DNA from: an uncultured Methylomirabilota bacterium
Lineage (GTDB): Bacteria > Methylomirabilota > Methylomirabilia > Methylomirabilales > 2-02-FULL-66-22
Direction of reading: 5' to 3'
DNA: 64,000 nucleotides
Assembly (NCBI GenBank): GCA_963845565.1
Contig: CAWJSJ010000001.1
Location: 512,001 to 576,000, forward strand
Made by a program: the position numbers and the translations under genes. Under the pieces are notes generated by a model. That model saw only the letters and a list, made by a program, of their open reading frames with translations, did not search any database and was not told the origin of the DNA. Positions 1 to 64,000 of the stretch are shown here, piece after piece (the stretch's first letter is position 1; each line of letters opens with the position of its first letter).

Positions 1-251
1 CGGACAAGGTGATCGGCGACGATAAGATCGCCAAGGTGTCGATCGTCGGCGTTGGGATGCGGACGCATTCGGGTGTGGCCGCCCGGATGTTCGAGACGCT
101 GGGCCGGGAACAGATCAACATCGCCATGATCAGCACGTCGGAGATCAAGGTGTCGTGCGTGATCGAGGCCAAGTACACGGAATTGGCGGTGCGCGTGCTG
201 CACGAGGCGTTCGGTTTGGCGGCCGAGGCCGTCTCCGTGGAGCGGGGGTGA
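1..251 (+). CDS. lysC: Aspartate kinase, C-terminal ACT domain (5' truncated by window edge)
   Basis: [20 protein letters not shown]...[12 protein letters not shown]...[10 protein letters not shown] is the aspartokinase C-terminus. Confidence 0.93.
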
Positions 252-271
252 CCCAAGGGGCGGAGGGGATC

Positions 272-706
272 GTGCGACCGGAACCCTGGGCGCAAGCCCA
301 CGGGATCGCCGCCGCCTGCGTGGGGTTGCTCCTGTTGGCGGGCACGGCCCTTCCGGTGCTGACCCAGCCGGGTCCGGCGTTTTCCGTGGGCGCGAACGTC
401 CCGCCGGACGGGCCGATCGCGCGTGCCGCGCTGGCGACCGCGGGGCGACTGCGCGGCGCGGCGCCCGAGTCGACCGCCGACCACGGGAGCCCGGCGCCGA
501 CCCGCACCCTCGATATCAACCGGGCGGATGGGGAAGCCCTGCAGGCGTTGCCCGGCATCGGACCGGCCCTGGCCAGACAGATCGTCGCCTACCGAGAGGC
601 GCATGGCCCCTTCCGGCAACCGGCAGACCTCCTTCGGGTGCCGGGGATCGGCGTCAAACGGTACGCCAGCCTCGAGGGACGGATCCGAACGGCGGAGGGT
701 CCATGA
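272..706 (+). CDS. comEA: ComEA-family helix-hairpin-helix DNA-binding protein
   Basis: N-terminal hydrophobic segment; DINRA...LQALPGIGPALARQIVAYRE..GPF...DLLRVPGIG; GTG start after GGAGGGG (start uncertain). Confidence 0.88.
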   Translation: MRPEPWAQAHGIAAACVGLLLLAGTALPVLTQPGPAFSVGANVPPDGPIARAALATAGRLRGAAPESTADHGSPAPTRTLDINRADGEALQALPGIGPALARQIVAYREAHGPFRQPADLLRVPGIGVKRYASLEGRIRTAEGP

Positions 707-1500
707 GCTTTCAGATCAAGCTGCACATGTTCGAGGGCCCCCTGGACCTCCTCCTGCACCTGATCCGGGAACACCAGATCGATATCCTGGACATCCCCAT
801 CGCGACCATTACCGAGGAATACCTCCGGTACATCGCCATCATGCAGGAGCTGGATCTGGACGTGGCCGGCGAGTACCTGCTGATGGCGGCGACGCTGATC
901 CACATCAAATCCAAGATGCTCCTGCCGCCGGAGGAGACGGCGGAGGGCGAGGAGGCGGAGGGCGAGGATCCGCGAGCGGAGTTGGTGAACCGCCTCCTGC
1001 AGTACAAGACGTTCAAGGAAGCGGCGCAGACCCTGAACCTCCTGGAGTCGGAGACGGCGCTGCTCCATCGGCGGGGCGCGCCCGCGATGGATCTGGAGGT
1101 GGAGGGGCCGCTCCAGGTTTCCATGGTCGAGCTGCTGCGGGCCTTCCGGGACGTGCTGTCGCGGGTGGACAAGACCATCCCGATGGAGATCACGCCCGAG
1201 GAGATCAACGTCGGGCAGCGAATCGTCATGCTCCTGGACCGTCTCGCGGCGGAGAGCCCGGTGGAGTTCAGTCGGCTGTTCGGGGACGCGACACGGCGGG
1301 TGGAGGTCATCGTCACGTTCCTGGCGCTGTTGGAGCTCCTGCGCCGACGCTTGGCGACGGCACGGCAGAGCGAGGCGATGGGACCCATTGTGATCTATCG
1401 GACGGTGGAGCGCGCGGACGAGACGGCGGATCCGGGGGACGGGGCTGCCGACGCGGCACGGCCGGCGGCGACCGGCGTGGCCGAGGGCGTGCCGGCGTGA
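703..1500 (+). CDS. scpA: Segregation and condensation protein A
   Basis: FEGPLDLLLHLI...EYLLMAATLIHIKSKMLLP...VTFLALLEL. Confidence 0.96.
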   Translation: MSFQIKLHMFEGPLDLLLHLIREHQIDILDIPIATITEEYLRYIAIMQELDLDVAGEYLLMAATLIHIKSKMLLPPEETAEGEEAEGEDPRAELVNRLLQYKTFKEAAQTLNLLESETALLHRRGAPAMDLEVEGPLQVSMVELLRAFRDVLSRVDKTIPMEITPEEINVGQRIVMLLDRLAAESPVEFSRLFGDATRRVEVIVTFLALLELLRRRLATARQSEAMGPIVIYRTVERADETADPGDGAADAARPAATGVAEGVPA

Positions 1501-1541
1501 GTGCGGGGCGCCCCGATCGTTCCCGGACAGAGGAGACACGG

Positions 1542-2372
1542 GTGAACGTGGCACCGGATCGACTGGCAATTCTGGAGGCGTTATTGTTTGTCGCAGAGGA
1601 ACCCCTGCCGCTCTCGAAGCTGCAGGAGATCCTGGCGGACGCCTCGTCGGCGGACACCGACGGATCGCTCCGCGATCTGGCGGTGCGTCTTGAGAGCGAG
1701 GGGCGCGGGGTGATGGTGCAGGAGGTGGCGGGGGGATTCCGTCTGACCACGCGGCCCGACGTCCACGCCTGGATCCAGAAGCTCCAGCAGGTGAAACCCG
1801 CCCGTCTGAGCCGGGCGGCGCTGGAAACCTTGGCCATCGTCGCCTATCGTCAGCCGATCACCCGCGCCGAGGTCGAGGCCATCCGCGGCGTGGCGGTCGA
1901 CGGCGTGCTGCGAACGCTGCTGGAACGGGAACTCGTGCGCATGATGGGGCGGAAGGCGGAAGCCGGCCGGCCGATGCTCTACGGGACGAGCCAGCAATTC
2001 CTGGAACACTTCGGCCTTCGGGAGCTGGGCGACCTGCCCACGCTGAGAGAGATCAATGAACTCATCGGAATCACGGAGACCGGGGCGGAGATCGACGCGC
2101 CCGCCGAATCGACCCCACCCATCGCGGACCGGCCGCCCGTCGTCGACGAGCGGGAGCCGGTCGAGGAGGCAGAGCGGTTCGCCGACGGACCGGCCGCCGC
2201 GGCCGCCGGAGCGGCGCTCCCCGTCGACGACCCGACCGCGGCCACCGAGTCGGGGCCAGACCGGGGCGGCGGCGAAGATCCCAGGGCGGACGGACGGTCC
2301 GGTGCAGCGACAGGCGGCGCGAGTGTCGCCCCGGCCGGAGCGTCGGAGGAGCCGCCCGCCTCTTCGAGGTAG
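1542..2372 (+). CDS. scpB: Segregation and condensation protein B with acidic low-complexity tail
   Basis: LEALLF...LSRAALETLAIVAYRQPITRAEVEAIRGV...GRPMLYGTSQQFLEHFGL; GAGGAG RBS before GTG 1542. Confidence 0.95.
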   Translation: MNVAPDRLAILEALLFVAEEPLPLSKLQEILADASSADTDGSLRDLAVRLESEGRGVMVQEVAGGFRLTTRPDVHAWIQKLQQVKPARLSRAALETLAIVAYRQPITRAEVEAIRGVAVDGVLRTLLERELVRMMGRKAEAGRPMLYGTSQQFLEHFGLRELGDLPTLREINELIGITETGAEIDAPAESTPPIADRPPVVDEREPVEEAERFADGPAAAAAGAALPVDDPTAATESGPDRGGGEDPRADGRSGAATGGASVAPAGASEEPPASSR

Positions 2373-2397
2373 CAGCGCGCGGCGGCCTCCCGGACGC

Positions 2398-3189
2398 GTG
2401 GGGCCTCCGCCCGGTGTTGGACTCGCGCAGCCGGCTCCCGAAACCGCTGCGGCGGAACGGCTGCAAAAGTTCCTGGCCCGGGCCGGGGTGGCGTCGCGCC
2501 GGCAATGCGAGGTCTTGATCACCGCCGGGCGCGTGCAGGTCAACGGGGAAGTGGTCCGCACCCTGGGGACGCGGGTTCGCCCGGGGCGGGACCGCGTCCA
2601 GGTGGACGGGGTGGGTCTCCGCGCGGAGGCGCCCGTCGTCCTCATGTTGCATAAACCCGCCGGGTACATCACGGCCGTCTCCGATCCGGAGGGGCGGCCG
2701 GTGGTGCTCTCGTTGCTCCCCCAGGCGGGAATGCCTCGGCTGTTCCCGGTCGGACGCCTGGATTGGGATACCGAGGGGCTTCTCCTGCTGACCAACGACG
2801 GCGATCTGGCCAACCTGCTCACCCATCCCCGGCATGGGGTCTCCAAGGTCTACCACGCGAAGGTCAAGGGCCGGCCGACGGCGGAAGGGCTCGGGCGATT
2901 GCTCCGGGGGGTGGTGTCCGAGGGCGAGCGACTCGTCGCCACCGCCGTGCGCCTGCTGCGGACGACGCAGGAGAACACGTGGGTGATGGTCGGCGTGCAC
3001 GAGGGACGCTACCGTCAGGTCCGTCGCATGTGCGAAGCGATCGGTCATCCGGTCCTGAAACTGGTTCGAGTGGCGCTGGGCCCTCTCACGCTCGGAACGC
3101 TTCCGCGTGGGCAGTGGCGCCCCCTGGTTCCCGCGGAGCTCCGGGCGCTGGAAGCGCTGAAGGCCGGGAATCCGCCAGAAAGGCCTTGA
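2398..3189 (+). CDS. rluB: 23S rRNA pseudouridine synthase (RsuA/RluB family)
   Basis: S4 domain ERLQKFLARAGVASRR; catalytic VGRLDWDTEGLLLLTNDG; usual position after scpB; start uncertain. Confidence 0.9.
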   Translation: MGPPPGVGLAQPAPETAAAERLQKFLARAGVASRRQCEVLITAGRVQVNGEVVRTLGTRVRPGRDRVQVDGVGLRAEAPVVLMLHKPAGYITAVSDPEGRPVVLSLLPQAGMPRLFPVGRLDWDTEGLLLLTNDGDLANLLTHPRHGVSKVYHAKVKGRPTAEGLGRLLRGVVSEGERLVATAVRLLRTTQENTWVMVGVHEGRYRQVRRMCEAIGHPVLKLVRVALGPLTLGTLPRGQWRPLVPAELRALEALKAGNPPERP

Positions 3190-3214
3190 ACACCCTCCGG
3201 TGCTTGGCTATCAT
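3186..3214 (+). promoter_or_regulatory. Sigma70-type promoter, probable leaderless pheA transcript
   Basis: TTGAAC-N17-TATCAT, then 6 nt to ATG 3221; no Shine-Dalgarno. Confidence 0.6.
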
Positions 3215-3220
3215 GACGCA

Positions 3221-4318
3221 ATGAGCGACGCGACCTCCTCCAAGCGGATCTCGGAACTGCGGCAGCGCATCGACGAGATCGACTCCGAAATCCTGCGGCT
3301 CTTGAACCGGCGGGCAGCGCTGGTGCTCGACGTCGGCCGTCTGAAAACGGAACACAATCTCGAGTACCATGTCCCCCAGCGCGAGGAGGAAATCTACGCC
3401 CGTCTCGCCGCCGAGAATCGAGGACCGTTCCCCGCACCGGCGGTACGACCGGTGTTCCGCGAGGTCATCTCCGCGTGTCTGTCGCTGGAGCACCCGCTGC
3501 GCGTGGGCTATCTCGGCCCGCGGGCGACCTTCTCGCATCTGGCCGCCATGGAACGGTTCGGCCTCTCGGCGCGGTTTCTGGCCATGCGCAGCATCGCCGA
3601 GGTGTTCGCGGAGGTGGAGAAGGGGAACGCGGACTTCGGGGTCGTCCCGGTGGAGAATTCCACCGAAGGGGTGGTGAGCCACACGCTCGACATGTTCGTG
3701 GACTCGCCGCTCCTGATCTGCGGCGAGGTGGTCGTCGAGGCGGCGCTGCATCTGCTGAGCAAGGCCGCCACCCTGGGCGACGTGCGGAAGATCTACTCCC
3801 ACCCGCACGGCTTGGCCGAGTCCCGGAAGTGGTTGGAGCGAAACGCGCCCCACGTCTCGGTGGTGGAAACCAGCAGCACCGGGGCGGCGGCGGAGATCGC
3901 CGCCTCGGAACCGGGCGCGGCCGCCATCGCCTCGGAGCTTGCGGCCTCGCTGTACGATCTCTCGGTCCTCCAGCGGCGGATCGAGGATCATCCCAACAAC
4001 TTCACCCGGTTTCTGATCATCGGAAAGCAGGGTGCGCCGCCGACGGCCGCCGACAAGACCTCCATCCTGTTCTCCATCAAGGATCGCGTGGGGGCCTTGC
4101 ACCGGATGCTGCTCCCATTCGCGGAGCGACGGATCAATCTGACCAAAATCGAATCCCGGCCCTCCAAGAAGAAGGTCTGGGAATACGTCTTCTACGTGGA
4201 CTTCGCGGGGCATGCCAACGAGCCGCGTGCCCGCGAGGCGCTGGCCGCCCTGCAGGAAGACTGCATCTTCCTCAAGATCCTGGGCTCCTATGCGGCGGCC
4301 CAGCGCGCGGAGGGCTGA
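3221..4318 (+). CDS. pheA: Chorismate mutase/prephenate dehydratase (P-protein)
   Basis: LRQRIDEID (CM); VVPVENSTEG, NFTRF, INLTKIESRP (PDT-ACT). Confidence 0.96.
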   Translation: MSDATSSKRISELRQRIDEIDSEILRLLNRRAALVLDVGRLKTEHNLEYHVPQREEEIYARLAAENRGPFPAPAVRPVFREVISACLSLEHPLRVGYLGPRATFSHLAAMERFGLSARFLAMRSIAEVFAEVEKGNADFGVVPVENSTEGVVSHTLDMFVDSPLLICGEVVVEAALHLLSKAATLGDVRKIYSHPHGLAESRKWLERNAPHVSVVETSSTGAAAEIAASEPGAAAIASELAASLYDLSVLQRRIEDHPNNFTRFLIIGKQGAPPTAADKTSILFSIKDRVGALHRMLLPFAERRINLTKIESRPSKKKVWEYVFYVDFAGHANEPRAREALAALQEDCIFLKILGSYAAAQRAEG

Positions 4319-4355
4319 GCGTGGGCCGGCCGCGTCCCGACAAGGAGGTGTCGCC

Positions 4356-5459
4356 TTGAGTCGTTCGCTGGAGGAGCTCGCCTCTCCGTATCTGTCTGGT
4401 CTCATCCCCTATTCCCCCGGCAAGCCGATCGAAGAAGTAGAGCGCGAGCTCGGAATATCCGGCTCGGTGAAACTGGCGTCCAACGAAAATCCGCTGGGGC
4501 CGTCCCCCAAGGCCCTCCAGGCCATCGCCGGGGCGCTGCCGAACCTCCACCGCTATCCCGACGGCGGCGGGTACGCCTTGCGGAAGGCGCTGTCTCGTCA
4601 CTGGGACGTGCCGGCCGATTGGCTGATCCTGGGGAACGGCTCCAACGAACTCCTGGAGATGGCGGGGCGGTGCTTCCTGATGCCGGGCGACGAGGTGCTG
4701 TACGCCCGGCAGGCATTCATCGTGTACGACATGGTGGCCCAGGTGACCGGGGCGACCAAGGTGGCGATCCCGCTTGCGGACTTCGCCCACGACCTGCCCG
4801 CCATGCAGGCGGCGATCACGCCCAGGACCAAACTGGTGTTCCTGGCCAACCCGAACAACCCCACCGGAACCTGTGTGGATCCCCGGGCGCTGGAGGGGTT
4901 CCTGGCGGCCGTGCCGCCCGAGGTGATCGTGGTGCTGGACGAAGCCTACTACGAGTACCTTCCGCCGGAGGCGCGACCTGACGCGCTGCGGTTCGTCCGC
5001 GACGGCCGGTGGGTTCTCCTCCTGCGGACCTTTTCGAAGATTTACGGTCTGGCGGGGTTGCGCATCGGCTACGGGATCGGTCCGGCGCCGCTGGTGGCCC
5101 TCCTCAATCGGGTCCGCGAGCCGTTCAACACCAACACCCTGGCCCAGGTCGCGGCGGCGGCAGCGCTCCACGATGCCGACCACGTCGCGGCCAGTCGCGC
5201 GGCCAACGAGGCCGGCCGCGCGTTCCTGACCGGGCAGTGCCGGGGCATGGGACTGGCCGTGGTTCCCAGCGTCGCGAATTTTCTGCTGGTGGACACCGGA
5301 CGGCCGGGGGGGCAGGTAACGGACGCATTGCTCCGGCACGGCGTGATCGTTCGTCCGGTGGCCGGCTATGGATTCGCCACGCACCTGCGCATCACCATCG
5401 GGACGGCGACGGAGAACGAGAAGTGCGTCGGCGCATTGCGGGCCGTGTTGGGGAAATGA
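4356..5459 (+). CDS. hisC: Histidinol-phosphate aminotransferase
   Basis: YSPGKPIEE, KLASNENPLG, ANPNNPTG, DEAY, RTFSKIYGLAGLRIGY; AAGGAGG RBS with TTG start. Confidence 0.95.
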   Translation: MSRSLEELASPYLSGLIPYSPGKPIEEVERELGISGSVKLASNENPLGPSPKALQAIAGALPNLHRYPDGGGYALRKALSRHWDVPADWLILGNGSNELLEMAGRCFLMPGDEVLYARQAFIVYDMVAQVTGATKVAIPLADFAHDLPAMQAAITPRTKLVFLANPNNPTGTCVDPRALEGFLAAVPPEVIVVLDEAYYEYLPPEARPDALRFVRDGRWVLLLRTFSKIYGLAGLRIGYGIGPAPLVALLNRVREPFNTNTLAQVAAAAALHDADHVAASRAANEAGRAFLTGQCRGMGLAVVPSVANFLLVDTGRPGGQVTDALLRHGVIVRPVAGYGFATHLRITIGTATENEKCVGALRAVLGK

Positions 5460-5466
5460 GGGGTCG

Positions 5467-6372
5467 GTGTCCATTCCGCGCTCTGTATCCCAGGACGTGC
5501 CACCGGGGGCGCCTCTCTTTCGACAGATGACCATCGTGGGCGTCGGGCTGATCGGCGGCAGCTTGGCGCTGGCGGCGCGACGGGCCGGGGCGGTGCAGAC
5601 GGTGGTTGGTGTCGGGCGCAGCCCGGCAAACCGCGAAGTGGCATTGGTCCGGGGCCTGGTCGATCGCGCGACCGACGACCTGTCGTCCGGGGTACGGGAT
5701 GCCGACCTCGTCGTCTTGGCGGTTCCCGTCCGCGAGATTGTGCGCCTGTTGCCGGGGGTGGCGCGTGCGACCGGTCCGGCCTGCGTGGTGACTGACGTGG
5801 GCAGCGTGAAAGGGCCGATCCTGACAGCGGGCGACGAGGCATTTCCGGACGGTCGGTTCGTGGCGGGGCATCCGATCGCAGGCAAGGAACAATCGGGACC
5901 GGCTGCCGCCAGGGCGGACCTCTTTCACGATGCGAACTGGCTCCTGACGCCCGGGGAGCGGACGCAGGCGGGGGCTGTGGAACGTGTCGAGGCGCTGTGT
6001 CGGGCCGCCGGGGCGCGGGCGGTTCGGATGGGCGCGGGCTGGCACGACGAGGTGTTCGCCACCGTCAGTCATCTGCCGCACCTCGTCGCCTATGCCCTGA
6101 TGGATGCCGTGCTGGGCACCGAGCGGGGCGCTGAGCGCATTCGCTTCTCCGCGGGCGGCCTCCGCGACTTCACCCGGGTGGCGGGAAGCGATCCGGCCAT
6201 GTGGCGTGACATTTTTCTGATGAATCGGGAGCCGGTGCTCCGGGTGCTGGCGGAATACCAGCGGGCCTTGGGGCGGCTGGCAGCCGCCATTCGCGACGGC
6301 GACGGGGAGCAGTTGGAGGCGCGCTTGCTCCAGGCTCGGGTCGCGCGGGAGGGACTCGTCCATCGCTCATGA
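5467..6372 (+). CDS. tyrA: Prephenate/arogenate dehydrogenase
   Basis: GVGLIGGS, TDVGSVKG, GHPIAGKE, SHLPH, GGLRDFTRVA..DPAMWRDI; start uncertain. Confidence 0.93.
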   Translation: MSIPRSVSQDVPPGAPLFRQMTIVGVGLIGGSLALAARRAGAVQTVVGVGRSPANREVALVRGLVDRATDDLSSGVRDADLVVLAVPVREIVRLLPGVARATGPACVVTDVGSVKGPILTAGDEAFPDGRFVAGHPIAGKEQSGPAAARADLFHDANWLLTPGERTQAGAVERVEALCRAAGARAVRMGAGWHDEVFATVSHLPHLVAYALMDAVLGTERGAERIRFSAGGLRDFTRVAGSDPAMWRDIFLMNREPVLRVLAEYQRALGRLAAAIRDGDGEQLEARLLQARVAREGLVHRS

Positions 6373-6376
6373 AATC

Positions 6377-7519
6377 GTGACGCGACGCGGGCCGGAGACG
6401 GCCCTTCTGGTCGGTGTGGTTCGCCACCGACAGCCGCGATGGGAAGCCGAGGACTCGCTCGTCGAGTTGGAGCAGTTGGCGCGCGCCGCGGGGGCGCGGG
6501 TGGCCGAGGCGGTGCTGCAGGATCGCGACCGGTTGGACCCACGCTACCTCATTGGAAAGGGAAAGGCGGAAGAGATCCGGGGGCGCTGCAGCGGAATCGA
6601 CGTCGTCATCCTGGACGAGGAGCTGTCCGGATCGCAGCAGCGGAATCTGGAGAAACTCCTCGGGCGCCGGGTCGTGGATCGGACCGGTCTGATCCTGGAC
6701 ATCTTTGCGCAGCGGGCGCAGACGCGAGAGGGGAAACTCCAGGTGGAGCTTGCGCAACTCGACTACCACCTGCCGCGCCTGGCCGGTGCCTGGACCCACC
6801 TCGAGCGGCTCGGCGGCGGGATCGGGACCCGGGGCCCCGGTGAGACACAACTCGAGTCCGATCGCCGGCGGGTCAAGACGCGGATGGCGAAGATCCGACG
6901 GGACCTGGAGCAAGTGCGGCGCCATCGCGCGCTTCTGCGTCGGCCGCGGCGGAAGATCCCCTTCCCCATCGTCGCCCTGGTCGGCTACACCAACGCGGGA
7001 AAATCCTCCCTGATGAACGCACTGACTCGGGCGGGCGTGGTGGTCCGGGATCAGCTGTTTGCCACGCTGGATCCGACGCTGCGCCGGCTGACCTTGCCGG
7101 GAGGCCGCGTGGCACTCCTCTCGGACACGGTCGGGTTTATCCGAAAGATCCCGCACCAACTGGTCGCCGCGTTCCAGGCCACGCTGGAAGAGGTGCAGGA
7201 AGCGGAACTCCTGCTCCACGTGGTGGACGTCAGTCATCCGCACGCGGAGTTGCAGCAGGCGGCGGTGGAGGCCGTGCTGGGCGAGCTCGGTTTGGCGGAT
7301 CGTCCCACCATTCTGGCGTACAACAAGATCGATCGGCTCGGCCAGCGACCGGATTTCCCATGGGGACCGGGAAGCGGCCGTGTGGCCATCTCGGCCAAGA
7401 CGGGCGCCGGTCTGGACGACCTGCGACGCGAGATCGTGGCCGGGCTGGACGGGCCGCGTCCGACGACGACCACCGCACCGCGCTCCCCCGATCGCGAGAG
7501 GAGCGAGGCGCTGTGCTGA
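6377..7519 (+). CDS. hflX: GTPase HflX
   Basis: LILDIFAQRA..EGKLQVELAQL, RGPGETQLE, VGYTNAGKS, LFATLD, DTVGF, NKID. Confidence 0.96.
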   Translation: MTRRGPETALLVGVVRHRQPRWEAEDSLVELEQLARAAGARVAEAVLQDRDRLDPRYLIGKGKAEEIRGRCSGIDVVILDEELSGSQQRNLEKLLGRRVVDRTGLILDIFAQRAQTREGKLQVELAQLDYHLPRLAGAWTHLERLGGGIGTRGPGETQLESDRRRVKTRMAKIRRDLEQVRRHRALLRRPRRKIPFPIVALVGYTNAGKSSLMNALTRAGVVVRDQLFATLDPTLRRLTLPGGRVALLSDTVGFIRKIPHQLVAAFQATLEEVQEAELLLHVVDVSHPHAELQQAAVEAVLGELGLADRPTILAYNKIDRLGQRPDFPWGPGSGRVAISAKTGAGLDDLRREIVAGLDGPRPTTTTAPRSPDRERSEALC

Positions 7520-8046
7520 CACTGGCGAATCGCCTGACCATTCTCCGTATCCTGATGACGCCCGCCATCACGATCCTCTTGCTGTACAGACACATGGAAG
7601 CGGCGATCGCCCTCTTCTTGCTGGCGGGGATCACGGACGGTTTGGACGGGTTCGTTGCCCGGCGTCGGGGCCAGCGGACAGCCCTGGGCATGGTCCTGGA
7701 CCCCTTGGCCGATAAGCTGTTGCTGATGTCCTCGGTGATCACCCTGACCATTCTCCGGGAGTTGCCGCGGTGGTTCACCATCATCGTGGTGAGTCGTGAT
7801 CTGATGCTCATCGGGGGCGCGGTGATCCTGTACATGTTCGTCGGGAAGGTTTCCATGCCGCCGTCGTGGCTGGGGAAATGGACGACGTGCTTTCAGATCG
7901 CGACCGTGCTGTTGGGTATGCTGGACAATCTCGTGCCCAGCCTGCGGGTCACCTTGATGCCGTGCGCGGTGATCACGACGGCCCTGACGATCGGGTCGGG
8001 CCTCGACTACGTCTATCGCGGCACCCGCCTTCTGAACGACCAGTGA
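7513..8046 (+). CDS. CDP-alcohol phosphatidyltransferase (PgsA-like)
   Basis: NRLTILR; DGLDGFVAR...G..LDPLADK signature; several TM segments. Confidence 0.9.
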   Translation: MLTLANRLTILRILMTPAITILLLYRHMEAAIALFLLAGITDGLDGFVARRRGQRTALGMVLDPLADKLLLMSSVITLTILRELPRWFTIIVVSRDLMLIGGAVILYMFVGKVSMPPSWLGKWTTCFQIATVLLGMLDNLVPSLRVTLMPCAVITTALTIGSGLDYVYRGTRLLNDQ

Positions 8047-8076
8047 TCCGCCGCACTGGCGGTTGAGGGATCTCTC

Positions 8077-9396
8077 ATGCCGATGAAGTCGCTGACGATC
8101 CAGGCAGTGGAGGCGGGTAGCCCGGCGGCGGAGGCGGGTGTGACGGCGGGTGCAACGCTGGTCAGCGTCAATGGCCAACCGATCCAGGACGCGCTGGAGC
8201 TGCGTTTCGCGGAGACGGCGAGCCGGGTCGTCCTCGTCTGGCGCGACGACGGCGGGACCGAACGCCGATCGATCATCCGGAAGCCGGATGACCTGGCGCT
8301 CGGCTTGGAGGTGGATCCCCTCAAGATGCACGCCTGCAACAACAAGTGCGCCTTCTGCTTCGCCCATCAAAACGCCCGGGGGATGCGGCGAGCCCTCTAC
8401 TTCAAAGACGACGACTACCGCTTCTCCTTTCTGAACGGCAATTTCGCCACGCTGACGAATCTGACCGAGGCGGACACCGCGCGAATCATCGCGCAGCGGC
8501 TCTCGCCGCTGTACGTCTCAGTCCACGCCACCGACTGCGCGCTTCGGCGCCAGCTGCTCGGCAATCCGAACGCACCGGACGTGCTCGGGCAGATCGCTCG
8601 ATTCGCCGCTGCCCGGATTGCCATGCACACCCAGGTGGTTCTCTGCCCGGGACTCAACGATGGTGCGCAGTTGGCCAAGACCCTGGAGGACCTGGCATCC
8701 TTCCATCCCTTCGTCGAAACCGTTGCGTTGGTACCCGTCGGGCTCACGCAGTACCGCGAGAAGCTTCCGGTGCTCCGATCGCCCGACCCAGACTACGCCC
8801 GGGCGCTCCTGCGGTGGGCCGAACCGTGGCGGCGGCGGTTCCGGCAGGACCTGGGGACACGATTCGCCTTTCCGTCCGATGAGTTCTATCTCCTGGCGGG
8901 CCGTCCCTTCCCGTCGGGGCAGAGCTATGAGGGGTATCCACAACTGGGGAACGGAGTCGGGGGGTGTCGGAAATTCTTGGATGAGTTCCGTCGGCTGACG
9001 GGCACACTTCCGGCTGCCATGGCGCCGGCGCGGTCGGCGAGTGTCGTCACCGGAACGCTCGCGGTGCCCGTGCTCGCCGATGCGGTGGCCCGTCTGAACC
9101 GGGTGCGGGGTCTCCGGGTCGATCTGATCCCGGTGGCCAACACCTTTTTTGGCGGGTCGGTCACCTGCGCCGGACTATTGACCGGGACGGACATTCGTCG
9201 AACGCTCGATCAGGAACGGGGCCGCGTCGGTGACGTCGTCCTGATTCCCTCGGTTGCCTTCAAGGACGAGGAGGATATCCTTCTCGATGACGTGACGCTC
9301 GCCACTGTAGAGGCTGGGATCGGCCGGCGGGTACTTCGGGTGGAGGCCACAGCGCGCGGGTTGGCACGGACGCTCTGCGAGGCCTTCCCGGAGTAG
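8077..9396 (+). CDS. DUF512 / radical-SAM-like Fe-S oxidoreductase with N-terminal PDZ-like domain
   Basis: CNNKCAFCF, KDDDYRFSFL.GNF.TLTN, SPLYVSVH, QVVLCPGLNDG, DEFY, YPQLGNGVG. Confidence 0.88.
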   Translation: MPMKSLTIQAVEAGSPAAEAGVTAGATLVSVNGQPIQDALELRFAETASRVVLVWRDDGGTERRSIIRKPDDLALGLEVDPLKMHACNNKCAFCFAHQNARGMRRALYFKDDDYRFSFLNGNFATLTNLTEADTARIIAQRLSPLYVSVHATDCALRRQLLGNPNAPDVLGQIARFAAARIAMHTQVVLCPGLNDGAQLAKTLEDLASFHPFVETVALVPVGLTQYREKLPVLRSPDPDYARALLRWAEPWRRRFRQDLGTRFAFPSDEFYLLAGRPFPSGQSYEGYPQLGNGVGGCRKFLDEFRRLTGTLPAAMAPARSASVVTGTLAVPVLADAVARLNRVRGLRVDLIPVANTFFGGSVTCAGLLTGTDIRRTLDQERGRVGDVVLIPSVAFKDEEDILLDDVTLATVEAGIGRRVLRVEATARGLARTLCEAFPE

Positions 9397-9727
9397 AACG
9401 ACACCGCACGTGTTGACCGTCGCGGTCGGCGATGTGCACGTTTTCCGTCGGTCGCGAATCCGCGACGCCATCCTATTCTCCTGCCTTCACGCGACCTGTG
9501 CGCTGACGAGGTTCGCGGCCGAGACGGGTCGCCAGGCGGCCAGCCGATTTTCCCCTTGACGAGGCGGGCGAACAGCATGTAATAGGCCTACGGGGCCCCA
9601 GGGTCCGCCTGAGGTCTGGTCTAACCCATCGTCTCAAGCGGTTCGCGGAGGGGTCGACCGGCCGTTTCCCGGCTCCCGGGGAATGGAACCACTCTTGCGG
9701 CCTTGACTGGAGAGAAAGGAGGGGGTC

Positions 9728-10717
9728 ATGAAAAGGAATCGCGTGGGTATTCCGCTTGCCTTACTCTTATTGGCGGTGTTCGCCGCGCCGGTGCTCGCGG
9801 TGGATATGGGCTTGATCACCGGGTCGGACAAAGGCACCTATTACCAGTTCGGCCTGAACCTGCAGGGCTTGGTCAAACAGGGGGACATCGATCTCAACGT
9901 CTATACCTCAAAAGGCTCGGTCGAGAACATCTACGCGGTCTTCCAGCGACCGGCCACACAGATGGGAATCGTGCAGTCGGATGTGCTCGCTTTTGTCTCG
10001 CGGGTGCAAACCGATCCGGTACTCAAGCGGATCGCGAAGAAGATCAAGATGGTGTTTCCGCTCTACAACGAGGAGATCCACGTGCTGGGCCGTAGCGACA
10101 TCGTGGATTTCGACGATCTGGCGGACAGGCGGGTGGCCATCGGGCGAGAAGGGAGCGGGACGTACCTGACGGCGAGGTTGCTCTTCAAGGTGTCCGAGGT
10201 GCAGCCGAAGGAGATGGTACTCATCGACACCGACGAGGCGTTGGCCGAGCTGAAGGCGGGGCGCATCGACGCCATGTTCTATGTTGCCGGGTATCCGGTC
10301 AAGTTGTTTGCGGAGGGCGTGACCGGCACCGACGGACTGGCGCTGATTCCGATCACCAACAAGAGCATCGTGGAATTCTATCCCACGGTCGAGATCCCGG
10401 CGCGGACGTACAGTTGGCAGGCCAACCCGCTGAATACGGTTGCGGTCAAAGCGGTCCTGGTGTCGTACGACTTCCGGCGGGCCGACTGCGACTACGTGGG
10501 GCGATTCTCCCAGATCCTGCAGAGCAATCTGGAATGGCTCAAGCGGAACGGCCATCCGAAGTGGAAGTTCGTCGATTTGGAGTATCCCCTGAAGGGCTGG
10601 GAGCAATACGATTGCGTCCGAAAGTACACGCAGAAGCCCGGCAAGACGACACCGACCAAGCCGAAGGCCGCCGCCAATCCAGTGCTGGACGCGATCAAGG
10701 ACATGCTGAGTGAGTGA
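9728..10717 (+). CDS. TAXI-family TRAP transporter solute-binding protein
   Basis: Signal peptide; ITGSDKGTYY, SKGSVENI, IVQSD, PLYNEEIH, GREGSGT, IDAMFYVAG. Confidence 0.88.
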   Translation: MKRNRVGIPLALLLLAVFAAPVLAVDMGLITGSDKGTYYQFGLNLQGLVKQGDIDLNVYTSKGSVENIYAVFQRPATQMGIVQSDVLAFVSRVQTDPVLKRIAKKIKMVFPLYNEEIHVLGRSDIVDFDDLADRRVAIGREGSGTYLTARLLFKVSEVQPKEMVLIDTDEALAELKAGRIDAMFYVAGYPVKLFAEGVTGTDGLALIPITNKSIVEFYPTVEIPARTYSWQANPLNTVAVKAVLVSYDFRRADCDYVGRFSQILQSNLEWLKRNGHPKWKFVDLEYPLKGWEQYDCVRKYTQKPGKTTPTKPKAAANPVLDAIKDMLSE

Positions 10718-10866
10718 CGACCTCGGCGGACGTCGGCCGCGCGACGCGTCTGTCCGGGCACGCGGGTGATCGCGGCGGAGATGCGCTTTGGGCCGTTGGT
10801 AGGGCCAGGCCACGCGCACACCGGAGCGCCGGTGGTACGAGGCCCGACCTGGCAAGGGTTTTCGAG

Positions 10867-12294
10867 ATGACCACCACCATGGCACCGCAAATGGCGACTG
10901 GCGGCGGACAGCCGGTCGGCAGCGAGGTGCCTCGGCCGGCCGGCCGTCTGTCGGTGCGAGAGAGCGAGCGACCCGGTCGCGTGCCGGGGCAGTTGATCGC
11001 GGGTCGCTTCCGCGTCATTCAGGCGCTTGGCGCGGGAAGTCTTGGAGCGGTGTACCTCTGCGTGGAGACCGCGACGGCCAAGACGGTCGCGGTCAAGGTG
11101 TTTCGCCGCGACCTTGCGAAGGACCCGGAGTTCTCCGACGCCCTCCGGATTCAAGCGGCGCGCGCCATCGCGCTCGGCGAACGGCACGACGGCATCGTCC
11201 GGGTCCACGAATGCGGCCGGTCGTCCGACGGGACCCTGTTCGTCGTGATGGAATGCGTCAAAGGCCGAAGCCTCGCGGACATCATCCGTGCAGACGGCCC
11301 CCTGGAGGTCCGGCGAACCTTACGTCTGTGCGGTCAGGTGGTCTCGGCGCTGGAGGCGGCGCACGGGATGGGCGTGGTGCACGGGGATCTCCGGCCGCAC
11401 CAGGTGATGGTCGCAGGCTCGGGGGACGGGGAGGTCGTCAAGCTGAAGGGGTTCGAGGCATCAGGCGCCAAAGAGATCGGCCTGGCGGGTCACTTGCGCC
11501 GCGCCGGAGTCGTCCCATCCTTTCCGGAGTATACCGCGCCGGAGGAGATCGAGGGGGATGTCGTCACTCCTCGAACGGACATCTATGCGCTCGGCGTGGT
11601 GCTTTTCGAGATGCTGAGCGGAGCCGCGCCGTTTCGAGGAACCACGCCGGACGGGGTCCTGGCCAGACACCTTCAGGACACGGCCGCACCGGTCGATTCG
11701 CTCCGAACGGGTATCCCGGCCGTGGTGGCCCTCCGGGTGAGCCAGGCACTGGAAAAGGAGCCGGAGAAGCGCCAGCGATACGTCGGCGATGTCATCAACG
11801 AGTATCTCTTCGATCTGGCAGTCGACGAGTTGTTGGACGCGGCAGCACGGAATCGCCCTTGGGCCGTCCGGAAGATGTCTGCGGCGGTTCAGGCCTGCCT
11901 GCCCAGAGCGAGCGAGGACGGCGAGGAGCGGACGGTCGGGAGGATCGTCCTGAAGACCCTGGCCGGCGCGGCGGTCGCCACTGCCGTGCTCGGTCCGGTG
12001 GCCTGGATCGCGTCGCCGTTCTGGCTGCCCGTATTCCGGACGACGGCGTCGGTCGGATCGACGGTCACCGATGCCCGCGACGCAGAGCGGGGTGGAGGGA
12101 GCGGACCGGTGAGTCCGTCCATACCGACCATCCCGGCCGACGCTCCGGTGGAGACCGTAGACGCGGACAGCACGCCGACGCAAACCCCGGACGAGGTCCG
12201 CGAGCAGAAGCGGTCTGCCACCGTTCGGGCCCGACAGGATGGGAGAACGTCGTCCACGGTGAGCGGGACCGCGGGGCGCGAACCGCGCGCATGA
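10867..12294 (+). CDS. Hanks-type Ser/Thr kinase-like membrane protein, probable pseudokinase; C-terminus may continue to 12479 via a frameshift
   Basis: LGAGSLGAVY, VAVK, VHGDLRPHQV, YTAPEE, DIYALGVVLFEMLSG; TM segment; start uncertain. Confidence 0.82.
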   Translation: MTTTMAPQMATGGGQPVGSEVPRPAGRLSVRESERPGRVPGQLIAGRFRVIQALGAGSLGAVYLCVETATAKTVAVKVFRRDLAKDPEFSDALRIQAARAIALGERHDGIVRVHECGRSSDGTLFVVMECVKGRSLADIIRADGPLEVRRTLRLCGQVVSALEAAHGMGVVHGDLRPHQVMVAGSGDGEVVKLKGFEASGAKEIGLAGHLRRAGVVPSFPEYTAPEEIEGDVVTPRTDIYALGVVLFEMLSGAAPFRGTTPDGVLARHLQDTAAPVDSLRTGIPAVVALRVSQALEKEPEKRQRYVGDVINEYLFDLAVDELLDAAARNRPWAVRKMSAAVQACLPRASEDGEERTVGRIVLKTLAGAAVATAVLGPVAWIASPFWLPVFRTTASVGSTVTDARDAERGGGSGPVSPSIPTIPADAPVETVDADSTPTQTPDEVREQKRSATVRARQDGRTSSTVSGTAGREPRA

Positions 12295-12648
12295 AGGGTG
12301 CTCCGCCGCGAAGTGCGCGACGGACGGATCAACCGCCGATCTCGGCCGCCGTGGGGCCAAACGCCCGGCCCGACCGATCCGCCGGTGAACCGGTGGCTCC
12401 TCGCCGCGAGGCGCTACCGTCCCGCGGAGAGGTGACCGACCCCGGGGCGATCATCGACTGGCTGCTGCGGGGACGGTGACCGGATCGTCCGTCGTGACCC
12501 ATGGAACGTCCCGTGCCCTTCCTTCCTCGGCGGGTCGAGTGGTCCTCATTTCGCAGTGCGATGCCCTCCGGTCCGGCCCACAAGGTCTGGTTGACCCTCC
12601 GGGACGCTGTTGTTCGGTGTGGGCGGTGCCGGTGTCGATGGGAGACTC

Positions 12649-13257
12649 ATGCGGCGCGCCATCGTGCACTTGAAGCACGCGGACCCGGTCCTGCGGGGAA
12701 TCATCGAGCGGGTCGGACCCTGCCGGATCCAGTTTGCGGAGCCGGATTTCGAGACGTTGGCACGGAGCATCGTGTTTCAGCAACTCAGCGGCGCGTCGGC
12801 GCGCGCGATCTTCTCTCGTGTGAAGACGGCAACGAGCGGCAACGGACGGATGACGCCGGGAGGGATTCTGTCGCTCGGGGACCGGGAGCTTCGCGCCGCC
12901 GGGCTGTCCCAGCAGAAAACGACGTACCTCCGCGCTCTGGCCGAGCGGACCCGGCGCGGGCAGATCGATTTCACCCGACTGCCGTCACTCGCCGACCGAG
13001 AGGTGATCGAGCACCTTGTGGTCGTGAAAGGCGTAGGGGTGTGGACGGCGCAGATGTTCCTGCTCTTTGCCCTGCGACGACCCGACGTCCTTGCGACGGG
13101 CGATCTCGGGGTTCGATCCGCCATCCGCGCCGCCTATCGGCTTCGGACGCTTCCGACCGCTGCCAGGATCGAGAAACTTGCGATCGGGTGGCATCCTTAC
13201 TGTAGCGTCGCATGCTGGTACCTCTGGCGAAGCCTCGAGGCTATCCCGCCTGCCTGA
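12649..13257 (+). CDS. alkA: DNA-3-methyladenine glycosylase II (HhH-GPD)
   Basis: LARSIVFQQLSG, GLSQQK, VKGVGVWTAQMFLLF.L.RPDV...DLG, WHPYCS.A.WYLW. Confidence 0.88.
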   Translation: MRRAIVHLKHADPVLRGIIERVGPCRIQFAEPDFETLARSIVFQQLSGASARAIFSRVKTATSGNGRMTPGGILSLGDRELRAAGLSQQKTTYLRALAERTRRGQIDFTRLPSLADREVIEHLVVVKGVGVWTAQMFLLFALRRPDVLATGDLGVRSAIRAAYRLRTLPTAARIEKLAIGWHPYCSVACWYLWRSLEAIPPA

Positions 13258-13363
13258 CCCGTTGATCGAGATTGAACCTGCGTTCCGACACTGATTCAGC
13301 GCCGACTTTCCCCTTGGGTTCGGCGGCGCGTGGTGGTACCTTAACGGCTCTTCGGGAGATCGT

Positions 13364-14572
13364 ATGAGCTGTGTGATGATTCACTATAACGAGATCGGGC
13401 TGAAGGGCAAGAACCAGCCCCTCTTCCTGCGCCGGCTGGAGGCGAATCTTCTCCAGGCGACGGCGGGGACGGGTGTTCGGCGCGTCGACGAGCGTTCGGG
13501 ACGCATGGTGCTGTCGCTCGCCCGGGATGCCGACTGGTCCGCCATTCGGGAGCGCGTGCGCTGCGTTTTCGGTGTGGCCAACTTCTCGCTGGCGGAGCGC
13601 ACGGAGCTCGATATGGCGGCTCTCAAGGCGGCGGTGGACCGCACGCTGGCGGGTCGCGCCTTCGGGTCCTTCCGGGTGGCCACGCGCCGGGCGTACAAGC
13701 CGTTTCCGTTGAACTCGGAGGAGATCAACCGCGAGATCGGCGCCCATGTGGTCGCCGGAACGCAGGCCCGCGTGAGCCTCGACTGCCCCGACCTGACCAT
13801 CCACGTCGAGGTGCTACCCCGGGACATCTATTTCTCGTACGGCCGGGAGGCGGGCCCCGGGGGTCTGCCCGTCGGGGTGAGCGGAAACGTGGTGGTCCTG
13901 CTGTCGGGCGGCATCGACTCGCCGGTGGCCGCCCATCGGCTGATGAAGCGAGGCTGTCGAGCGGTCTTCGTCCATTTTCATAGTTTTCCGTTCCAGGACG
14001 CCACCTCACGGGCCAAGGCGGCGGATCTGGTGCAATGCCTGACGCGGTTTCAATACCATTCGCGACTCTACCTGGTGCCGTTCGGCGAGGTGCAGCGCGA
14101 GATCGTGGCCGGGGCGCCGGGTCCACTGCGGGTGGTGCTGTATCGGCGGTTCATGGCCCGTATCGCGGCGGAGATCGCGCGACGGGAGGACGCCAAGGCC
14201 CTGGTGACCGGCGAAAGCTTGGGACAGGTCGCCTCCCAGACCTTGGAGAATCTGGCGGTGATTGAAGAAGCGGTCGAGATGCCGGTCCTGCGTCCGCTCA
14301 TCGGCAGCGACAAGGAGGAGATCGTCCAGCAGGCCCGCGCGCTGGGGAGCTATCCCATCTCCATTCTGCCCGACCAAGACTGCTGCAGCCTGTTCGTCCC
14401 GCGCCACCCGGCGACGTTTTCCACTCTGGCGGAGATCCGACAGGCGGAATCTCGTCTGGACGTGGCGCGTCTGGTGCGCGTGGCGGGGGAGCAGGTGGAG
14501 ATCCGGGCTTTCGAGTTTCCCGCGGCCGTCCCCGCAGCGCCGCCCGCGGCCACTGCCGCCTCCGCGGGCTGA
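13364..14572 (+). CDS. thiI: tRNA 4-thiouridine synthase (THUMP + PP-loop, no rhodanese domain)
   Basis: HYNEIGLKGKN, GGLPVG, LLSGGIDSPVA, TGESLGQVASQTL, DCC. Confidence 0.95.
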   Translation: MSCVMIHYNEIGLKGKNQPLFLRRLEANLLQATAGTGVRRVDERSGRMVLSLARDADWSAIRERVRCVFGVANFSLAERTELDMAALKAAVDRTLAGRAFGSFRVATRRAYKPFPLNSEEINREIGAHVVAGTQARVSLDCPDLTIHVEVLPRDIYFSYGREAGPGGLPVGVSGNVVVLLSGGIDSPVAAHRLMKRGCRAVFVHFHSFPFQDATSRAKAADLVQCLTRFQYHSRLYLVPFGEVQREIVAGAPGPLRVVLYRRFMARIAAEIARREDAKALVTGESLGQVASQTLENLAVIEEAVEMPVLRPLIGSDKEEIVQQARALGSYPISILPDQDCCSLFVPRHPATFSTLAEIRQAESRLDVARLVRVAGEQVEIRAFEFPAAVPAAPPAATAASAG

Positions 14573-14633
14573 GCGGCTGTCGTTTCCCGTGTCGAAACAC
14601 GGGGGTATCCGGACCCGCATGGAAGGAACAGTC

Positions 14634-16316
14634 GTGGAACAACTCAAGCAGGCATTAACCCTCGAACTGGGGGGGGCGCTCCAGCGCGCGGCAGCGGCGG
14701 AAGGTTGGCCGGCGGTGGCCACGCCCGAGGTGCAATGGGAGTATCCGCCCGATAGCGCATTCGGGGACCTGTCCACGCCGGTGAGCTTCGCGCTGGCCAA
14801 GCTGGTCCGTCGGAAGCCGCGGGATATCGCGGCGGCCCTGCAGCGGGCGATGACGATCGACCCCGCGCTGGTGGAGAAGGTCGAGATCGCGGGCGCCGGC
14901 TACCTGAACATCTTCGTGGCGAAGACGCGGTGGCAGGCCGTGATCCGAGAGGTCCTGGCGGCGGGCGGCGAATACGGCCGGGCGGACTCGGGTCAGGGGC
15001 AGCGCGTGCAGGTGGAATTCGTCAGCGCGAATCCTACCGGGCCGCTGCATGTCGGGCACGGACGCGGGGCGGCGCTGGGGGATGCCGTCGCCAGCTTACT
15101 GCAGGCGATCGGCTACCGGGTGGAACGCGAGTTCTACGTCAACGACGCGGGAACACAGGTGCGCCTGCTGGGCGGTTCGATCTGGGCGCGCCTCCAAGAG
15201 GCGGCCGGCCGGCCGGTCCCGTTCCCGGAGAATGGCTATCATGGGGAATACGTGCGGGATGTTGCCGCGCAGTTAGCCGCCGCCGATCCCGGGTTACGCG
15301 CGTTGCCGGGGGATCAGGGCGTGGCGGTCTGTGCCGAGCGCGGGTCTGCCATCCTGCTGGACGAGATCAAAACCGACCTGCGGCAGTTCGGGGTGATCTT
15401 CGATGCGTGGTTCTCGGAGCAGCGCCTGTTCGAGAGCGGGGAAGTGACCTCCGCGCTCGCGGCGCTGCGCGCCGGGGGGTACCTCTACGAGGATGGGACG
15501 GCCGTCGGGTTCCGTGCCAGCGATTTCGGCGACGAGAAGGATCGTATCCTGATTCGCAGCAGCGGCGAGCCGACCTATTTCACGTCCGACATCGCGTATC
15601 ACGCCAACAAGATTCGGCGTGGGTTCCAGAAACTCATCAACATCTGGGGCGCCGATCATGGCGGGTACATCCCGCGCGTCAAGGCGGCCATCCGCGCACT
15701 CGGACACGACCCCGAGATCCTCCAGGTCCTGCTGCTGCAGATGGTGCGCGTCCTGCGCGCAGGACAGCCGGTCCCCATGTCCAAGCGCTCCGGCCAGTTC
15801 GTCGAGCTGCGCGAAGTGGTGAACGAGGTCGGGAGGGATGCGGCGCGTTTTCTTTTTCTCACCCGGCGGTCGGAATCGCAGCTCGATTTCGACATCGAGG
15901 TGGCGAAGAAGCAGAGCATGGACAATCCGGTGTTCTACGTGCAGTACGCCCACGCCCGGGGGTGCAGCCTGGTGCGAAAGGCGGAAGAGGCAGGACTGAC
16001 GGGTCCCTACGGAGATGCGGACCTGGCGCTCCTGGCGCTGCCCGAGGAGGTGCAGATCATGAAGCACCTCGCCGTCTATCCCGAGACGGTGCAGAGCGCC
16101 GCACTGGCATGCGAGCCACACCGGGTGACCACATATCTGCAGGTGCTGGCGGCGGCCTTCCACGGCTATTTCACGCGCTACAAGGACAGCGAGGAGCGCG
16201 TCATCTCGGAGGACCGCGACCTGAGTCGGGCCCGCCTGGCGATGGTCGTGGCGGTCCGGCAGGTGGCGGCCAATGGGCTGGGTCTGCTGGGCGTCTCGGC
16301 GCCGGCGCGGATGTAA
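14634..16316 (+). CDS. argS: Arginine--tRNA ligase
   Basis: EFVSANPTGPLHVGHGR, WGADHGGY, MSKR, NPVFYVQYAHAR; alternative ATG at 14619. Confidence 0.97.
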   Translation: MEQLKQALTLELGGALQRAAAAEGWPAVATPEVQWEYPPDSAFGDLSTPVSFALAKLVRRKPRDIAAALQRAMTIDPALVEKVEIAGAGYLNIFVAKTRWQAVIREVLAAGGEYGRADSGQGQRVQVEFVSANPTGPLHVGHGRGAALGDAVASLLQAIGYRVEREFYVNDAGTQVRLLGGSIWARLQEAAGRPVPFPENGYHGEYVRDVAAQLAAADPGLRALPGDQGVAVCAERGSAILLDEIKTDLRQFGVIFDAWFSEQRLFESGEVTSALAALRAGGYLYEDGTAVGFRASDFGDEKDRILIRSSGEPTYFTSDIAYHANKIRRGFQKLINIWGADHGGYIPRVKAAIRALGHDPEILQVLLLQMVRVLRAGQPVPMSKRSGQFVELREVVNEVGRDAARFLFLTRRSESQLDFDIEVAKKQSMDNPVFYVQYAHARGCSLVRKAEEAGLTGPYGDADLALLALPEEVQIMKHLAVYPETVQSAALACEPHRVTTYLQVLAAAFHGYFTRYKDSEERVISEDRDLSRARLAMVVAVRQVAANGLGLLGVSAPARM

Positions 16317-16386
16317 CCCACCGCTGACCATCAACCGCGGACCAGCGTCAAGGTCCCTCCGCTCGTGCGGGCAGACGATCACCCCC

Positions 16387-17211
16387 ATGAAGGACATGCA
16401 ACGGCACCTCCGGGATATGTTCGAGGATGTCCGACGCTTCCTGGTATGCGAGGGCCTCGGCCGACTCGATGTCGTCCAGATGAACGCCAAGGGCGACGTG
16501 ACCAAGGAGTTCGATTTCCTGGCGGAGGCGCGGATCATCGAGTGGTGCCGGCAGGCGATCGCCGAGCCGGTCCGGATCCTCACCGAGGAGCGGGGCGAGG
16601 TGCGCACGCGGCCCGGGCGGGCGGCGTGGACGCTGATCGTGGACCCCGTGGACGGCTCGGAGAACTTCGCGCGCGGCAACGAGTGCTCCTCGGTCTCGCT
16701 GGCCGCATTGCCGGGGGATGAGATTCCGCACCCCGACGCCGTTTCCCATGCCTTGGTCGGTCGGATCTTCGGCGGGACCGTCCTGGAGGCGGTCAAGGGA
16801 AACGGTGCGTGGCGCAATGGCGTCCCCGTGCGGCCGTCCACGGTGCAGCGGATCGAGGATGCGGTCGTCGGCGTCGATTTCTTCTTTCCGGACCACCGGA
16901 ACGTGGCGCGGCTCGACGGGCTGCTTCGTGCGGCCCGGGATGTCCGTCGCTTCGGAACCGCCGCCGGGGAGTTGGCGATGGTCGCCTGCGGTGGGCTGGA
17001 CGCGTATGTGGATGTGCGGGACGCCTTGACCCCGGAGAACTACATGGCGAGCGTCCTCATCATCGCCGAAGCGGGCGGGGTGGTCTCCGATCGGGTGGGC
17101 CGCCCGCTGGCGCCCATCACATCCATGACGCAGAGTCAGAACGTGGTGGCTGCAGCCAATCCGACGCTGCACCGCCAGATTCTCGGGGTGCTGGACGGCC
17201 GGTCACCGTGA
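16387..17211 (+). CDS. Inositol monophosphatase / FBPase-like (FIG superfamily) phosphatase
   Basis: D..AE, ILTEE, IVDPVDGSENF, R.FG.AA.ELA.VA.G.LDAYVD, EAGGVVSD. Confidence 0.85.
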   Translation: MKDMQRHLRDMFEDVRRFLVCEGLGRLDVVQMNAKGDVTKEFDFLAEARIIEWCRQAIAEPVRILTEERGEVRTRPGRAAWTLIVDPVDGSENFARGNECSSVSLAALPGDEIPHPDAVSHALVGRIFGGTVLEAVKGNGAWRNGVPVRPSTVQRIEDAVVGVDFFFPDHRNVARLDGLLRAARDVRRFGTAAGELAMVACGGLDAYVDVRDALTPENYMASVLIIAEAGGVVSDRVGRPLAPITSMTQSQNVVAAANPTLHRQILGVLDGRSP

Positions 17212-17371
17212 CGGGATCCGTCGGGTTCTCCGGCGGCAGACCGATCGGGTCGGGGGTGTGTCCGGGGCGCCGCGCGCCCTGCGGTTCGGTGCGGTCCGGT
17301 TGACGTTGAGGATCTTGCACGAGATCCCGGTGGGTGCCGGGATCCTCGCTCACCGAGAAGGAGAATGCGGC

Positions 17372-18844
17372 ATGGACGGAATCGCCGGTTGCTATCGCCC
17401 GGGAGACCCCAACCTGGTCCAGAAGATCTTCCTGGCCACAGGGGCGGTACAGCATCGCGGGAAGGCGAGCGCGGGATTGGCCGTCGGGGGCACGAAGGGG
17501 ATCTACCTTCACAAGGGCATCGGTGGGATTGTGGACGTGGGGGACGAGGACATCCTGCGCATCTTCCAGGATCTGGAACCCGTCGCCGCCATCGGCAGCG
17601 TCGGTTACACCAAGAACAAGATCCCCGAGAAGCGGAACGCCGAACCGATCCTGGTCGAACCCAAAGCGAGCTCGACCTATACCGTGGTTCTCGCGATGAA
17701 CGGACGTATTCTCGAGGACGACGAGTTGCGGGCCGAGCTGGAGGACGCGTACAGCTTCAACACCGTCAATGCCACCGAAGTCGTCGGGGCCTTGCTTCAC
17801 CGCTGCGTCGAAGAGGAGGGAGCGAGCTTCGCCGCGGGCCGGAAGCTGGTGGACATCCTGCACGGGTGCGGTACGTTTTCCCTCGCTGCCCTCGTGCATG
17901 ATGGCGCCGAGACCGCACTCCTCACCCTGAACGACAGCCGGGCGTTCGAGCCGTTCTGTTTCGGTATGGTGGACGGGACGTTTCTCGCCTCGTCGGAGAG
18001 CTGTTCTCACCGCCGGCTCGGCGGGTTCCCGGAGCGCGAGTACGCCGGGGCGGAGATGACCATCTGCTCGTCGCGCGGTGTGGAGACCCAACGAGTCCGG
18101 ACGGAGACGGAAATGCCGGATGTCTTCCAGGCGGTCTACTTCGGGAACGCCGGCTCCCTCTACCGAGGGGAGGAGATCTTCCGGCTTCGCATGGGGCTCG
18201 GGCACGTGCTGGCCAAGCGGTATGGCGACACCGACGCCGATGTGATCATTCCGAACCCGGAGTCCGGGCGCGGCGTCTCCCACGGCATCGCCGAAGGGCT
18301 CGGGAAGCCGTTGCTTCCTGGGCTTGCCAAGCAGTCCCAGGCCATCCGCACCTTTCAGGAGGCGGGGCGGAGCAAGCGGATGCGGGAAGTGGCGGTCAAG
18401 TTCGCCGCCATGGACTCGGTCCTCGCCGGGCGACGCATCATCATGGGGGACGATTCCATCGTCAAAGGAAGCGTGAGCGAGGGCGGTGCGGTCTGGAGCG
18501 TCTACAACGCCGGGGCGGTAACACTGGAGTTTTGGGTTTCGTACGGCCCCATGTTTTTCCCCTCCTTCAAGGAGTGGCGCCGCGGCCGGGAGTGCCTGGA
18601 CGAGTTGGCCGTGCAGCGGGCATTCCGTGGCGACAACCCGTACGACAAGACGCCGGAGGGGATCAACGCCAAGGTGGCTGCCCTGTTGGGGGTGGATCGG
18701 GTCTGTTACAATACGTTCGAGGGCGTGAGAGCGGTCATCGGTCCGGGTTCGTACCAGGCGCTCGACGCGTCCTATCCCGTCGCGGAACGGTTTTGGCCCG
18801 CCTGGCTCAAGGAGGAAGTGGAGCACTTCAGCCACTATCGCTGA
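17372..18844 (+). CDS. Amidophosphoribosyltransferase-like protein (divergent PurF paralogue)
   Basis: AAGGAG RBS; MDGIAG, QHRGKASAG, ASSESC, IPNPESG, RTF, DDSIVKG align with PurF at 27674. Confidence 0.85.
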   Translation: MDGIAGCYRPGDPNLVQKIFLATGAVQHRGKASAGLAVGGTKGIYLHKGIGGIVDVGDEDILRIFQDLEPVAAIGSVGYTKNKIPEKRNAEPILVEPKASSTYTVVLAMNGRILEDDELRAELEDAYSFNTVNATEVVGALLHRCVEEEGASFAAGRKLVDILHGCGTFSLAALVHDGAETALLTLNDSRAFEPFCFGMVDGTFLASSESCSHRRLGGFPEREYAGAEMTICSSRGVETQRVRTETEMPDVFQAVYFGNAGSLYRGEEIFRLRMGLGHVLAKRYGDTDADVIIPNPESGRGVSHGIAEGLGKPLLPGLAKQSQAIRTFQEAGRSKRMREVAVKFAAMDSVLAGRRIIMGDDSIVKGSVSEGGAVWSVYNAGAVTLEFWVSYGPMFFPSFKEWRRGRECLDELAVQRAFRGDNPYDKTPEGINAKVAALLGVDRVCYNTFEGVRAVIGPGSYQALDASYPVAERFWPAWLKEEVEHFSHYR

Positions 18845-19154
18845 AGCCAAAGGGGGTTGTTTGACAAAGCGCGACGGCCGCGCATTCCCGATCCGCGTAC
18901 CGCGCAGGAGGGATTCATCACGAACTGATTACAACGCGCGATTCGGCGTTGCCATTCCGAGTCGCGTATAACAGAATGGACTTCAGCGAGCGCACCGGGG
19001 ATGTTCGTACCGAGCCGCCGTGCGCGGAAAGCGGAGCGGGAGCAGAACGTCTGCAGTGTGGAATCGCTCCCGAATCGATCATCGCGGGAATCCGCCGCCG
19101 TACTGCAGGCAACCTGCACCGGTCAACGGCGGTCCAAGACGATAGGTGTGAAGC

Positions 19155-20057
19155 GTGAGCACGCAGGCAGCTCAAATCTACCGGTTCGACGCGAGCGGAT
19201 GCAACGGGTGCGACGTGGAGGTGGTCGAGATCCTCGCCATTCTACCGGGCGCCGACCTCGGGTTCGAGATCGCCGAGCGGCCAGATGACGCGCAGGTCCT
19301 GATCGTGACGGGCGGGGCCAATCTCAAGTCCAAGGCGGAACTCCAGCATGCCTACGCGGCCTTGAAGGCGCCCCGATTGGTCGTTGCCGTGGGGTCGTGC
19401 GCGGCGAGCATGGGGATCTTCAAGGGCGGCTACTCCATGACCGGCCCGATCGATTCGATCATCCCTGTCGACCTATACATCACGGGGTGTCCGCCGCGGC
19501 CCCAGGTGATCCTCGGCGCCCTGGCGGAAGCCCTGCAGCTTTCGGTGGACGGCCTGGAGCCGCTCCTGCGAACGCCGGAGGGGTATCGGGGCGATCCCCA
19601 CGTCGATCGGGAGACCTGCGTCGGGTGCAGCGCGTGCGCGAACGTCTGCCCCGCGGATGCGATCGAGATCCTGGACGGCGAAGGCCAGCGGGTCGTCCGG
19701 TTCAGGCGAGAGGCCTGTGTCTTCTGCGGGACCTGTCAGGACGTCTGTCCGACCGAGTCGGTCACGTTGCGGGCCGGGGATCCGTCGTGGTATCGGGTCA
19801 AGGGCGCCTCGACGTCCGAGGCGGCGCTGCCGCTGGCCCAATGCGGCGTCTGCGGCGCCGCGTTCATGCCGGAGGCGCAGCTCGCGTGGGCGATGCGACG
19901 TGTCGAGGAGCGCCGCTCGCTGGACGCGGGCGATCGCGCGGCAATCCGGCGCAGCCTCCACGTCTGCATGGCATGCCGGCGAAGCCGGATCCCCGACGTC
20001 CGGGAGGCCAAGCGTCTCTTGACGTCGCTGGAGAAGAAGACCGCGATCGTATCGTAG
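19155..20057 (+). CDS. Group-4 [NiFe]-hydrogenase small subunit (NuoB/HycG-like) fused to NuoI/HycF-like 2x[4Fe-4S] domain
   Basis: GCNGCDVE, AVGSCA, GCPPRP; then GYRG..CVGCSACANVCP, CVFCGTCQDVCP, CGVC...CMAC. Confidence 0.9.
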   Translation: MSTQAAQIYRFDASGCNGCDVEVVEILAILPGADLGFEIAERPDDAQVLIVTGGANLKSKAELQHAYAALKAPRLVVAVGSCAASMGIFKGGYSMTGPIDSIIPVDLYITGCPPRPQVILGALAEALQLSVDGLEPLLRTPEGYRGDPHVDRETCVGCSACANVCPADAIEILDGEGQRVVRFRREACVFCGTCQDVCPTESVTLRAGDPSWYRVKGASTSEAALPLAQCGVCGAAFMPEAQLAWAMRRVEERRSLDAGDRAAIRRSLHVCMACRRSRIPDVREAKRLLTSLEKKTAIVS

Positions 20058-20131
20058 GCGATGGCCCCGGAGCATCCGGCCCCGCGCGAGCCCGCGGGAC
20101 GGGTCGGGCGCCCGGTTCGGGAGAGCGAATC

Positions 20132-20620
20132 GTGGAGTTGGGTGCAGCCAAGAATCGGGTGATCGTGTATGACGCGGGCCTGTGCACCGGGTGCCGCTAT
20201 TGCGAGATTGCCTGCGCGGTGTGGCACTGCGGTCGGATCGACGTCGGCCAATCGAGGATCCGCATCCTGTTCAACGCCGAGAACCGCACAGAGCCGTATG
20301 CGGCGGTGAACTGCCAGCACTGCGAGGAGCCGCTCTGCGCGACCGTCTGCCCGTCCGAGGCCATGCACAAGGATCGCGAGACCGGATGGGTGACCGTGAA
20401 CGCCTCGACCTGCATCGGCTGCGAGATGTGCCGGGCGGCCTGTCCGCTGGCCGTGCCCGTCTTCGACGAAGCCCAGAAGGTGGCGGTGAAGTGCGATCTG
20501 TGCCACGGGGAGCCGGAGTGCGTGAAGCACTGCTCGTCGCGGGCGTTGTGGCTCGCGCCCCGGGAGGAGGCCCTCCGCGTGAACGAACGGTTTTACCTCG
20601 GTGCAGGGGGCAATCCATGA
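20132..20620 (+). CDS. Four-cluster [4Fe-4S] electron-transfer protein (DmsB/HycB/CooF-like)
   Basis: CTGCRYCEIAC, CQHCEEPLCATVCP, CIGCEMCRAACP, KCDLC...ECVKHC; GGGAGA RBS with GTG start; ATGA overlap with next gene. Confidence 0.9.
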   Translation: MELGAAKNRVIVYDAGLCTGCRYCEIACAVWHCGRIDVGQSRIRILFNAENRTEPYAAVNCQHCEEPLCATVCPSEAMHKDRETGWVTVNASTCIGCEMCRAACPLAVPVFDEAQKVAVKCDLCHGEPECVKHCSSRALWLAPREEALRVNERFYLGAGGNP

Positions 20621-21282
20621 GCGCGGATACGGTACGGCGGCTCTTGGAGCGGCGAATCTCGGGGGCGCGGTTCACCTGCGCCGATTCGGGCGTGCGGCGG
20701 ACGGGCGTCACGCTACAGGCGGGGGAGGTCCGGGATGCCGTCCAGACGCTCTGCGCGGAGCCGGGGGCGCGATTCATGACCCTCACGGCCGTCGACCGGG
20801 GGACGGATATCGACCTCTTGTATCATATCTCCCTGCGGAGCGGCGTGGTCACCCTCCGGGTCGTGATCGCGAAGGAGACGAGCGCGATCGAGAGTATCGC
20901 GGACCTCGTTCCCGCGGCGGAGCTGGTGGAGAAAGAGGTGGCGGAGCTGTTCGGAGTGGGATTTGCAGGCCATCCGCGCGCCGCGAACCTCCTGCTGCCT
21001 GCCGACTGGCCCGTCGGCAAGCGGCCGCTGCGCAAGCCCCTCGTCGGTTCGGTTATTGCGCAGGCTCGCATCACCGCCGAGAACCTGGTGGCGAGCGGCT
21101 CCTCGATCGGCGTGGCGCGCTCCTCGATGGCCCGGCGCGAGAAGGCGGGACTGCCCAAGGTTCCGCCCTTGGTGGCGGCCGACCCGGATCGCTTGCGAGA
21201 ATTCCAGGAGTTCGTGAAGCGGACCGGCTTCGGCGAGCGGGCGGGGTTCGACTGGGCGAAGGGAAAACTCCGGTACAAGTAG
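20617..21282 (+). CDS. NuoC/EchD-like subunit with HdrC-like C-terminal arm
   Basis: RFMTLTAVD, LLYH, SIADLVPAAELVEKEVAELFGVGFAGHP, LLLPADWP...PLRK, then an extension of about 80 aa. Confidence 0.85.
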   Translation: MSADTVRRLLERRISGARFTCADSGVRRTGVTLQAGEVRDAVQTLCAEPGARFMTLTAVDRGTDIDLLYHISLRSGVVTLRVVIAKETSAIESIADLVPAAELVEKEVAELFGVGFAGHPRAANLLLPADWPVGKRPLRKPLVGSVIAQARITAENLVASGSSIGVARSSMARREKAGLPKVPPLVAADPDRLREFQEFVKRTGFGERAGFDWAKGKLRYK

Positions 21283-21298
21283 AGCTGCGGGGCAGGTG

Positions 21299-22174
21299 AT
21301 GAGGCGACAGGCGCTCTTCCTCGGCTGTGTACTGCCGCTCCGGTTCCCGGGCATCGAGCTGGCCGCCCGACGGGTGTTCGGCCAACTCGGGGTGCCGTGC
21401 GTGGACCTCGAAGGCTATTCATGCTGCCCCGAGCCGGTCGTCCTCGGCTTGGCCGACCCCGACATGGCCCTCGCCGTCTCGGCGCGGAACCTGGCACTGG
21501 CCGAGCGGGCGGACGCGGACCTGACGGTGATGTGCAACGGCTGCTACGAGACGCTGGCCGAGGCGGATGCCGCGCTCCGGCACGACGGCGGGGCGCACGC
21601 GCGGGTCGCGCAGCTCTTGGATGGGATCGGGACCCGTTACGAGGGAGGGGTCCGGATCAAGCACTTCGTCGAGCTCCTGCACGAGGACGTGGGGGTCGCC
21701 CGCATCGCGGAGCAGGTGACGACCCCGGTCGACGTGACGGTCGCCGTGCACTACGGGTGCCACCTCTTCCGCGAGGTCGAGCACGAGGACACCCGGCGGA
21801 AGCCCCGGATGCTGCGGGCCCTGATCGAGGCCGCGGGGGCGCGGGTGGTCGACTACGGCTTGGAAGATCTTTGCTGCGGCTTCCCGATCTCGCAGTTCGA
21901 CAAGCGCATGGCCATGCAGGAGCGCCTCCTCCCGAAGCTCCGCGCGCTGGGCGCGACGGGCGCGGAGGCGATTCTGTTCTGCTGCCCGGCCTGCCTCAAC
22001 CAGTTCGAGAGCGGGCAGGGCCCGGCGGGCGACCTGGCGGCCGACGTCCCCCGGTATCCGTGCGTGCACATCCTGGAGCTCTTGGCGCTGGCCTTCGGGA
22101 TGCGGCCGGCGGAGCTGCACCTCGACGCGCGCTTCGCGCCGTCCAGGGAATTCGTGGACTGTTTCTGGGGGTGA
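21299..22174 (+). CDS. hdrB: Heterodisulfide reductase subunit B-like protein (two CCG domains)
   Basis: LFLGC..RFPGIE, SCCP, ARNLALAE, CNGCY, HYGCH, CCG, CPAC.NQFE.GQ. Confidence 0.9.
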   Translation: MRRQALFLGCVLPLRFPGIELAARRVFGQLGVPCVDLEGYSCCPEPVVLGLADPDMALAVSARNLALAERADADLTVMCNGCYETLAEADAALRHDGGAHARVAQLLDGIGTRYEGGVRIKHFVELLHEDVGVARIAEQVTTPVDVTVAVHYGCHLFREVEHEDTRRKPRMLRALIEAAGARVVDYGLEDLCCGFPISQFDKRMAMQERLLPKLRALGATGAEAILFCCPACLNQFESGQGPAGDLAADVPRYPCVHILELLALAFGMRPAELHLDARFAPSREFVDCFWG

Positions 22175-22212
22175 GCCGCGACGCGGCGCTCCTTTCGTTT
22201 CGGATGACGGAC

Positions 22213-23298
22213 ATGACCACAACCATCACGATCGGCCCCTACCACCCGTACCTGCTCGAGCCCAGCATTGTCGACCTGCAGGTTGTCGACGGGCGCGTGG
22301 CGGACGCCACCATCACGGTGGGGTTCGTCAACCGGGCGGTCGAAGAACTGATGACGAAGAAAACCTACCGCCAGGCCGTGGTGCTGGCGGAGCACGTCTG
22401 CGGCATCTGCAGTAACGTCCACAGCCTGGCCTTCTGTCAGGCGACCGAAGAGATCCTGGGGGTCGAGATTCCGCACCGGGCCCGGTACGTTCGGACGATC
22501 GTCGTGGAGCTGGAGCGGCTGCACAGCCATTTCCTCTGCCTGGGACTCCTGGCCCACGCCCTCCATGACGGGGAGCATTTCGTCCGTATCATGGCGGAGC
22601 GGGAGGCGCTGATCCGCCTGCTCGAGCGCGTCAGCGGGAACCGGGTCCATTACGGTGTGAACGCCATCGGCGGCGTCCGGCGGGACCTGACGCCGGAACG
22701 GGCGAGCGATATCCTGGAGGTCCTGGGGCGGCTGGAATCGCTGGGCCATTTCGTGGTGGACGCCCTGGGCCCGGACGGGGCGCTGGGGAAGCGGGTCGCA
22801 GGGCAGGGGATCGTGACGGGACCCGAGGCCATCGCCCTCGGCGCGGTAGGGCCCACGCTGCGCGCCAGCGGGATCGAGAGCGACCTGCGGAAGGAGGACA
22901 GGTACGCGGCCTATCCGGACGTGACCTTCGATCTGATCGTCGAGACGGCCGGGGACGTCCGGTCCCGATTCCTGGTCCGGGCCCGGGAAACCCTGGAAAG
23001 CATCAAGATCATCCGGCAACTCTTCGACCGCCTGCCCGACGGACCGCTGACGGGCCAGGTGCGAGAGCCCAATATCAAGGAATCGCGAGAAGTCCTGGGG
23101 CGAGTCGAAGCACCACGCGGAGAGCTGGTCTATTTCATCCGCTCCAACGGCACGACCATTCCCGATCGGGTCAAGATCCGCACACCCACCTTCGCCAACA
23201 TCGCCTTCCTCCGCCGGGCGCTCACTGGAGCGCCGGTCGACGACACGCGGACCATCATCGAGAGCATCGATCCGTGCCTCTCCTGCACGGACCGGTAG
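22213..23298 (+). CDS. Group-4-type [NiFe]-hydrogenase large subunit (EchE/NuoD-like, about 361 aa)
   Basis: IGPYHP.LLEP, EHVCGICS..H, ELERLHSH, EAPRGEL, KIRTPT, DPCLSCTDR-stop; alternative ATG at 22204. Confidence 0.92.
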   Translation: MTTTITIGPYHPYLLEPSIVDLQVVDGRVADATITVGFVNRAVEELMTKKTYRQAVVLAEHVCGICSNVHSLAFCQATEEILGVEIPHRARYVRTIVVELERLHSHFLCLGLLAHALHDGEHFVRIMAEREALIRLLERVSGNRVHYGVNAIGGVRRDLTPERASDILEVLGRLESLGHFVVDALGPDGALGKRVAGQGIVTGPEAIALGAVGPTLRASGIESDLRKEDRYAAYPDVTFDLIVETAGDVRSRFLVRARETLESIKIIRQLFDRLPDGPLTGQVREPNIKESREVLGRVEAPRGELVYFIRSNGTTIPDRVKIRTPTFANIAFLRRALTGAPVDDTRTIIESIDPCLSCTDR

Positions 23299-23468
23299 CA
23301 GGCTGCTGAAAACGGCCCATCTGCTGCGTTGGCTCGCTGAGGCACTCGTTGCGGCGTACCCACAGTACGCCACTCGGCCTCGGGCACCCATCCACAGGAT
23401 GGGTCGCGCCGCCTTGCATCTGGACCTTTTTGATCAGCCTGGGCGAATATAGGAATTTCAGCAGCCAG
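23299..23468. repeat. MITE-like palindromic repeat, family 2, copy 1
   Basis: CAGGCTGCTGAAAACGGCCCATCTGCTGCGTTGG...GCCGCCTTGCATCTGGACC..TTTGA..GCCTG shared with 39892; inverted ends. Confidence 0.8.
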
Positions 23469-24965
23469 TCAGTCGGGGAGGGGGCAGCCCTCACACCGCT
23501 CCGCCTTGGGCCGAGGCGCGATGGGTCGCCGCGGCTCGGCGGGTGTCTCCGCTTTCCGGACCGGATGGATGTGCACCGGCATCCCCGCGGCGACCTCGGC
23601 GGCTTCCATGAGGGCCTCGGAGAGGGTCGGGTGAGCGTGGATGGTGACCATGAGGTCTTCCAGGGTCGCCCCCAACTGCACCGCCAGGGTGCCCTCGGCG
23701 ATCAGTTCAGAGGCGTGCGGGCCCACCATCCCAACTCCCAGGACCCGCCGGGACTCCGGACAGCTGATCACCTTGACCACGCCCTCGGTGCGCCCCATGG
23801 TCCGCGCCCGGCCCGAGGCCACGAGGGGGAAGCGGCCCACAGTGACCGGCAGGTTCTGCGCGGCCGCCTCCCGCTCGGTCAGGCCGGCCCAGGCCAGCTC
23901 GGGGTCGGTGAACACCACGGCCGGGATGGCCCGAGCCTCGAGCGCCGAGGAGTGACCTGCGATCGCTTCGGCGGCAACCTTGCCCTCGTGGCTGGCCTTG
24001 TGCGCCAGCATGGGGCCGGGGACGATGTCGCCGATGGCGTAGATGTGCGGTTCCACCGTCCGGCCCACCTCGTCCACCTCGATGAATCCGCCCCGGATGG
24101 GGCGGATGGCCGTCCGGTCCAGGCCCAGCCGATCGGTATTGGGGCGGCGCCCGACGGCGACCAGGATCTGGTCGGTTTCGAGCGTCTGCCGCTGCCCCTG
24201 CTGTTCCACGGTGGTCAAATAGCCGCTCGATCCCTGCTGGATGTCGACGACCTTGGACTCGGTCAGGATGCGCGAGAACCGTCTCTCGCAGCTCTTGACC
24301 ACCACGTCCACCAGGTCCTGGTCGGCCCCCGGGAGGAGCCGCGGGAAAAACTCGACCATCGTCACCTGCGAGCCCAGTCCGGCATAGACCAACCCCATCT
24401 CAAGGCCGATGTAGCCCCCTCCGACGACGAGCAGCCGGGGCGGGATCTCGGGGAGGCGCAGCGCCTCTGCCGAGGACCAGAGCGGGAGCGTCTGGCCCGC
24501 CGGCAGCCGGTTGATGTCCGATCCGGTGGCGAGGATGCAATGGCGGAAGCGGATCCGCGCGGATTCTGCTCCGCTCACTTCGAGGGTGCGATTGTCCAGG
24601 AATTGCGCCCAGCCGCGGACGACCGTCACGCCGCGCCGCTTGAGGAGCCCGTCGATCCCCTTGGTCAAGGTCTCGACCACGCTCCCGCTCCAGCGGCGCA
24701 ACGCCGCCGGATCCAGGGAGAGGTCCGAGAACGTGAGGCCCATCTTGCGCGCGGCGCGAGCGCTTTCCGCCAGCTCCACGACGTTGATGAGGGTCTTGGA
24801 TGGAATGCATCCTTCGATCAGGCACACACCGCCGAGTCGATCCCGCTCTTCGATGAGGACGACGTTCTTGCCGAGATCGGCGGCGCGGATGGCCGCAACG
24901 TATCCTCCGGGTCCGCCGCCGACGATGGCGACCTCTGTTTCCTCGCGCAGGTTGCCCAGGACCAT
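23469..24965 (-). CDS. lpdA: Dihydrolipoamide dehydrogenase
   Basis: GGGPGGY, GGVCLIEGCIPSK, GGGYIGLE, GPMLAHKA, HAHPTLSE; GGAGG RBS. Confidence 0.96.
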   Translation of the reverse strand: MVLGNLREETEVAIVGGGPGGYVAAIRAADLGKNVVLIEERDRLGGVCLIEGCIPSKTLINVVELAESARAARKMGLTFSDLSLDPAALRRWSGSVVETLTKGIDGLLKRRGVTVVRGWAQFLDNRTLEVSGAESARIRFRHCILATGSDINRLPAGQTLPLWSSAEALRLPEIPPRLLVVGGGYIGLEMGLVYAGLGSQVTMVEFFPRLLPGADQDLVDVVVKSCERRFSRILTESKVVDIQQGSSGYLTTVEQQGQRQTLETDQILVAVGRRPNTDRLGLDRTAIRPIRGGFIEVDEVGRTVEPHIYAIGDIVPGPMLAHKASHEGKVAAEAIAGHSSALEARAIPAVVFTDPELAWAGLTEREAAAQNLPVTVGRFPLVASGRARTMGRTEGVVKVISCPESRRVLGVGMVGPHASELIAEGTLAVQLGATLEDLMVTIHAHPTLSEALMEAAEVAAGMPVHIHPVRKAETPAEPRRPIAPRPKAERCEGCPLPD

Positions 24966-25075
24966 GTCACGAACCTCCCATTTTGACGTTCGCCAGAGCG
25001 CTGGAACGACATTCCTGTTGGATGGTCGCCCGCACGAGGCCATCGCGGGTCCTGCGAAAGACCCCGGTGAATTTC

Positions 25076-25104
25076 ACGGTAGCCCAGTGGACCGGGGGTG
25101 TCAA
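25076..25104 (-). promoter_or_regulatory. Sigma70-type promoter for lpdA
   Basis: Minus strand TTGACA-N17-TACCGT. Confidence 0.55.
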
Positions 25105-25142
25105 GCGAAGAGCCGATCGTCAATTCGTGTCCGAGGAAGCCG

Positions 25143-25171
25143 TTGACACCCCCAGGCTCCTCTGATAGCCT
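25143..25171 (+). promoter_or_regulatory. Sigma70-type promoter for lipA
   Basis: TTGACA-N17-TAGCCT. Confidence 0.55.
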
Positions 25172-25172
25172 C

Positions 25173-25323
25173 CCCACCGAGGGGTGGAACTGCGCGAGAT
25201 CGCCTGCAGTTGCCGGTGGTAAGATCCGCGTGCGAGAGAGGTTGCCGGCCCGCTTTTGATATTCTCTGTCCGCGGTTGGTCGTCTCTGAGCCCCCCTCGG
25301 GGGGCTTCATGCTTCTCGGTGGG
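25173..25323 (+). ncRNA. Candidate structured RNA in the lipA leader (family unknown)
   Basis: CCCACCGAGGGGTG pairs with TGCTTCTCGGTGGG; nested stems inside; identified by eye only. Confidence 0.35.
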
Positions 25324-25436
25324 ACGCGGGAGCGTTGGCGGAAAAGAACGGGCGAGGAGAAAGAACCTGACGGGTTGCGGTAAGGGCGTCACCAACCGCG
25401 ATGCGCGAGTCATCGGACGAGAAGGAATCGGGGCAC

Positions 25437-26342
25437 ATGAGCCAGGAACTGTTGCAGATTGGAGGCGCGCCGTCTGGATCCATCCCGCGGCGCCTGCCCC
25501 CGTGGCTGCGCGCCAAGTCGGGACACTGGGAGCGCGTGCACGACATGAAGGTGCTCCTGACCGGCTCCCGCCTGCATACGGTGTGCGAAGAGGCCCGCTG
25601 TCCCAATCAGGGAGAATGTTGGACGCGTGGGACGGCCACCTTCATGCTGCTGGGCGAGATCTGCACCAGGAGCTGCGGTTTCTGCGCGGTGGCCACGGGA
25701 CGCCCGGCGCCGCCGGATGCGGAGGAGCCGCGCCACGTCGCCGAGGCCAGCCGCCGACTGGGTTTGAAGTTCGTGGTGGTGACGTCGGTGGCCCGTGACG
25801 ATCTTCCCGATGGTGGGGCGGGTCATTTCGCGGCCACGGTGCGCGCCATCCGGGGTGCCAGCCCGGGCACGGAGGTGGAGGTCCTGGTACCGGATTTCAA
25901 GGGTGACCGGGACAGCATCCGCACCGTGGTGGAGAGTCGTCCGACGGTGTTCAATCATAACCTGGAGACGGTGGAGCGGCTGACCAGGCGCGTCCGGATC
26001 CAGGCCCGATATCAGCGGTCGCTGGAGGTGCTGCGGACCGCCAAAGAGGTGGGGCAGCCTCTCACCAAGACTGGGGTCATGCTGGGGTTGGGCGAGACGG
26101 AGCCGGAAGTGCTGACGCTGCTCCGAGACGCGCGCGCCGCGGCGTGTGACATCGTGACGATCGGCCAGTACCTGCAGCCGACGAAGCAGCACCTCCCGGT
26201 CGCGGAGTTCGTGCATCCGGATCGGTTCAAGGCCTTCGAGGAGGCGGCCTACGGCCTGGGGTTCACATCCGTCTTCGCGGGGCCGCTCGTCCGGAGCTCG
26301 TACCACGCAGAGCTGGTCGCCGGGTATCCGCAGACGAAGTAG
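25437..26342 (+). CDS. lipA: Lipoyl synthase
   Basis: [38 protein letters not shown]. Confidence 0.97.
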
Positions 26343-26433
26343 ACCGGCAGTGCGACGAGGCACCTATCGCGGGGACGCGACCCCCGATTCCCGAGTCGCC
26401 ACGTTGCCACACCGAAAGAGGAGCAGGGGGGCG

Positions 26434-27600
26434 ATGGAGGAGTTCAAGCGAATCAAGCGGCTGCCACCGTACGTCTTCAGCATCGTCAACGAGCTCAAGG
26501 TGAAAGCCCGCGGCCGGGGCGAGGACATCATCGATTTCGGGATGGGGAATCCGGACATGCCCACCCCGGACCACATCGTGGACAAGCTCGTCGAGGCGGC
26601 CCGGAATCCCCGGAATCATCGCTACTCCGCCTCCCGGGGGATCACCAAGCTGCGGCACGGCATCTGCGACTGGTACCGCCGACGGTACGCGGTTGAGCTG
26701 GATCCGGACACCGAGGCGATCGCCACGATCGGCGCCAAGGAAGGACTCTCGCATCTGGCGCTGGCCATCGTGGATGCGGGCGATGTGGCCCTGGTGCCCA
26801 GTCCGACCTATCCCATTCATCCATATTCGGTCATCATCGCGGGCGGCGACGTACGCCACGTCCGACTCGGGCCGGGCGAGGATTTCTTCGCCAACCTGAT
26901 GTCTGCGTTCCAGGAATGCTGGCCGCAACCGAAGCTGCTCATCCTCAGCTTCCCGCACAACCCAACCACGACCGTAGTGGATATCGAGTTCTTCACGAAG
27001 ATCGTCGCCTTCGCACAGGAACACGACTTGATCGTGGTGCATGATTTTGCTTACTCCGACCTGGTGTTCGACGGATACCAGGCGCCCAGCCTGCTCCAGG
27101 TCCCGGGTGCGAAGGACGTCGGGGTCGAGTTCTTCACGCTCTCGAAGAGCTACAATATGCCCGGTTGGCGTGTCGGATTTGCCGTCGGGAACCGGCGAAT
27201 CGTCGCGGCATTGACCCGGATCAAAAGCTACCTGGATTACGGGATGTTCCAGCCGGTCCAGATCGCCTCGATCATCGCCCTGAACGGGCCGCAGGATTGC
27301 GTGCAGGACATCGTCGGGACCTACCGGTCGCGACGGGACGTGCTCTGCGACGGGCTCAGTCGGGTCGGCTGGAAGGTCGACAAGCCGCGCGGCACGATGT
27401 TCGTGTGGGCCCGGATTCCGGACCAGCACCGGGCCATGGGATCCCTGGAGTTCAGCAAGTACCTCCTGGACAAAGCCCGCGTGGCGGTGTCGCCGGGGAT
27501 CGGTTTCGGGCAATACGGGGACGAGTACGTGCGGTTCGCCTTGGTGGAGAACGAACACCGGACGCGCCAGGCCATCCAGGGCATCAAGCGAATCCTGTAG
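26434..27600 (+). CDS. alaC: PLP-dependent class I aminotransferase (AlaC/YfdZ-like)
   Basis: [61 protein letters not shown]. Confidence 0.85.
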
Positions 27601-27673
27601 GCCCGAAGGCGTGTCGGGCTGCGCGCAGTCGCGAGGCTGACATTGGCCGCCCGCACGGCAAGGGGAGAGGGCC

Positions 27674-29068
27674 ATGCTGGATAGATTCAAGGACGCCTGC
27701 GGCGTCTTCGGGATCCTGGGGAGCGCGGAAGCGCCCAACCTGACCTACCTCGGGCTGTACGCGCTCCAGCACCGCGGACAGGAAAGCGCCGGCATCGTGG
27801 CGTCGGATGGGGAGACGCTTCATCCGGAGAAGGCGATGGGGTTGGTCGCCGATGTGTTCACCGAGGCGCGTCTCAAACGGCTGAAGGGGTCGCTCGCGAT
27901 CGGCCACGTGCGATACTCCACCACGGGCAGCTCGCAGCTCAAGAATGCCCAGCCGATCGTCGCGACGTGTCGCCACGGCATGGTCGCGCTGGCGCACAAC
28001 GGGAACCTGGTCAACGCCCAGATCGTGCGGGCGGAGCTGGAGGCGCACGGCTCCATCTTCAGCTCCAGCACCGACAGCGAAGTCATCGTGCACCTGGTGG
28101 CCCGCTCCAAGAGTGACGATCTGGTCGAGGCGACGGCCGAGGCGCTGAGCCGGCTGTCCGGCGCCTATTCCCTGGTGTTGATGAACGAAAGGGAACTGCT
28201 GGGGATTCGGGATCCGCACGGGCTCCGGCCGCTTTCGCTGGGCAAGCTCGGGGACGCGTGGGTCCTGGCCTCGGAGTCGTGCGCCTTCGATCTCATCGAC
28301 GCGACGTTCGTGCGCGACCTGGAGCCGGGGGAGTTCCTGCACATCACGCCGCACGGGATGAAGTCCTACTACCCGCTGCCGCCTGCCCTGCCGGCGCAGT
28401 GCATCTTCGAGTACATCTACTTCGCTCGCCCGGACAGCATTCTCTTCGGCCAGAGTGTTGCCGGCGTTCGCAAGGCCCTGGGGCGGCAGCTCGCCGAAGA
28501 GGCGCCGGCGGACGCGGATCTCGTGATCCCCGTGCCGGATTCCGGCGTGCCGGCGGCCTTGGGATTTGCCGAACGGTCCGGGCTGCCGTTCGATCATGGG
28601 CTGATCCGAAACCATTACGTGGGCCGGACGTTCATCGAGCCCAAACAGAACATTCGGCACTTCGGCGTCAAGATCAAGCTGAATCCCGTGCGAGAGATCT
28701 TGGAGGGCAAGCGAGTGGTGGTGGTGGACGACTCCATCGTCCGGGGCACCACCAGCCGGAAGATCGTGAGCATGGTCCGATCGGCCGGGGCGCGGGAGGT
28801 CCACATGCGGATCAGCGCGCCGCCGACGGTGTCGCCGTGCTACTACGGAATCGACACGCCGACGCGGAAGGAGTTGATCGCCTCCAGCCACTCCGTGGAC
28901 GAGATCTGCACCTACATCCGGGCGGATAGCCTGGGCTATCTCAGCATGGAGGGGCTCCTGAAGGCCGCGGGGAAGGACACCGGGTTCTGCCACGCCTGCT
29001 TCACCATGCAGTATCCCGTGCCGTTCCCCATGCAGGATGTGGCGCAGCTTCCTCTGTTTGGCGTTTAG
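27674..29068 (+). CDS. purF: Amidophosphoribosyltransferase (propeptide and Fe-S type)
   Basis: [56 protein letters not shown]. Confidence 0.97.
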
Positions 29069-29171
29069 GAGCCGTGACGAAATTACGTGGCCATTTGTTT
29101 GGAATGTCGTTACGGCTCCTGATGCCGTTTCCAGAATTTCTCCGGTCACGTTATTCTTTGCCAACGGCTTA
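29065..29171 (-). repeat. MITE-like repeat family 1 (about 105 bp), subtype B
   Basis: Reverse complement TAAGCCGTTGGCAAAGAATA...AAACGGCATCAGGAGCCGTAACG...TTTCGTCACGGCTCCTAA; overlaps purF stop codon. Confidence 0.85.
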
Positions 29172-29196
29172 GCCACCCCCGACGGGAAGGGTACCC

Positions 29197-29469
29197 ATGG
29201 CGACGAACCGGAAGGACCCGCACGAACGCGCGCAGCGCCTGGCTCGCATCATCGTCAGCGAGATCGTGCTGTACCATCGGGAGCGGATCATCGAGGCGAT
29301 CAAGAACGACGCGCTGTTCGAGGTGCTGGAGCGCGAGTTGGCCGAGGGGCGGAAGTACTACGAGAAGAACATCGACCCCGCAGTGCTGGCGGAAACGGAC
29401 TATTTCGACCGGGCGGTGGTGGACATCCTGGTGAAGGGGCAGGGGAGCGTCGAATCGAAGATCTGGTAG
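29197..29469 (+). CDS. romX: RomX-like polarity protein (90 aa)
   Basis: A.RLAR.I.S.I.LY..E.I...I..D.LFEVL..EL.EGR..Y...F.RA..DI.....V.SKIW resembles Myxococcus RomX as recalled. Confidence 0.8.
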   Translation: MATNRKDPHERAQRLARIIVSEIVLYHRERIIEAIKNDALFEVLERELAEGRKYYEKNIDPAVLAETDYFDRAVVDILVKGQGSVESKIW

Positions 29470-29863
29470 CGACGCGCCGACGGTGGCAGGTCACCCGATG
29501 CCCGGAGGATGAGGATCTCCTCCGGGCGTTTTCTCTGACGGTTGTGTCCCTCTTTGTGATTGACTCGCCCTCCCATCTGCGATAATAGAACCACGCACAG
29601 CGGCGTCGTTGGGATGCTCTATCGTGGCGGTGCGTCCGGGATGCTTCAATCGCGAACACGACTCGCTGCTCGCCGACGACCCCCCGTCCCACCCGATGGT
29701 GTGTCCCTCCATGGCGGGACGCCTGAAGCAATAGGCAGCGGGGCGCCGACCGACGGTATGGGCGCGCCCGTTCGCACGTTCTCCGTTCGGAAGGGAGGTG
29801 GGAGATCCGCGTGGGTATCGGTGCGGTGAGTGCAGGGTGGATCCCTGGGAGGAGGATACGACG

Positions 29864-31282
29864 ATGAGGCATTGGATGGGCGCGACACGTTGGTTGGCGA
29901 TCGGCGCGGTTCTGGTTGTGGCCGGCTGGATCCTGGGTGGCGTGGCGGAAGCCGCCGCCGGCGAGTCCTCGCTGGCCTACTTCCGCCAGGCCAAGATCAA
30001 CTGGCGGCAGTTCGAGGGGCAGAAGCTCACGATCGGTTTGAACAAACATCAGTACACCGAGTCACTCCTGCCCCTGATCGGGGAGTTCGAGGCTCTCACC
30101 GGCATCAAGGTCGATTACCTCATCCTGCCGGAGAACGAGTACGGGGCCAAGCTGACCGCGGACCTGTCGCAGCAGCGCGGAGAGTTCACCGTGATCATGG
30201 CCGGGGCCATGCGAAACTGGGGGTACGTGCCGCCAGGCTGGATGATGCCGCTGGACGACTTCCTCAAGAACCCGAAGCTCACCGATCCGGCGTGGTTCAA
30301 GCTGGACGATTTCTTCCCCGGCTTGATCGCGGCCAACCGCTGGAACGGGAAGTTCGCCGGTGGAATGGGGGAAGGCCCGCTCTGGTCGATCCCGGTGATG
30401 TCCGAGAGTTACATCCTGGCATATCGGAAAGACATCTTCGACCAGCACAACATCAAGGTGCCCCGGACCTACGAGGAGATGGCCGAGGCGGCGCGGCAGG
30501 TGAAGCAGAAGGCAGGAATCGACGGTGTGGTGGCCCGGGGTACGGCGAATTTTCCGACGATCGCCACGGGTTACCTGAGCGGCGTCAAGTCGTACACCGA
30601 TGGGAAGTGGGCCGAACTGGACGAGAAGATGAATGCCCAGTTCACCGATCCGCGGGTGGTCAAGTTCAGCCAGATCTGGACCGACATGCTCCGCGAGAGC
30701 GGGCCCGCGAACTGGGCGAACATGACCTGGTATGAAGGGATGGAGACCTTCGCCGCCGGCCAGGCTGGCATGTACCCTGACTGCGACTTCTTTGCCGCGA
30801 CCTACGAAGATCCCAAGAAGTCGAAGGTGGCCGGGAAGGTGGGGTACGCCTTGCTACCGGCGGGGCCCGGCGGGACCACCTATTCCGGTTTGTTCACCTG
30901 GGCGCTGGGCATGAGCAAGGCGACCAAGAATAAGGAAGCGGCCTGGCTGTTCATCCAGTGGGCCACGTCGCCGCGGACGCTGCTCAACGCCACGGTGGAG
31001 TACAAGAATTACAATCCGACGCGCCTCTCGGTGATGAACGACTCTCGGACCCAGAAGGTCATGGGCGGTTGGGGGAACGGCGGCTACCTGAAGACCGTAC
31101 AGGAGAATCTCAAGACCGCCCGCGTTGCCTGGGTGCCCGAACCGGAACGACCCCGGCTGGGGGATACCTGGGCGCGCGCCCTGCACGAGATGTATTTCAA
31201 GCGGTTGACCCCCGAGCAAGCCATGCAGCGTGCCACTGACGAGGTGAACAAGATCTTCACGGAGATCGGCTTGCGGAAGTAA
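29864..31282 (+). CDS. Carbohydrate ABC transporter substrate-binding protein
   Basis: GGAGG RBS; signal peptide; YRKDIF....IKVP.T.EEM, F..GQAGM, SKVAGKVGYA.LP.GP, KEAAWLFIQW. Confidence 0.9.
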   Translation: MRHWMGATRWLAIGAVLVVAGWILGGVAEAAAGESSLAYFRQAKINWRQFEGQKLTIGLNKHQYTESLLPLIGEFEALTGIKVDYLILPENEYGAKLTADLSQQRGEFTVIMAGAMRNWGYVPPGWMMPLDDFLKNPKLTDPAWFKLDDFFPGLIAANRWNGKFAGGMGEGPLWSIPVMSESYILAYRKDIFDQHNIKVPRTYEEMAEAARQVKQKAGIDGVVARGTANFPTIATGYLSGVKSYTDGKWAELDEKMNAQFTDPRVVKFSQIWTDMLRESGPANWANMTWYEGMETFAAGQAGMYPDCDFFAATYEDPKKSKVAGKVGYALLPAGPGGTTYSGLFTWALGMSKATKNKEAAWLFIQWATSPRTLLNATVEYKNYNPTRLSVMNDSRTQKVMGGWGNGGYLKTVQENLKTARVAWVPEPERPRLGDTWARALHEMYFKRLTPEQAMQRATDEVNKIFTEIGLRK

Positions 31283-31384
31283 GCCGTTGTTCAAGAATAG
31301 GTTGAGCCGAGACATTCCAAAACGGCATAAGGAGCCGTAACGAAATAGAAAGAGATGTATAGGTTATTTCGTAACGGCTCCTAA
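31280..31384 (+). repeat. MITE-like repeat family 1, subtype A
   Basis: TAAGCCGTT...AACGGCATAAGGAGCCGTAACGAAATAGAAAGAGATGTATAGGTTATTTCGTAACGGCTCCTAA; starts at the SBP stop codon. Confidence 0.9.
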
Positions 31385-31450
31385 CGGGAGGCCTGCAGGG
31401 CCCGCGCCCCGTTCCGTTTTGGGCGCGGGCCCTGCCGCTCCGTGCGGGGG

Positions 31451-32371
31451 ATGGATCACGCAATGTTGAGCCATGCGGCAGCCGTCCGCGGACACCGGCG
31501 GACGCCGATCTTACCGTACCTCTTGATGCTGCCCGCTCTCCTCCTCTTGCTCGGCATGCTGTACCCATTCCTGCTGGGGGTGTACTACAGCCTCACCAGT
31601 TACTTCCTCCAGTATCCCCACCTGTTCAAGTTCATCGGACTGGGCAATTACCTCAAGATGCCCGGCGACCCACTCTTCGCCTATTCGGTCCAATTCACCC
31701 TGCTCTACACGGGGATCGCGGTCGTGATCCAGGTCGTCCTGGGCGTCAGCGTGGCCCTGTTGCTGCACGGGCGGATCGTCGGCCGCGGCGTTTTGCGGGC
31801 CATGATGCTCATGCCCCTGATGATGCCGCCGGTCATCACGGCGCTGATGTGGAAGGTGATGATGGCTTCCACCAAGGCCGGGATCCTGAACTACTTGCTG
31901 AGCCTGGCGGGCATTCCGCCGGTCAACTGGCTTGGGTCGATCAACACCGCCATGGTGTCGGTCCTGATCATCGACACCTGGGGGAACCTCCCCTTCGTTG
32001 CGCTGATCCTCCTGGGGGGACTGCAGTCGCTCCCCTTCGAACCCTATGAGGCGGCGGTGGTGGATGGGGCGGGCGGCTGGGACGTCTTCCGGTACATCAC
32101 GCTGCCGCTGCTCAAGCCGTTCATCATCCTGGCTACGACTTTCCGGGTCATGGATTCGCTGCGGATCTTCGACGTCATCTATGCCACCACGGTGGGGGGA
32201 CCGGCGGACGCCACCATGAATCTCCACATGCGGGCGTTCTTCTACGCCTTCCAGTGGTACCAGATGGGCATGGGCATGGCGTACGCGATGGTCCTCCTGG
32301 CCATGGTCTTCGTCGCCAGCTACCTGCTGATGAACTACTGGCGCCGGTCCGCGGAGAAGACGGAGCTATGA
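31451..32371 (+). CDS. Carbohydrate ABC transporter permease (MalF-like)
   Basis: FIGLGNY, EAA loop YEAAVVDGA..W..FRYITLPLLKP, FDVIYATTVGGP. Confidence 0.92.
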   Translation: MDHAMLSHAAAVRGHRRTPILPYLLMLPALLLLLGMLYPFLLGVYYSLTSYFLQYPHLFKFIGLGNYLKMPGDPLFAYSVQFTLLYTGIAVVIQVVLGVSVALLLHGRIVGRGVLRAMMLMPLMMPPVITALMWKVMMASTKAGILNYLLSLAGIPPVNWLGSINTAMVSVLIIDTWGNLPFVALILLGGLQSLPFEPYEAAVVDGAGGWDVFRYITLPLLKPFIILATTFRVMDSLRIFDVIYATTVGGPADATMNLHMRAFFYAFQWYQMGMGMAYAMVLLAMVFVASYLLMNYWRRSAEKTEL

Positions 32372-33258
32372 GCGCCGCATCCGGAGTCCGCCTCGGCTCT
32401 CCCCGACCCCTCGTGCGGCTCGTGCGAGTAGGTGTGCTCACGGCTGCGGTCCTGGCCCTCGTCGTGTGGACGGTGTTTCCATTCTTCTGGATCCTGCTCA
32501 CCTCGCTCAAGCAGCCGCTGGACGTGATCGCGGCGCCGCCGAAGATCTTTTTCGAGCCGACCCTGGACAACTATGCGGGGATCTTCATCGGACGCCAGCG
32601 GGGGGCCTACGCCTCGGCCCGCCCCGACTTTCCACTCTTCTTCCTGAACAGCATCATCATCTCGGGCGGCGCGGTCCTGCTCTCCTTCCTGGCAGGCGTT
32701 CCGGCCTCGTTTGCCTTGGCGCGTTACCGCTTCCGCTTCAAGGAGCAGCTGGCGTTCCTGTTCATGAGCTTTCGCTTCGCCCCCTTCATCGCGTTTCTGA
32801 TCCCGCTCTACATACTCTTCCAGCGCACCGGCCTCTATAACACCTACCACGGCCTCATTCTCGCCTACCAGATCATCACACTGCCCTTCACGATCTGGAT
32901 GCTGCGCAGCTTCTTCATGGAGATCCCGCTGGAAGTCGAGGAGGCCGCCAAGATCGACGGCTGCTCCTGGTGGGGAGTCCTGACCCATGTGATCCTGCCG
33001 CTCAGCCTCCCGGGGATTGCCGTCACCCTCATCCTGGGTTTCATGTTCAGCTGGAATGCCTTCAACTACCCCCTGATGCTGGCGGGACGGCAAACCTTTC
33101 CCGTGACGGTCGGGGCCATCCAGTTCATCTCCTACGAACAGGTCCTCTGGGGACAGATGGCGGCCGCCTCGCTGGTGGCCGTCGTGCCGCAGCTCATCCT
33201 CAGTCTCTTCGTCCAGAAATACATCGTGCGGGGCCTGACCATGGGGGCCATCCGCTAG
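32368..33258 (+). CDS. Carbohydrate ABC transporter permease (MalG-like)
   Basis: PTLDNY, FLNS, IPLEVEEAAKIDGCS, FSWN, QKYIVRGLTMGA. Confidence 0.92.
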   Translation: MSAASGVRLGSPRPLVRLVRVGVLTAAVLALVVWTVFPFFWILLTSLKQPLDVIAAPPKIFFEPTLDNYAGIFIGRQRGAYASARPDFPLFFLNSIIISGGAVLLSFLAGVPASFALARYRFRFKEQLAFLFMSFRFAPFIAFLIPLYILFQRTGLYNTYHGLILAYQIITLPFTIWMLRSFFMEIPLEVEEAAKIDGCSWWGVLTHVILPLSLPGIAVTLILGFMFSWNAFNYPLMLAGRQTFPVTVGAIQFISYEQVLWGQMAAASLVAVVPQLILSLFVQKYIVRGLTMGAIR

Positions 33259-33510
33259 CCGCACGGCGCGTGGGGGCGAGGCAGTCTGGCGACGGGGCGC
33301 CCCGGTCGAGAGGCGTCGTCCTCTCGTGGCGGCGGCCAGGCGTGGCGCAACGCACCTGTCCGGCGAGCGCGTCGCGTGGGGAAGCGCGGAGGTGATCGGC
33401 GGTCTGTCTGTGCGATCTGACGCCATGGCGCGTTCGGCGCTGGAAGCCGTACTGCCGCTTTTGGTGAGGAGTTACGGCGATTCATTTAGATCCTTCGGGA
33501 GGGAAATGGC

Positions 33511-33539
33511 TTGACAAGGCCGGAGGTGGTGGTTATTGT
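33511..33539 (+). promoter_or_regulatory. Sigma70-type promoter upstream of cheW-cheW-romR
   Basis: TTGACA-N17-TATTGT. Confidence 0.6.
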
Positions 33540-33585
33540 CACCTCGCCTCTGCGGGGGTGCGGTGCTGGGTGGAAAGGAGTCGCG

Positions 33586-34089
33586 TTGGAGGGACGCACG
33601 CTGGCGAAACGCCCGTGGCGCGGCCGGGCAGAGCGGGCGGTCGCCCAGGAGCAGGTGCTGCTGTTCCGCGTGGGGGAGTGTCTCTGCGGCCTTGGTCTCC
33701 GCGGTCTCTGGGAGGTCTTGTCCCCCGACGGCGTCACCGAACTCCCAACGCCCTCGTATCAGATCTGCACCGCGCTGGCGTATCGCGGACGGCGACTTCC
33801 CCTGGTTCGCATGAGCGAACTGTTCGGGATGTCCGCCGAGAGAGTATTGCCCACCGCCCGGGTGCTGCTGGTCCAGGGGCAGGGGCGGCCATTGGGCCTG
33901 CTGGTGGACGAAGTGCTCGGGGTGGTGGACGTCAACCCCCAGCAAGTCGGCGCCATGCCGACGCAGGCCTCGCTCTTGAGCCCGGAGCTGTTTCGGGGGC
34001 TTTTCAGTCGAGAGAGCCAGGTGGTGATCTTGCTCAGCGAGGACGGGCTGGGCGGGATGGCAGAGGTTGCCCAATTCGCCGAGAACTGA
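33586..34089 (+). CDS. CheW-like protein
   Basis: AAGGAG RBS with TTG start; LLFRVG, YRGRRLPLV, GLLVDEVLGV. Confidence 0.8.
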   Translation: MEGRTLAKRPWRGRAERAVAQEQVLLFRVGECLCGLGLRGLWEVLSPDGVTELPTPSYQICTALAYRGRRLPLVRMSELFGMSAERVLPTARVLLVQGQGRPLGLLVDEVLGVVDVNPQQVGAMPTQASLLSPELFRGLFSRESQVVILLSEDGLGGMAEVAQFAEN

Positions 34090-34121
34090 CCGGTGACGTG
34101 GCGGGGCGCGCCGAGGCGGGT

Positions 34122-34613
34122 ATGAGGACAGAGGAGCCGCGCAACGCCAAGACCGGCACCTCGACCGGAGGAACCCCGGTCGTTCTGTTCCAGTTGGCGG
34201 GCAAGTCGTTCGCGGCGGAGCTGGACCGAGTCGATCAGATCATCGAGTATCGCGAGCCCGCCAAGACGCCGCGACGCCCGGCGCACGTGGAAGGCGTGGT
34301 GGAGTATCGGGGACGGTACCTCGCGGTCGTAGACCTGCGAAAACGATTCGGCGTGGCGGAACCCAAGCCGGCGCACCCGGCGGTCCTGGTGCTCAAAGGG
34401 GTCGGTCCTGATCCGGTGGTGGGGTTGGTGGTTGACCAGGTCCTGCGCGTGCTTCCCCTTCCACCGGACGGGGTGTTGAGCCCCCCGCCTCGCGTCTTCG
34501 GGATTCGCGCGGAGTACATCCGCGGGGTCGCCAACGCCGCCGGTCGACCCGTGGTGTGGCTTGATTTGACGAAGGTGTTGACGACGCAGGAAGCGATCAC
34601 GTTACTGGCGTAG
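34122..34613 (+). CDS. CheW-like protein
   Basis: VLFQLAG..FA, HVEGVVEYRG..LAVVDLRKRF, VGLVVDQV, YIRGV. Confidence 0.87.
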   Translation: MRTEEPRNAKTGTSTGGTPVVLFQLAGKSFAAELDRVDQIIEYREPAKTPRRPAHVEGVVEYRGRYLAVVDLRKRFGVAEPKPAHPAVLVLKGVGPDPVVGLVVDQVLRVLPLPPDGVLSPPPRVFGIRAEYIRGVANAAGRPVVWLDLTKVLTTQEAITLLA

Positions 34614-34719
34614 CCCGCGCGTCCGGATCGGATGAGGGCAGCGGGTGGCGTCCCGCTGGATGAGAGAAGAGGCGCGGTTTCCGGTGGGTGGGCTTGGCCT
34701 GTGGCCCCAGGAGGAACCG

Positions 34720-36114
34720 ATGGGCGCTCGAATCCTGGTTGCGGATGACAGTGTGACGATCCAGAAGGTGGTGGAGTTGACCTTTAGCAAGGAGGCCTTC
34801 GTCCTCACGCAGGCTCGGAACGGCGACGAGGCCATCCGCAAAGCGAAGGAGATGCGGCCCGATCTGATCTTGTTGGATCTCGTCATGCCGGACATGAACG
34901 GCTACGACGTGTGCGCCGCGTTGCGGTCCGAGCCGGCGTTGCGGTCGGTGCCCATCATTCTATTGGCCGGCACCTTCGAATCGTTCGATCAGCAACGCGG
35001 CAGCCAGGCCGGCGCGAGCGACTTTGTCACCAAGCCGTTCGAGTCGCAGGTGCTCGTCGGCAAGGTGAAGCAGCTCTTGTTCGCGCGATCGTTGGAAACG
35101 GCGGCGGCCGCCGCCGTGCCCAAACCATCGCTCGATGCGGACACCCTGAAGATCTCCTCGGTCCCGCCGGTCCCTGCGGACTCGATCGTACGTCAACCGC
35201 CGCCGCCCGCGCCGCCTGCGGCCCTCTCCGTGGATCTGGGGCCGCTCGACCTGGAACCCGTCGCCCTCGACGAGTCTCAGTTGGCGCCCCTGTCGGCGGA
35301 TGCGGAGACGCTTCCCTTGCCTGACAGCTTGTCGTTGGACGACCTGCTGACGACCGGGCCCCCCGCGCCGGCCGCCGCTCCTCGGCTCGAGATCCCGGCG
35401 ACGGAGACGGTCGGGGCGGAACCCGTCTTCGAGTTGACCGACACGGAGGCCCCGCCGTTGCCCATGGTCGAAGCGGGCATGGGGGAGCCGCCGGCGCTCT
35501 CGGTCGAGGAGGTCCTGGCGTCACCGGCGGCCGCCGCCGCGGACGTGACGATCGTGGACCTTCCCCAGATCGATCTGGCCACGCTTTCCGCAGCGCTCCC
35601 GCCGTCACTGACCGAGCAGGGGCCGCACGACGCCGATCGGTGTCGCGCCAGGCGATCAGGCCCCTGGCCCGATCCTGGAAGAGTTCCCGGTTCAGCCGGA
35701 AGCGCCCATGATCTACGAGGCTGCTGCCCCGGCCGCGTCTGCGGAGATCGCACCCTCGATCCTGGAGGAGGAGCGACCGCTCAGTCTTCTGGAGGCGGCG
35801 GAATCCGCCGCCGCGATGCCGGCGTCTCCGGACGCCGCCGCCGTCGCGAGGACATGGTTCCCGCTGCGCTCACCCCGACGGCCCCCGAGCTCCCGCAGAC
35901 GCTGCCGCTTGGCGTGGCGGCGACGGACATGGCGGCGATGCGGGAGGCGGTTACGGAGCGGGTGGCGCACGACCTACGCCGGGAACTCAGCGAGAAGCTC
36001 CTCGACCGGTTCGAGAAGATCGTCTGGGAAGTGGTGCCCGATCTCGCCGAGATCCTGATCGCGAAGGAGATCGAACGGATCCGCTGCCTGGCGGAGGAAG
36101 AGAAGTCCTCCTGA
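34720..36114 (+). CDS. romR: RomR-like response regulator (receiver domain, Pro/acidic linker, conserved C-terminal helix)
   Basis: [34 protein letters not shown]-terminal [23 protein letters not shown]; lies between cheW genes and valS. Confidence 0.82.
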
Positions 36115-36187
36115 ACGCGACGGGAAATCCTTTGGGGATGCTGTGCCCTGTCGGGCCGGCGTCCCCATCTCATTTGTGGAGCCTGTG

Positions 36188-38992
36188 ATGACCGCACCCA
36201 ACGATTCCGTGGCCTCCCAGCCGTCGGCCCCGCCCGAGGCCGGCGGGCAAGGCAAGCAGGGGTACGATCCCGAGGGGGTGGAGGCGCGCTGGTACCGCGC
36301 CTGGGAAGAGCGGAATCTCTTCCACGCCGACGAAACCTCCACGGCCCCCCCGTATTGTATCGTCATCCCGCCGCCGAACGTGACGGGCTCGCTCCACATG
36401 GGGCACGCCCTGAACAACACGCTGCAGGATATTCTGATCCGGTGGCATCGGATGTGCGGGGACAACACCCTCTGGATGCCGGGCACGGATCATGCCGGCA
36501 TTGCCACGCAGAACGTGGTGGAGCGGCAGCTCCGGCAAGAGGGGCTTTCGCGGGACCAGCTTGGCCGCGAGGCATTCGTGGAGCGGGTCTGGAAGTGGAA
36601 GCGCGAGTCGGGCGGGACCATCATCCGCCAGCTCCGGACGCTGGGCGCGTCCTGCGACTGGGCCCGCGAGCGATTCACGCTGGACCCCGGGCTGTCGGAG
36701 GCGGTGAAGGAGGTCTTCTGCCAGCTCTACGAGGCGGGGTTGATCTACCGCGGGAACTATATCATCAACTGGTGCCCCCGCTGCCAGACGGCGCTCTCGG
36801 ATCTGGAGGTGGAGTACCAGGAGCGGGACGGGAAGCTGTGGCACCTCCGGTACCCACTTGCCGACGGCACGGGCGAGGTGGTGGTGGCGACGACGCGGCC
36901 GGAGACGATGCTGGGCGACACGGCGGTGGCGATCCATCCCGAGGACGAGCGCCTGGCAGGGCTGCAGGGCCGGCGGGTGTTGTTGCCCGTGATGGGTCGG
37001 GAAATCCCGATCATCGCCGATACGTACGTGGACCGCGAGTTCGGGACCGGCTTCGTCAAGGTGACCCCGGCGCACGATCCCAAGGACTTCGAGTGCGGCC
37101 TGCGCCACGATCTCCCGCAGATCAAGGTCATCGCCGATGATGGCCGGATGAACGAGAACGCCGGTCCCTACGCGGGACAGGACCGATTCGCCAGCCGCAA
37201 GGGCCTGGTCCAGCAACTCGAGCGCGAAGGGTTCCTGGTGAAGGTCGAGGATCATCGTCACGCGGTCGGGCACTGCTACCGCTGCCAGACGGTGGTCGAG
37301 CCGTCCCTGTCTCGCCAGTGGTTCGTCAAGATGGCGCCCCTGGCCGAGCCCGCCATCCGGGCGGTCGAGACGGGCAAGATCCGAATCATCCCCAGCCAGT
37401 GGGAGAAGACCTATTTCGAGTGGATGCGGAACATCCGGGACTGGTGCATCTCGCGGCAGATCTGGTGGGGTCACCGGATCCCGGCGTGGTACTGCGATCC
37501 CTGCGGCGAGACGGTGGTCTCCCGGACGACGCCGACGGGCTGTCCGCGCTGTGGCGGGGGACTGCGCCAGGAGACGGATGTGCTGGACACCTGGTTCAGC
37601 TCCGGCCTCTGGCCCTTCTCGACGCTCGGCTGGCCCGAGAAAACCAAGGCGCTGGGCGCGTACTATCCGACGGCATGCCTCGTCACCGGGTTCGACATCC
37701 TATTCTTCTGGGTAGCCCGGATGATCATGCTGGGGCTGCGCTTCATGGGGGACGTGCCCTTCCGGGATGTGGTGATCCACGGCTTGATCCGGGACGAGCA
37801 GGGCGAGAAAATGTCCAAGACCCGGGGGAACGTCATCGACCCCCTGCACGTGGTCAACGGGGCGACGTTGGACGACCTCCTGGCCGGCGCCAAGGCGGGA
37901 GGGGCGCCGCCCGCGGCCCTGGACAGCATCACGCGGCAGTACCCGGACGGCTTTCCCCGGTTCGGCGCCGACGCGCTGCGCTTCACGCTGGCCGCGCTGG
38001 CGGGCCAGGGGAGCGACGTCAAGCTCTCGGTCAAACGCATCGAGGGCTACCGCCACTTCTGCAACAAGATCTGGAACGCTTACCGGTTCGCGGCGCCGCA
38101 TCTGACCGACGAGGCGCGGGCGGTGCGACTCGCCGACCTGCCGCTCACGGTGGCCGATGAGTGGATCCTGAGCCGGCTGAATGCCGTCACCCGGGGCGTG
38201 ACGGAGGCGTTTCAGAGCTACCGCTTCAACGACGCGGCGTCGCTCCTCTACCAGTTCCTGTGGCACGAGTACTGCGACTGGTACCTGGAGATCGTCAAGA
38301 ACCGGTTGGCGGGGCCCGATCCGGAGGAGCGGAAGCGGACCGGGCGGATCCTGCTGGCGCGGGCGCTGGAGCACGCAATGCGTCTGCTCCATCCGATCAT
38401 GCCGTTCCTGACGGAGGAGATCTGGCAGCAGCTCCCGCACGACGGACCCAGCGTGATGACGGCGCCGTGGCCGCAGGCCGACCCGGCCCTGGACTTCCCG
38501 CGATCCGTGGACAGCATGGAAACGCTCATGGAGATCACACGCGAGGTGCGGAATATCCGCTCGGGGTACAACATCTCGCCCGCGCAGCGGGTCCCATTGG
38601 TCGTGAACACCGCCAGCGTCGACCAGGACGCTACGCTGGCGTCCTGCCGGGAGTATCTGGTGAATCTGGCGCGACTGTCCAGCCTTGAGTTTGGGCAGGG
38701 TCTGGCGAAGCCGCCGCTGGCGGCCACCGTCGTGGTCCGGGGGTTCGAGGTGCACGTACCCCTGGCGGAGGTCATCGACTTTGGCGCCGAGCGGCAGCGG
38801 TTGCAGAAGGAATTGGCCAAGACCGCGGCGACGCTGGAACGGATCGCCAAGAAACTGGGCAACGAGGAGTTTGTCGGCAAGGCGCCGGCAGAGGTGGTGA
38901 GCCAGCAACGAGCCACCCAGGCGGAACTGGCAGATCAGCACGCCAAGCTCGCGGCGACGCTGGCGCACATTGAGGAGCATTTGGGAAAGTGA
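36188..38992 (+). CDS. valS: Valine--tRNA ligase
   Basis: [43 protein letters not shown]-terminal coiled coil. Confidence 0.98.
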
Positions 38993-39081
38993 AGCGATCA
39001 GCGATCAGCGATCAGCACTCAGCGTTCGGATTGAATGTCGTTGTTCTTGACTGAACGCTGACCGCTGAACGCTGATCGCTG
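38993..39081. repeat. Inverted arrays of heptamer repeats
   Basis: AGCGATC x3, AGCACTC, AGCGTTC ... CTGAACG CTGACCG CTGAACG CTGATCG. Confidence 0.8.
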
Positions 39082-39093
39082 TTGGTCTCAACC

Positions 39094-39891
39094 ATGCCCA
39101 TTCCTGCAGATATCACTCCCGAAAAGATTCAGTCGCTGCTGACGGGCCGGGTCATCGGCCGGCGGCTGCGGGTCGTGGCCGAGATCGGGTCGACGAACGA
39201 TGCGGCGATGGCGGCCGGGCGCGCGGGAGAGCCGGAAGGTCTGGCGATCCTGGCGGATCAGCAAACGGACGGCCGCGGACGGCTCGGGCGCAGTTGGGCT
39301 TCGCTGCCAGGTCTTGGCATTTACACGTCCATTCTCTTGCGTCCCTCGGTGCCGCCCCTCCTGGCACCGCTCCTCACGCTGATGGCCGGCCTCGCCACGG
39401 CCGAGGCCATCGAGGGCGTGGGGCAGGTGGCGCCGACCCTGAAGTGGCCCAACGACGTCCTGTGCGACGGGCGCAAAACGGCCGGCATCCTGACCGAGAT
39501 GGCAACCATCGGGCAGCAGATCGGCCAGGTCGCGATCGGGGTCGGGATCAATGTCCGGCACCGCGCGACGGATTTTCCTGCAGACGTCAAGGATGCGGCA
39601 ACCTCGATCGAACTGGCAGCCGGCCGCCCGGTGGATCGGGGAGAGATGGCCGCCGCCCTGTACAACGCCATGGATCGGTGGTATGAGGTCTTCTGCCACA
39701 AGGGGACGGATTCGATCCTCCAGCAAGCGCGCTGGCGAACCGCGACGCTTGGACGTCCGGTCACCGTCCTGGCGGATGACCAGCGGTGGCAGGGGATCGC
39801 CCTGGACCTGGACACGGATGGGGCCCTGCTTGTGCGGGACGAGACCGGCGCCGTTCGTCGGGTCCTTGCCGACGATGTCTCCATCCGGTGA
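39094..39891 (+). CDS. birA: Biotin--[acetyl-CoA-carboxylase] ligase (no N-terminal HTH)
   Basis: STND, Q..GRGRLGRSW, KWPND, RKTAGIL, GVGINV. Confidence 0.94.
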   Translation: MPIPADITPEKIQSLLTGRVIGRRLRVVAEIGSTNDAAMAAGRAGEPEGLAILADQQTDGRGRLGRSWASLPGLGIYTSILLRPSVPPLLAPLLTLMAGLATAEAIEGVGQVAPTLKWPNDVLCDGRKTAGILTEMATIGQQIGQVAIGVGINVRHRATDFPADVKDAATSIELAAGRPVDRGEMAAALYNAMDRWYEVFCHKGTDSILQQARWRTATLGRPVTVLADDQRWQGIALDLDTDGALLVRDETGAVRRVLADDVSIR

Positions 39892-40043
39892 CAGGCCGCT
39901 GAAAACGGCCCATCTGCTGCGTTGGCGCGCTCGCGCGGCGCTGCGGCGTACGTTCCAGTACGCCTCGCACCTCGCGTCGCTTGCCGCCTTGCATCTGGAC
40001 CGTTTTGAGCGGCCTGGTCGGGAAGAAGCTTTTCGCAGCCAAC
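39892..40043. repeat. MITE-like palindromic repeat, family 2, copy 2
   Basis: CAGGCCGCTGAAAACGG...CCGTTTTGAGCGGCCTG inverted repeat; homologous to 23299; begins right after the birA stop. Confidence 0.8.
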
Positions 40044-40092
40044 TGAGCGCACCATCGTCGAACGTTCCATGCTCAACGCGCCACACGTTCTG

Positions 40093-40120
40093 GACTTCTG
40101 ACTTCTGACCGCTGACCGCT
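40093..40120. repeat. Short heptamer array
   Basis: GACTTCT GACTTCT GACCGCT GACCGCT. Confidence 0.6.
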
Positions 40121-40140
40121 ATTCACCAGCAGGAGCTGCC

Positions 40141-40905
40141 ATGCTGCTAGCCCTCGACGTCGGCAACACGAATACGGTGGTGGGTGTCTTCGACGGTTCG
40201 GAGCTGAAGGCACACTGGCGGCTTTCCACTCGCCGCGCCGGAACGAGCGACGAGTACGGGATCTTCATCAAGAGCCTCTTCGACTTCGCCGGCCTGGACT
40301 TTCGCGCCATCAACGCCGTGATCCTGTCCACCGTGGTTCCCACGGTCCAGGGGCCGCTGGAGGAGATGAGCCGGCAGTTCTTCGGCGTGGAGGCGATGGT
40401 GGTCGGCCCCGGCCTGAAGAGCGGGATGCCGATCCTCTACGAGGCGCCGCGCGAGGTCGGGGCGGACCGGATCGTGAACGCCGTGGCGGCGTTCGAGCTG
40501 TATGGGGGCCCGTGCATCGTGGTGGACTTCGGCACGGCCACGACCTTCGACGCCATCTCCGAACGAGGTGAGTACCTCGGCGGCGCGATCTGCCCCGGGA
40601 TCGGCATCTCCGCAGAGGCGCTGTTCCAGCGCGCAGCCAAGCTCCCACGGGTCGAGATCTCGCGGCCCAAGTCGGTGATCGGCCGGAACACCGTGCACAG
40701 CATGCAATCGGGGCTTTACTTCGGCTACCTGAGCCTGGTGGAAGGCCTCGTCGCCCGGATGCGAGAGGAACTGGAGGGGAAGCCGAAGGTGATCGCCACG
40801 GGCGGCCTGGCCAGCCTGCTGTTGGCGGGATCCCGCCTGGTCGACCACCTCGACCCCTGGCTCACACTAACGGGGCTGCGAATCCTCTACGAGCGGAACC
40901 GGTAG
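40141..40905 (+). CDS. coaX: Type III pantothenate kinase
   Basis: LDVGNTN, VGADR, VVDFGTATT, GGAICPG; AGGAG RBS. Confidence 0.96.
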   Translation: MLLALDVGNTNTVVGVFDGSELKAHWRLSTRRAGTSDEYGIFIKSLFDFAGLDFRAINAVILSTVVPTVQGPLEEMSRQFFGVEAMVVGPGLKSGMPILYEAPREVGADRIVNAVAAFELYGGPCIVVDFGTATTFDAISERGEYLGGAICPGIGISAEALFQRAAKLPRVEISRPKSVIGRNTVHSMQSGLYFGYLSLVEGLVARMREELEGKPKVIATGGLASLLLAGSRLVDHLDPWLTLTGLRILYERNR

Positions 40906-40990
40906 GGACGGCGATCAGGCGATCATGCGGCGGGGCTTCGAGACTACAGATCTTCTGAATGCCGGGTCGCTATCGGCGAGTCGGTCCGGT

Positions 40991-42046
40991 CTAGCAGATG
41001 CGGGGGAGCTGCTCGCCGCTCAGCATGTCCATGATGCGAGTGGCGCCGATCCGGCTCTCGATGGTGACGAGGCCGACGGGCTTTTCCGCCACCCGGCCGA
41101 TGATCGCGGCATCCTTCCCATTCGGGTGCGCCTGCAGGATGCGGAGGGCGCGTTCCGCCTGATCGCTGGGAACGAAAGCGACGAAGCGGCCCTCGTTCGC
41201 GACGTAGAGGGGGTCGAACCCCAGGATCTCGCAGGCCCCGCGCACTTCCTCGCCAACGGGGACGGCGACCTCGCGGATATGGATCTGCACCTTCGCCGCC
41301 TCGGCGATCTCGATGAGGGCGCTGGCCAGGCCTCCGCGCGTCAAGTCCCGCAGACAGTGCACCTCGATCCCCGCCGAGAGCAGGTCGGTGACCAATCCGG
41401 CGAGCGGGGCGCAATCGCTTTCGATCGTCGTCTCGAAGGCGAGGTTTTCCCGTACCGCCATGATGGCCATGCCGTGTCGGCCGACGTCGCCGCTCAAAAC
41501 GATGGCGTCGCCGGGCCGGACGCTGGTCGGCGTGATGGCCAGGGAGTGGTCGATCCGTCCGACACCCGCCGTGGTGATGAAGATCCCATCGCCCTTGCCT
41601 CGATCCACGACCTTGGTGTCTCCCGTCACGATCTGAATTCCGGCGGCGTCCGCGGCGTGCCGCATGGACACCAGGATCCGCTGGAGCGTCTCGACGGGAA
41701 GCCCCTCCTCCAGAACGAAGCCGGCGCTGAGGTACAGCGGCCGGGCCCCGCTCATGGCCAGGTCATTGACCGTCCCGTTGACCGCCAGGGTGCCGATGTC
41801 GCCCCCAGGGAAGAACAGCGGCCGGACCACGTAGCCGTCGGTGGTAAACGCCAGCCGAGCCCCGGCAATCTCGAGCACGGCGCTGTCGTGCCGGACGTCC
41901 AGGACCGGGTTCCGAAAGGCCGGGACGATGGTCTGCTCGATCAGTTGGTGCATCAGCCGGCCGCCGCCGCCGTGGGCGAGCAGGATATGGGCGTAGTCGC
42001 CGTGGGGGATCGGGCAACTGGCGGAGAAATCCACGGGGTCCGTCAC
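40991..42046 (-). CDS. hypE: Hydrogenase maturation carbamoyl dehydratase
   Basis: [36 protein letters not shown]-terminal GEQLPRIC. Confidence 0.96.
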
Positions 42047-43164
42047 GAACGTGGCTCCACGGCGGCGGTGTCGGCGTCGCGCATCCGCCGGTAACGGTAG
42101 TATGCGGCGCAGGCACCTTCCGAGGAGACCATGGGGGCGCCCAGCGGGCGCTCGGGCGTGCAGCGGGTGCCGAAGGCCGGGCACTCGTGCGGTTTCAGGA
42201 CTCCCTGGAGGACGAGGCCGCTCTGACATTCCGAGGTGTGGTCCGACCCCGAGGCGGCCGGACCGAACCGGCGCTCGGCGTCGAAGTCCGCGTACGCGTC
42301 GCTGAGACCCAGACCGCTCTCCGGGATCTCGCCCACGCCCCGCCACCTGCGCCGCACCACCCGGAAGACCTCGCGGATCAATTGCTGGGCGGGCCGATTT
42401 CCCTCGCGGCGGACGGAGCGGGCATACTGGTTCTCGACCTCGGCGCGGCCGGATTCGAGCTGCGCGACGCACATGGCGATGCCCTGGAAGACGTCCACCG
42501 GCTCGAACCCGGTGACCACGATGGGGACGCGGTACTTGGCGGCGATCGGCTCGTACTCCTGGTACCCCATGACGGCGCAGACGTGCCCCGCAGCGAGGAA
42601 ACCCTGGACGCGGTTCCGGGGCGACGACAGGATGGCCTCCATGGCCGGCGGCACGAGGACGTGGGAGACGAGCAGGGAGAAGTTGGCGAGCCCCTCGCGC
42701 CGCGCCTGGGCCACGGCCATGGCGTTGGCCGGCGCGGTGGTCTCGAATCCGACGGCGAAGAACACAATCTGCTTGTCCGGATGTTCCTTGGCGATGCGGA
42801 CGGTGTCCAGGGGCGAGTAGACGATGCGCACGTCACCGCCACGGGCCTTCACGGTGAGGAGATCGTGCGTGGTTCCGGGAACGCGCAGCATATCGCCAAA
42901 GGAGCAGAAGATGACGTCGGGCCGCGAGGCGATCTCGACGGCCTTGTCGATCAGTTCGATGGGCGTCACGCACACGGGGCAGCCGGGGCCATGGACGAGC
43001 GTGAGGCTCTTGGGCAGCAGGGTGTCCACACCGTATTTCACGATGGTGTGGGTCTGGCCGCCGCAGATCTCCATGATCGTCCAGGGGCGGGTGACCTGCC
43101 TCGCGATGGCGCGGGCGTAGCCTTGGGCGACGCCCGCGTCGCGGTATTCGTCCACAAATTTCAT
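42043..43164 (-). CDS. hypD: Hydrogenase maturation protein HypD
   Basis: [40 protein letters not shown]. Confidence 0.97.
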
Positions 43165-43415
43165 GCGGACAGGTCCTGGGCGGTATTCGCCTGATCGATT
43201 TGTTTCAGGTAGGTGAACACCTCGTTCGCTTCCGCCTCGTCGAGTCGGCTGATCGCCATGCCCACATGGACGATGACGTAGTCGCCGACCTGCGCCTCGG
43301 GGAGGCACATCAGATTCACGTTCTTGATGATCCCGCCGAAGCTCACCTTGCCGGTGCGCTGCAGAGGGTCTTCTCCGCTGATGCTGACGAGCTGTCCTGG
43401 AACGGCCAAACACAT
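43161..43415 (-). CDS. hypC: Hydrogenase maturation chaperone HypC
   Basis: [19 protein letters not shown]. Confidence 0.96.
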
Positions 43416-43427
43416 GACGCTTACTCC

Positions 43428-43531
43428 TTAGGAGCCGTTACGAAATTACCGGTCCATTTTTTTCAATTTCGTTACGGCCCTTATGCCGTCTCAGAATTTC
43501 TCCGGTCAAGTTATTCTTTAACAACGGCTTT
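43428..43531 (-). repeat. MITE-like repeat family 1, subtype B, inserted in the hypF 3' end
   Basis: Reverse complement AAAGCCGTTGTTAAAGAATAACTTGACCGGAGAAATTCTG...TTTCGTAACGGCTCCTAA. Confidence 0.85.
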
Positions 43532-45816
43532 GCCCGGGCGGCCGCCAGGACCTGCCCCAGCGCAATCCCGCCGTCGTTGGGGGGAACCCGCTGGTGCCAG
43601 TGCGGCGAAAACCCTGCCGCGGCCAGGCCACGTACGGTCCGCTCGGTGAGATACCGGTTCTGGAAACAGCCGCCGCTCAAGGCGATGGTCTGTATGCCAA
43701 CCTGCTTTGCGATCGCGACGATCAGCTCCGCCAAGGTGTTGTGGAAGCGTGCCGCGATACCGCCGAGCGCGACACCGCCGGCGAGGTCTGCCAGGAGCGC
43801 CCGGATGACCGGCTCCCAATCTGCGATCAGGATACCCTGCTTGGGCTCTATCTGGAAGGGGTAGGATGCATCCGTCTCCACATCCCGGATGGCCCACTCG
43901 AGTTCCATGGCTGCCTGTCCCTCGAACCGTGTGGTGAGACGGAGCCCGAGCAGAGCCGCCACCGCGTCGAAGAGTCGGCCGGCGCTGGAGGTCAGCGGCG
44001 CGTTGATGTGATTGGCCAGCGCTTGTGCCACAAGGGTGCGCTCTCGCGGTTCGAACGACCGCACGGGGGCAAGCTCCTCTCGTGCGGCGAACCGGTCGCC
44101 CTCCATCTCGTAGAGCAGGCCGATGGCGGTTCGGCGGGGTTCCTTGACGGCGTGCTCGCCGCCGGGGAGGCGAAAGGTTCGCAGATGGGCGACGCGCTGG
44201 AAGCCCGACTCCGTGACCCGCAGGAACTCTCCTCCCCAGATGGTATGGTCGAGGCCGTACCCGGTGCCGTCCCAGGACACGCCCAGGACGGGACTCTCGA
44301 GCCCGTTTTCCGCCATGCAGGAGAGAATGTGGGCGTAGTGGTGCTGGACATGGACGAGCGGGAGGCCGGTGTCGATGGCATGGCGGGTGGAAAGATAGTC
44401 CGGGTGGGCGTCGCACGCGACCGCCTGTGGCGTCAGGTCGTACAGCCGGAGGAGGTCGTCGCCGACACGGCGAAACGCGTCGAAGGCCTGAGGGGTCTCC
44501 AGGTCGCCGATGTGCTGACTGACGAAGACCTGGGTGTGGGTCGAGACGGCTACCGCATTCTTGAGATGCGCGCCCACCGCCAGCAGGGGCGGGAGAACCC
44601 GGCTCACCTGGATCGGAAGCGGGGCATAGCCGCGCGCGCGTCGCAGGACCAGTTCGCGTCCCAGGAGTACCCGAGCGACCGAGTCGTCCACGTGCCGGGC
44701 GATGGGGCGTTCGTGGACCAGGAAGAGGTCGGCGATCCCCGCCAGACGAGTCAGCGCATCGCGTTCGTCGGTACAGATCGGCTCATCGGAGAGGTTCCCG
44801 CTGGTCGCGACGACCGGCGTGTTCAACTCCCTCACGAGAATGTGATGGAGTGGGGTACAGGGCAGCATGACACCCAGGTCGGGGTTTCCGGGCGCCACGG
44901 ACGGGGCGATGGGGCTGCCGCATCCGCAGAAATCCTTGCGCCGTCGCAGGAGGACAATGGGGGATTCCGGGGAGGCGAGCAGCCGCTCCTCCAGCGTAGA
45001 CACCTCACAATGCGCTTTAATGGAATCGAGATAAGGTGCCATTATTGCAAGTGGTTTATCCTCTCGATGTTTTCGTTCTCGAAGTCGAATGACCGCCGCT
45101 TCGTTGGTTCCGTCCACCATGAGATGAAAACCGCCGAGACCCTTGACGGCGACGATCTGGCCGCGGCGAATGGCCTCGGCCGCATCGCGCAAGGCCGGGT
45201 GGTGCGCAGAGAGTACCTCGCCGGCGGGGCCCCACAGCTCGAGATGCGGGCCGCAGGTGGGGCAGGCGTTCGGCTGGGCGTGGAACCGGCGGTCACTCGG
45301 GTCCTCGTATTCTCCCCGGCAGGTGTCGCACATCGCGAACCCGGCCATGGTGGTGTTGCGCCGGTCGTATGGGAGGGCCCGGATGATGGAGAAACGCGGT
45401 CCGCAGTTCGTGCAGTTCGTGAAGGGATAGCGGTAGCGGCGATCCGCAGGATCACCGATCTCCCGCAGACAGTCGGCGCAGGTAGAGATATCCGGGAGGA
45501 CGAGGGCCGTCCGCTCGCCGGTGTGATCGCTGGGTCGAATCTCGAAGGTATGGAAGCCGATCGGGGAGAGAAACGATGGCTCCAGGCTCTGGATCGACGA
45601 TCGGGGGGGCCGCTCCTTCTCCAGGCGCAGCAGGAAGCTGCGCAGGGCGTCGGGCGCGCCTTCGACCTCCAGAAAGACCCCCTGCGGCGAATTGGACACC
45701 CAGCCCGGCATGCCCATTTCGGTGGCAAGACGATAGACGAAGGGCCGAAATCCGACCCCCTGTACGGCGCCGCGAATCGCGACGCGCAGCCGCTCCTGTT
45801 GCGTTGTCTTCGGCAT
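43438..45816 (-). CDS. hypF: Carbamoyltransferase HypF
   Basis: GAVQGVGFRPF, zinc fingers CADC...CTNCGPR, KGLGGFHL, QHHYAH, WDGTGYG, PPNDGGIALGQ. Confidence 0.97.
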   Translation of the reverse strand: MPKTTQQERLRVAIRGAVQGVGFRPFVYRLATEMGMPGWVSNSPQGVFLEVEGAPDALRSFLLRLEKERPPRSSIQSLEPSFLSPIGFHTFEIRPSDHTGERTALVLPDISTCADCLREIGDPADRRYRYPFTNCTNCGPRFSIIRALPYDRRNTTMAGFAMCDTCRGEYEDPSDRRFHAQPNACPTCGPHLELWGPAGEVLSAHHPALRDAAEAIRRGQIVAVKGLGGFHLMVDGTNEAAVIRLRERKHREDKPLAIMAPYLDSIKAHCEVSTLEERLLASPESPIVLLRRRKDFCGCGSPIAPSVAPGNPDLGVMLPCTPLHHILVRELNTPVVATSGNLSDEPICTDERDALTRLAGIADLFLVHERPIARHVDDSVARVLLGRELVLRRARGYAPLPIQVSRVLPPLLAVGAHLKNAVAVSTHTQVFVSQHIGDLETPQAFDAFRRVGDDLLRLYDLTPQAVACDAHPDYLSTRHAIDTGLPLVHVQHHYAHILSCMAENGLESPVLGVSWDGTGYGLDHTIWGGEFLRVTESGFQRVAHLRTFRLPGGEHAVKEPRRTAIGLLYEMEGDRFAAREELAPVRSFEPRERTLVAQALANHINAPLTSSAGRLFDAVAALLGLRLTTRFEGQAAMELEWAIRDVETDASYPFQIEPKQGILIADWEPVIRALLADLAGGVALGGIAARFHNTLAELIVAIAKQVGIQTIALSGGCFQNRYLTERTVRGLAAAGFSPHWHQRVPPNDGGIALGQVLAAARAKPLLKNNLTGEILRRHKGRNEIEKNGPVIS

Positions 45817-45958
45817 GTGTATCCCTTTTGGTAAATGCTTGGATGATTGTAGGTCGGGAGCCCGGGGCGGGCAAGCGGATTGGGCCGAAGGGCGAGGCAC
45901 AGGACAAGCGAATGAAGGACCCGCGGCATGTGTGATATATTGTGGTCGGGAAACACAC

Positions 45959-46062
45959 TGAGCCGTGTCAAGGAATTAGTTGAGCGGAGGCATTCCGAAA
46001 CGGCATAAGGAGCCGTAACGAAATAGAAAGAGATGTATAGGTTATTTCGTAACGGCTCCTAA
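45959..46062 (+). repeat. MITE-like repeat family 1, subtype A
   Basis: Near-identical to 31280 and 59461; lies between divergent hypF and the Sir2 gene. Confidence 0.9.
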
Positions 46063-46075
46063 GGGGAGCGTTCCG

Positions 46076-46825
46076 GTGCAGACAGATGACAGACGGGTCG
46101 CCGGACTCATCCGGGAGGCCACCCATATCGCCGTCCTGACGGGGGCAGGGATCTCGACGACGGCGGGGATTCCCGACTTCCGTGGGCCGCGGGGCCTCTA
46201 CGTCACCCGGCAGTACGATCCGGAGAAGACCTTCGACATCACCTACTTCGACCGCGATCCGAGCTATTTCTTTGCCTTTGCACGGGACTTCGTCCAGCTC
46301 GTGGAGCGGGTCCAGCCCACATTCACGCACCGGTTTCTGGCGGCGCTGGAAGAGCGGGGCATGCTGGATGCTGTGATCACGCAAAACATCGACGGACTTC
46401 ACCAGAGGGCGGGCAGCAAGCGCGTCATCGAGGTCCACGGAAGCGTCCGAAACGGCCACTGCCGGAAATGCGGCAGGATGTACGCGTACGAAGAACTCAA
46501 GGTGAAGATTCTCAGGGAAGAGATTGCGCGCTGCGATGCCTGCGGTGGCATCGTCAAGCCGGATATCGTCTTTTTCGGTGAGGCGGTGCAGGGTATGGGC
46601 GAGGCCTCGGCCGTCGCCGGGCGGGCCGACCTCTTCTTCGTGATCGGGTCGTCGCTGACGGTCTATCCGGCGGCTTCGCTTCCCGGGTACGCCGGGGGCC
46701 AGGTCGTGGTCGTGAACCAGGGTCCGGTAGAGATGGCCGCACCCGATTGGCTTTGTGTCGACGAGGCCGCCGATGGCTTCTTTGCGCGGATCGCCGCGGC
46801 GCTGGGTGTGTGGGTGCCCGGCTAG
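46076..46825 (+). CDS. cobB: NAD-dependent protein deacylase, Sir2 family
   Basis: TGAGIST..GIPDFRG, TQNIDGLH, HG, CRKC...CDAC, KPDIVFFGE, GSSL.VYPA. Confidence 0.92.
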   Translation: MQTDDRRVAGLIREATHIAVLTGAGISTTAGIPDFRGPRGLYVTRQYDPEKTFDITYFDRDPSYFFAFARDFVQLVERVQPTFTHRFLAALEERGMLDAVITQNIDGLHQRAGSKRVIEVHGSVRNGHCRKCGRMYAYEELKVKILREEIARCDACGGIVKPDIVFFGEAVQGMGEASAVAGRADLFFVIGSSLTVYPAASLPGYAGGQVVVVNQGPVEMAAPDWLCVDEAADGFFARIAAALGVWVPG

Positions 46826-47379
46826 TGCGACGCCGTGTAGCCTTGGCGCTCCACGAATTTTCCCAGGGTCCAGTAGGTACGCCCGCCGTACGCCAGCGGG
46901 TTGGCCTTGCCCAGATCAATTTCGCCCCGACCGTCCAGGATTTCCTCGTCCACCTGCACCGCGACGACTGTCCCCAGAAACAGATCGTGGGTGCCAAGGT
47001 GCAGCGTCTGGGTCACCTGGCATTCGATATTGAGCGGGCATTCTTTGATCGCAGCCGTATGGATGACCTGCGTCGGGACTGCCGTCAAGCCCATCGCCTT
47101 GAACTTGTCGTCGGAATGTCCTGACACATTCCCGCACCAATCCACGGCGCGGACCATCTCGGCCGTGGGCACGTTGACTGCGAACTCGCCGGACTCCTTC
47201 ACGAGTTTGTGAGAATAGCGCGACGGCCGGATGCTGACGCCGATGATCGGCGGCTCAGAGCACAGCGTGCCCACCCATGCCAACGTGATGATGTTCGGTT
47301 TGTCCGCGGGTCCGCACGTGATCAAGCTTGCCGGCAGTGGGTAGAGGTACGTTCCGGGCTTCTTTGCGACCTTGGCCAT
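46822..47379 (-). CDS. Flavin reductase-like / flavoredoxin family protein
   Basis: LYPLP..LI, NIITLAW, EFAVN, CG.VSG...DKF, I.ECP..IEC, GTHDLF. Confidence 0.9.
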   Translation of the reverse strand: MAKVAKKPGTYLYPLPASLITCGPADKPNIITLAWVGTLCSEPPIIGVSIRPSRYSHKLVKESGEFAVNVPTAEMVRAVDWCGNVSGHSDDKFKAMGLTAVPTQVIHTAAIKECPLNIECQVTQTLHLGTHDLFLGTVVAVQVDEEILDGRGEIDLGKANPLAYGGRTYWTLGKFVERQGYTASH

Positions 47380-47407
47380 TCGACTCTCCTTTTCAACGGT
47401 TTCAGGG

Positions 47408-48301
47408 TCAACGCTCCGGCCAATTGACCAGGACCATTCCGCCCGTCACCAACCCGCCTCCGACCAGCAGCTTCACCGTCAGCGGTTCTTGAAGGAGCAG
47501 CCCTCCGAGCAGGATACCGAAGATCGGCGTGAAGAAGGTGAAGCCGGAGATATTGCTCACGGGGTACACCTGGATGAGCCAGAACCAGACCAGGTAGCTG
47601 GCGAAGGCCACGATGATACCCTGGTACGCGATGGAGGCGAGCACGACGCCGGACAGATCAGTAACCTGCCGCGGCTCGAACACCAGACTCATCACCGAAA
47701 GCTGTACCGCCGAGAACCCGAGTTGGTAGAACAGCATCTGCGAGGGGGTCATGGAGGTTCGAACGACGCGTTTGAGGTAGAGAGAGGTTGCGGCCCACAG
47801 AAATCCGGCCGTCAGGCTCAACAGGTCACCCACGAGTTGAAGTCGGGTGGGGAAGTGGAGACTGTCCCAGAAGGTGAAGAGAACCCCGGCGAAGGCCAGC
47901 ATGAGACCAACGCACTTTCGTCCCGTGAGCGGTTCGGCGGGCAACAACCAGTGGGCCCCCACCGCGACGAAGAACGGCGCGGTGTACAAGAAGATCACGG
48001 CGTGCGAGGCGGTGGTGTAGTACAGGCCAAGGTACACGAACACGAACTCGGTGCCGAAGAACAGGCCGATGGCCAGGCCGTGGAGGAGGGTGCGATTCCG
48101 ATGGAGCAGGGGAATCCCGCGATGCCGCGCCCACAGCGCAAGCAGAGAGGCGGCAATGAGGGAACGCACGGCAGCCTGGAAGATCGGGCTCACGCCCCGG
48201 TTCGCCACCTTGATGGAAACCTGCGACAGTCCCCAGAGGAGGCACAGACCGATGACAGTCGCTATCGCGTGACGATCCAGGGCCCGCTTCGGCGTCGGCA
48301 A
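47408..48301 (-). CDS. EamA/DMT-family transporter
   Basis: About 10 TM segments; LLWGLSQV.IK, YTAPFF, F.FFTPIFG...G.LLL.E. Confidence 0.9.
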   Translation of the reverse strand: MPTPKRALDRHAIATVIGLCLLWGLSQVSIKVANRGVSPIFQAAVRSLIAASLLALWARHRGIPLLHRNRTLLHGLAIGLFFGTEFVFVYLGLYYTTASHAVIFLYTAPFFVAVGAHWLLPAEPLTGRKCVGLMLAFAGVLFTFWDSLHFPTRLQLVGDLLSLTAGFLWAATSLYLKRVVRTSMTPSQMLFYQLGFSAVQLSVMSLVFEPRQVTDLSGVVLASIAYQGIIVAFASYLVWFWLIQVYPVSNISGFTFFTPIFGILLGGLLLQEPLTVKLLVGGGLVTGGMVLVNWPER

Positions 48302-48619
48302 GGGGGGTCTCCCGTCTGATTGCTGCGGGGGACTATAGCGTGAGTCGAGCGTCGAGGGAAGCGTCGATGCGGCAAGGTCCCGAAATAGTGCACATCCGGG
48401 AAGCTTCCAAGTGCGGGCGGTTCATGAACTATGGTTGCAGAATCATAACAGCATGATCTTCAGGAAAGCCTGCGAAGGAGAGACGAAGTGGGAATGGGAG
48501 GTGATGAGGGCGACATTGCAGTGAAAGCGAATGCTGAGGGCGTTTACCGAGCACTAGGTACACGCGCGAAGCCGACAACCGCCGCGCGCCGCAGGAGTGT
48601 AGGGCTTGCGCGTTCAAAC

Positions 48620-48890
48620 GGTTCGGTGGAAGATGCGAGCCGGGCCTTCGTTGCTCTCTGCGGTTCTTGGGAAGTGATCGCTCGGGCCGGGAGCTAGCCG
48701 CGGGCATCCGCGAGAGTCGCCGTTCTGGCAGGCGGTTCGAGCGGGCAGCGATGTACTTGCTTGGTCCGACACGATCTCGTTCTTGGAAAGATGATCGCTC
48801 TGCGCGGGAGATAGCCGCAAAAATCCGCAAGAGTCGGCGCTCCGGCAGGCGGTTCAAAGGGGGCGGCGATGTATTTGCGTGAGAACTGGG
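48620..48890 (+). pseudogene. Decayed, tandemly duplicated antitoxin-end/PIN-toxin-start junction (vapBC-like relic)
   Basis: About 117-nt tandem repeat; FVALCGSW[fs]DDRSAREIAAKIRKSRRSGRRF..DVFA-stop overlapping ATG TAC TTG CTT..CC GAC ACG ATC TC (MYLLDTDTIS-like). Confidence 0.5.
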
Positions 48891-48932
48891 CGCGGTCAGC
48901 ATGAGCGAAGAATTTCCCAAACCGTTGTCGCT

Positions 48933-51900
48933 GTGAAGAGACGAGGCTGGAGAAGGCTGGGGATCACCCTGGCTATTCTGACGGTCGTCTTGATCGTCAC
49001 CGCGATCGTCGTGCCCAGGCTCCTCGACCTCAACCGCTACCACGGCATCATCGTGTCCACGATCCAGAGGGCGGTCGGCGGAACGGTAGGCCTGGGGCGG
49101 ATCTCGTGGGGGTTTTCGCCGGGCATCTGGATCGAGGTCGATGAGATTTCGATCGCCGACGCCTCCGTCTTTCCTGGAGATCTCAGCGCTTCCCGTGTCT
49201 ACGCCAGCGTGTCGATTCCCCCCTTGCTGCACAAGAAGATTATCCTGAACCAGGTGCTGCTGGAGAGGCCGGACGTCCGACTGCGGCTGGCGCCCGGTCG
49301 GCAAGACGAAGGCCCAGGCCCGTCGTCGGGAACGGAAGGGACGAAGGGACGGGCAACCAGCAACGACCTGCAGCGCCCTGCTCCGTGCCAGCCGGCCGGC
49401 ACCGGAGTCCCGTGTTCTCCGGACGCCGCGGGGGGATCCACCGGTGCCGCCGGACCGGTCGAGGTCGAAATCCGGCAACTGGCGATCGAGAAGGGAAACG
49501 TCACGGTGGAGGATGGCGTGACCCTCCCCGGTCGGCGGATGGTACGGGTGTTTTCCGATGTGGATATCACGGCCACCCAAGAGATCCCCGGAGGGGGGAT
49601 TGCATTCGATATCGCCCTGCGGGACGAGGCGCCCGCGGGCCTTGGCGCCCTGAAGGCGCAGGGAACGTTCCGAGGACTGACGACTTCCTTCACCCTCGAC
49701 CATCCACAACTCAACGCGCAAGCAACACTCTCCTCCCTGCATTTGGAAGCCCTCACACCCTATCTCCGAGGCAGCCCCTTGGGCCAGCGGCTGGGCGGCA
49801 GCGCCTCCTTGACAGTCCATTACGATGGCGACCTCAGCAGCCATCACCGGGCGGAGGGGTCTATCGACATCAGTAGAATGACCTACACGGACCCTTCGCT
49901 GTGGCATTCGGCGCTGACGAGCGCTGACGCCGCGATCACCTACAGGGTGAACCTCACTCCCAGTGAGCTTGCGGTTGAGAAACTGGTGCTGAAGCTCGGC
50001 CCGCTCTCCGTGCGGGCCAGCGGTCGCGTGCAGGATTTGAGCGAGCGGCCGGTCATAAGAGATGCCGAGCTTTCCTCCGACCTGCCGTTGCCGGAGTTGG
50101 CGCGGTTCATACCCTGGAAGGTCATGGGAGCCAGCGCTGCTACGCTTCGACCGATCCTTGAGGCTGGTGGAAGGATCGTGATCGACCACGCGGCCCTTCC
50201 CGAAATAGCTCTCGCCGGGCCACCGACCCCGGCGGACACCGTGCTGGGCAAGACCGATCTGACAGCCCGGGTATCCGGAATGTCCGTGCAGCCGTCACCC
50301 AGCATACCCAGGTTCCGGAACATCCGCGGGACCTTCCGGCTGGCCAACGGAATTGCGCTGGTCCAAGGGTTGCGGGCACAGGTAGCATCCGTGGACCTGC
50401 CCGACATTTCGGCAAAGATCACCAACGTGTTCAAGGCCCCCAGAGTGCAGGCCACCATCCAGGGCCAGCTCGCATTACCTCAGGTCCCCGATGAGGAGCT
50501 GGCAGCTTTTCTCCGCCGGTTCGGGGTGGAGGAGGCGAGTGGGGCCGCCGAGGTGGATCTGGCCGTGACGGTGGACACCGCCCAGCCGGAGAATTTTCAG
50601 CTCAAAGGAAATGTCGGCCTGCGGGAAGTCAAGGTGAAGACTGGCGTCAGCCCCGCCCGGCTCGAGGGACTCACGGCCGATCTGGCGATCACGCCCGCCG
50701 TCGTACAGGTCTCCACTCTTTCGACCACCGTGCTGGTACCCCCGACGGTGTCTGCGCCCGGCGGCCGCTTCACGGCCCAACTGCAGGCCCGGGTCGATGG
50801 GTGGCGTGGGCCAACCGCGATCACGCTGCAGCACTTCAAGACGTCACCCGTACCCCTGCCGTTGGTAGCGGCGCTGCTCCCTTGGGAAACGCTTGGCAAA
50901 TCCGCGGCGCCCGTCGAGGCAGTCTTGCGTGGCGGCGGGACCGTGACGTTCGAGGCGCTGACCCTCCCGCCCATCAATCTGTCCGCGCCGCCGCCGACCT
51001 CGACGCAACTGATCCCCCGCGTGAACGCCGCCGTCAGCGTCACGGATCTTGCGGCGCAGCCCACTCCGGACCTTCCCAAGTTCGAGAGCATCACGGGGCA
51101 CCTGAACCTCGCCAACGGGGTGTTGACGGCGACCGATGTACGGGGGAGGGTGGGGCCGCTCTCGGTGGACTCGCCCGGAATAACGGCGAAGGTTAACAGG
51201 CTACTCGACAAGCCCAGAGTGCAGGCCACCATCAAGGGACGGATAGGACTGACCCAGACCTCCGACGACCAGGCGGCAGCTTTTCTCCGCCGGTTCGGGG
51301 TAGAGGAGGCGAGCGGGGCCGCCGAGGTGGATCTGGCCGTGACGGTGGACACCGCCCAGCCGGAGAATTTTCAGCTCAAAGGAAATGTCGGCCTGCGGGA
51401 AGTCAAGGTGAAGACTGGCGTCAGCCCCGCCCGACTCGAGGGACTCACGGCCGATCTGGCGATCACGCCCGCCGTCGTACAGGTCTCCACTCTTTCGACC
51501 ACCGTGCTGGTACCCCCGACGGCTTCGGCCCCGGGCGGCCGCTTCACGGCCCAACTGCAGGCCCGGGTCGATGGGTGGCGTGGGCGACCGTCGATCACGC
51601 TGCAGCACTTCAGAACATCTCCGATATCCCTCCCGGTTTATGCAGAGCTCGTGCCTTGGGAGAAACTGGGCGGATCCGCGCGACCCATCAGGGAGTTGCT
51701 TCTTCCTAGCGGGACGGTGGCGATCGAGGCGCTGACCCTCCCGCCCATCAATCTGTCCGCGCCGCCGCCGACCGTGGCCCAACTGATCCCCCGCGTGAAG
51801 GCCGCCGTCGCCGTCACGGATCTCGCGGCGCAGCCCACGCCGAACCTTCCCAAGTTCGAGAGCATCACGGGGCACCTGAACCTCGCCAACGGGGTGTTGA

Positions 51901-53712
51901 CGGCGACCGACGTGCAAGGGAGGGTGGGGCCGCTCTTGTTACCTGGGTTGAAAGGTTCGTGTTACCGGATTGGCGCGCATCCCAAGGTGGCCGTGAAGGC
52001 CAAGGGACCGCTGCAAGGTCGCCGCAACGAGTGATGCCGACGTCGAGAAGCTGCTGCGGCAGTATGGTCTGAAGAGTCTGGCTGGACAGGCCGTGATCGA
52101 TATGCGTGCTGACTATGATCGGAACACGCCAGACGACTGGGAAGTCCAGGGAACCTTGACGCTAGCCGGTGTCCGGGCCGAAACCCACCCGGAAGCCGTG
52201 GTCGTGGATGGTCTGCGGGGGCGAGTGACCGTGAACCGGGCCACAGCCATAAACATTATCGCGGAGAACATCACCGCGCAGGTCAATCAGGCACCGGTTC
52301 GGCTCTCTGGCAAATTCCTGGGGTTGGGCACTCCGGGTCTGGTGGTGAACGCCACGGCATATGCCAAACAGTTGAACCTCGCGCATGTCCGCGAGTTTTT
52401 TCCCGCTCTCAAACAGGCGGGGTTGGCGGGCACACTTGACATTGATCTGAACGTCTACCTCCCCTATGCCGCTGCCGGGAACAGTCGATTGAAGAAAAGC
52501 CGATTGAATGGGATGCTTGCAACGCATGATGTAAGTTTTCGGCTGCCCGCCGCCAACGTCGGCGTGAAAGAAGGAGAGGGTCAATTCACCCTGAGCGGAA
52601 ATGCTGTCAACATTCAACGGTTCCGGATGCGCCTCAATGATCAGACGGTGGAGGGAACCGGACACATTGCCAACCCAGTGGCGCCGGACATTCAACTAGC
52701 GGTGACATCGCCCGATCTCGACCTCGACCGGTTGATACCACCGGGCGGAGCAGACACGCAAGAGGTCGACTCCTCGCGACAGAATCCAAGCCAGATCGAG
52801 GCGAAGGCAGGCAAATCCGGATTGCCGGCCATGGCACGATTGGTTACCGGGCAGCTCCAGGTCCAGGTGAAGCAGGGTCGGTACAGGGGGCTCACATTTC
52901 AGGATCTGAAGCTTGGTGCAGCCTACGACCATGGCCTGCTTACGGATTACGCCTTGGACTTCGGCGTCAGTGGGGGTCAGATCTCGGCGACAGGCACCGC
53001 CGATCTCCGGGATCCGGAGCGGGTCTCGTTTGTCGTGCGCCCCCAGATCACCTCCCTGAGGCTTGAGGAAGCGGCACCTGTTCTCGGTATTGGATTGGTG
53101 CCTGTCACCGGCCCCATCTCGTTGACGGGACGGGTGCAGGGCAGCACGGGAAGCGTGAAGAATCTCCTCGCCAGCCTCGAGGGAACGCTGGATGTCACCA
53201 TGGGTCCTGGCACAATCACCAGGATAGGGAGATTCGGCGCGACGATGGCAAGGATCATCAGCTTCGCCAGCGTCAGGGGTCTGCTTTCCGGCGACGTGCT
53301 GAGCGATCTCACGAGGGAGGGGTTGCCCTATCGTGCCATCACGACAGAGACCGTCTTTGACAAGGGCAGTATGGGAGTCAACGCGTTCCGTTTCCGAAGC
53401 AACGCGCTGACCATGGACGCGGAGGGACGCGTCGATTTGATCCAAGAGCAGATGGCCATCCAGGTCGCGCTGAGGCCCCTGGGGACCGCAAACACGCTTC
53501 TTGGGTTCCTACCGATCGTGGGCCGACCGCTTGAGGCAATGACCTCAATTCATCTTGTGGTGCGGGGGCCGCTGGATAGGCCGGATGTTAATCTGGCCCC
53601 CGGTCAAGGCATCGAAAGTGCGATCCAAGGGGGGGCGCAGGGGACCGGCTCGATCATCACGGGGATCACCAACTTCCTGCAGAGGGGGACAGGCGAATCA
53701 TCCCGCAAGTGA
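48933..53712 (+). CDS. Large AsmA-family protein, split by a frameshift near 52015 (ORFs 48879-52034 and 52093-53712)
   Basis: N-terminal TM followed by LDLNRY; beta-strand repeats; LDLDRL; C-terminal G..DL...PL......L..LPIVG......V.GPL..P; frame continues as QVAATSDADVEKLL if one base is removed. Confidence 0.8.
50439..51936 (+). repeat. Intragenic tandem duplication, period 774 bp (258 aa)
   Basis: 50439-51162 vs 51213-51936; about 300 bp core nearly identical (TTTTCTCCGCCGGTTCGGGG at 50507 and 51281). Confidence 0.92.
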
Positions 53713-53882
53713 TACCGATGCCCTTCTGGCGGAACTCCAATGCGGGGCCGGTCGTGACGCCGTGCGCGAGGGCGGTCCGGAGTCCGGAGCCGCCAGGGGG
53801 GCACCGTCGCCGGCACCAGTCCCCGTGTCCAGCTTGTCACCCCCGCTGGTGCTGTGGCGCGACTCGCGTCCGGCCGCTGCAC

Positions 53883-54196
53883 CATTCCATCGTCGTGGGG
53901 AGGGCACTTGCTTCCGGGAGTTGGCCCGCACATCCGCTGAATCCCCTGCGGGCGAAGCTGGTGCCGACCTCCCGCGCCTCGACCGCTATCCGTGGCAGGA
54001 TCGGGCGCACGTGCTGGCATGTTTCGTCGCGCGCGAGCGCGCCGCGTGCCGGGCCTATCGCGCGTTCCTCCGCGACGGCCTCCCGCACGGGCGCCACCCC
54101 GAGTTAGTCGTCGGGAGCTTGTTCCGTTCGCTGGGCGGTTGGGGCTACGTCCGCGCGATGCGCCGCCGGGAGGAGCGGATGCGGGCGGATCCGCGT
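53883..54196 (+). pseudogene. Y1 tyrosine transposase (RAYT/IS200-like) remnant
   Basis: Across frames: HSIVV.EGTCFRELAR..[H]LNPLRAKLV, LDRYPW, AYRAFLRDG...RHPELV.G.L.RSLGGW. Confidence 0.65.
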
Positions 54197-54379
54197 CCCG
54201 CATTGCTGGCGCATCCGCTGCGACGCTCGCGGCGCTGCGGGTTCCTGGTCGCTGGCCATGCCCGCAACCAGGGTGAGCAGAGTGCCAGATGTGATTCGAC
54301 GTGCGAGGGGTGACGTTTGCGTCGGGTGTGTTTCTCTCCGGCGGCGGGCGGGGCGCCGTTGCGCTCGAGGGTGCCTGCG

Positions 54380-55288
54380 TCAGGGCGGCGGCAGCGCCAC
54401 CCACGTGGCGTCCGGGTTGAAGCGGGTCATCGCGCTCGCAATGGCCGCCGAAGCGGGGCCGAGGTCCTTCTGATACACGACGCCGTCGTGGTTGACCAGG
54501 AACGACATCACGCCGGTTTCTCCGTAGCGCGCCGGCCACGCGACCAGCGCGAAGCCGTTGGCGAGGTGGCCGCGAGTGAGGTAGCTGCGCGCGCCGCCGC
54601 TGGCCGCCGGACCCTGCGCCTCGAGGATCTTGAACCGGTAGCCGTGATAGCCGTCCTTGAAACGGCGGGTATCGAACAGCGGTCCCGCGGGGCTCGGGGG
54701 CTCGCCGTCCGGCGCGGCCCAGTACAGGCCGTCGCGCTTACCGGGGCTGCTCAAGAAACGGCGGGCGTATTCAAGGACGCCGTCGCCGTTGCGATCCTGC
54801 TCGGCGTATTCGCGCTGTGCGTCGTAGAAGGCGTACATGGCCTTGATCGCCGCGAGCTCGTTGCGGCCGATCCGCCGGATGCGAACCTCCTCCGCCCCGG
54901 CGCGCGCGTCGAAGACCCAGCCGTCGCCGCTGCGGACGATCGGAATCGGCAGCGTCCAGCCGTTGTTCAGCACCAGCCGGGCATTCGCCCCGTTGCGCTC
55001 GACGCGATGACCCTGCGACCACGCGGCCAGGAAGTCCGTGCGGTCCTCTTCGGACAGCGGGTCGAGCGGCATCAGCAGGCGATAGTCGGGACCGAGCACG
55101 ACGCGAACCTTGTCGTCGTCGTGGCACGCGAGGCCATCGACCAGCGCGTCAACCGCGGCCTCCGGTGTGGGGAAGACCTCTTGCGCGGTCGCCGGTGCCG
55201 CGGCCACCAGCGCCGCGACGAACAGCAGCGCCGCGCCACCCCGCGGCCACCACTTGCGCACCGATGTGCGTAGCATAATGGATCCCAT
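54380..55288 (-). CDS. DUF2950 family exported protein
   Basis: F.TPEAA..AL, W.LPIP, RRIGRNEL, DGLYW, YHGY.FKIL, ALVAWPA.YGETGVMSF. Confidence 0.9.
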   Translation of the reverse strand: MGSIMLRTSVRKWWPRGGAALLFVAALVAAAPATAQEVFPTPEAAVDALVDGLACHDDDKVRVVLGPDYRLLMPLDPLSEEDRTDFLAAWSQGHRVERNGANARLVLNNGWTLPIPIVRSGDGWVFDARAGAEEVRIRRIGRNELAAIKAMYAFYDAQREYAEQDRNGDGVLEYARRFLSSPGKRDGLYWAAPDGEPPSPAGPLFDTRRFKDGYHGYRFKILEAQGPAASGGARSYLTRGHLANGFALVAWPARYGETGVMSFLVNHDGVVYQKDLGPASAAIASAMTRFNPDATWVALPPP

Positions 55289-55290
55289 GG

Positions 55291-56767
55291 CTATCGCCGC
55301 CGCGCCGCCGCGCCGCCGGCCGCACCCGAAGCGCGCTGCTGCATCGCCCCCCGACTTGCCGTGCCGCGATCGATCTGTTGACGCGCCTGTGCGGCATTGC
55401 CCGCACCGCGCAGCGCGTTGTCGCGGTTGATCGCGGCGGCGCTGGTGTTCCAGTTCTGCAGTTGCGACCGGTCGGCGCCGCCGGCGCGACTCTGCAGCCG
55501 TGCGCGATCGACGCTTGTCGCGCGGTTCTGCGCTTGCGACCGGTCGACCGTGGCGGCGCGGTCCTGGACGCGGCCGCGGTCGATCCCAGTCGCCTGGCCC
55601 GGAAGCCGGCCGCGGTCCATGCCGGCTGCGCGGTCGCGTACGTTGCCGCCGGTGTCGGAGGTGCCGGGTCGCTGCGGCAGCCGGTTGCGGTCGATGTCGC
55701 GCAGCGCGTTACGGTCGAGATTCTGCGCACCCACGCGATTGGCAAGTTCCTGGCGCGCGTGATCGCGCTGCAGGTCGCGCCCGCGGAATTCGTCGCGCGC
55801 GCGGGCGTCACCGACCGCCGGTCGCAACCGATCGCGCGCTGCCGCACCGCGATAGGGCACGCCGTGGCGATTGCGGACGTCGTGCCGCCAGCTCACGTCG
55901 CGGTCGCGCGAATCGATCCGGCGATTGACGTTGATGGTGTTCCAGCGATTGACGTTGATGTTGACGTCGCGCCGGTGCCAGTTGACGCCGCCCCACAGTG
56001 AGTTCGACACGCCGGATGCTGGGGCCCCACCAGATACCGACGTGGACGGAGACGCCCCAGCCCCAGCGCGGCGGCGGGGGGAAGAAGAACGGCGGAAACG
56101 CCGGATGCCACCACGGGCCGAACGCCCAGACGGGGTGGTAGATCGGCACGAAGACGACCTGCGGATTGGCCGGGACGATGGTGATGATCTGCGTGGGCGG
56201 CGGCGGCGCGTTCACCAGAATCGTCTGGGGCGGCGGCGGCGCGGGCTCGACCGCGACGAGCTGGTGCTCGTTGGATGCGAGGTTGCCCGCGTCCTTCGCC
56301 TTCGCCCGGAGGAACTGCACCGAATCCATCACCTCGCCGGGCTGGCCGAGAAACGCATCGCCCAGGTCGCGCACCCATTGCGGATTCTCACCGAACATCG
56401 CGAGCACCTGCGGGAACGCCACCAGCGACTGCACACTTGGATCCCATGGCTTGTCCCGCACCGCCTCCACCGCCGCGTCGCCCTCGAATTTGCCGCGGTG
56501 CGCGTAGGCCCAATCCACCGCCAGCGCCACGTCCGAGGGATACGTGGACGCCATCAGCACCTGCGACAAGAGGGCGTCGGGAAACAGCGCGATCGACGCG
56601 AGCATCTGGTCGAGCTCGGCGGCGGTGAACGGCGGGGGTTCGGCGGCTCGCACCGATCCGACAGCCAGCAGGCACGCTACCACGAACGCCGCGGAAGCGC
56701 GGCGGAAACGTGAGCGCACGAAGAGGACTATCGGAAGCCGGCAGGCGAAAAGCGCATGATTGCCCAC
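55291..56767 (-). CDS. DUF3300 family protein, frameshift near 56015
   Basis: LDQMLASIALFPDALL.QVL.ASTYP, WDPSV.SL..FP.VL, VMDSVQ.LR, I.PANPQVVFVP.Y; C-terminal W.H...R.GVPY and SRG in the next frame; start uncertain. Confidence 0.85.
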
Positions 56768-56940
56768 GGAGTCACCAGATCGGAAGCTGGAAACTGATCG
56801 CCCCCCCCGCGCGGTCGCCGCGCTGAACGGACGTCCGGGCCGATGGCCGAGCCAGGAAAAACAAACCAGGAGGCAACGGGAGACAGCGGGGACGCTACCA
56901 AGGGAGGCTGGGCTTGTCAAGCGGAAGCAGGTCGCGTCCG

Positions 56941-57101
56941 GCTTTCCCCTTGACACCCCCCGCTGGTGCGTCGGATACTCCGTCTCAACTTTGAGGCATC
57001 CTTCGGATCGCGCGAAGGCCAGGGCCGGCGCGGCTCCGGCAGGCCGCGGGACGGCCGACAGGCGGATCGTTCCCGCGCCCCGCAAAAGCAAACTCCCATC
57101 A
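56941..57101 (+). promoter_or_regulatory. Promoter plus structured leader, copy 1 (duplicated at 58703)
   Basis: TTGACA-N18-GATACT; hairpins; GCCGACAGGCGGATCGT and GCGCCCCGCAAA shared with copy 2. Confidence 0.6.
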
Positions 57102-57109
57102 CCACCCCT

Positions 57110-58012
57110 GTGTGCCATGCGTTGCCACCCGTCCCTGTTCTCGTTTTCGCGCGTGACTCGCTGCAGTTCGTCCGCCGGGTCTTTACGACCTTCATGCAGA
57201 ATCAAGGCCTGCTGTTGGCCGGCGCGGCGGCCTACTACATGCTGTTGTCGATCCTGCCGCTGCTGATCCTGCTGGTCCTGACGCTGTCGCCGTTCCTGCC
57301 CGAGGAGGAGCTGCTGTCGACCTTGAGCCGCTATGTGGAACTGATGGCGCCCGGGCACGCCGAACCGCTGGTGGAGCAACTGGCCAAGTTTCTCGGGCAT
57401 CGCGAGGTCACCGGGGGAGTCCTGCTGGCGACCCTGCTCTTCTCCAGTTCTCTCGCCTTCACCGTCCTCGAGAAATCGATGGCGACCATTTTCCACCATC
57501 GCGTCAAAACCCATACGCGACACTGGTTCACCTCGGCGCTCATTCCCTACGCCTTCATCGTGATGATCGGCGCCGGCCTGCTGCTGGTCACGCTGGCCTC
57601 TGGCGCGCTGGAGGCGCTCGGCACCCGGGAGGTCGCTGTTTTCGGCCACATTCGCTCACTGGAGGGAATGTCCGGCGCACTGCTGTACGCCATGGGGCTC
57701 ATCGGCGAAATACTGCTATTGAGCGCCATCTACATGGTCATGCCGGCAGGGCGCCTGTCGTGGCGACACGCATTGCTGGGCGGAATCACCGCCGGACTGC
57801 TGTGGGAACTGACGCGGCACCTGCTGGCGTGGTTCTTCGCCACGCTGTCCAGGGTCGGCGTGTTGTATGGAACGTTTGCGACCGCGATCTCGCTGCTGTT
57901 GAGTTTCGAAATCGCCGCCACCGTGCTGCTGGTCGGCGCCCAGGTCATCGCGCTCTATGAGCAGCGGCCGGGCCGCGCTCGGTCGTCGCACGGCCGCGGC
58001 ACAACATCGTGA
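57110..58012 (+). CDS. YihY/BrkB family membrane protein
   Basis: AGAAAYY.LLSILP, multiple TM segments, AL.GG..A..LWE, YG.F; start uncertain. Confidence 0.87.
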   Translation: MCHALPPVPVLVFARDSLQFVRRVFTTFMQNQGLLLAGAAAYYMLLSILPLLILLVLTLSPFLPEEELLSTLSRYVELMAPGHAEPLVEQLAKFLGHREVTGGVLLATLLFSSSLAFTVLEKSMATIFHHRVKTHTRHWFTSALIPYAFIVMIGAGLLLVTLASGALEALGTREVAVFGHIRSLEGMSGALLYAMGLIGEILLLSAIYMVMPAGRLSWRHALLGGITAGLLWELTRHLLAWFFATLSRVGVLYGTFATAISLLLSFEIAATVLLVGAQVIALYEQRPGRARSSHGRGTTS

Positions 58013-58098
58013 TCGGCAGAGTGCGGGAGCGCTCCGGCGCAGGACGACAATCCGGACCCATGGCGATCTCGTCAACCTCGACCCGCAATGGAGGAGCC

Positions 58099-58584
58099 AT
58101 GTTCAGGGGTATCGCGTTAGGCGCAGGGATTGTGGTGGGACTGTCCGCGTGTACCACACCCGGCACGCAGACCGCGGTCCAACCGCCGGCCGTCTTCGAG
58201 CACCGGGTGAGCGCTGCCGACGTCCGCGTGTTCTGGAACTGCACCCAGCCGGAGCAGAACCTTCTCCAGGTGGACGGCGTGGTGCAGAACATCGGGGGAC
58301 AGCGGGTCCGGTTCGCCGAGGTAGAGGTAGTGGCGGTAAACGCCAGCAATCGCACCGTGAGCTCCGCCAGGAGCGCCGTAAGGGACACCGTGCTTCAGAC
58401 CAATCAGAGATCGCCCTTCCTGATCCAGCTCCGCACCTCGGGGGAGGAGGTGCGCTTCGACATGTTCTACAGACACAGGGCGAGAGACACATCCGGCATC
58501 GGCACCGCCATGGATCGCCAGGTCCAGAACATGGCGCGGGACGTCTGCTCGCCGACGCAATACCGCTCTCAAGAGCCCGGCTAG
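58099..58584 (+). CDS. Hypothetical lipoprotein
   Basis: GGAGG RBS; lipobox LSAC; V.G.VQN...VEV beta-rich domain. Confidence 0.7.
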   Translation: MFRGIALGAGIVVGLSACTTPGTQTAVQPPAVFEHRVSAADVRVFWNCTQPEQNLLQVDGVVQNIGGQRVRFAEVEVVAVNASNRTVSSARSAVRDTVLQTNQRSPFLIQLRTSGEEVRFDMFYRHRARDTSGIGTAMDRQVQNMARDVCSPTQYRSQEPG

Positions 58585-58702
58585 AGATCGAGAACGCATT
58601 TATGGTAATGGAAGCGAGTTGACACCCTTATCCAGGGATCCGGGGCTTGACGGTTTCGGGGCAGTTCGTTACGCCGCGCGGCACCCCGGCCCCGGCGTCC
58701 GA

Positions 58703-58860
58703 GCTTCCCCCTTGACACCCCCTGCTTCGCGTCGGATACTCCGCAGGAATTGGAGACCCCCGTCGGGGGGCGCGGACGGCGGGGCCAGCGCGGCTCCGGC
58801 GGGCCGCGGGGTTGCCGACAGGCGGATCGTCGGGCGCCCCGCAAACGCAAATCCCTCTCA
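58703..58860 (+). promoter_or_regulatory. Promoter plus structured leader, copy 2
   Basis: Homologous to 56941-57101. Confidence 0.6.
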
Positions 58861-58884
58861 ACTCTTCGTGGAAAGGTGGGCTTC

Positions 58885-59463
58885 ATGAACAGGCGGACAT
58901 TTCATGCAACCGGCGCAGTGATCCTGGTGGTGTCCCTGCTGGCGTCGATGGGCTGTTCGACCACCAGCGGCCAGTCCGCGGACCCGGCCGCCCGACGCCA
59001 GACCATCGATGCGGGAGTCGACCAGGCCCTCTCCCAGCTCCAGAGGGAAATCCCCACCTCGCAGAGCCTTATTTCCTCGGCGAAGGGCGTGCTGGTCTTC
59101 CCGTCGGTCTTGACGGGGGGCTTCATCGTCGGCGCCGCGCACGGGCAAGGCGCCCTGCGCAAGGGCGGCAAGACCGCCGGCTACTTCAGCACCACGGCGA
59201 TATCCGTCGGGCTGCTCGCCGGCGCCCAATCCAAGGCGGTGTTCATTCTGTTCATGACAGAGGACGCACTGGCCCGGTTCGAGGCCAGCCAGGGCTGGAC
59301 GGCCGGGGTCGACGGCTCGGTGGCGTTGATCACCGTCGGGGCCGCCGCCCAGGTCACCACGCAGACCGGCCAGCAACCCATCGTCGGCTACGTCCTCACG
59401 AACGCCGGGCTGATGGCCAACCTGAGCCTGGATGGCACCCGGATCGTCCGACTCAGCCTGTAA
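58885..59463 (+). CDS. Ysc84/SYLF-domain lipoprotein
   Basis: Lipobox SMGC; AKGVLVFP, GF.VG...G.G, S.GL.AGAQ, F....GW..G, GLM..LSL.GT. Confidence 0.88.
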   Translation: MNRRTFHATGAVILVVSLLASMGCSTTSGQSADPAARRQTIDAGVDQALSQLQREIPTSQSLISSAKGVLVFPSVLTGGFIVGAAHGQGALRKGGKTAGYFSTTAISVGLLAGAQSKAVFILFMTEDALARFEASQGWTAGVDGSVALITVGAAAQVTTQTGQQPIVGYVLTNAGLMANLSLDGTRIVRLSL

Positions 59464-59565
59464 GCCGTTGTCAAAGAATTAGTTGAGCGGAGACATTCCG
59501 AAACGGCATAAGGAGCCGTAACGAAATAGAAAGAGATGTATAGGTTATTTCGTAACGGCTCCTAA
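59461..59565 (+). repeat. MITE-like repeat family 1, subtype A
   Basis: TAAGCCGTTG...CGGCTCCTAA; first TAA is the Ysc84 gene stop codon. Confidence 0.9.
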
Positions 59566-59742
59566 GCCGGCCGACGACCCGGCGGGATCCGAGGGTGGGG
59601 CGCCAGCGCCGGGGCAACGCACGCGTGGCGCGGCCGCACCCTCGGATCCCGCCGAGCCTGAAGGGGAAGCACGGGTTGGGGGGCATACGCGTCAGCGAAT
59701 CGGCACTGACACCTGGTCGAGTACCATGAAGAGGAGTGGGGT

Positions 59743-60324
59743 ATGCCGAGTGCCTTCGTCGCCATCGCGGTTGCAGGTTATGGTTTAATTTTCGCGCTTT
59801 TTGGTTACCCGATTTTCCGGGTTTTGTTGCCCATTTACGGAGGAATCGTTGGTTATGCTGTGGGGAGAGCCAGTATCGGTCCTGACTACCCGGTGGGGGC
59901 CTTTCTGCTTGCTGTCGCGCTTGCGATCGTGTTTGCAAGCATAGCCTACTTTTACTGGAGCGTCATGATCGGTCTGGCGGGAGCGCTACTCGGCTATGGT
60001 TTGGTCGCCGGGTCGGCGATCTTTTTCTATCCGACCGCACCCGGCATATCGTTGCTGATCGGCCTGGCAGGTGCCCTGATTGGTTTTCTCATTTTTCTGG
60101 CGGCCAAGGATCTCATGGTGATGGTGGCAAGCGCGCTCAACGGCGCCATGATCGTGGGAGGGGCAACCTATTCTTGGCTGGATCCCGTCTCAATGAGGGA
60201 CTATATCACCCTCGCGGTTTTTACCGCCGTGGCCGTTATCGGCGTTGTGGTTCAGTTCCGGCTTTTCGGGAAGGAACGAAAGTACTCCGCTGGAGAATAC
60301 CGCAAGACTCCCTCGCGACCTTAA
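59743..60324 (+). CDS. DUF4203 (TM7S3/TM198-like) membrane protein
   Basis: GAGGAG RBS; FGYPIFRVLLPI.G...GY, G...GY, SAL.GA, G..VQ. Confidence 0.78.
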   Translation: MPSAFVAIAVAGYGLIFALFGYPIFRVLLPIYGGIVGYAVGRASIGPDYPVGAFLLAVALAIVFASIAYFYWSVMIGLAGALLGYGLVAGSAIFFYPTAPGISLLIGLAGALIGFLIFLAAKDLMVMVASALNGAMIVGGATYSWLDPVSMRDYITLAVFTAVAVIGVVVQFRLFGKERKYSAGEYRKTPSRP

Positions 60325-60356
60325 GCTGAGACCTCGCAACCTCGAATTCACTCAGG

Positions 60357-60397
60357 AGCCCGGATTATTCACGAAGGATTCGTGAAGAATCCGGGCT
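60357..60397. repeat. 19-bp-arm palindrome between convergent genes (REP-like element or bidirectional terminator)
   Basis: AGCCCGGATTATTCACGAA-GGA-TTCGTGAAGAATCCGGGCT, one mismatch. Confidence 0.7.
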
Positions 60398-60485
60398 TAC
60401 CTGACGAGCAGCCATTCTCGCTTGCAACGGGAAATTACGTGGTGGCGGGTGGATCGGGTTCCCATCCGTCAGGATGGGTGCGGTG

Positions 60486-61797
60486 TCACCATTCCCGGAT
60501 CAGCGCTTGGGACGGCGACGGACGTACGACCCGACGCGGCCGATCTGGAGCTGCCAGGCCGCCGAACATCTCGGTCAGCCACTTGTACAGCGCCGCGCCC
60601 ATCAGGGTGCCCAGCGCGATCGACACGAGTGCGAACACGGCGGCGATCAGGCCCTCCACCCCGGCAGCATGGTCGCTCAGCATGTACTTCACGCTCAGCA
60701 GTCCCAGCGCGCCGGGCACGAGGAGCCAGAAACTCGGCAGGAACGTCACCATGGCCGGCGGCCCCTTGAAACGCAGCTGGATCAGGTAGCCGAGCGGTGT
60801 CGCGACGAGCATCCCGAAGAATCCGCTGATCTCTTTGCCGAAGAAGACGGCCGCCACCCGCTGCGTCGCGAAGGTGAGGAGTAGCACGAGGAGCATCCAC
60901 CATAAGGAGTTCCGGGGCGCGGAGAAATGGAGATGGACACCCATCCCGAACACCACCACGCCCACCCATGGCGCCCAGGCCACCGTGTCAAGTTCCCCGG
61001 CCGCTTCGATCAGGGTGTCGGGGCTGATCCCGACGAGCACGGCGCCCGCCGCGAGGCCGAATGCCAGCAGGACGAGTTGGACGAAGCCGGTGATGAGCCG
61101 GCTCGATCCGCTCACCATGTCGCCGTACACCAGCTCCACCATCCCGAGGGTCAGCATGCCGCCGGGCAGGAACGACACCAGCGGCGGCACCAATGCATGC
61201 AGCGGATCGGCCGGCAGGCCGTGCTTTGACGGCGAGGAAGACGAGCACGGACACCACCCCCGCCGCGACCACGGGCAACGGCACGGCGAGCACGGGTTGG
61301 TTCCGGTTGAGCGCCTTCAGCGCGCCCACGATCGCGCCGAGCAATGCCGCGACGGCGACGTAGGTGAGCGACGGCACCAGCACCATCGACACGCCGACCG
61401 ACAGGATCGTGTGCCCCACGACGATGCCGGCAACGCCAAATCGCGCGGGCTTTCGCAGGATTTCGGCGAGCCGCTCCAGTCCGTCGTGCGGCGCCACCGC
61501 CCCGCACTGAGCGGCCTCCCCCAGCTCGTAAACGTCGGCGATCTGATCCAGGCGCAGCGTTTGCCCTGGCCCCTCGGCCAGGGTCACGCGTTCTTCCCCG
61601 GGGTCCTGCAGGCTGATGAAGATCGCGGTGGGGAACGTCACGACCCGCGATCGTCGCACGCCGTACGCCGACGCCATGCGGCGCAGGATGAGTTCCACCT
61701 TCGCCGTCTGCTCGCCGCAGGCGAGGAACGCCTGCCCGAGGCGGAACATGAATTCGAGCAGGGCGCCGGTGTCGACCTGCGGGGACTCGTTCTCCAT
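60486..61797 (-). CDS. ThrE-family threonine/serine exporter, frameshift(s) near 61200-61230
   Basis: LG.A.LA.G.....VE, FPT.I, LDQIA.V; LPG..LT....EL..G..VSGSSRL; LLVPG. Confidence 0.82.
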
Positions 61798-61798
61798 T

Positions 61799-61915
61799 TC
61801 ATCCTGGTCCAGGTGGAAGCCCCAGCACCTCCCAGGCGAGGAACAAGAGCGCCCAGGCGATGACGGTCGCCGCCGTGCAAGGCAGCATCATCCCCACGAT
61901 CGTCCCTCGATCCCT
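61799..61915 (-). pseudogene. C-terminal remnant of an AbgT-family transporter
   Basis: GTIVGMMLPCT....IAW.LLF.AW..LGLP.GPG-stop resembles the AbgT C-terminus. Confidence 0.55.
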
Positions 61916-61935
61916 CCTCCGAAATGCCAGGCGAA

Positions 61936-64000
61936 TCACGCGGGCCGTGTCCCCTGCGAGGCGGGGGTCGCGCCGTCCCCTGCATGAATCCCAAAGAAGA
62001 TCGCGTACAGCACCGGCGTCACGATCAGCGACAGGACGGCGGCGAACGACAGGCCGAACATGATGCACACGGCCATCGCCCCGAAGAACGGGTCCTTCAG
62101 CAGCGGGATCATCCCGAGCACGGTCGTGAGCACGACCATGCACACCGGCCGCATCTTGCTGACGCCCGCCGTCGAGGATCGCCTGATAGGGCGTCTTCCC
62201 CTTCTCGATCTCGGTGAGGATCTTGCTCAGCACGACGATCTGGTTCTTGATCAGCTCGCCGCCCAGGCGAGCACGCCCAGCAGGGCCATGAAGCCGAACG
62301 GCATGCCGGTGAGCAGCAGCCCCGCGGTCACGCCGATGATCGCCAGCGGCATGATCAGCCAGATCAGCAGCGTGGTGCGGATCGAGTTGAACAGGCACAC
62401 GACGATGAACACCATGAGCGCCAGCACGTAGGGCAGCGGCCTGGCCAGGGCGGCGCGGGCGTCGGCCGGAGTCTTCGTACTCGCCGCCCCATGCGAGCGA
62501 GTAGCCCGGCGGCAGCTCGATCTGCTCGATCTTCGACCGCACGCGGTTGAACAACTGGCTCGGCAGGCCGGACCGCGGATCGGCATGGACGGTGAGGGTC
62601 GGGAAGCGATCGCGGCGCATCACGACCGGGTCTTCCCAGACGACCTCGGCGCCGGACGTGACCTGACTCAGGGGGATCATCCGCCCGGCGACCGGGCTCC
62701 AGATCTGCAGGCTGTTGATCGCCGCGACATCGCTGCGCTCGGCCAGGGGCGGACGGGCGACGATCGGCAGCAGCCGCGTCTCCTGCGGGTAGACACCCGT
62801 GCCGGCGCTCGCCCGGCTCGCGGTAGAAGCCGACCACGCGCCCTTCGAAGCTGGTCTGCCAGGGCCTGGGCCACCTCGACGCGCGTGATGCCGTTGCGGC
62901 GCGCCTGGAGATTCGAGCAGCTCGGGGCGGATGACCTTTTCGCGCTCGCGCCAGTCGCTGCGCACGCACGACGCGTCCCGCCGTCGTCTCTCGAGAATCG
63001 TCACCGCCTGATCGCCGAGTTCGCGCAGTTTCGCCGGATCGGGACCCGGAACCGCGCCTGAATGCGCCCACCCTCGCCGGGGCCCAGCAGAAACTTCTTG
63101 GCGACGGCGTTGGCATTCGGGTACTTCTCGTCCAGATGCTTCTGGATGTCGGCAATCAACCCATCGATCTTCTTCCAGTCATCGACGTCGACCAGGAACT
63201 GCACGAAGGCGCGGTTCTCCCGCTCCGGACTGTAGACGAGCAGGAAGCGCAGGCCGCCGCCGCCGATGAACGACGTGACGTGCGTGACGCCGGGCTGCGC
63301 CTGGATGTATCGCTGGACGTCGCCGGCGAACGCCTCGGTCTCGCGGATGTGCGTGCCGGCCGGCAGAAACACGTCGACCATGAACTGCGGCCGCGTCGCG
63401 GGCGGGAAGAAGCTCTGGTCGACCTTCGTGAAGCCGTACAGCGACAGCGACGAACGACACGATCGACAAGCGCCACCACCGCCCAGCGGAAGCGAAGCGC
63501 CAGCACCAGCAAGCTGCCGGTAGATCCGAAACGGGAGGCCGCCGTACGGATCGCTGCTTGCGCAGATGCCCCGCCGGCCTTGCGGCTTGAAAGAACAGAT
63601 AGCTCAAGCAGCGGCGTGACCGTGACCGACGACACCCAGCTCAGGCTCAGGGAAATCAGGATGACCCAGAACAGCGAGTTGCAGTATTCGCCGGTGCTGT
63701 CTTCCGACAGGCCGATCGCGGCGAAGGCGATGACGCCGATGGCCGTCGCCCCGAAGAGCGGCCACTGGTTCTGGGCGACCACCTCGCGGACCACCTCGAG
63801 CTTGTCCTCGCCGGCCTCGATCCCGACCTTGATCCCCTCGATGACGATGATCGCGTTGTCGGTGAGCATGCACAGCGCGATGATCAGCGCACCCAGCGAG
63901 ATGCGCTCCATCAGGAGGTCGCCCTTCATGTACATGACGAGGAAGGTCGCCATGATCGTGAGGAACAGCACGACGCCGATGATGAGCCCGGTCTTGCGGC
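61936..64000 (-). CDS. AcrB/AcrD/AcrF-family RND permease (5' end outside window; several frameshifts)
   Basis: ISLGALIIAL.ML.DNAI, PL.GAT, FFP, GEYE, PLA.IG, RMRPV..V.LTT.LG..PL, GL.FA..L.L..TP.LY spread over different frames. Confidence 0.85.

Follow-up and report, generated by a model that had tools for sequence, protein, structure and literature searches.

Can a group-4 [NiFe] hydrogenase dispense with its membrane arm and pass electrons to an HdrB-like subunit instead? This question is raised by five co-oriented, closely packed genes (g1 to g5) at 19155-23298 on the forward strand of the window, by which we mean the whole 64,000-nt stretch of Methylomirabilota DNA analysed here. The initial annotation described them as a candidate new system, a membrane-arm-less group-4 module wired to an HdrB-like subunit, and such a module is supported as far as can be judged at the sequence level. 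The genes are best explained as encoding a hydrogenase that probably descends from Mbh-like group-4 enzymes, which are bound to the membrane.

The five-gene operon and its subunits

Genes in the window were defined by a GC3-based gene call and ORF translations, which yielded 55 genes, and both the tight spacing and the subunit identities annotated for g1 to g5 were borne out by the gene call, the ORFs and Pfam (Table 1). Between g1 and g2 lie 101 nt, g2 and g3 overlap by 4 nt, and gaps of 13 nt and 29 nt precede g4 and g5; the last distance would become a 4-nt overlap if g5 began at 22171, where its ORF opens, instead of at 22204, the likely start, where homologues begin (MTDMT). All five frames are open in the window, with the high GC3 seen elsewhere in the genome, and the G+C content equals that of the genome. 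The same five-gene set was found together in 42 of the fetched loci, from bacteria and archaea, so the arrangement is not due to chance. The promoter candidate is a consensus match only, agreeing at 9 of 12 hexamer positions; the region holds two such sites, where shuffled sequence would be expected to give 0.5. Parts of all five genes are covered by contigs from four metatranscriptome libraries (four studies), and one near-identical contig spans 20512-21659, from the end of g2 through g3 to the start of g4, with 7 differences in 1148 nt; this is weak evidence of expression, DNA carry-over in the libraries being possible. The DNA is also present in wetland, freshwater, sediment and soil metagenomes.

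Table 1. Features of the operon and its surroundings (positions in the window).
Feature	Coordinates	Strand	Length and basis
Sigma-70-like promoter match	18949..18977	+	~180 nt upstream of g1, within a 310-nt intergenic gap
g1, NuoB-like [NiFe] small subunit fused to NuoI/HycF-like 2x[4Fe-4S] domain	19155..20057	+	300 aa; Pfam
g2, 4x[4Fe-4S] polyferredoxin, HycB/HydN/DmsB/CooF type	20159..20620	+	153 aa; PF13247 Fer4_11, four Cys motifs
g3, NuoC-like subunit	20617..21282	+	221 aa; PF00329 Complex1_30kDa, residues 32-140
g4, HdrB-like subunit, two CCG domains	21296..22174	+	292 aa; PF02754 CCG, two stretches
g5, group-4 [NiFe] hydrogenase large subunit	22204..23298	+	PF00346 Complex1_49kDa and PF00374 NiFeSe_Hases
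Dispersed repeat copy, 26-nt inverted terminal arms	23299..23445		~150 nt; fills the gap between convergent g5 and g6
g6, dihydrolipoyl-dehydrogenase-type flavoprotein disulfide reductase	23469..24965	-	TIGR01350, 492 bits (cut-off 408.8)
hypE	40991-42046	-	Pfam AIRS/AIRS_C
hypD	42043-43155	-	Pfam HypD
hypC	43161-43346	-	Pfam HupF_HypC
hypF	43438-45717	-	Pfam HypF domains

The large subunit g5 retains both Ni-binding motifs (L1 CGICSNVH, L2 DPCLSCTDR), whose four cysteines do not vary among the 11 large subunits compared, and terminates at the DPCxxCxxR motif without a C-terminal extension. Its nearest solved relative is MbhL of P. furiosus (6cfw_L, 230 bits), followed by HycE (7z0s_E, 189 bits). 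In g1, Pfam places Oxidored_q6 (PF01058) at residues 16-125 and 4Fe-4S dicluster families at 149-204, while NCBIfam recovers NuoB (PRK06411) at 16-125 and the FHL iron-sulfur subunit (PRK12387) at 139-278; residues 140-279 align with the HycF chain 7z0s_F. One proximal [4Fe-4S] cluster is predicted in the NuoB-like part, a CxxC...CxxC motif lies at the C-terminus, and all 16 cysteines are invariant among 10 bacterial and bathyarchaeal sequences; sequence inspection and hydropathy gave neither a TAT motif nor a transmembrane segment in this protein. The polyferredoxin g2 matches DmsB, HybA, NrfC and HydN in NCBIfam, each under its cut-off, and the 16 cysteines of its four cluster motifs are invariant in 11 sequences. 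The NuoC-like g3 bears a C-terminal extension of about 80 residues and aligns over residues 27-221 with homologues from Bathyarchaeia loci. Finally, g4 is predicted to carry two non-cubane [4Fe-4S] clusters: it matches solved HdrB chains over its full length (9sfi_C, 215 bits; 5odc_B, 211 bits), the 10 cysteines of both CCG motifs are invariant in 34 sequences, and it scores 242 bits against TIGR03288 (HdrB), under the 345-bit equivalog cut-off. HdrC, the usual partner of HdrB, is not in the operon.

Membrane subunits in the genome and in related loci

None of the five proteins contains a transmembrane segment by Kyte-Doolittle hydropathy in a 19-residue window, the maxima being 1.29-1.54 compared with 2.69 for a NuoH control and 2.82 for an antiporter control. 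As had been annotated, neither the cluster nor the window encodes a NuoH or antiporter-like subunit, a Pfam scan of the 55 genes giving no match to PF00146 or PF00361. Each of the five NuoH-like genes in the genome has one of the five other NuoD-like genes at a distance of 1.2-4.6 kb, and no orphan NuoH-like gene or unassigned membrane arm was found in the genome; the nearest NuoH-like gene lies 79 kb from the operon and the nearest antiporter-like gene 82 kb. Three Bathyarchaeia carriers (G251-G253) likewise have no spare membrane arm. A peripheral association of g1 to g5 with the membrane is possible; the related Drh is described as 'putative membrane-associated' in the part of the source available (PMC6046458).

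Among 160 related loci fetched for synteny, 60 show a group-4 large-subunit gene immediately preceded by an HdrB-like gene, and 42 of these have the full-length fused g1. Membrane subunits are far from routine there: 59 of the 60 loci are free of them, as are 16 of the 17 with flanks of at least 5 kb and 4 kb. The one that has them, L016 from Bathyarchaeia, encodes NuoH and an antiporter, with NuoB and NuoI as separate genes; contig L156 also carries an antiporter gene. In the tree, the eight membrane-free large subunits are monophyletic (SH-aLRT 99); their clade lies among archaeal Mbh-like sequences, all of which have membrane subunits, and L016 branches beside it. In our reading the NuoH-like and antiporter-like subunits have been lost, and the hydrogenase has an HdrB-like subunit.

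Of 401 Bathyarchaeia genomes sampled, 37 contain the clade, whereas the only 6 carriers among 251 Methylomirabilota genomes belong to a single genus, a distribution which points to transfer of the module from archaea to bacteria. The hydrogenase genes are 50-75% identical between loci, with flanking housekeeping genes at 80-95%. In one of the six bacterial carriers (G016) g1 contains a stop codon and g2 and g3 have diverged, and the module is therefore dispensable. The archaeal neighbourhoods have a sulfur or thiol context, which we count in support of the disulfide reading set out below: in L011 the module is followed by TusA, a YeeE-like sulfur transporter, DsrE, DsrE and DsrH, the same genes stand beside the module in L145-L147, and in L014, L015, L121, L125 and L134 it is followed by an HdrC-like gene and a second HdrB, or by MvhD.

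Genomic surroundings and the proposed reaction

Beyond g5 lies a dispersed repeat with at least 42 matches in the genome (40 of 218 first-look candidates scored) and a folding energy (MFE) of -75.7 kcal/mol (z -3.5). Contig depth summed over it is very high, its borders show many loose ends, and it has no Rfam or tRNA match. Convergent with the operon, g6 occurs (E<=1e-100) in the same 6 of the 21 genomes of the genus as g1 and in no others. It adjoins the operon in L009, L010, L097, L101, L104-L108 and L155, tail-to-tail in every bacterial-type locus reaching far enough (10 loci), and replaces the resident lpd beside the core gene lipA; in cluster-free genomes this position is taken by an lpd of 40% identity on the opposite strand. 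We treat g6, which is co-inherited with the operon, as a candidate associate of the system only. The hypFCDE genes, annotated as support for a matured enzyme, are indeed in the window, but may mature any of the four [NiFe] hydrogenases that the genome encodes; the three besides g5 lie in clusters within 95 kb. Similarly, HdrA, HdrC and MvhD are missing from the cluster and the window, as annotated, but not from the genome: a canonical HdrC-HdrB-HdrA-MvhD-MvhG-MvhA cluster lies 59 kb downstream of the operon, outside the window, where they accompany their own HdrB and a group-3-type hydrogenase.

We hold with moderate confidence that g1 to g5 encode a cytoplasmic, non-bifurcating H2:disulfide (or persulfide) oxidoreductase, with the HdrB-like subunit as second catalytic site. 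The path suggested by homology to solved structures of MBH and FHL would begin with the splitting of H2 at the Ni-Fe site of g5. From there the electrons would enter g1, first its NuoB-like half with the proximal [4Fe-4S] cluster and then its NuoI/HycF-like half with two more, and would go on over the four [4Fe-4S] clusters of g2. Their end point would be the pair of non-cubane [4Fe-4S] clusters in g4, the site at which a disulfide, or a carrier-bound persulfide or polysulfide, would be reduced; g3 would have a structural role. Complex formation, electron path, H2-uptake direction and substrate class are all inferred. Lacking a membrane arm and any flavoprotein among its five gene products, the enzyme would neither bifurcate electrons nor pump ions. 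CoM-S-S-CoB would be an unlikely substrate in a bacterium of Methylomirabilota. A soluble reaction of this kind would waste a large free-energy drop with high-potential disulfides, which suggests a low-potential substrate or another role, and characterised group-4 enzymes mostly evolve H2, so that the reaction may run either way.

The same complex might run in reverse, as an H2-evolving redox valve oxidising a dithiol or persulfide carrier, possibly kept reduced by g6 with NADH, and giving off H2 where its pressure is very low, as in anoxic sediments. The closest solved relatives of g5, MBH and FHL, are H2-evolving enzymes, and the restriction of g6 to g1-bearing genomes, its tail-to-tail position and the wetland, freshwater, sediment and soil origin of the DNA would agree with a valve, as would a lipoamide-like couple (about -290 mV), which would allow H2 evolution below a few Pa H2. 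We nevertheless consider this unlikely: with most disulfide couples H2 evolution would be strongly endergonic, and because g6 replaces lpd by lipA and scores as a bona fide dihydrolipoyl dehydrogenase, its linkage to the operon may be history, not function. The archaeal modules, moreover, have no Lpd-like gene beyond two weak matches (27% identity) 4-5 kb away, and GcvH-like carrier genes are not enriched (1-2 copies in carriers versus 0-4 in non-carriers). There is also little reason to expect that g1 to g5 are only a peripheral arm that joins a membrane module from another locus, such as the FHL-like group-4 cluster 80 kb downstream, to give an ion-translocating Ehd-like enzyme. The five NuoH-containing clusters of the genome could offer partners, L156 and L016, the closest HdrB-containing relative outside the clade, carry antiporter genes (L016 also NuoH), and the models of Ehd, Ehe and Ehg are membrane-bound in the available part of their publication (PMC9723716). 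Against docking, every NuoH-like gene has its own NuoD-like neighbour, here and in the three archaeal carriers, membrane genes are missing from nearly all HdrB loci, including 16 of the 17 with long flanks, only the membrane-free clade has NuoB fused to NuoI, and an unsystematic comparison gave no single other group-4 cluster common to bacterial and archaeal carriers.

CCG-domain proteins have other substrates too, as in lactate utilisation (LutA), glycolate oxidase (GlcF) and the SdhE-type fumarate/quinol site, and g4 might therefore not be a disulfide reductase here, the module coupling H2 to a non-thiol acceptor. Its score under the HdrB equivalog cut-off, NCBIfam matches to the SdhE-type membrane anchor (105 bits), LdhH and GlcF, far under their cut-offs, and the expectation that the organism does not make CoM-S-S-CoB speak for such an acceptor. 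True HdrB is, however, by far the best match (242 bits for TIGR03288 and 177-215 bits for solved chains, full length), the two five-Cys motifs are intact, and archaeal modules adjoin TusA, DsrE and DsrH sulfur-relay genes or further Hdr subunits, making a non-thiol acceptor rather improbable. Patchy spread in one genus, the interrupted g1 of one carrier and the lower identity of the hydrogenase genes than of their flanks could even suggest a recently acquired, decaying passenger without current function in the bacterium. This we regard as highly improbable, given the five open frames with genome-like high GC3, genome-like G+C, conservation of all metal-binding cysteines, maturation genes and RNA-library contigs on the genes.

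Comparison with known hydrogenases

The peripheral-arm wiring of g1 to g5 is that of group 4, as in MBH (6cfw) and E. coli FHL (7z0s): g5 matches MbhL and HycE, the C-terminal half of g1 aligns with HycF, and g2 belongs to the HycB/HydN type. Those two enzymes, however, sit in the membrane as integral complexes that include NuoH-like and antiporter-like subunits, use ferredoxin or formate, and have neither an HdrB subunit nor a NuoB-NuoI fusion. With the group-3c MvhAGD-HdrABC complex (5odc) the operon shares a terminal HdrB with two predicted non-cubane clusters and the proposed chemistry from H2 to disulfide; Mvh-Hdr electrons travel from MvhD through the bifurcating flavoprotein HdrA to HdrC, whereas the operon belongs to group 4 and has none of the three.

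Further comparisons come from archaea, among them Drh of Methanocellales, reportedly named by Lyu and Lu in 2015. In the available part of Kohtz et al. 2022 (PMC9723716), Ehd, Ehe, Drh and Ehg are presented as HdrB-associated group-4 hydrogenases from archaeal genomes, as genomic predictions with no purified member; hosts of Ehd, Ehe and 'Ehd-like' enzymes are Methanomethylicia, Culexarchaeia and Bathyarchaeia, and Drh is given without an ion antiporter subunit. HdrB in a group-4 cluster being thus already in print for archaea, we see a variant rather than a new system; what remains of the proposed novelty is the fully membrane-free, fused-subunit form, of which, as of any bacterial occurrence, a full-text literature search found no description. 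Drh, a 'disulfide-reducing hydrogenase' in the available part of Liu et al. 2018 (PMC6046458), resembles our operon in being of group-4 type, with HdrB and without an ion antiporter subunit, and has been proposed to reduce heterodisulfide directly with H2 without ion pumping; as described there, it is 'putative membrane-associated' and reported from Methanocellales only. Ehd and Ehe, by their partial description (PMC9723716), also have the HdrB gene inside the group-4 cluster and a proposed function in H2 oxidation with reduction of CoM-S-S-CoB or an unknown disulfide, but they include HdrBC, an ion antiporter and transmembrane subunits. Among the relatives of the window operon, L016 shows this membrane-bound form. 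The window operon itself, without HdrC or a membrane subunit, is further set apart by its fused NuoB-NuoI protein and its bacterial host.

Gene content of the operon and its membrane-free architecture

Since the window has a G+C content of ~67%, its genes were called by third-position G+C, and all 55 called genes were run against Pfam. The hydrogenase operon consists of five genes, g1 to g5, separated by intergenic gaps of 101, −4, 13 and 29 nt, with a 310-nt gap upstream of g1 that contains one promoter-like match and a convergent gene downstream of g5. The initial annotation had described these five genes, and gene calls, Pfam matches and motifs bear out that description in every detail. The large-subunit gene g5 carries the motifs L1 (CGICSNVH) and L2 (DPCLSCTDR), the published group-4 patterns being C[GS][ILV]C[AGNS]xxH and [DE][PL]Cx[AGST]Cx[DE][RL], respectively (PMC7886697), and among solved structures it is closest to MbhL of P. 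furiosus (230 bits), followed by HycE (189 bits). By its homology to NuoD, MbhL and HycE and by the presence of both motifs, g5 encodes a group-4 large subunit, and g1 and g3 provide the NuoB-like, NuoI-like and NuoC-like subunits typical of the same group. Archaeal large subunits bear a C-terminal extension of 14-30 residues, often with a HycI gene close by, and the bacterial ones stop exactly at L2.

All metal-binding cysteines are invariant in alignments across bacteria and archaea. In the PF01058 region of g1 these are C16, C19, C82 and C112, predicted to hold a single proximal [4Fe-4S] cluster, and an additional CxxC...CxxC pair lies at the g1 C-terminus. The ligands of the non-cubane [4Fe-4S] clusters in the CCG domains of HdrB follow the spacing Cx31-39CCx35-36CxxC. 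Both CCG domains of g4 fit this motif (C11, C43, C44, C80, C83 and C155, C193, C194, C230, C233, invariant among 34 sequences), so that two non-cubane clusters are predicted for this protein, which matches solved HdrB chains from end to end (215 and 211 bits) and scores below the equivalog cut-off of NCBIfam TIGR03288 (242.1 vs 345.15 bits). Structure prediction gave an AlphaFold2 model of g1 with a mean pLDDT of 60.5 and a pTM of 0.55 from a 10-row alignment, too low for a fold search; in the prediction of a complex of g1 (residues 135-300) and g2 with g4 as the partner, which speaks neither for nor against binding, a control with chain 1 replaced scored almost level with the real complex.

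Features of the operon, its neighbourhood and related loci (coordinates refer to the window unless a locus or contig is named)
Feature	Location	Strand	Length	Description
Upstream PurF-like gene	17258-18844	+		Glutamine amidotransferase, just 5' of the operon
Hydrogenase operon g1-g5	19155-23298	+		Five genes
g1		+	300 aa	NuoB-like small subunit (PF01058) joined in one protein with a NuoI/HycF-like ferredoxin domain of two clusters
g2		+	153 aa	Four-cluster ferredoxin, HycB/HydN/DmsB type
g3		+	221 aa	NuoC-like, PF00329
g4		+	292 aa	HdrB-like, two CCG domains, between g3 and g5
g5	likely start 22204	+	364 aa	Group-4 large subunit, PF00346 + PF00374
Dispersed repeat	23299-23445		~150 nt	26-nt inverted terminal arms; fills the g5-g6 gap
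g6	23469-24965	−		Lpd-type gene
True PurF gene	27674-29068
Efflux-pump ORFs	61936-62427	−	72 + 58 aa	Match to the AcrB-type RND C-terminus only (PF00873 872-1021)
Hdr-Mvh, FHL-like and Hox-like clusters	G000:C1:594048-600623 (L095), 612679-623032 + 623667-626403 (L096)			Own genome, outside the window
Odd group-4-like cluster	L020:6304-10935			Unclassified bacterial MAG
Sulfur-relay genes	L011:11255-13570 (also L145-L147)			One Bathyarchaeia lineage
Resident lpd of the cluster-less site	L177:8491-9810 (also L178, L179)			Site order ArgRS-(IMPase)-lpd-lipA, three genomes
Degraded operon copy	G016:C17:117238-123733 (L094)

The absence of a NuoH or antiporter gene from the cluster and the window, as claimed from the sequence, was confirmed, for neither PF00146 nor PF00361 matched any of the 55 window genes. 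A hydropathy scan found no transmembrane segment in g1-g5, whose maximum over 19 residues did not exceed 1.54, against 2.69 and 2.82 for a NuoH and an antiporter protein taken as controls from a related locus. Nor did a search of the genome (5.36 Mb, 98.7% complete) reveal an unassigned membrane arm that might serve the operon. Its NuoD-like loci number six and its NuoH-like genes five, each of the latter lying 1.2-4.6 kb from one of the five other NuoD-like genes and the nearest of them 79 kb from the operon; every NuoH-like gene thus has a NuoD-like partner of its own and no arm is left orphaned. The same NuoH-NuoD pairing is seen in three Bathyarchaeia genomes with a fused g1. Judged from its genes, the module falls outside the definition of group-4 enzymes as membrane-bound, by which an anchor resembling NuoH should be encoded together with one or more antiporter-like subunits.

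Homologous loci, phylogeny and distribution

The 160 loci fetched for comparison, namely the best 80 genome loci by large-subunit alignment and 80 metagenome loci by HdrB alignment, were searched with the window proteins and with membrane-subunit queries, some loci being duplicated between the two collections (L011, for instance, is L145). An HdrB-like gene lies immediately upstream of a group-4 large-subunit gene in 60 of them, and 42 of these 60 bear a full-length fused g1, either in the bacterial order g1-g2-g3-g4-g5 (6/42) or in the archaeal order g2-g3-g4-g5-g1 (36/42). The initial annotation had left it to synteny whether homologous clusters routinely carry membrane subunits, and 59 of the 60 are without them. 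The single case with membrane genes is the Bathyarchaeia locus L016, which encodes a NuoH-like protein and an antiporter-like protein of 851 aa and in which NuoI and NuoB are not fused but come from two genes. Of the 17 loci whose flanks measure at least 5 kb and at least 4 kb, 16 are without a membrane subunit; an antiporter gene is present in L156, a contig ending before the large subunit. In the large-subunit set, the two membrane genes are both present at nearly all of the other group-4 loci whose flanks are long enough.

The locus L020, from an unclassified bacterial MAG, has, directly downstream of LarB-like (AIRC) and LarC (nickel insertion) genes, a set of genes for a NuoC-like protein, a large subunit of group-4 type (42% identical) and a NuoI-like protein, and NuoB, NuoH and antiporter genes were not found within 19 kb of it. 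It is a further odd group-4-like cluster lacking membrane genes.

Metagenomes contain numerous uncharacterised relatives of g5, including one series 60-96% identical, and g5 is ~52% identical to proteins named as from Bathyarchaeia or Bathyarchaeota. In a quick IQ-TREE tree of the large subunits (85 rows, several of them long, root not inferred, Ehd, Ehe and Drh reference sequences not among the rows), the eight sequences from loci without membrane subunits fall into a single clade (SH-aLRT 99), composed of a bacterial trio (100) and five Bathyarchaeia sequences (99). This clade sits amid archaeal Mbh-like enzymes of an unnamed subgroup, from Hadarchaeota, Thermoplasmatota, Nitrososphaerota and other Bathyarchaeia, and L016 occupies a neighbouring branch. 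With 40-77% identity, the fused g1 occurs in 37 of 401 genomes sampled from the class to which a Bathyarchaeia carrier belongs; in the window's phylum it occurs in six of 251 genomes, all from the window's own genus (five of its 20 other species). The broad and deep archaeal distribution and the narrow bacterial one, together with the tree, suggest that a complete hydrogenase probably passed from archaea to this bacterial genus; the G+C content of the operon is fully host-like.

The locus L010, labelled 'Candidatus Baltobacteraceae', was considered as evidence of a second bacterial phylum and rejected, since it is identical with contig 166 of genome G011, which is classed in the window's genus, and shares with the window the housekeeping flank of HhH-GPD, ThiI and ArgRS genes; probably either its label is wrong or the contig is mis-binned. 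Near-identical DNA was found in wetland, freshwater, sediment and soil metagenomes from 13 studies. A degraded copy of the operon (L094), from one of the six carrier genomes, has a TAA stop within g1, a g2 just 42% identical, and partial matches to g3, the Lpd-like gene and LipA. When the bacterial-type loci L101, L106, L097 and L108 were compared with window positions 12649-29068, the flanking ThiI, ArgRS, LipA, aminotransferase and PurF were 80-95% identical, the hydrogenase genes only 50-75%, with g3 the lowest at ~53%. Such a difference could reflect either fast evolution of the hydrogenase or allele exchange at a fixed site.

The Lpd-like neighbour and the surroundings of the operon

The gene g6 exceeds the TIGR01350 cut-off for dihydrolipoyl dehydrogenase (492 bits vs 409) and lies downstream of the operon in all ten bacterial-type loci long enough to show it. 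At E<=1e-100 it is found in exactly the six genomes of the genus that bear g1 and in none of the 15 others. In three genomes without the cluster, the site is occupied by a resident lpd, 40% identical to g6, on the strand of lipA, g6 being on the opposite strand, and a closer copy of this resident gene was not found in the window's genome. The co-occurrence in six genomes and the divergent lpd at the cluster-less site indicate that operon and g6 came in together and displaced the resident gene. The linkage may be functional, through a thiol/disulfide carrier common to HdrB and a flavoprotein disulfide reductase; equally, g6 may merely have been swept along in recombination as a neighbouring gene, and among the fetched loci an Lpd-like neighbour is not a feature of the archaeal modules. 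A dedicated lipoyl carrier was looked for and rejected, GcvH-family copies not being enriched in the six carrier genomes. LipA was likewise rejected as a member of the system, as 17 of the 21 genomes of the genus have it and it counts as a core gene.

The operon stands at the start of a ~95-kb hydrogenase-rich stretch of its contig. The genes hypFCDE lie 18 kb downstream, and a canonical HdrC-HdrB-HdrA-MvhD-MvhG-MvhA cluster accompanied by a HypB-like gene follows at 59 kb. At 77-83 kb there is an FHL-like group-4 cluster with a HycE-type fused large subunit, NuoH and antiporter, adjoining a molybdopterin oxidoreductase and HycI, and beyond it a Hox-like hydrogenase with a HoxU-type subunit. 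HdrB is characteristically encoded with HdrC, and HdrA, and works together with them. The Pfam search of the 55 genes found neither an HdrC-type (Fer4_8) nor an HdrA gene in the operon or the window; the reported absence of HdrA, HdrC and MvhD holds for the window, and in the genome the canonical cluster 59 kb downstream has all three and an HdrB of its own. The flanks of the Bathyarchaeia modules vary, containing HycI and Hyp genes, an HdrC-like gene and a second HdrB, with or without MvhD, or, in one lineage, sulfur-relay genes.

Two further observations concern neighbouring genes of the window. The PurF-like gene upstream of the operon scores 150 bits against the TIGR01134 cut-off of 350 and is 29% identical to the true PurF; it is found in L097, L100, L101, L103 and L106 and not in L108 or L010, and is a variable passenger of the island. 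The two ORFs with partial RND matches seem to be remnants of a disrupted efflux pump gene.

The dispersed repeat between g5 and g6 has at least 40 copies in the genome, at 74-93% identity, and a strongly folded predicted structure (MFE −75.7 kcal/mol, z −3.5), and resembles elements of the MITE or REP type. Over it, the contigs from four RNA libraries show a 10- to 100-fold depth peak. A small RNA of this locus was considered as the source of the peak (23023-23656) and rejected, the dispersed repeat itself explaining it; no Rfam or tRNA match was found in the operon or in the high-depth intergenic stretch. The repeat may be transcribed. Contigs from the four metatranscriptome libraries map to parts of all five genes, g1-g5, one near-identical contig covering the end of g2, the whole of g3 and the start of g4, with a depth that cannot rank the genes and with no meaning attached to the stretches of g5 left uncovered. 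As DNA carry-over into RNA libraries is possible, these contigs no more than hint that the operon is expressed.

Proposed function and relation to known hydrogenases

Given the observed gene content, motifs, lack of membrane parts and conservation, the most economical model is a soluble five-subunit complex, by homology to the peripheral arms of MBH and FHL and to the HdrB of Mvh-Hdr. The assembly of the complex, its electron path, the direction of the reaction and the substrate are inferences. Electrons would pass from the Ni-Fe site to the NuoB-type cluster, on to the pair of NuoI-type clusters, along the four clusters of g2, and finally to the two non-cubane clusters of g4. As there is no flavin, the complex would not bifurcate electrons, and as there is no membrane arm, it would not translocate ions. 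In the likely reaction, H2 reduces a disulfide, a persulfide or a polysulfide; with dithiols of low potential and very little H2, the reaction could conceivably run in reverse. Beside or downstream of the module, one Bathyarchaeia lineage has genes for TusA, a YeeE/YedE-like sulfur transporter, two DsrE-family proteins and DsrH, together a full sulfur-relay set that hints at a persulfide substrate. The initial annotation had proposed a candidate new system, a soluble H2:disulfide or persulfide oxidoreductase or the reverse; the architecture it described, in gene content and lack of a membrane arm, stands, the function is plausible only, and 'new system' was an overstatement. A more ambitious scenario, which we consider improbable, is that this is the first truly soluble group-4 lineage, a subgroup of its own, arisen in Bathyarchaeia by loss of the membrane arm and fusion of NuoB with NuoI and later acquired by bacteria, where the enzyme would work with g6 through a dithiol/disulfide carrier, lipoyl-like or persulfide-bearing. 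If true, H2 would be linked reversibly to NAD(H) by thiol chemistry, without a diaphorase module or ferredoxin.

Group-4 hydrogenases are regarded as energy-converting enzymes bound to the membrane, from which complex I is descended. A clade in which the entire peripheral arm is conserved and the membrane arm is missing would show that the peripheral arm is able to act on its own, as a soluble redox unit, and to be connected to a thiol/disulfide site. This clade, with its fused NuoB-NuoI subunit and its HdrB site, occurs in ~9% of the sampled Bathyarchaeia species and in one bacterial genus. It would offer a simple system of five subunits, free of flavin and membrane parts, in which to learn how the non-cubane clusters of HdrB are fed and what HdrB-like proteins reduce where CoM and CoB are absent. 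These points are of relevance to specialists of hydrogenases and complex I, the basis being wholly genomes of uncultured organisms.

HdrB-associated group-4 hydrogenases have already been published as genomic predictions (PMC9723716, PMC6046458). According to PMC9723716, Ehd belongs to Methanomethylicia, Ehe to Culexarchaeia and Ehg to Nezhaarchaeia, an 'Ehd-like' group includes Bathyarchaeia, and all four are described with ion antiporter or membrane subunits; Ehg is expressed in a culture (PMC12700198). PMC9723716 and PMC6046458 describe the Drh of Methanocellales as being without antiporter and propose for it a direct reduction of heterodisulfide by H2. A Bathyarchaeia study noted hdrB2 within an 'fpo' operon (PMC8407382), and Hfo, from Bathyarchaeia of termite guts, is another kind of enzyme, a membrane complex of 11 subunits (PMC7886697). 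In the full-text literature covered, partly as excerpts and with the original Drh paper outside it, we met with neither an HdrB-linked group-4 hydrogenase free of membrane subunits nor a bacterial example.

Like Ehd, Ehe, Drh and Ehg, the window module has its HdrB gene inside a group-4 cluster, a position common to the 60 loci, and, unlike Ehd, Ehe and Ehg, it has neither ion antiporter nor transmembrane subunits. Its NuoB-NuoI fusion is not mentioned for these four enzymes in the available text of PMC9723716, and the architecture of Drh could prove the same as that of the module. On this comparison of gene arrangements, the module would work like Ehd, Ehe, Drh and Ehg and is probably related to them. 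It belongs to the already proposed HdrB-linked group-4 family, and its membrane-free form, its fused small subunit and its occurrence in bacteria appear to be what is new.

Follow-up and report, generated by a model that had tools for sequence, protein, structure and literature searches.

A five-gene hydrogenase cluster with a composite NuoC gene

The window, that is, the whole 64,000-nucleotide stretch of DNA analyzed here, belongs to a Methylomirabilota (NC10) bacterium and carries a five-gene cluster at positions 19155-23298. In order, the genes encode a NuoB+HycF-like small subunit, a four-cluster ferredoxin, a NuoC-like protein with a C-terminal arm, an HdrB, and a [NiFe]-hydrogenase large subunit. 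The features are as follows.

19155..20057, + strand: small subunit, 300 aa, with a NuoB/HycG-like part (aa 16-125) fused to a HycF/NuoI-like 2x[4Fe-4S] part (aa ~138-278)
20132..20620, + strand: four-cluster ferredoxin of the DmsB/HybA/HydN/HycB type, about 162 aa (Cys groups, NCBIfam)
20617..21036, + strand: NuoC/HycE-N/MbhK-like scaffold domain, aa 1-140 of the fusion protein (PF00329, AF2, Foldseek)
21037..21282, + strand: HdrC-type C-terminal arm, aa 141-221 plus stop codon (profile, single-sequence match, conservation, predicted HdrB binding)
21296..22174, + strand: disulfide reductase subunit, HdrB-like, 292 aa, both CCG motifs complete (Pfam CCG, TIGR03288, PDB)
22204..23298, + strand: [NiFe]-hydrogenase large subunit, group-4/NuoD-like, 364 aa (Pfam, PDB, metal-site Cys)

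The fusion gene (20617-21282) translates into 221 amino acids ending in ...KRPLRKPLVGSVIAQARITAENLVASGSS...RREKAGLPKVPPLVAADPDRLREFQEFVKRTGFGERAGFDWAKGKLRYK*, and its 81-residue tail occupies 21037-21279 without the stop codon. The 366-residue ORF at 20182-21282 in the mechanical list reads through from farther upstream, sharing bases with the ferredoxin gene in a different frame. Because 221-residue homologues span 100% of the query, we take ATG 20617 as the real start. The fused frame is not an assembly error, since two other contigs cross the junction without a gap: X9 from a DNA run (728 nt, 20684-21411, one difference) and X15 from an RNA library (1148 nt, 20512-21659, seven differences). 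No insertions or deletions relative to the window are listed for the contigs within 20617-21282. The ferredoxin stop codon overlaps the start codon of the fusion gene by 4 bases (ATGA), and one RNA-library contig covers the ferredoxin end, the entire fusion gene, and the start of hdrB, which is compatible with co-transcription. A few homologue matches bear the MAG labels "Nitrospira sp." and "Candidatus Cryosericum" (names as labelled).

The only Pfam family found in the fusion protein is PF00329 (Complex1_30kDa), which spans aa 32-140 with 72.7 bits against a gathering cut-off of 22.5. Pfam detects no Fe-S domain of any Fer4 family, and the translated tail contains no Cys. In the AF2 model, pLDDT exceeds 90 over aa 1-120; a low-confidence linker (aa ~130-147) is followed by four helices and a short terminal hairpin, and the low confidence of the linker leaves the geometry of the arm relative to the NuoC domain undefined. 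All 50 Foldseek matches listed for the full-length model are NuoC-type chains, either from complex I, NDH, FHL, MBH, and MBS or from isolated NuoC/Nqo5 structures (among them HycE 7z0s_E and MbhK 6cfw_K), and these 50 carry no information on the tail. The abstract of PMC7050243 describes N-terminal NuoC-like domains as binding no cofactor and as key determinants of complex assembly. In public records the protein goes by no other names than NuoC, hydrogenase-3 component G, or MbhK, so the HdrC-like arm is unlabelled there.

The small subunit matches Pfam Oxidored_q6 (E 1.5e-22) and Fer4 families, as well as the NCBIfam models for HycF-type PRK12387 (E 2.1e-26, aa 139-278) and NuoB PRK06411 (E 6.6e-24). 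Four Cys groups are visible in the translated ferredoxin, for which the NCBIfam matches are DmsB (E 2.8e-24), HybA (3.3e-22), and HydN (3.2e-16); GTG 20132, preceded by GGAGAG at a distance of 7 nt, is its probable start. The large subunit has the metal-site motifs of group-4 [NiFe]-hydrogenases, CGIC (aa 66-69) and DPCLSC (aa 356-361), and it ends in ...DPCLSCTDR with no C-terminal extension. It matches Pfam Complex1_49kDa (E 3.3e-58) and NiFeSe_Hases (E 2.5e-14), its closest solved chains are MbhL 6cfw_L (E 3e-67) and HycE 7z0s_E (E 1.6e-54), and the metal-site residues C66, C69, C358, and C361 are kept in 45 or 46 of 46 orthologues.

The window also holds hypD and hypF; no hdrA lies next to the cluster. 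None of the window genes adjoining the cluster encodes a membrane subunit according to Pfam, and in none of the five proteins does the Kyte-Doolittle value of any 19-residue window exceed 1.6. Eight further loci (L008, L009, L016, L017, L018, L029, L030, and L057), scanned for flanking ORFs of at least 90 aa, likewise show no membrane subunit among these ORFs. A promoter and terminator scan of 18700-23600 gave one promoter-like site, which precedes the small-subunit gene at 18949-18977; two sites were found against 0.5 expected, and this is no evidence of function.

Homology and distribution of the C-terminal arm

From the sequence alone, the tail had been read as an HdrC-like arm that follows the normal NuoC end, lies next to hdrB, and has lost the Fe-S domain of HdrC. 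The first two parts of that reading are borne out. A profile built from 27 tails and compared with PDB sequences aligns to aa 108-183 of the 184 residues of 5odc_C (E 1.3e-11), so that the comparison of the last ~80 residues with HdrC, which the sequence-only reading had proposed, is significant. Further matches are 8rvu_c (8.2e-11), 8rvv_C (9.9e-11), 9sfi_E (8.5e-9), and 7bkb_C (0.013), and all five best matches are HdrC. The likeness is also detected with a single sequence: phmmer with the whole protein against the PDB aligns query aa 154-218 to aa 120-184 of HdrC 8rvu_c (E 2.4e-6), with a second match to 5odc_C aa 109-183 (E 8e-5). In the NCBIfam HdrC model TIGR03290, which has 144 positions, aa 146-207 align to positions 81-142 (E 9e-4); the whole-protein score (19.2 bits) is far under the curated cut-off of 160. 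Sequence comparison thus confirms that the tail is a homologue of the C-terminal, non-ferredoxin part of methanogen HdrC, its last ~76 residues. The N-terminal ferredoxin domain of HdrC, which contains two CxxCxxCxxxCP motifs, is absent from the fusion protein.

The arm is conserved beyond this genome. The whole tail is alignable in 43 fusion proteins from bacteria and archaea, with E155, R174, G178, L179, G210, L218, and R219 invariant. Among 1.84 billion representatives, 22 non-fusion matches were scanned, of which 15 carry the HdrC-type Fer4_8 and 6 have no Pfam family. Within its own genome the arm is single-copy (tail profile E 2.8e-32; next best 0.3, no other copy being found with this profile), and TIGR03290 matches five other places only at model positions 1-116, the ferredoxin part.

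The gene directly after the fusion gene (21296-22174) encodes the HdrB, with Pfam CCG in two stretches (E 1.3e-24) and closest PDB matches 9sfi_C (E 1.1e-62) and 5odc_B (E 3.2e-61). The CCG motif, CXnCCXnCXXC, binds non-cubane clusters, and its cysteines are invariant in 29 orthologues (C11, C43, C44, C80, and C83 in the first motif; C155, C193, C194, C230, and C233 in the second). The match to TIGR03288 (E 7.2e-72, 242.1 bits) lies under the equivalog cut-off of 345.15; the protein is HdrB-like, and this score does not imply CoM-S-S-CoB as the substrate. No NC10 bacterium is known to make CoM-S-S-CoB.

The arm and hdrB occur together across public genomes; most relatives are Bathyarchaeia and Hadarchaeia. 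Of 71 loci, 59 bear the arm, and hdrB lies directly downstream in 58 of these; in the remaining locus (L045) the contig ends 42 bases past the arm. In the same proportion (58/59), hdrB is situated between the NuoC and large-subunit genes. By contrast, no hdrB match was found anywhere in the loci of the 11 arm-less relatives (L060-L063, L065-L071); L064, which is cut within the gene, was set aside. A ferredoxin gene adjoins the arm gene in 57 of the 59 arm-bearing loci, and the contigs of the other two begin inside the cluster. The third part of the initial reading, the loss of the HdrC Fe-S domain, holds in that the fusion protein has no Fe-S domain and its tail no Cys; because the four-cluster ferredoxin is encoded immediately beside the arm in 57/59 loci, the electron wire appears to have been replaced rather than dropped.

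Predicted docking of HdrB and relation to known enzymes

Complex prediction places the tail on HdrB with ipSAE values of 0.85, 0.85, and 0.84 in three runs, against 0.00 for the best of three controls; the ipSAE mark is reached by 116 of 157 solved complexes and by 2 of 215 mismatched pairs. At least 89% of the contacts are common to the runs, and partner pLDDT is at least 79. The predicted interface joins tail aa 146-209 to HdrB aa 9-22, 37-64, 107-111, 200-201, and 275-278, and it holds the invariant HdrB residues C11, P14, R16, E21, Y41, C43, P45, D54, and R64. Because HdrB-HdrC complexes have already been solved (5odc, 8rvu, 7bkb, 9sfi), the prediction shows likeness to HdrBC and not binding by this copy, and it may reflect that likeness only. 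Of the proposal that the arm tethers HdrB to the hydrogenase, the modelled interface came out as anticipated and the co-occurrence (58/59 against 0/11) agrees with it, while the docking itself stays a prediction that may lean on the solved structures. We regard the NuoC-arm fusion as real and the interpretation first given to it as supported.

In solved structures the HdrC arm reportedly contacts HdrB, as a 2017 crystal-structure paper is said to have found. Passages on solved HdrBC in PMC13518236, PMC5861303, and PMC12350162 do not describe the arm; in the first, an Extended Data figure legend has the T79 to K98 segment of Methanococcus HdrC lining both the proton path and the active-site pocket at the HdrB interface. 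The arm shares with HdrC of HdrABC-MvhAGD and Fdh-Hdr (5odc, 8rvu, 7bkb, 9sfi) the last ~76 residues and the same C-terminal end, and its partner HdrB resembles 5odc_B (E 3.2e-61). Canonical HdrC, however, carries a 2x[4Fe-4S] ferredoxin domain at its N-terminus and acts after HdrA, the flavoprotein that bifurcates electrons, whereas in the window the arm is carried by a cofactor-free NuoC domain and no HdrA gene adjoins the cluster.

It is already known that HdrB-linked group-4 hydrogenases (Ehd, Ehe, Drh, and Ehg) have been proposed from archaeal genomes, and gene clusters of this kind have been put forward as a second path, without bifurcation, by which H2 reaches disulfides. To our knowledge, no HdrB-linked group-4 hydrogenase has been purified so far. 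As in these four, hdrB is co-located with group-4 hydrogenase genes in the window. Passages of PMC6046458 and PMC9723716, citing Lyu and Lu 2015, present Drh as a "disulfide-reducing hydrogenase" of Methanocellales that is proposed to reduce a disulfide directly with H2; its cluster resembles ours in combining group-4-type [NiFe]-hydrogenase genes with hdrB but no ion-antiporter subunit. Drh, compared here by its description, differs in belonging to methanogenic archaea with CoM-S-S-CoB as the presumed substrate, whereas the window is from an NC10 bacterium; a passage of PMC6046458 calls Drh "putative membrane-associated."

Passages of PMC9723716 describe Ehd (Methanomethylicia), Ehe (Culexarchaeia), and Ehg (Nezhaarchaeia) as "HdrB-interacting" membrane-bound group-4 hydrogenases. 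They share with the window hdrB and a four-cluster ferredoxin inside a group-4 hydrogenase cluster and the idea of H2:disulfide coupling, but their clusters, as described in those passages, contain antiporter and NuoH membrane subunits. NuoH and NuoL/Mrp subunits are absent next to the window's cluster and present in two relatives. One of these, the Ehe-type locus L087, has a large subunit 40% identical to that of the window and the same order of ferredoxin, arm, and hdrB; it differs in having NuoC joined to the large subunit and in encoding the arm as a separate gene of 92 aa, in which Pfam finds no family. The other, L032 (Baldrarchaeum), has the same NuoC-arm fusion as the window, and genes for NuoH, for an antiporter of the NuoL/Mrp type, and for a NuoK-like protein lie within its cluster. 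The main text of PMC9723716 speaks of "HdrBC" without describing the arm, and it has no occurrences of "HdrC," "NuoC," "fused," or "fusion."

The soluble arm of E. coli formate hydrogenlyase (FHL; HycB-HycF-HycG-HycE plus FdhF; 7z0s) offers a further parallel. Both have a HycG-like small subunit, a HycF-like two-cluster module, a HycB/HydN-like four-cluster ferredoxin, NuoC-like and large-subunit domains, and a second catalytic subunit plugged onto the ferredoxin end. The window differs in having HdrB for FdhF, HycG and HycF fused, NuoC and the large subunit split, and no membrane subunits.

In a search that ran without Lyu and Lu 2015, Borrel et al. 2019, and supplements, we came across neither the arm fusion nor free-standing arm genes of 92 aa nor a bacterial soluble form. 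By their titles and the opening of their abstracts, the papers retrieved on HdrC and NuoC do not deal with a fusion, passages on hydrogenase and HdrB in Methylomirabilota do not concern the window's enzyme, and no explanation of how HdrB attaches to a group-4 hydrogenase appeared in the excerpts searched.

A candidate hydrogenase:disulfide reductase and its alternatives

We propose, with a probability of about 0.75, that the cluster at 19155-23298 encodes one soluble, flavin-free [NiFe]-hydrogenase:disulfide reductase complex. That the scaffold subunit of a small soluble hydrogenase has acquired the tail of HdrC suggests a direct wiring of H2 oxidation to the reduction of disulfides within a single complex. 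The NiFe site in the large subunit, which is of the group-4 type, would cleave H2, and electrons would pass from the NuoB-like proximal cluster to the fused HycF-like two-cluster domain and on to the separate four-cluster ferredoxin, an order that we infer by analogy with FHL; the reverse reaction would also be possible. The cofactor-free NuoC domain would act as an assembly scaffold bearing the HdrC C-terminal arm after a flexible linker, and the arm would wrap the first CCG domain of HdrB, holding HdrB on the hydrogenase. Docking and wiring, the two tasks of HdrC, would thus be shared by the arm and the neighboring ferredoxin. The evidence proper covers the arm's homology to HdrC, the intact cofactor motifs of HdrB and the large subunit, a co-occurrence and gene order that hold strictly in bacteria and archaea alike, and a predicted interface with a high score; from it we infer that the five proteins unite in a single complex, how the Fe-S chain is ordered, which way the reaction runs, and what the substrate is. 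Against this reading stand the lack of a counterpart in the tail to the stretch of HdrC just after the ferredoxin domain, the HdrB score under the equivalog cut-off, and the low confidence of the AF2 linker.

The fusion provides "Rosetta-stone" evidence for a physical HdrB-hydrogenase complex and names its docking element, and it identifies the unannotated 92-aa gene as the arm's equivalent in membrane-bound versions. Being compact and also present in bacteria, the five-gene soluble form lends itself to heterologous expression, to structural studies, and to the hunt for its natural disulfide.

Alternatively, the arm could be an assembly or maturation aid that binds HdrB transiently, for example during insertion of the non-cubane clusters, instead of a permanent tether, and mature HdrB would work elsewhere, such as with an HdrA-type flavoprotein in a bifurcating complex. 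The flexible linker of the AF2 model would suit such a role; this genome has further HdrC-like, HdrB-like, and hydrogenase genes elsewhere; and hdrA-mvhD, mvhD, hdrC-like, and second hdrB genes adjoin the cluster in some relatives (L017, L087). However, the homologous arm of canonical HdrC belongs to mature solved complexes, hdrB in 58/59 loci is inserted where a structural subunit would be encoded, with the NuoC gene on one side and the large-subunit gene on the other, and the window's cluster has no neighboring hdrA, so we rate this explanation as improbable.

We give a similarly small chance to the possibility that the complex is only the soluble part of a larger Ehd/Ehe-type enzyme, one that sits in the membrane and translocates ions and whose membrane subunits are encoded elsewhere in this genome. 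Such an arrangement has precedents in L032, a membrane-bound version with the same NuoC-arm fusion, and in Ehe-type clusters, where the free arm gene accompanies an antiporter subunit and NuoH. Yet no membrane subunit adjoins the cluster in the window or in the eight other loci examined. The small subunits also differ: that of the window is fused to a HycF-like domain, whereas in L032 its tblastn match covers the ferredoxin half only and falls in a separate 182-aa ferredoxin ORF.

Although complex I NuoC/Nqo5 proteins often have C-terminal extensions, and database names and precomputed Pfam labels show NuoC alone, the view that the tail is an ordinary lineage-specific extension, resembling HdrC by chance or convergence and having hdrB as a mere neighbor, is effectively refuted by the profile match over the full 76 residues to the HdrC C-terminus (E 1.3e-11, HdrC chains alone on top), by the Fer4_8 domains of 15 of the 22 non-fusion matches scanned, and by the presence of hdrB in 58/59 arm-bearing against 0/11 arm-less loci.

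Building on the soluble-complex reading, we tentatively suggest, as an idea somewhat less likely to be right than wrong, that the HdrC arm is a portable "HdrB adaptor" and that the bacterial enzyme is a flavin-free H2:protein-disulfide oxidoreductase, its substrate possibly a lipoyl-protein disulfide. The adaptor would be hosted by the HdrC ferredoxin domain in HdrABC, by a free 92-aa protein in membrane-bound Ehe-type enzymes, and by the NuoC scaffold in the soluble five-subunit enzyme. This soluble form is found in Bathyarchaeia, Hadarchaeia, Asgard archaea, NC10, Chloroflexota, and Krumholzibacteriota. If the lipoyl-protein reading were true, H2 would be linked directly to thiol and lipoate redox chemistry; within the window the link to lipoate is weak, its sole support being the neighbors lpd and lipA.

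These two genes flank the cluster, lpd at 23469-25043 on the minus strand (convergent) and lipA at 25401-26342, a synteny common only to the close relatives L001 and L002. The two GcvH-like genes of the genome are on other contigs (C3 and C2), away from the cluster. The Ehe-type cluster of L087 is flanked by gcvH, a lipoate-ligase domain gene, and a radical-SAM gene.

Gene cluster of the NuoC-arm fusion

The fusion protein of 221 amino acids (aa), in which a NuoC domain is followed by an HdrC-like C-terminal arm, is encoded within five successive genes, all on the + strand, in a window with a G+C content of 66% and zero N.

Genes of the cluster and its surroundings
19155-20057, +, hydrogenase small subunit, NuoB/HycG-like, with a fused HycF/NuoI-like two-cluster domain
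about 20132-20620, +, ferredoxin of the DmsB/HybA/HydN type with four Cys groups
20617-21282, +, NuoC-arm fusion protein, 221 aa
21296-22174, +, HdrB-like protein
22204-23298, +, [NiFe] large subunit, CGIC...H near the N-terminus, DPCLSCTDR at the C-terminal end
upstream flank of the cluster, glutamine-amidotransferase-like gene
23469-25043, -, dihydrolipoyl dehydrogenase (lpd), convergent
25401-26342, +, lipoyl synthase
42046-43413, -, hypD, [NiFe]-hydrogenase maturation
43441-45900, -, hypF, [NiFe]-hydrogenase maturation

The ATG of the fusion gene is overlapped by the ferredoxin stop codon (ATGA), and 13 bases separate the fusion-gene stop from the hdrB start. No membrane subunit gene adjoins the five-gene cluster, and none of the five proteins contains a strongly hydrophobic 19-residue stretch. 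The hypD and hypF genes lie ~19 kb downstream of the cluster. The valyl-tRNA synthetase encoded in the window shares 83% identity with that of "Candidatus Methylomirabilis sp." and 74-76% with "candidate division NC10" and "Methylomirabilales" entries, which places the host among the Methylomirabilota. A mechanically listed 366-aa open reading frame (20182-21282) was rejected, as its initial 145 codons (20182-20616) lack any Pfam match and lie over the ferredoxin gene, read in a different frame; we attribute this spurious frame to the high G+C content.

Across 29 HdrB orthologues, all ten Cys that make up the two CCG motifs are invariant, and the window's HdrB scores under the HdrB equivalog cut-off. 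The four NiFe Cys are kept in 45-46 of 46 large subunits. Among solved large subunits, the window's is closest to MbhL (E 3e-67), and HycE (E 1.6e-54) comes next. The large subunit ends at CTDR in the window (23286-23298), L001 and L002, while 43 other aligned orthologues (among L005-L059) continue beyond this CTDR/CTNR motif. In L009, L016, L017 and L030, the cluster has a HycI-type protease gene as a neighbor.

Homology of the arm to HdrC and its association with hdrB

The NuoC domain occupies aa 32-140 of the fusion protein (Pfam) and leaves 81 residues, exactly the stretch that the sequence-only reading had taken for an HdrC-like arm grafted onto the NuoC end. When the whole protein was compared with all PDB sequences (phmmer), its N-terminal part matched NuoC chains, aa 154-218 matched aa 120-184 of HdrC 8rvu_c (E 2.4e-6), and aa 145-219 matched aa 109-183 of 5odc_C (E 8e-5). 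The phmmer alignment also agrees with the HdrC consensus pattern given by the sequence-only reading. A profile built from 27 bacterial and archaeal tails aligned to aa 108-183 of the 184-aa 5odc_C (E 1.3e-11); its top five PDB matches were HdrC chains and no others, and the remaining matches had E values of at least 0.2. The match of the NCBIfam HdrC model to the fusion protein is confined to the last third of the model, and the uninterrupted frame is present also in independent assemblies. The arm is thus confirmed, and its likeness to HdrC is, as judged by sequence comparison, beyond chance.

The fusion protein is one of a family: a word-indexed search returned about 75 clusters of ~221-aa proteins (100% query cover, identity down to about 40%), and a profile search returned 114 proteins with E values of 1e-20 or below. 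The homologues are labeled only as NuoC, "Ni,Fe-hydrogenase III component G," mbhK or hypothetical, and their sole precomputed Pfam family is PF00329. Scanning one genome per prokaryotic species yielded 71 loci, of which 59 (L001-L059) encode the fusion (218-228 aa where complete). Going by their record titles, most of the hosts are Bathyarchaeia. The other archaeal hosts are Hadarchaeia, one Hodarchaeaceae and one Baldrarchaeum, the last two being Asgard archaea. Four loci are bacterial: L001 comes from Methylomirabilota, L003 from Chloroflexota, L016 from Krumholzibacteriaceae and L002 from an unclassified bacterium.

Using tblastn with the window proteins, we found the gene order ferredoxin, NuoC-arm, HdrB, large subunit across these loci. 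The small-subunit gene is upstream in the window itself and in the two loci most closely related to it, and downstream in the remaining arm-bearing loci. Of the 59 loci, 57 contain the ferredoxin gene; the other two, L003 and L044, begin inside the cluster. The gene directly after the arm is hdrB in 58 of 59, as had been claimed for the window (L045 ends 42 bases past the arm), versus none of the 11 complete arm-less relatives (L060-L063 and L065-L071; tblastn), in which NuoC is 141-168 aa long or part of a NuoCD fusion. L064, cut inside the gene, was excluded from both counts. Given this distribution, we conclude that the arm and hdrB travel together.

L032 (Baldrarchaeum, 2484-9837) encodes a membrane-bound version of the family. 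Besides the NuoC-arm fusion and hdrB, it has a 656-aa NuoL/Mrp-type antiporter, encoded between the ferredoxin and NuoC-arm genes, together with NuoH, a NuoI-like ferredoxin on a gene of its own and a NuoK-like gene. In L017 (Bathyarchaeota), the soluble cluster is preceded by an hdrA-mvhD fusion gene (1441-3888) and followed by mvhD, hdrC-like and second hdrB-like genes (8800-10636), a possible link to bifurcating Hdr.

The arm also occurs as a separate module. Among 1.84 billion representatives, the tail profile matched 87 proteins with E values of 0.001 or below, including 197-226-aa proteins with a C-terminal arm and HdrC-like proteins; many matches are the arm alone (64-100 aa). Of 30 matches examined with Pfam, 15 have a Fer4_8 domain N-terminal of the arm and 5 a NuoC domain (3 of these being shorter fragments). 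One arm-only protein was matched in 47 of 301 Thermoproteota genomes, and 33 of the 52 matches fall within open frames no longer than 139 aa. In eight such loci, hdrB is adjacent in seven (L080 is truncated by the locus end) and a ferredoxin gene in six. Free arm genes of ~92 aa without a Pfam family, found in L087 (8643-8918, +; 92 aa) and in L078-L085, have a four-cluster ferredoxin gene on one side and hdrB on the other; the clusters that contain them are membrane-bound ones of the Ehe type from Thermoproteota. The order in L087, which matches the published Ehe layout, is hdrA-mvhD, hdrC-like, hdrB2, Fe-S protein, sdhA-like, gcvH, ferredoxin, arm, hdrB, nuoB, a 100-aa frame, antiporter, NuoCD-fused large subunit, nuoH, nuoI-like, a 114-aa frame (neither frame has a Pfam family), S9-family peptidase, lipoate-ligase C-terminal domain and radical-SAM genes. 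Hence, the arm has a gene of its own if NuoC forms one protein with the large subunit, and is joined to NuoC if NuoC is encoded separately. Arm-only proteins start with M...(Y/F)PL(R/E)K, similar to the PLRK with which the NuoC domain ends, a hint that the free arm was split off from the NuoC-arm form or was fused to give it.

Predicted docking of HdrB and a possible mechanism

In an AF2 model of the fusion protein (43-sequence alignment), the NuoC domain is confident, the helical tail has pLDDT values of 77-86, and the linker (aa 130-147) is of low confidence (<50 at aa 138-143). Prediction of the complex of HdrB (29-row alignment) with the tail (aa 141-221, 43-row alignment) gave ipSAE values of 0.85, 0.85 and 0.84, versus 0.00 for each of three controls, with 116-119 contacts, at least 89% of them common to the runs, and partner pLDDT of at least 79. 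Among solved complexes, 116 of 157 reach the tool's ipSAE mark, as do 2 of 215 mismatched pairs; these counts are only rough here because our own alignments served as input. The predicted interface involves nearly the entire arm (aa 146-209). On HdrB it takes in the first CCG domain (aa 9-22, 37-64), with further contacts at aa 107-111, 200-201 and 275-278. In the arm, the conserved stretch REKAGLP..PP would face HdrB residues 14-22 and 38-42, beside the CC pair 43-44. Because HdrBC complexes have already been solved, the score may mirror likeness to HdrBC; the model supports, but does not show, binding of HdrB by the arm.

In its HycG-, HycF- and HycB-like Fe-S modules and split HycE, the enzyme encoded in the window is built much like the soluble part of formate hydrogenlyase (FHL), with HdrB where FHL has formate dehydrogenase. 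Electrons would pass from the NiFe site through the proximal cluster, two HycF-like clusters and four ferredoxin clusters to HdrB, and a disulfide would be reduced at the expense of H2 without HdrA or flavin. According to the abstract of PMC7050243, the NuoC-like domains of FHL and complex I are free of cofactors and control how these complexes assemble, so a docking arm on NuoC makes structural sense. The function of HdrC would be taken over by the arm and the neighboring ferredoxin. The HdrC Fe-S domain, which the sequence-only reading considered lost, is indeed absent from the fusion protein, but it appears exchanged for the ferredoxin gene rather than simply lost. With this correction, the interpretation that the arm tethers HdrB to the hydrogenase is supported.

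Enzymes of this kind, HdrB-linked group-4 hydrogenases, are already known, purely by genome prediction. The main text of PMC9723716 names Ehd, Ehe, Ehg and Drh as "HdrB-interacting"; the first three each have an ion-antiporter subunit, which Drh, found in Methanocellales, lacks. A passage of PMC6046458 credits Drh, the "disulfide-reducing hydrogenase," to Lyu and Lu 2015. Drh is in concept the nearest counterpart of the window's soluble cluster. The words "HdrC," "NuoC," "fused" and "fusion" do not occur in the main text of PMC9723716, and the NuoC-arm fusion is undescribed in the literature searched, the original 2015 and 2019 papers and supplements aside. For this kind of enzyme, the fusion arm offers a concrete, testable docking mechanism.

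Occurrence and genomic neighbors

Near-identical cluster DNA is present in runs of 13 studies, some of them metagenomes from wetland, sediment, freshwater and soil; six of the matches are RNA libraries. A single RNA-library contig runs from the end of the ferredoxin gene through the entire fusion gene into the start of hdrB, which is compatible with, but does not prove, their co-transcription.

An lpd gene stands beside the cluster in the window, L001 and L002, and lipoyl synthase does so in the window; gcvH, lipoate-ligase C-terminal domain and radical-SAM genes flank the Ehe-type cluster of L087. A lipoyl-disulfide link of the enzyme is possible. The GcvH genes of the window's own genome are located on other contigs than the cluster. 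Elsewhere in the window, DUF2950 (54383-55288, -) and DUF3300 (55811-57649, -) genes are close neighbors on the same strand.

The window's own genome encodes several more [NiFe] large-subunit or NuoD-like genes, plus HdrC-like and HdrB-like genes, and the distal arm is absent from all of its other HdrC-like genes.

Further hydrogenase- or Hdr-like places in this genome
contig C1: 594126-595392, 600369-600617, 615797-615958, 623745-624974
contig C2: 305724-305930, 651059-651283, 1401355-1403278

On contig C1, one hydrogenase-like gene lies ~5 kb from a pair of HdrC-like and HdrB-like genes.
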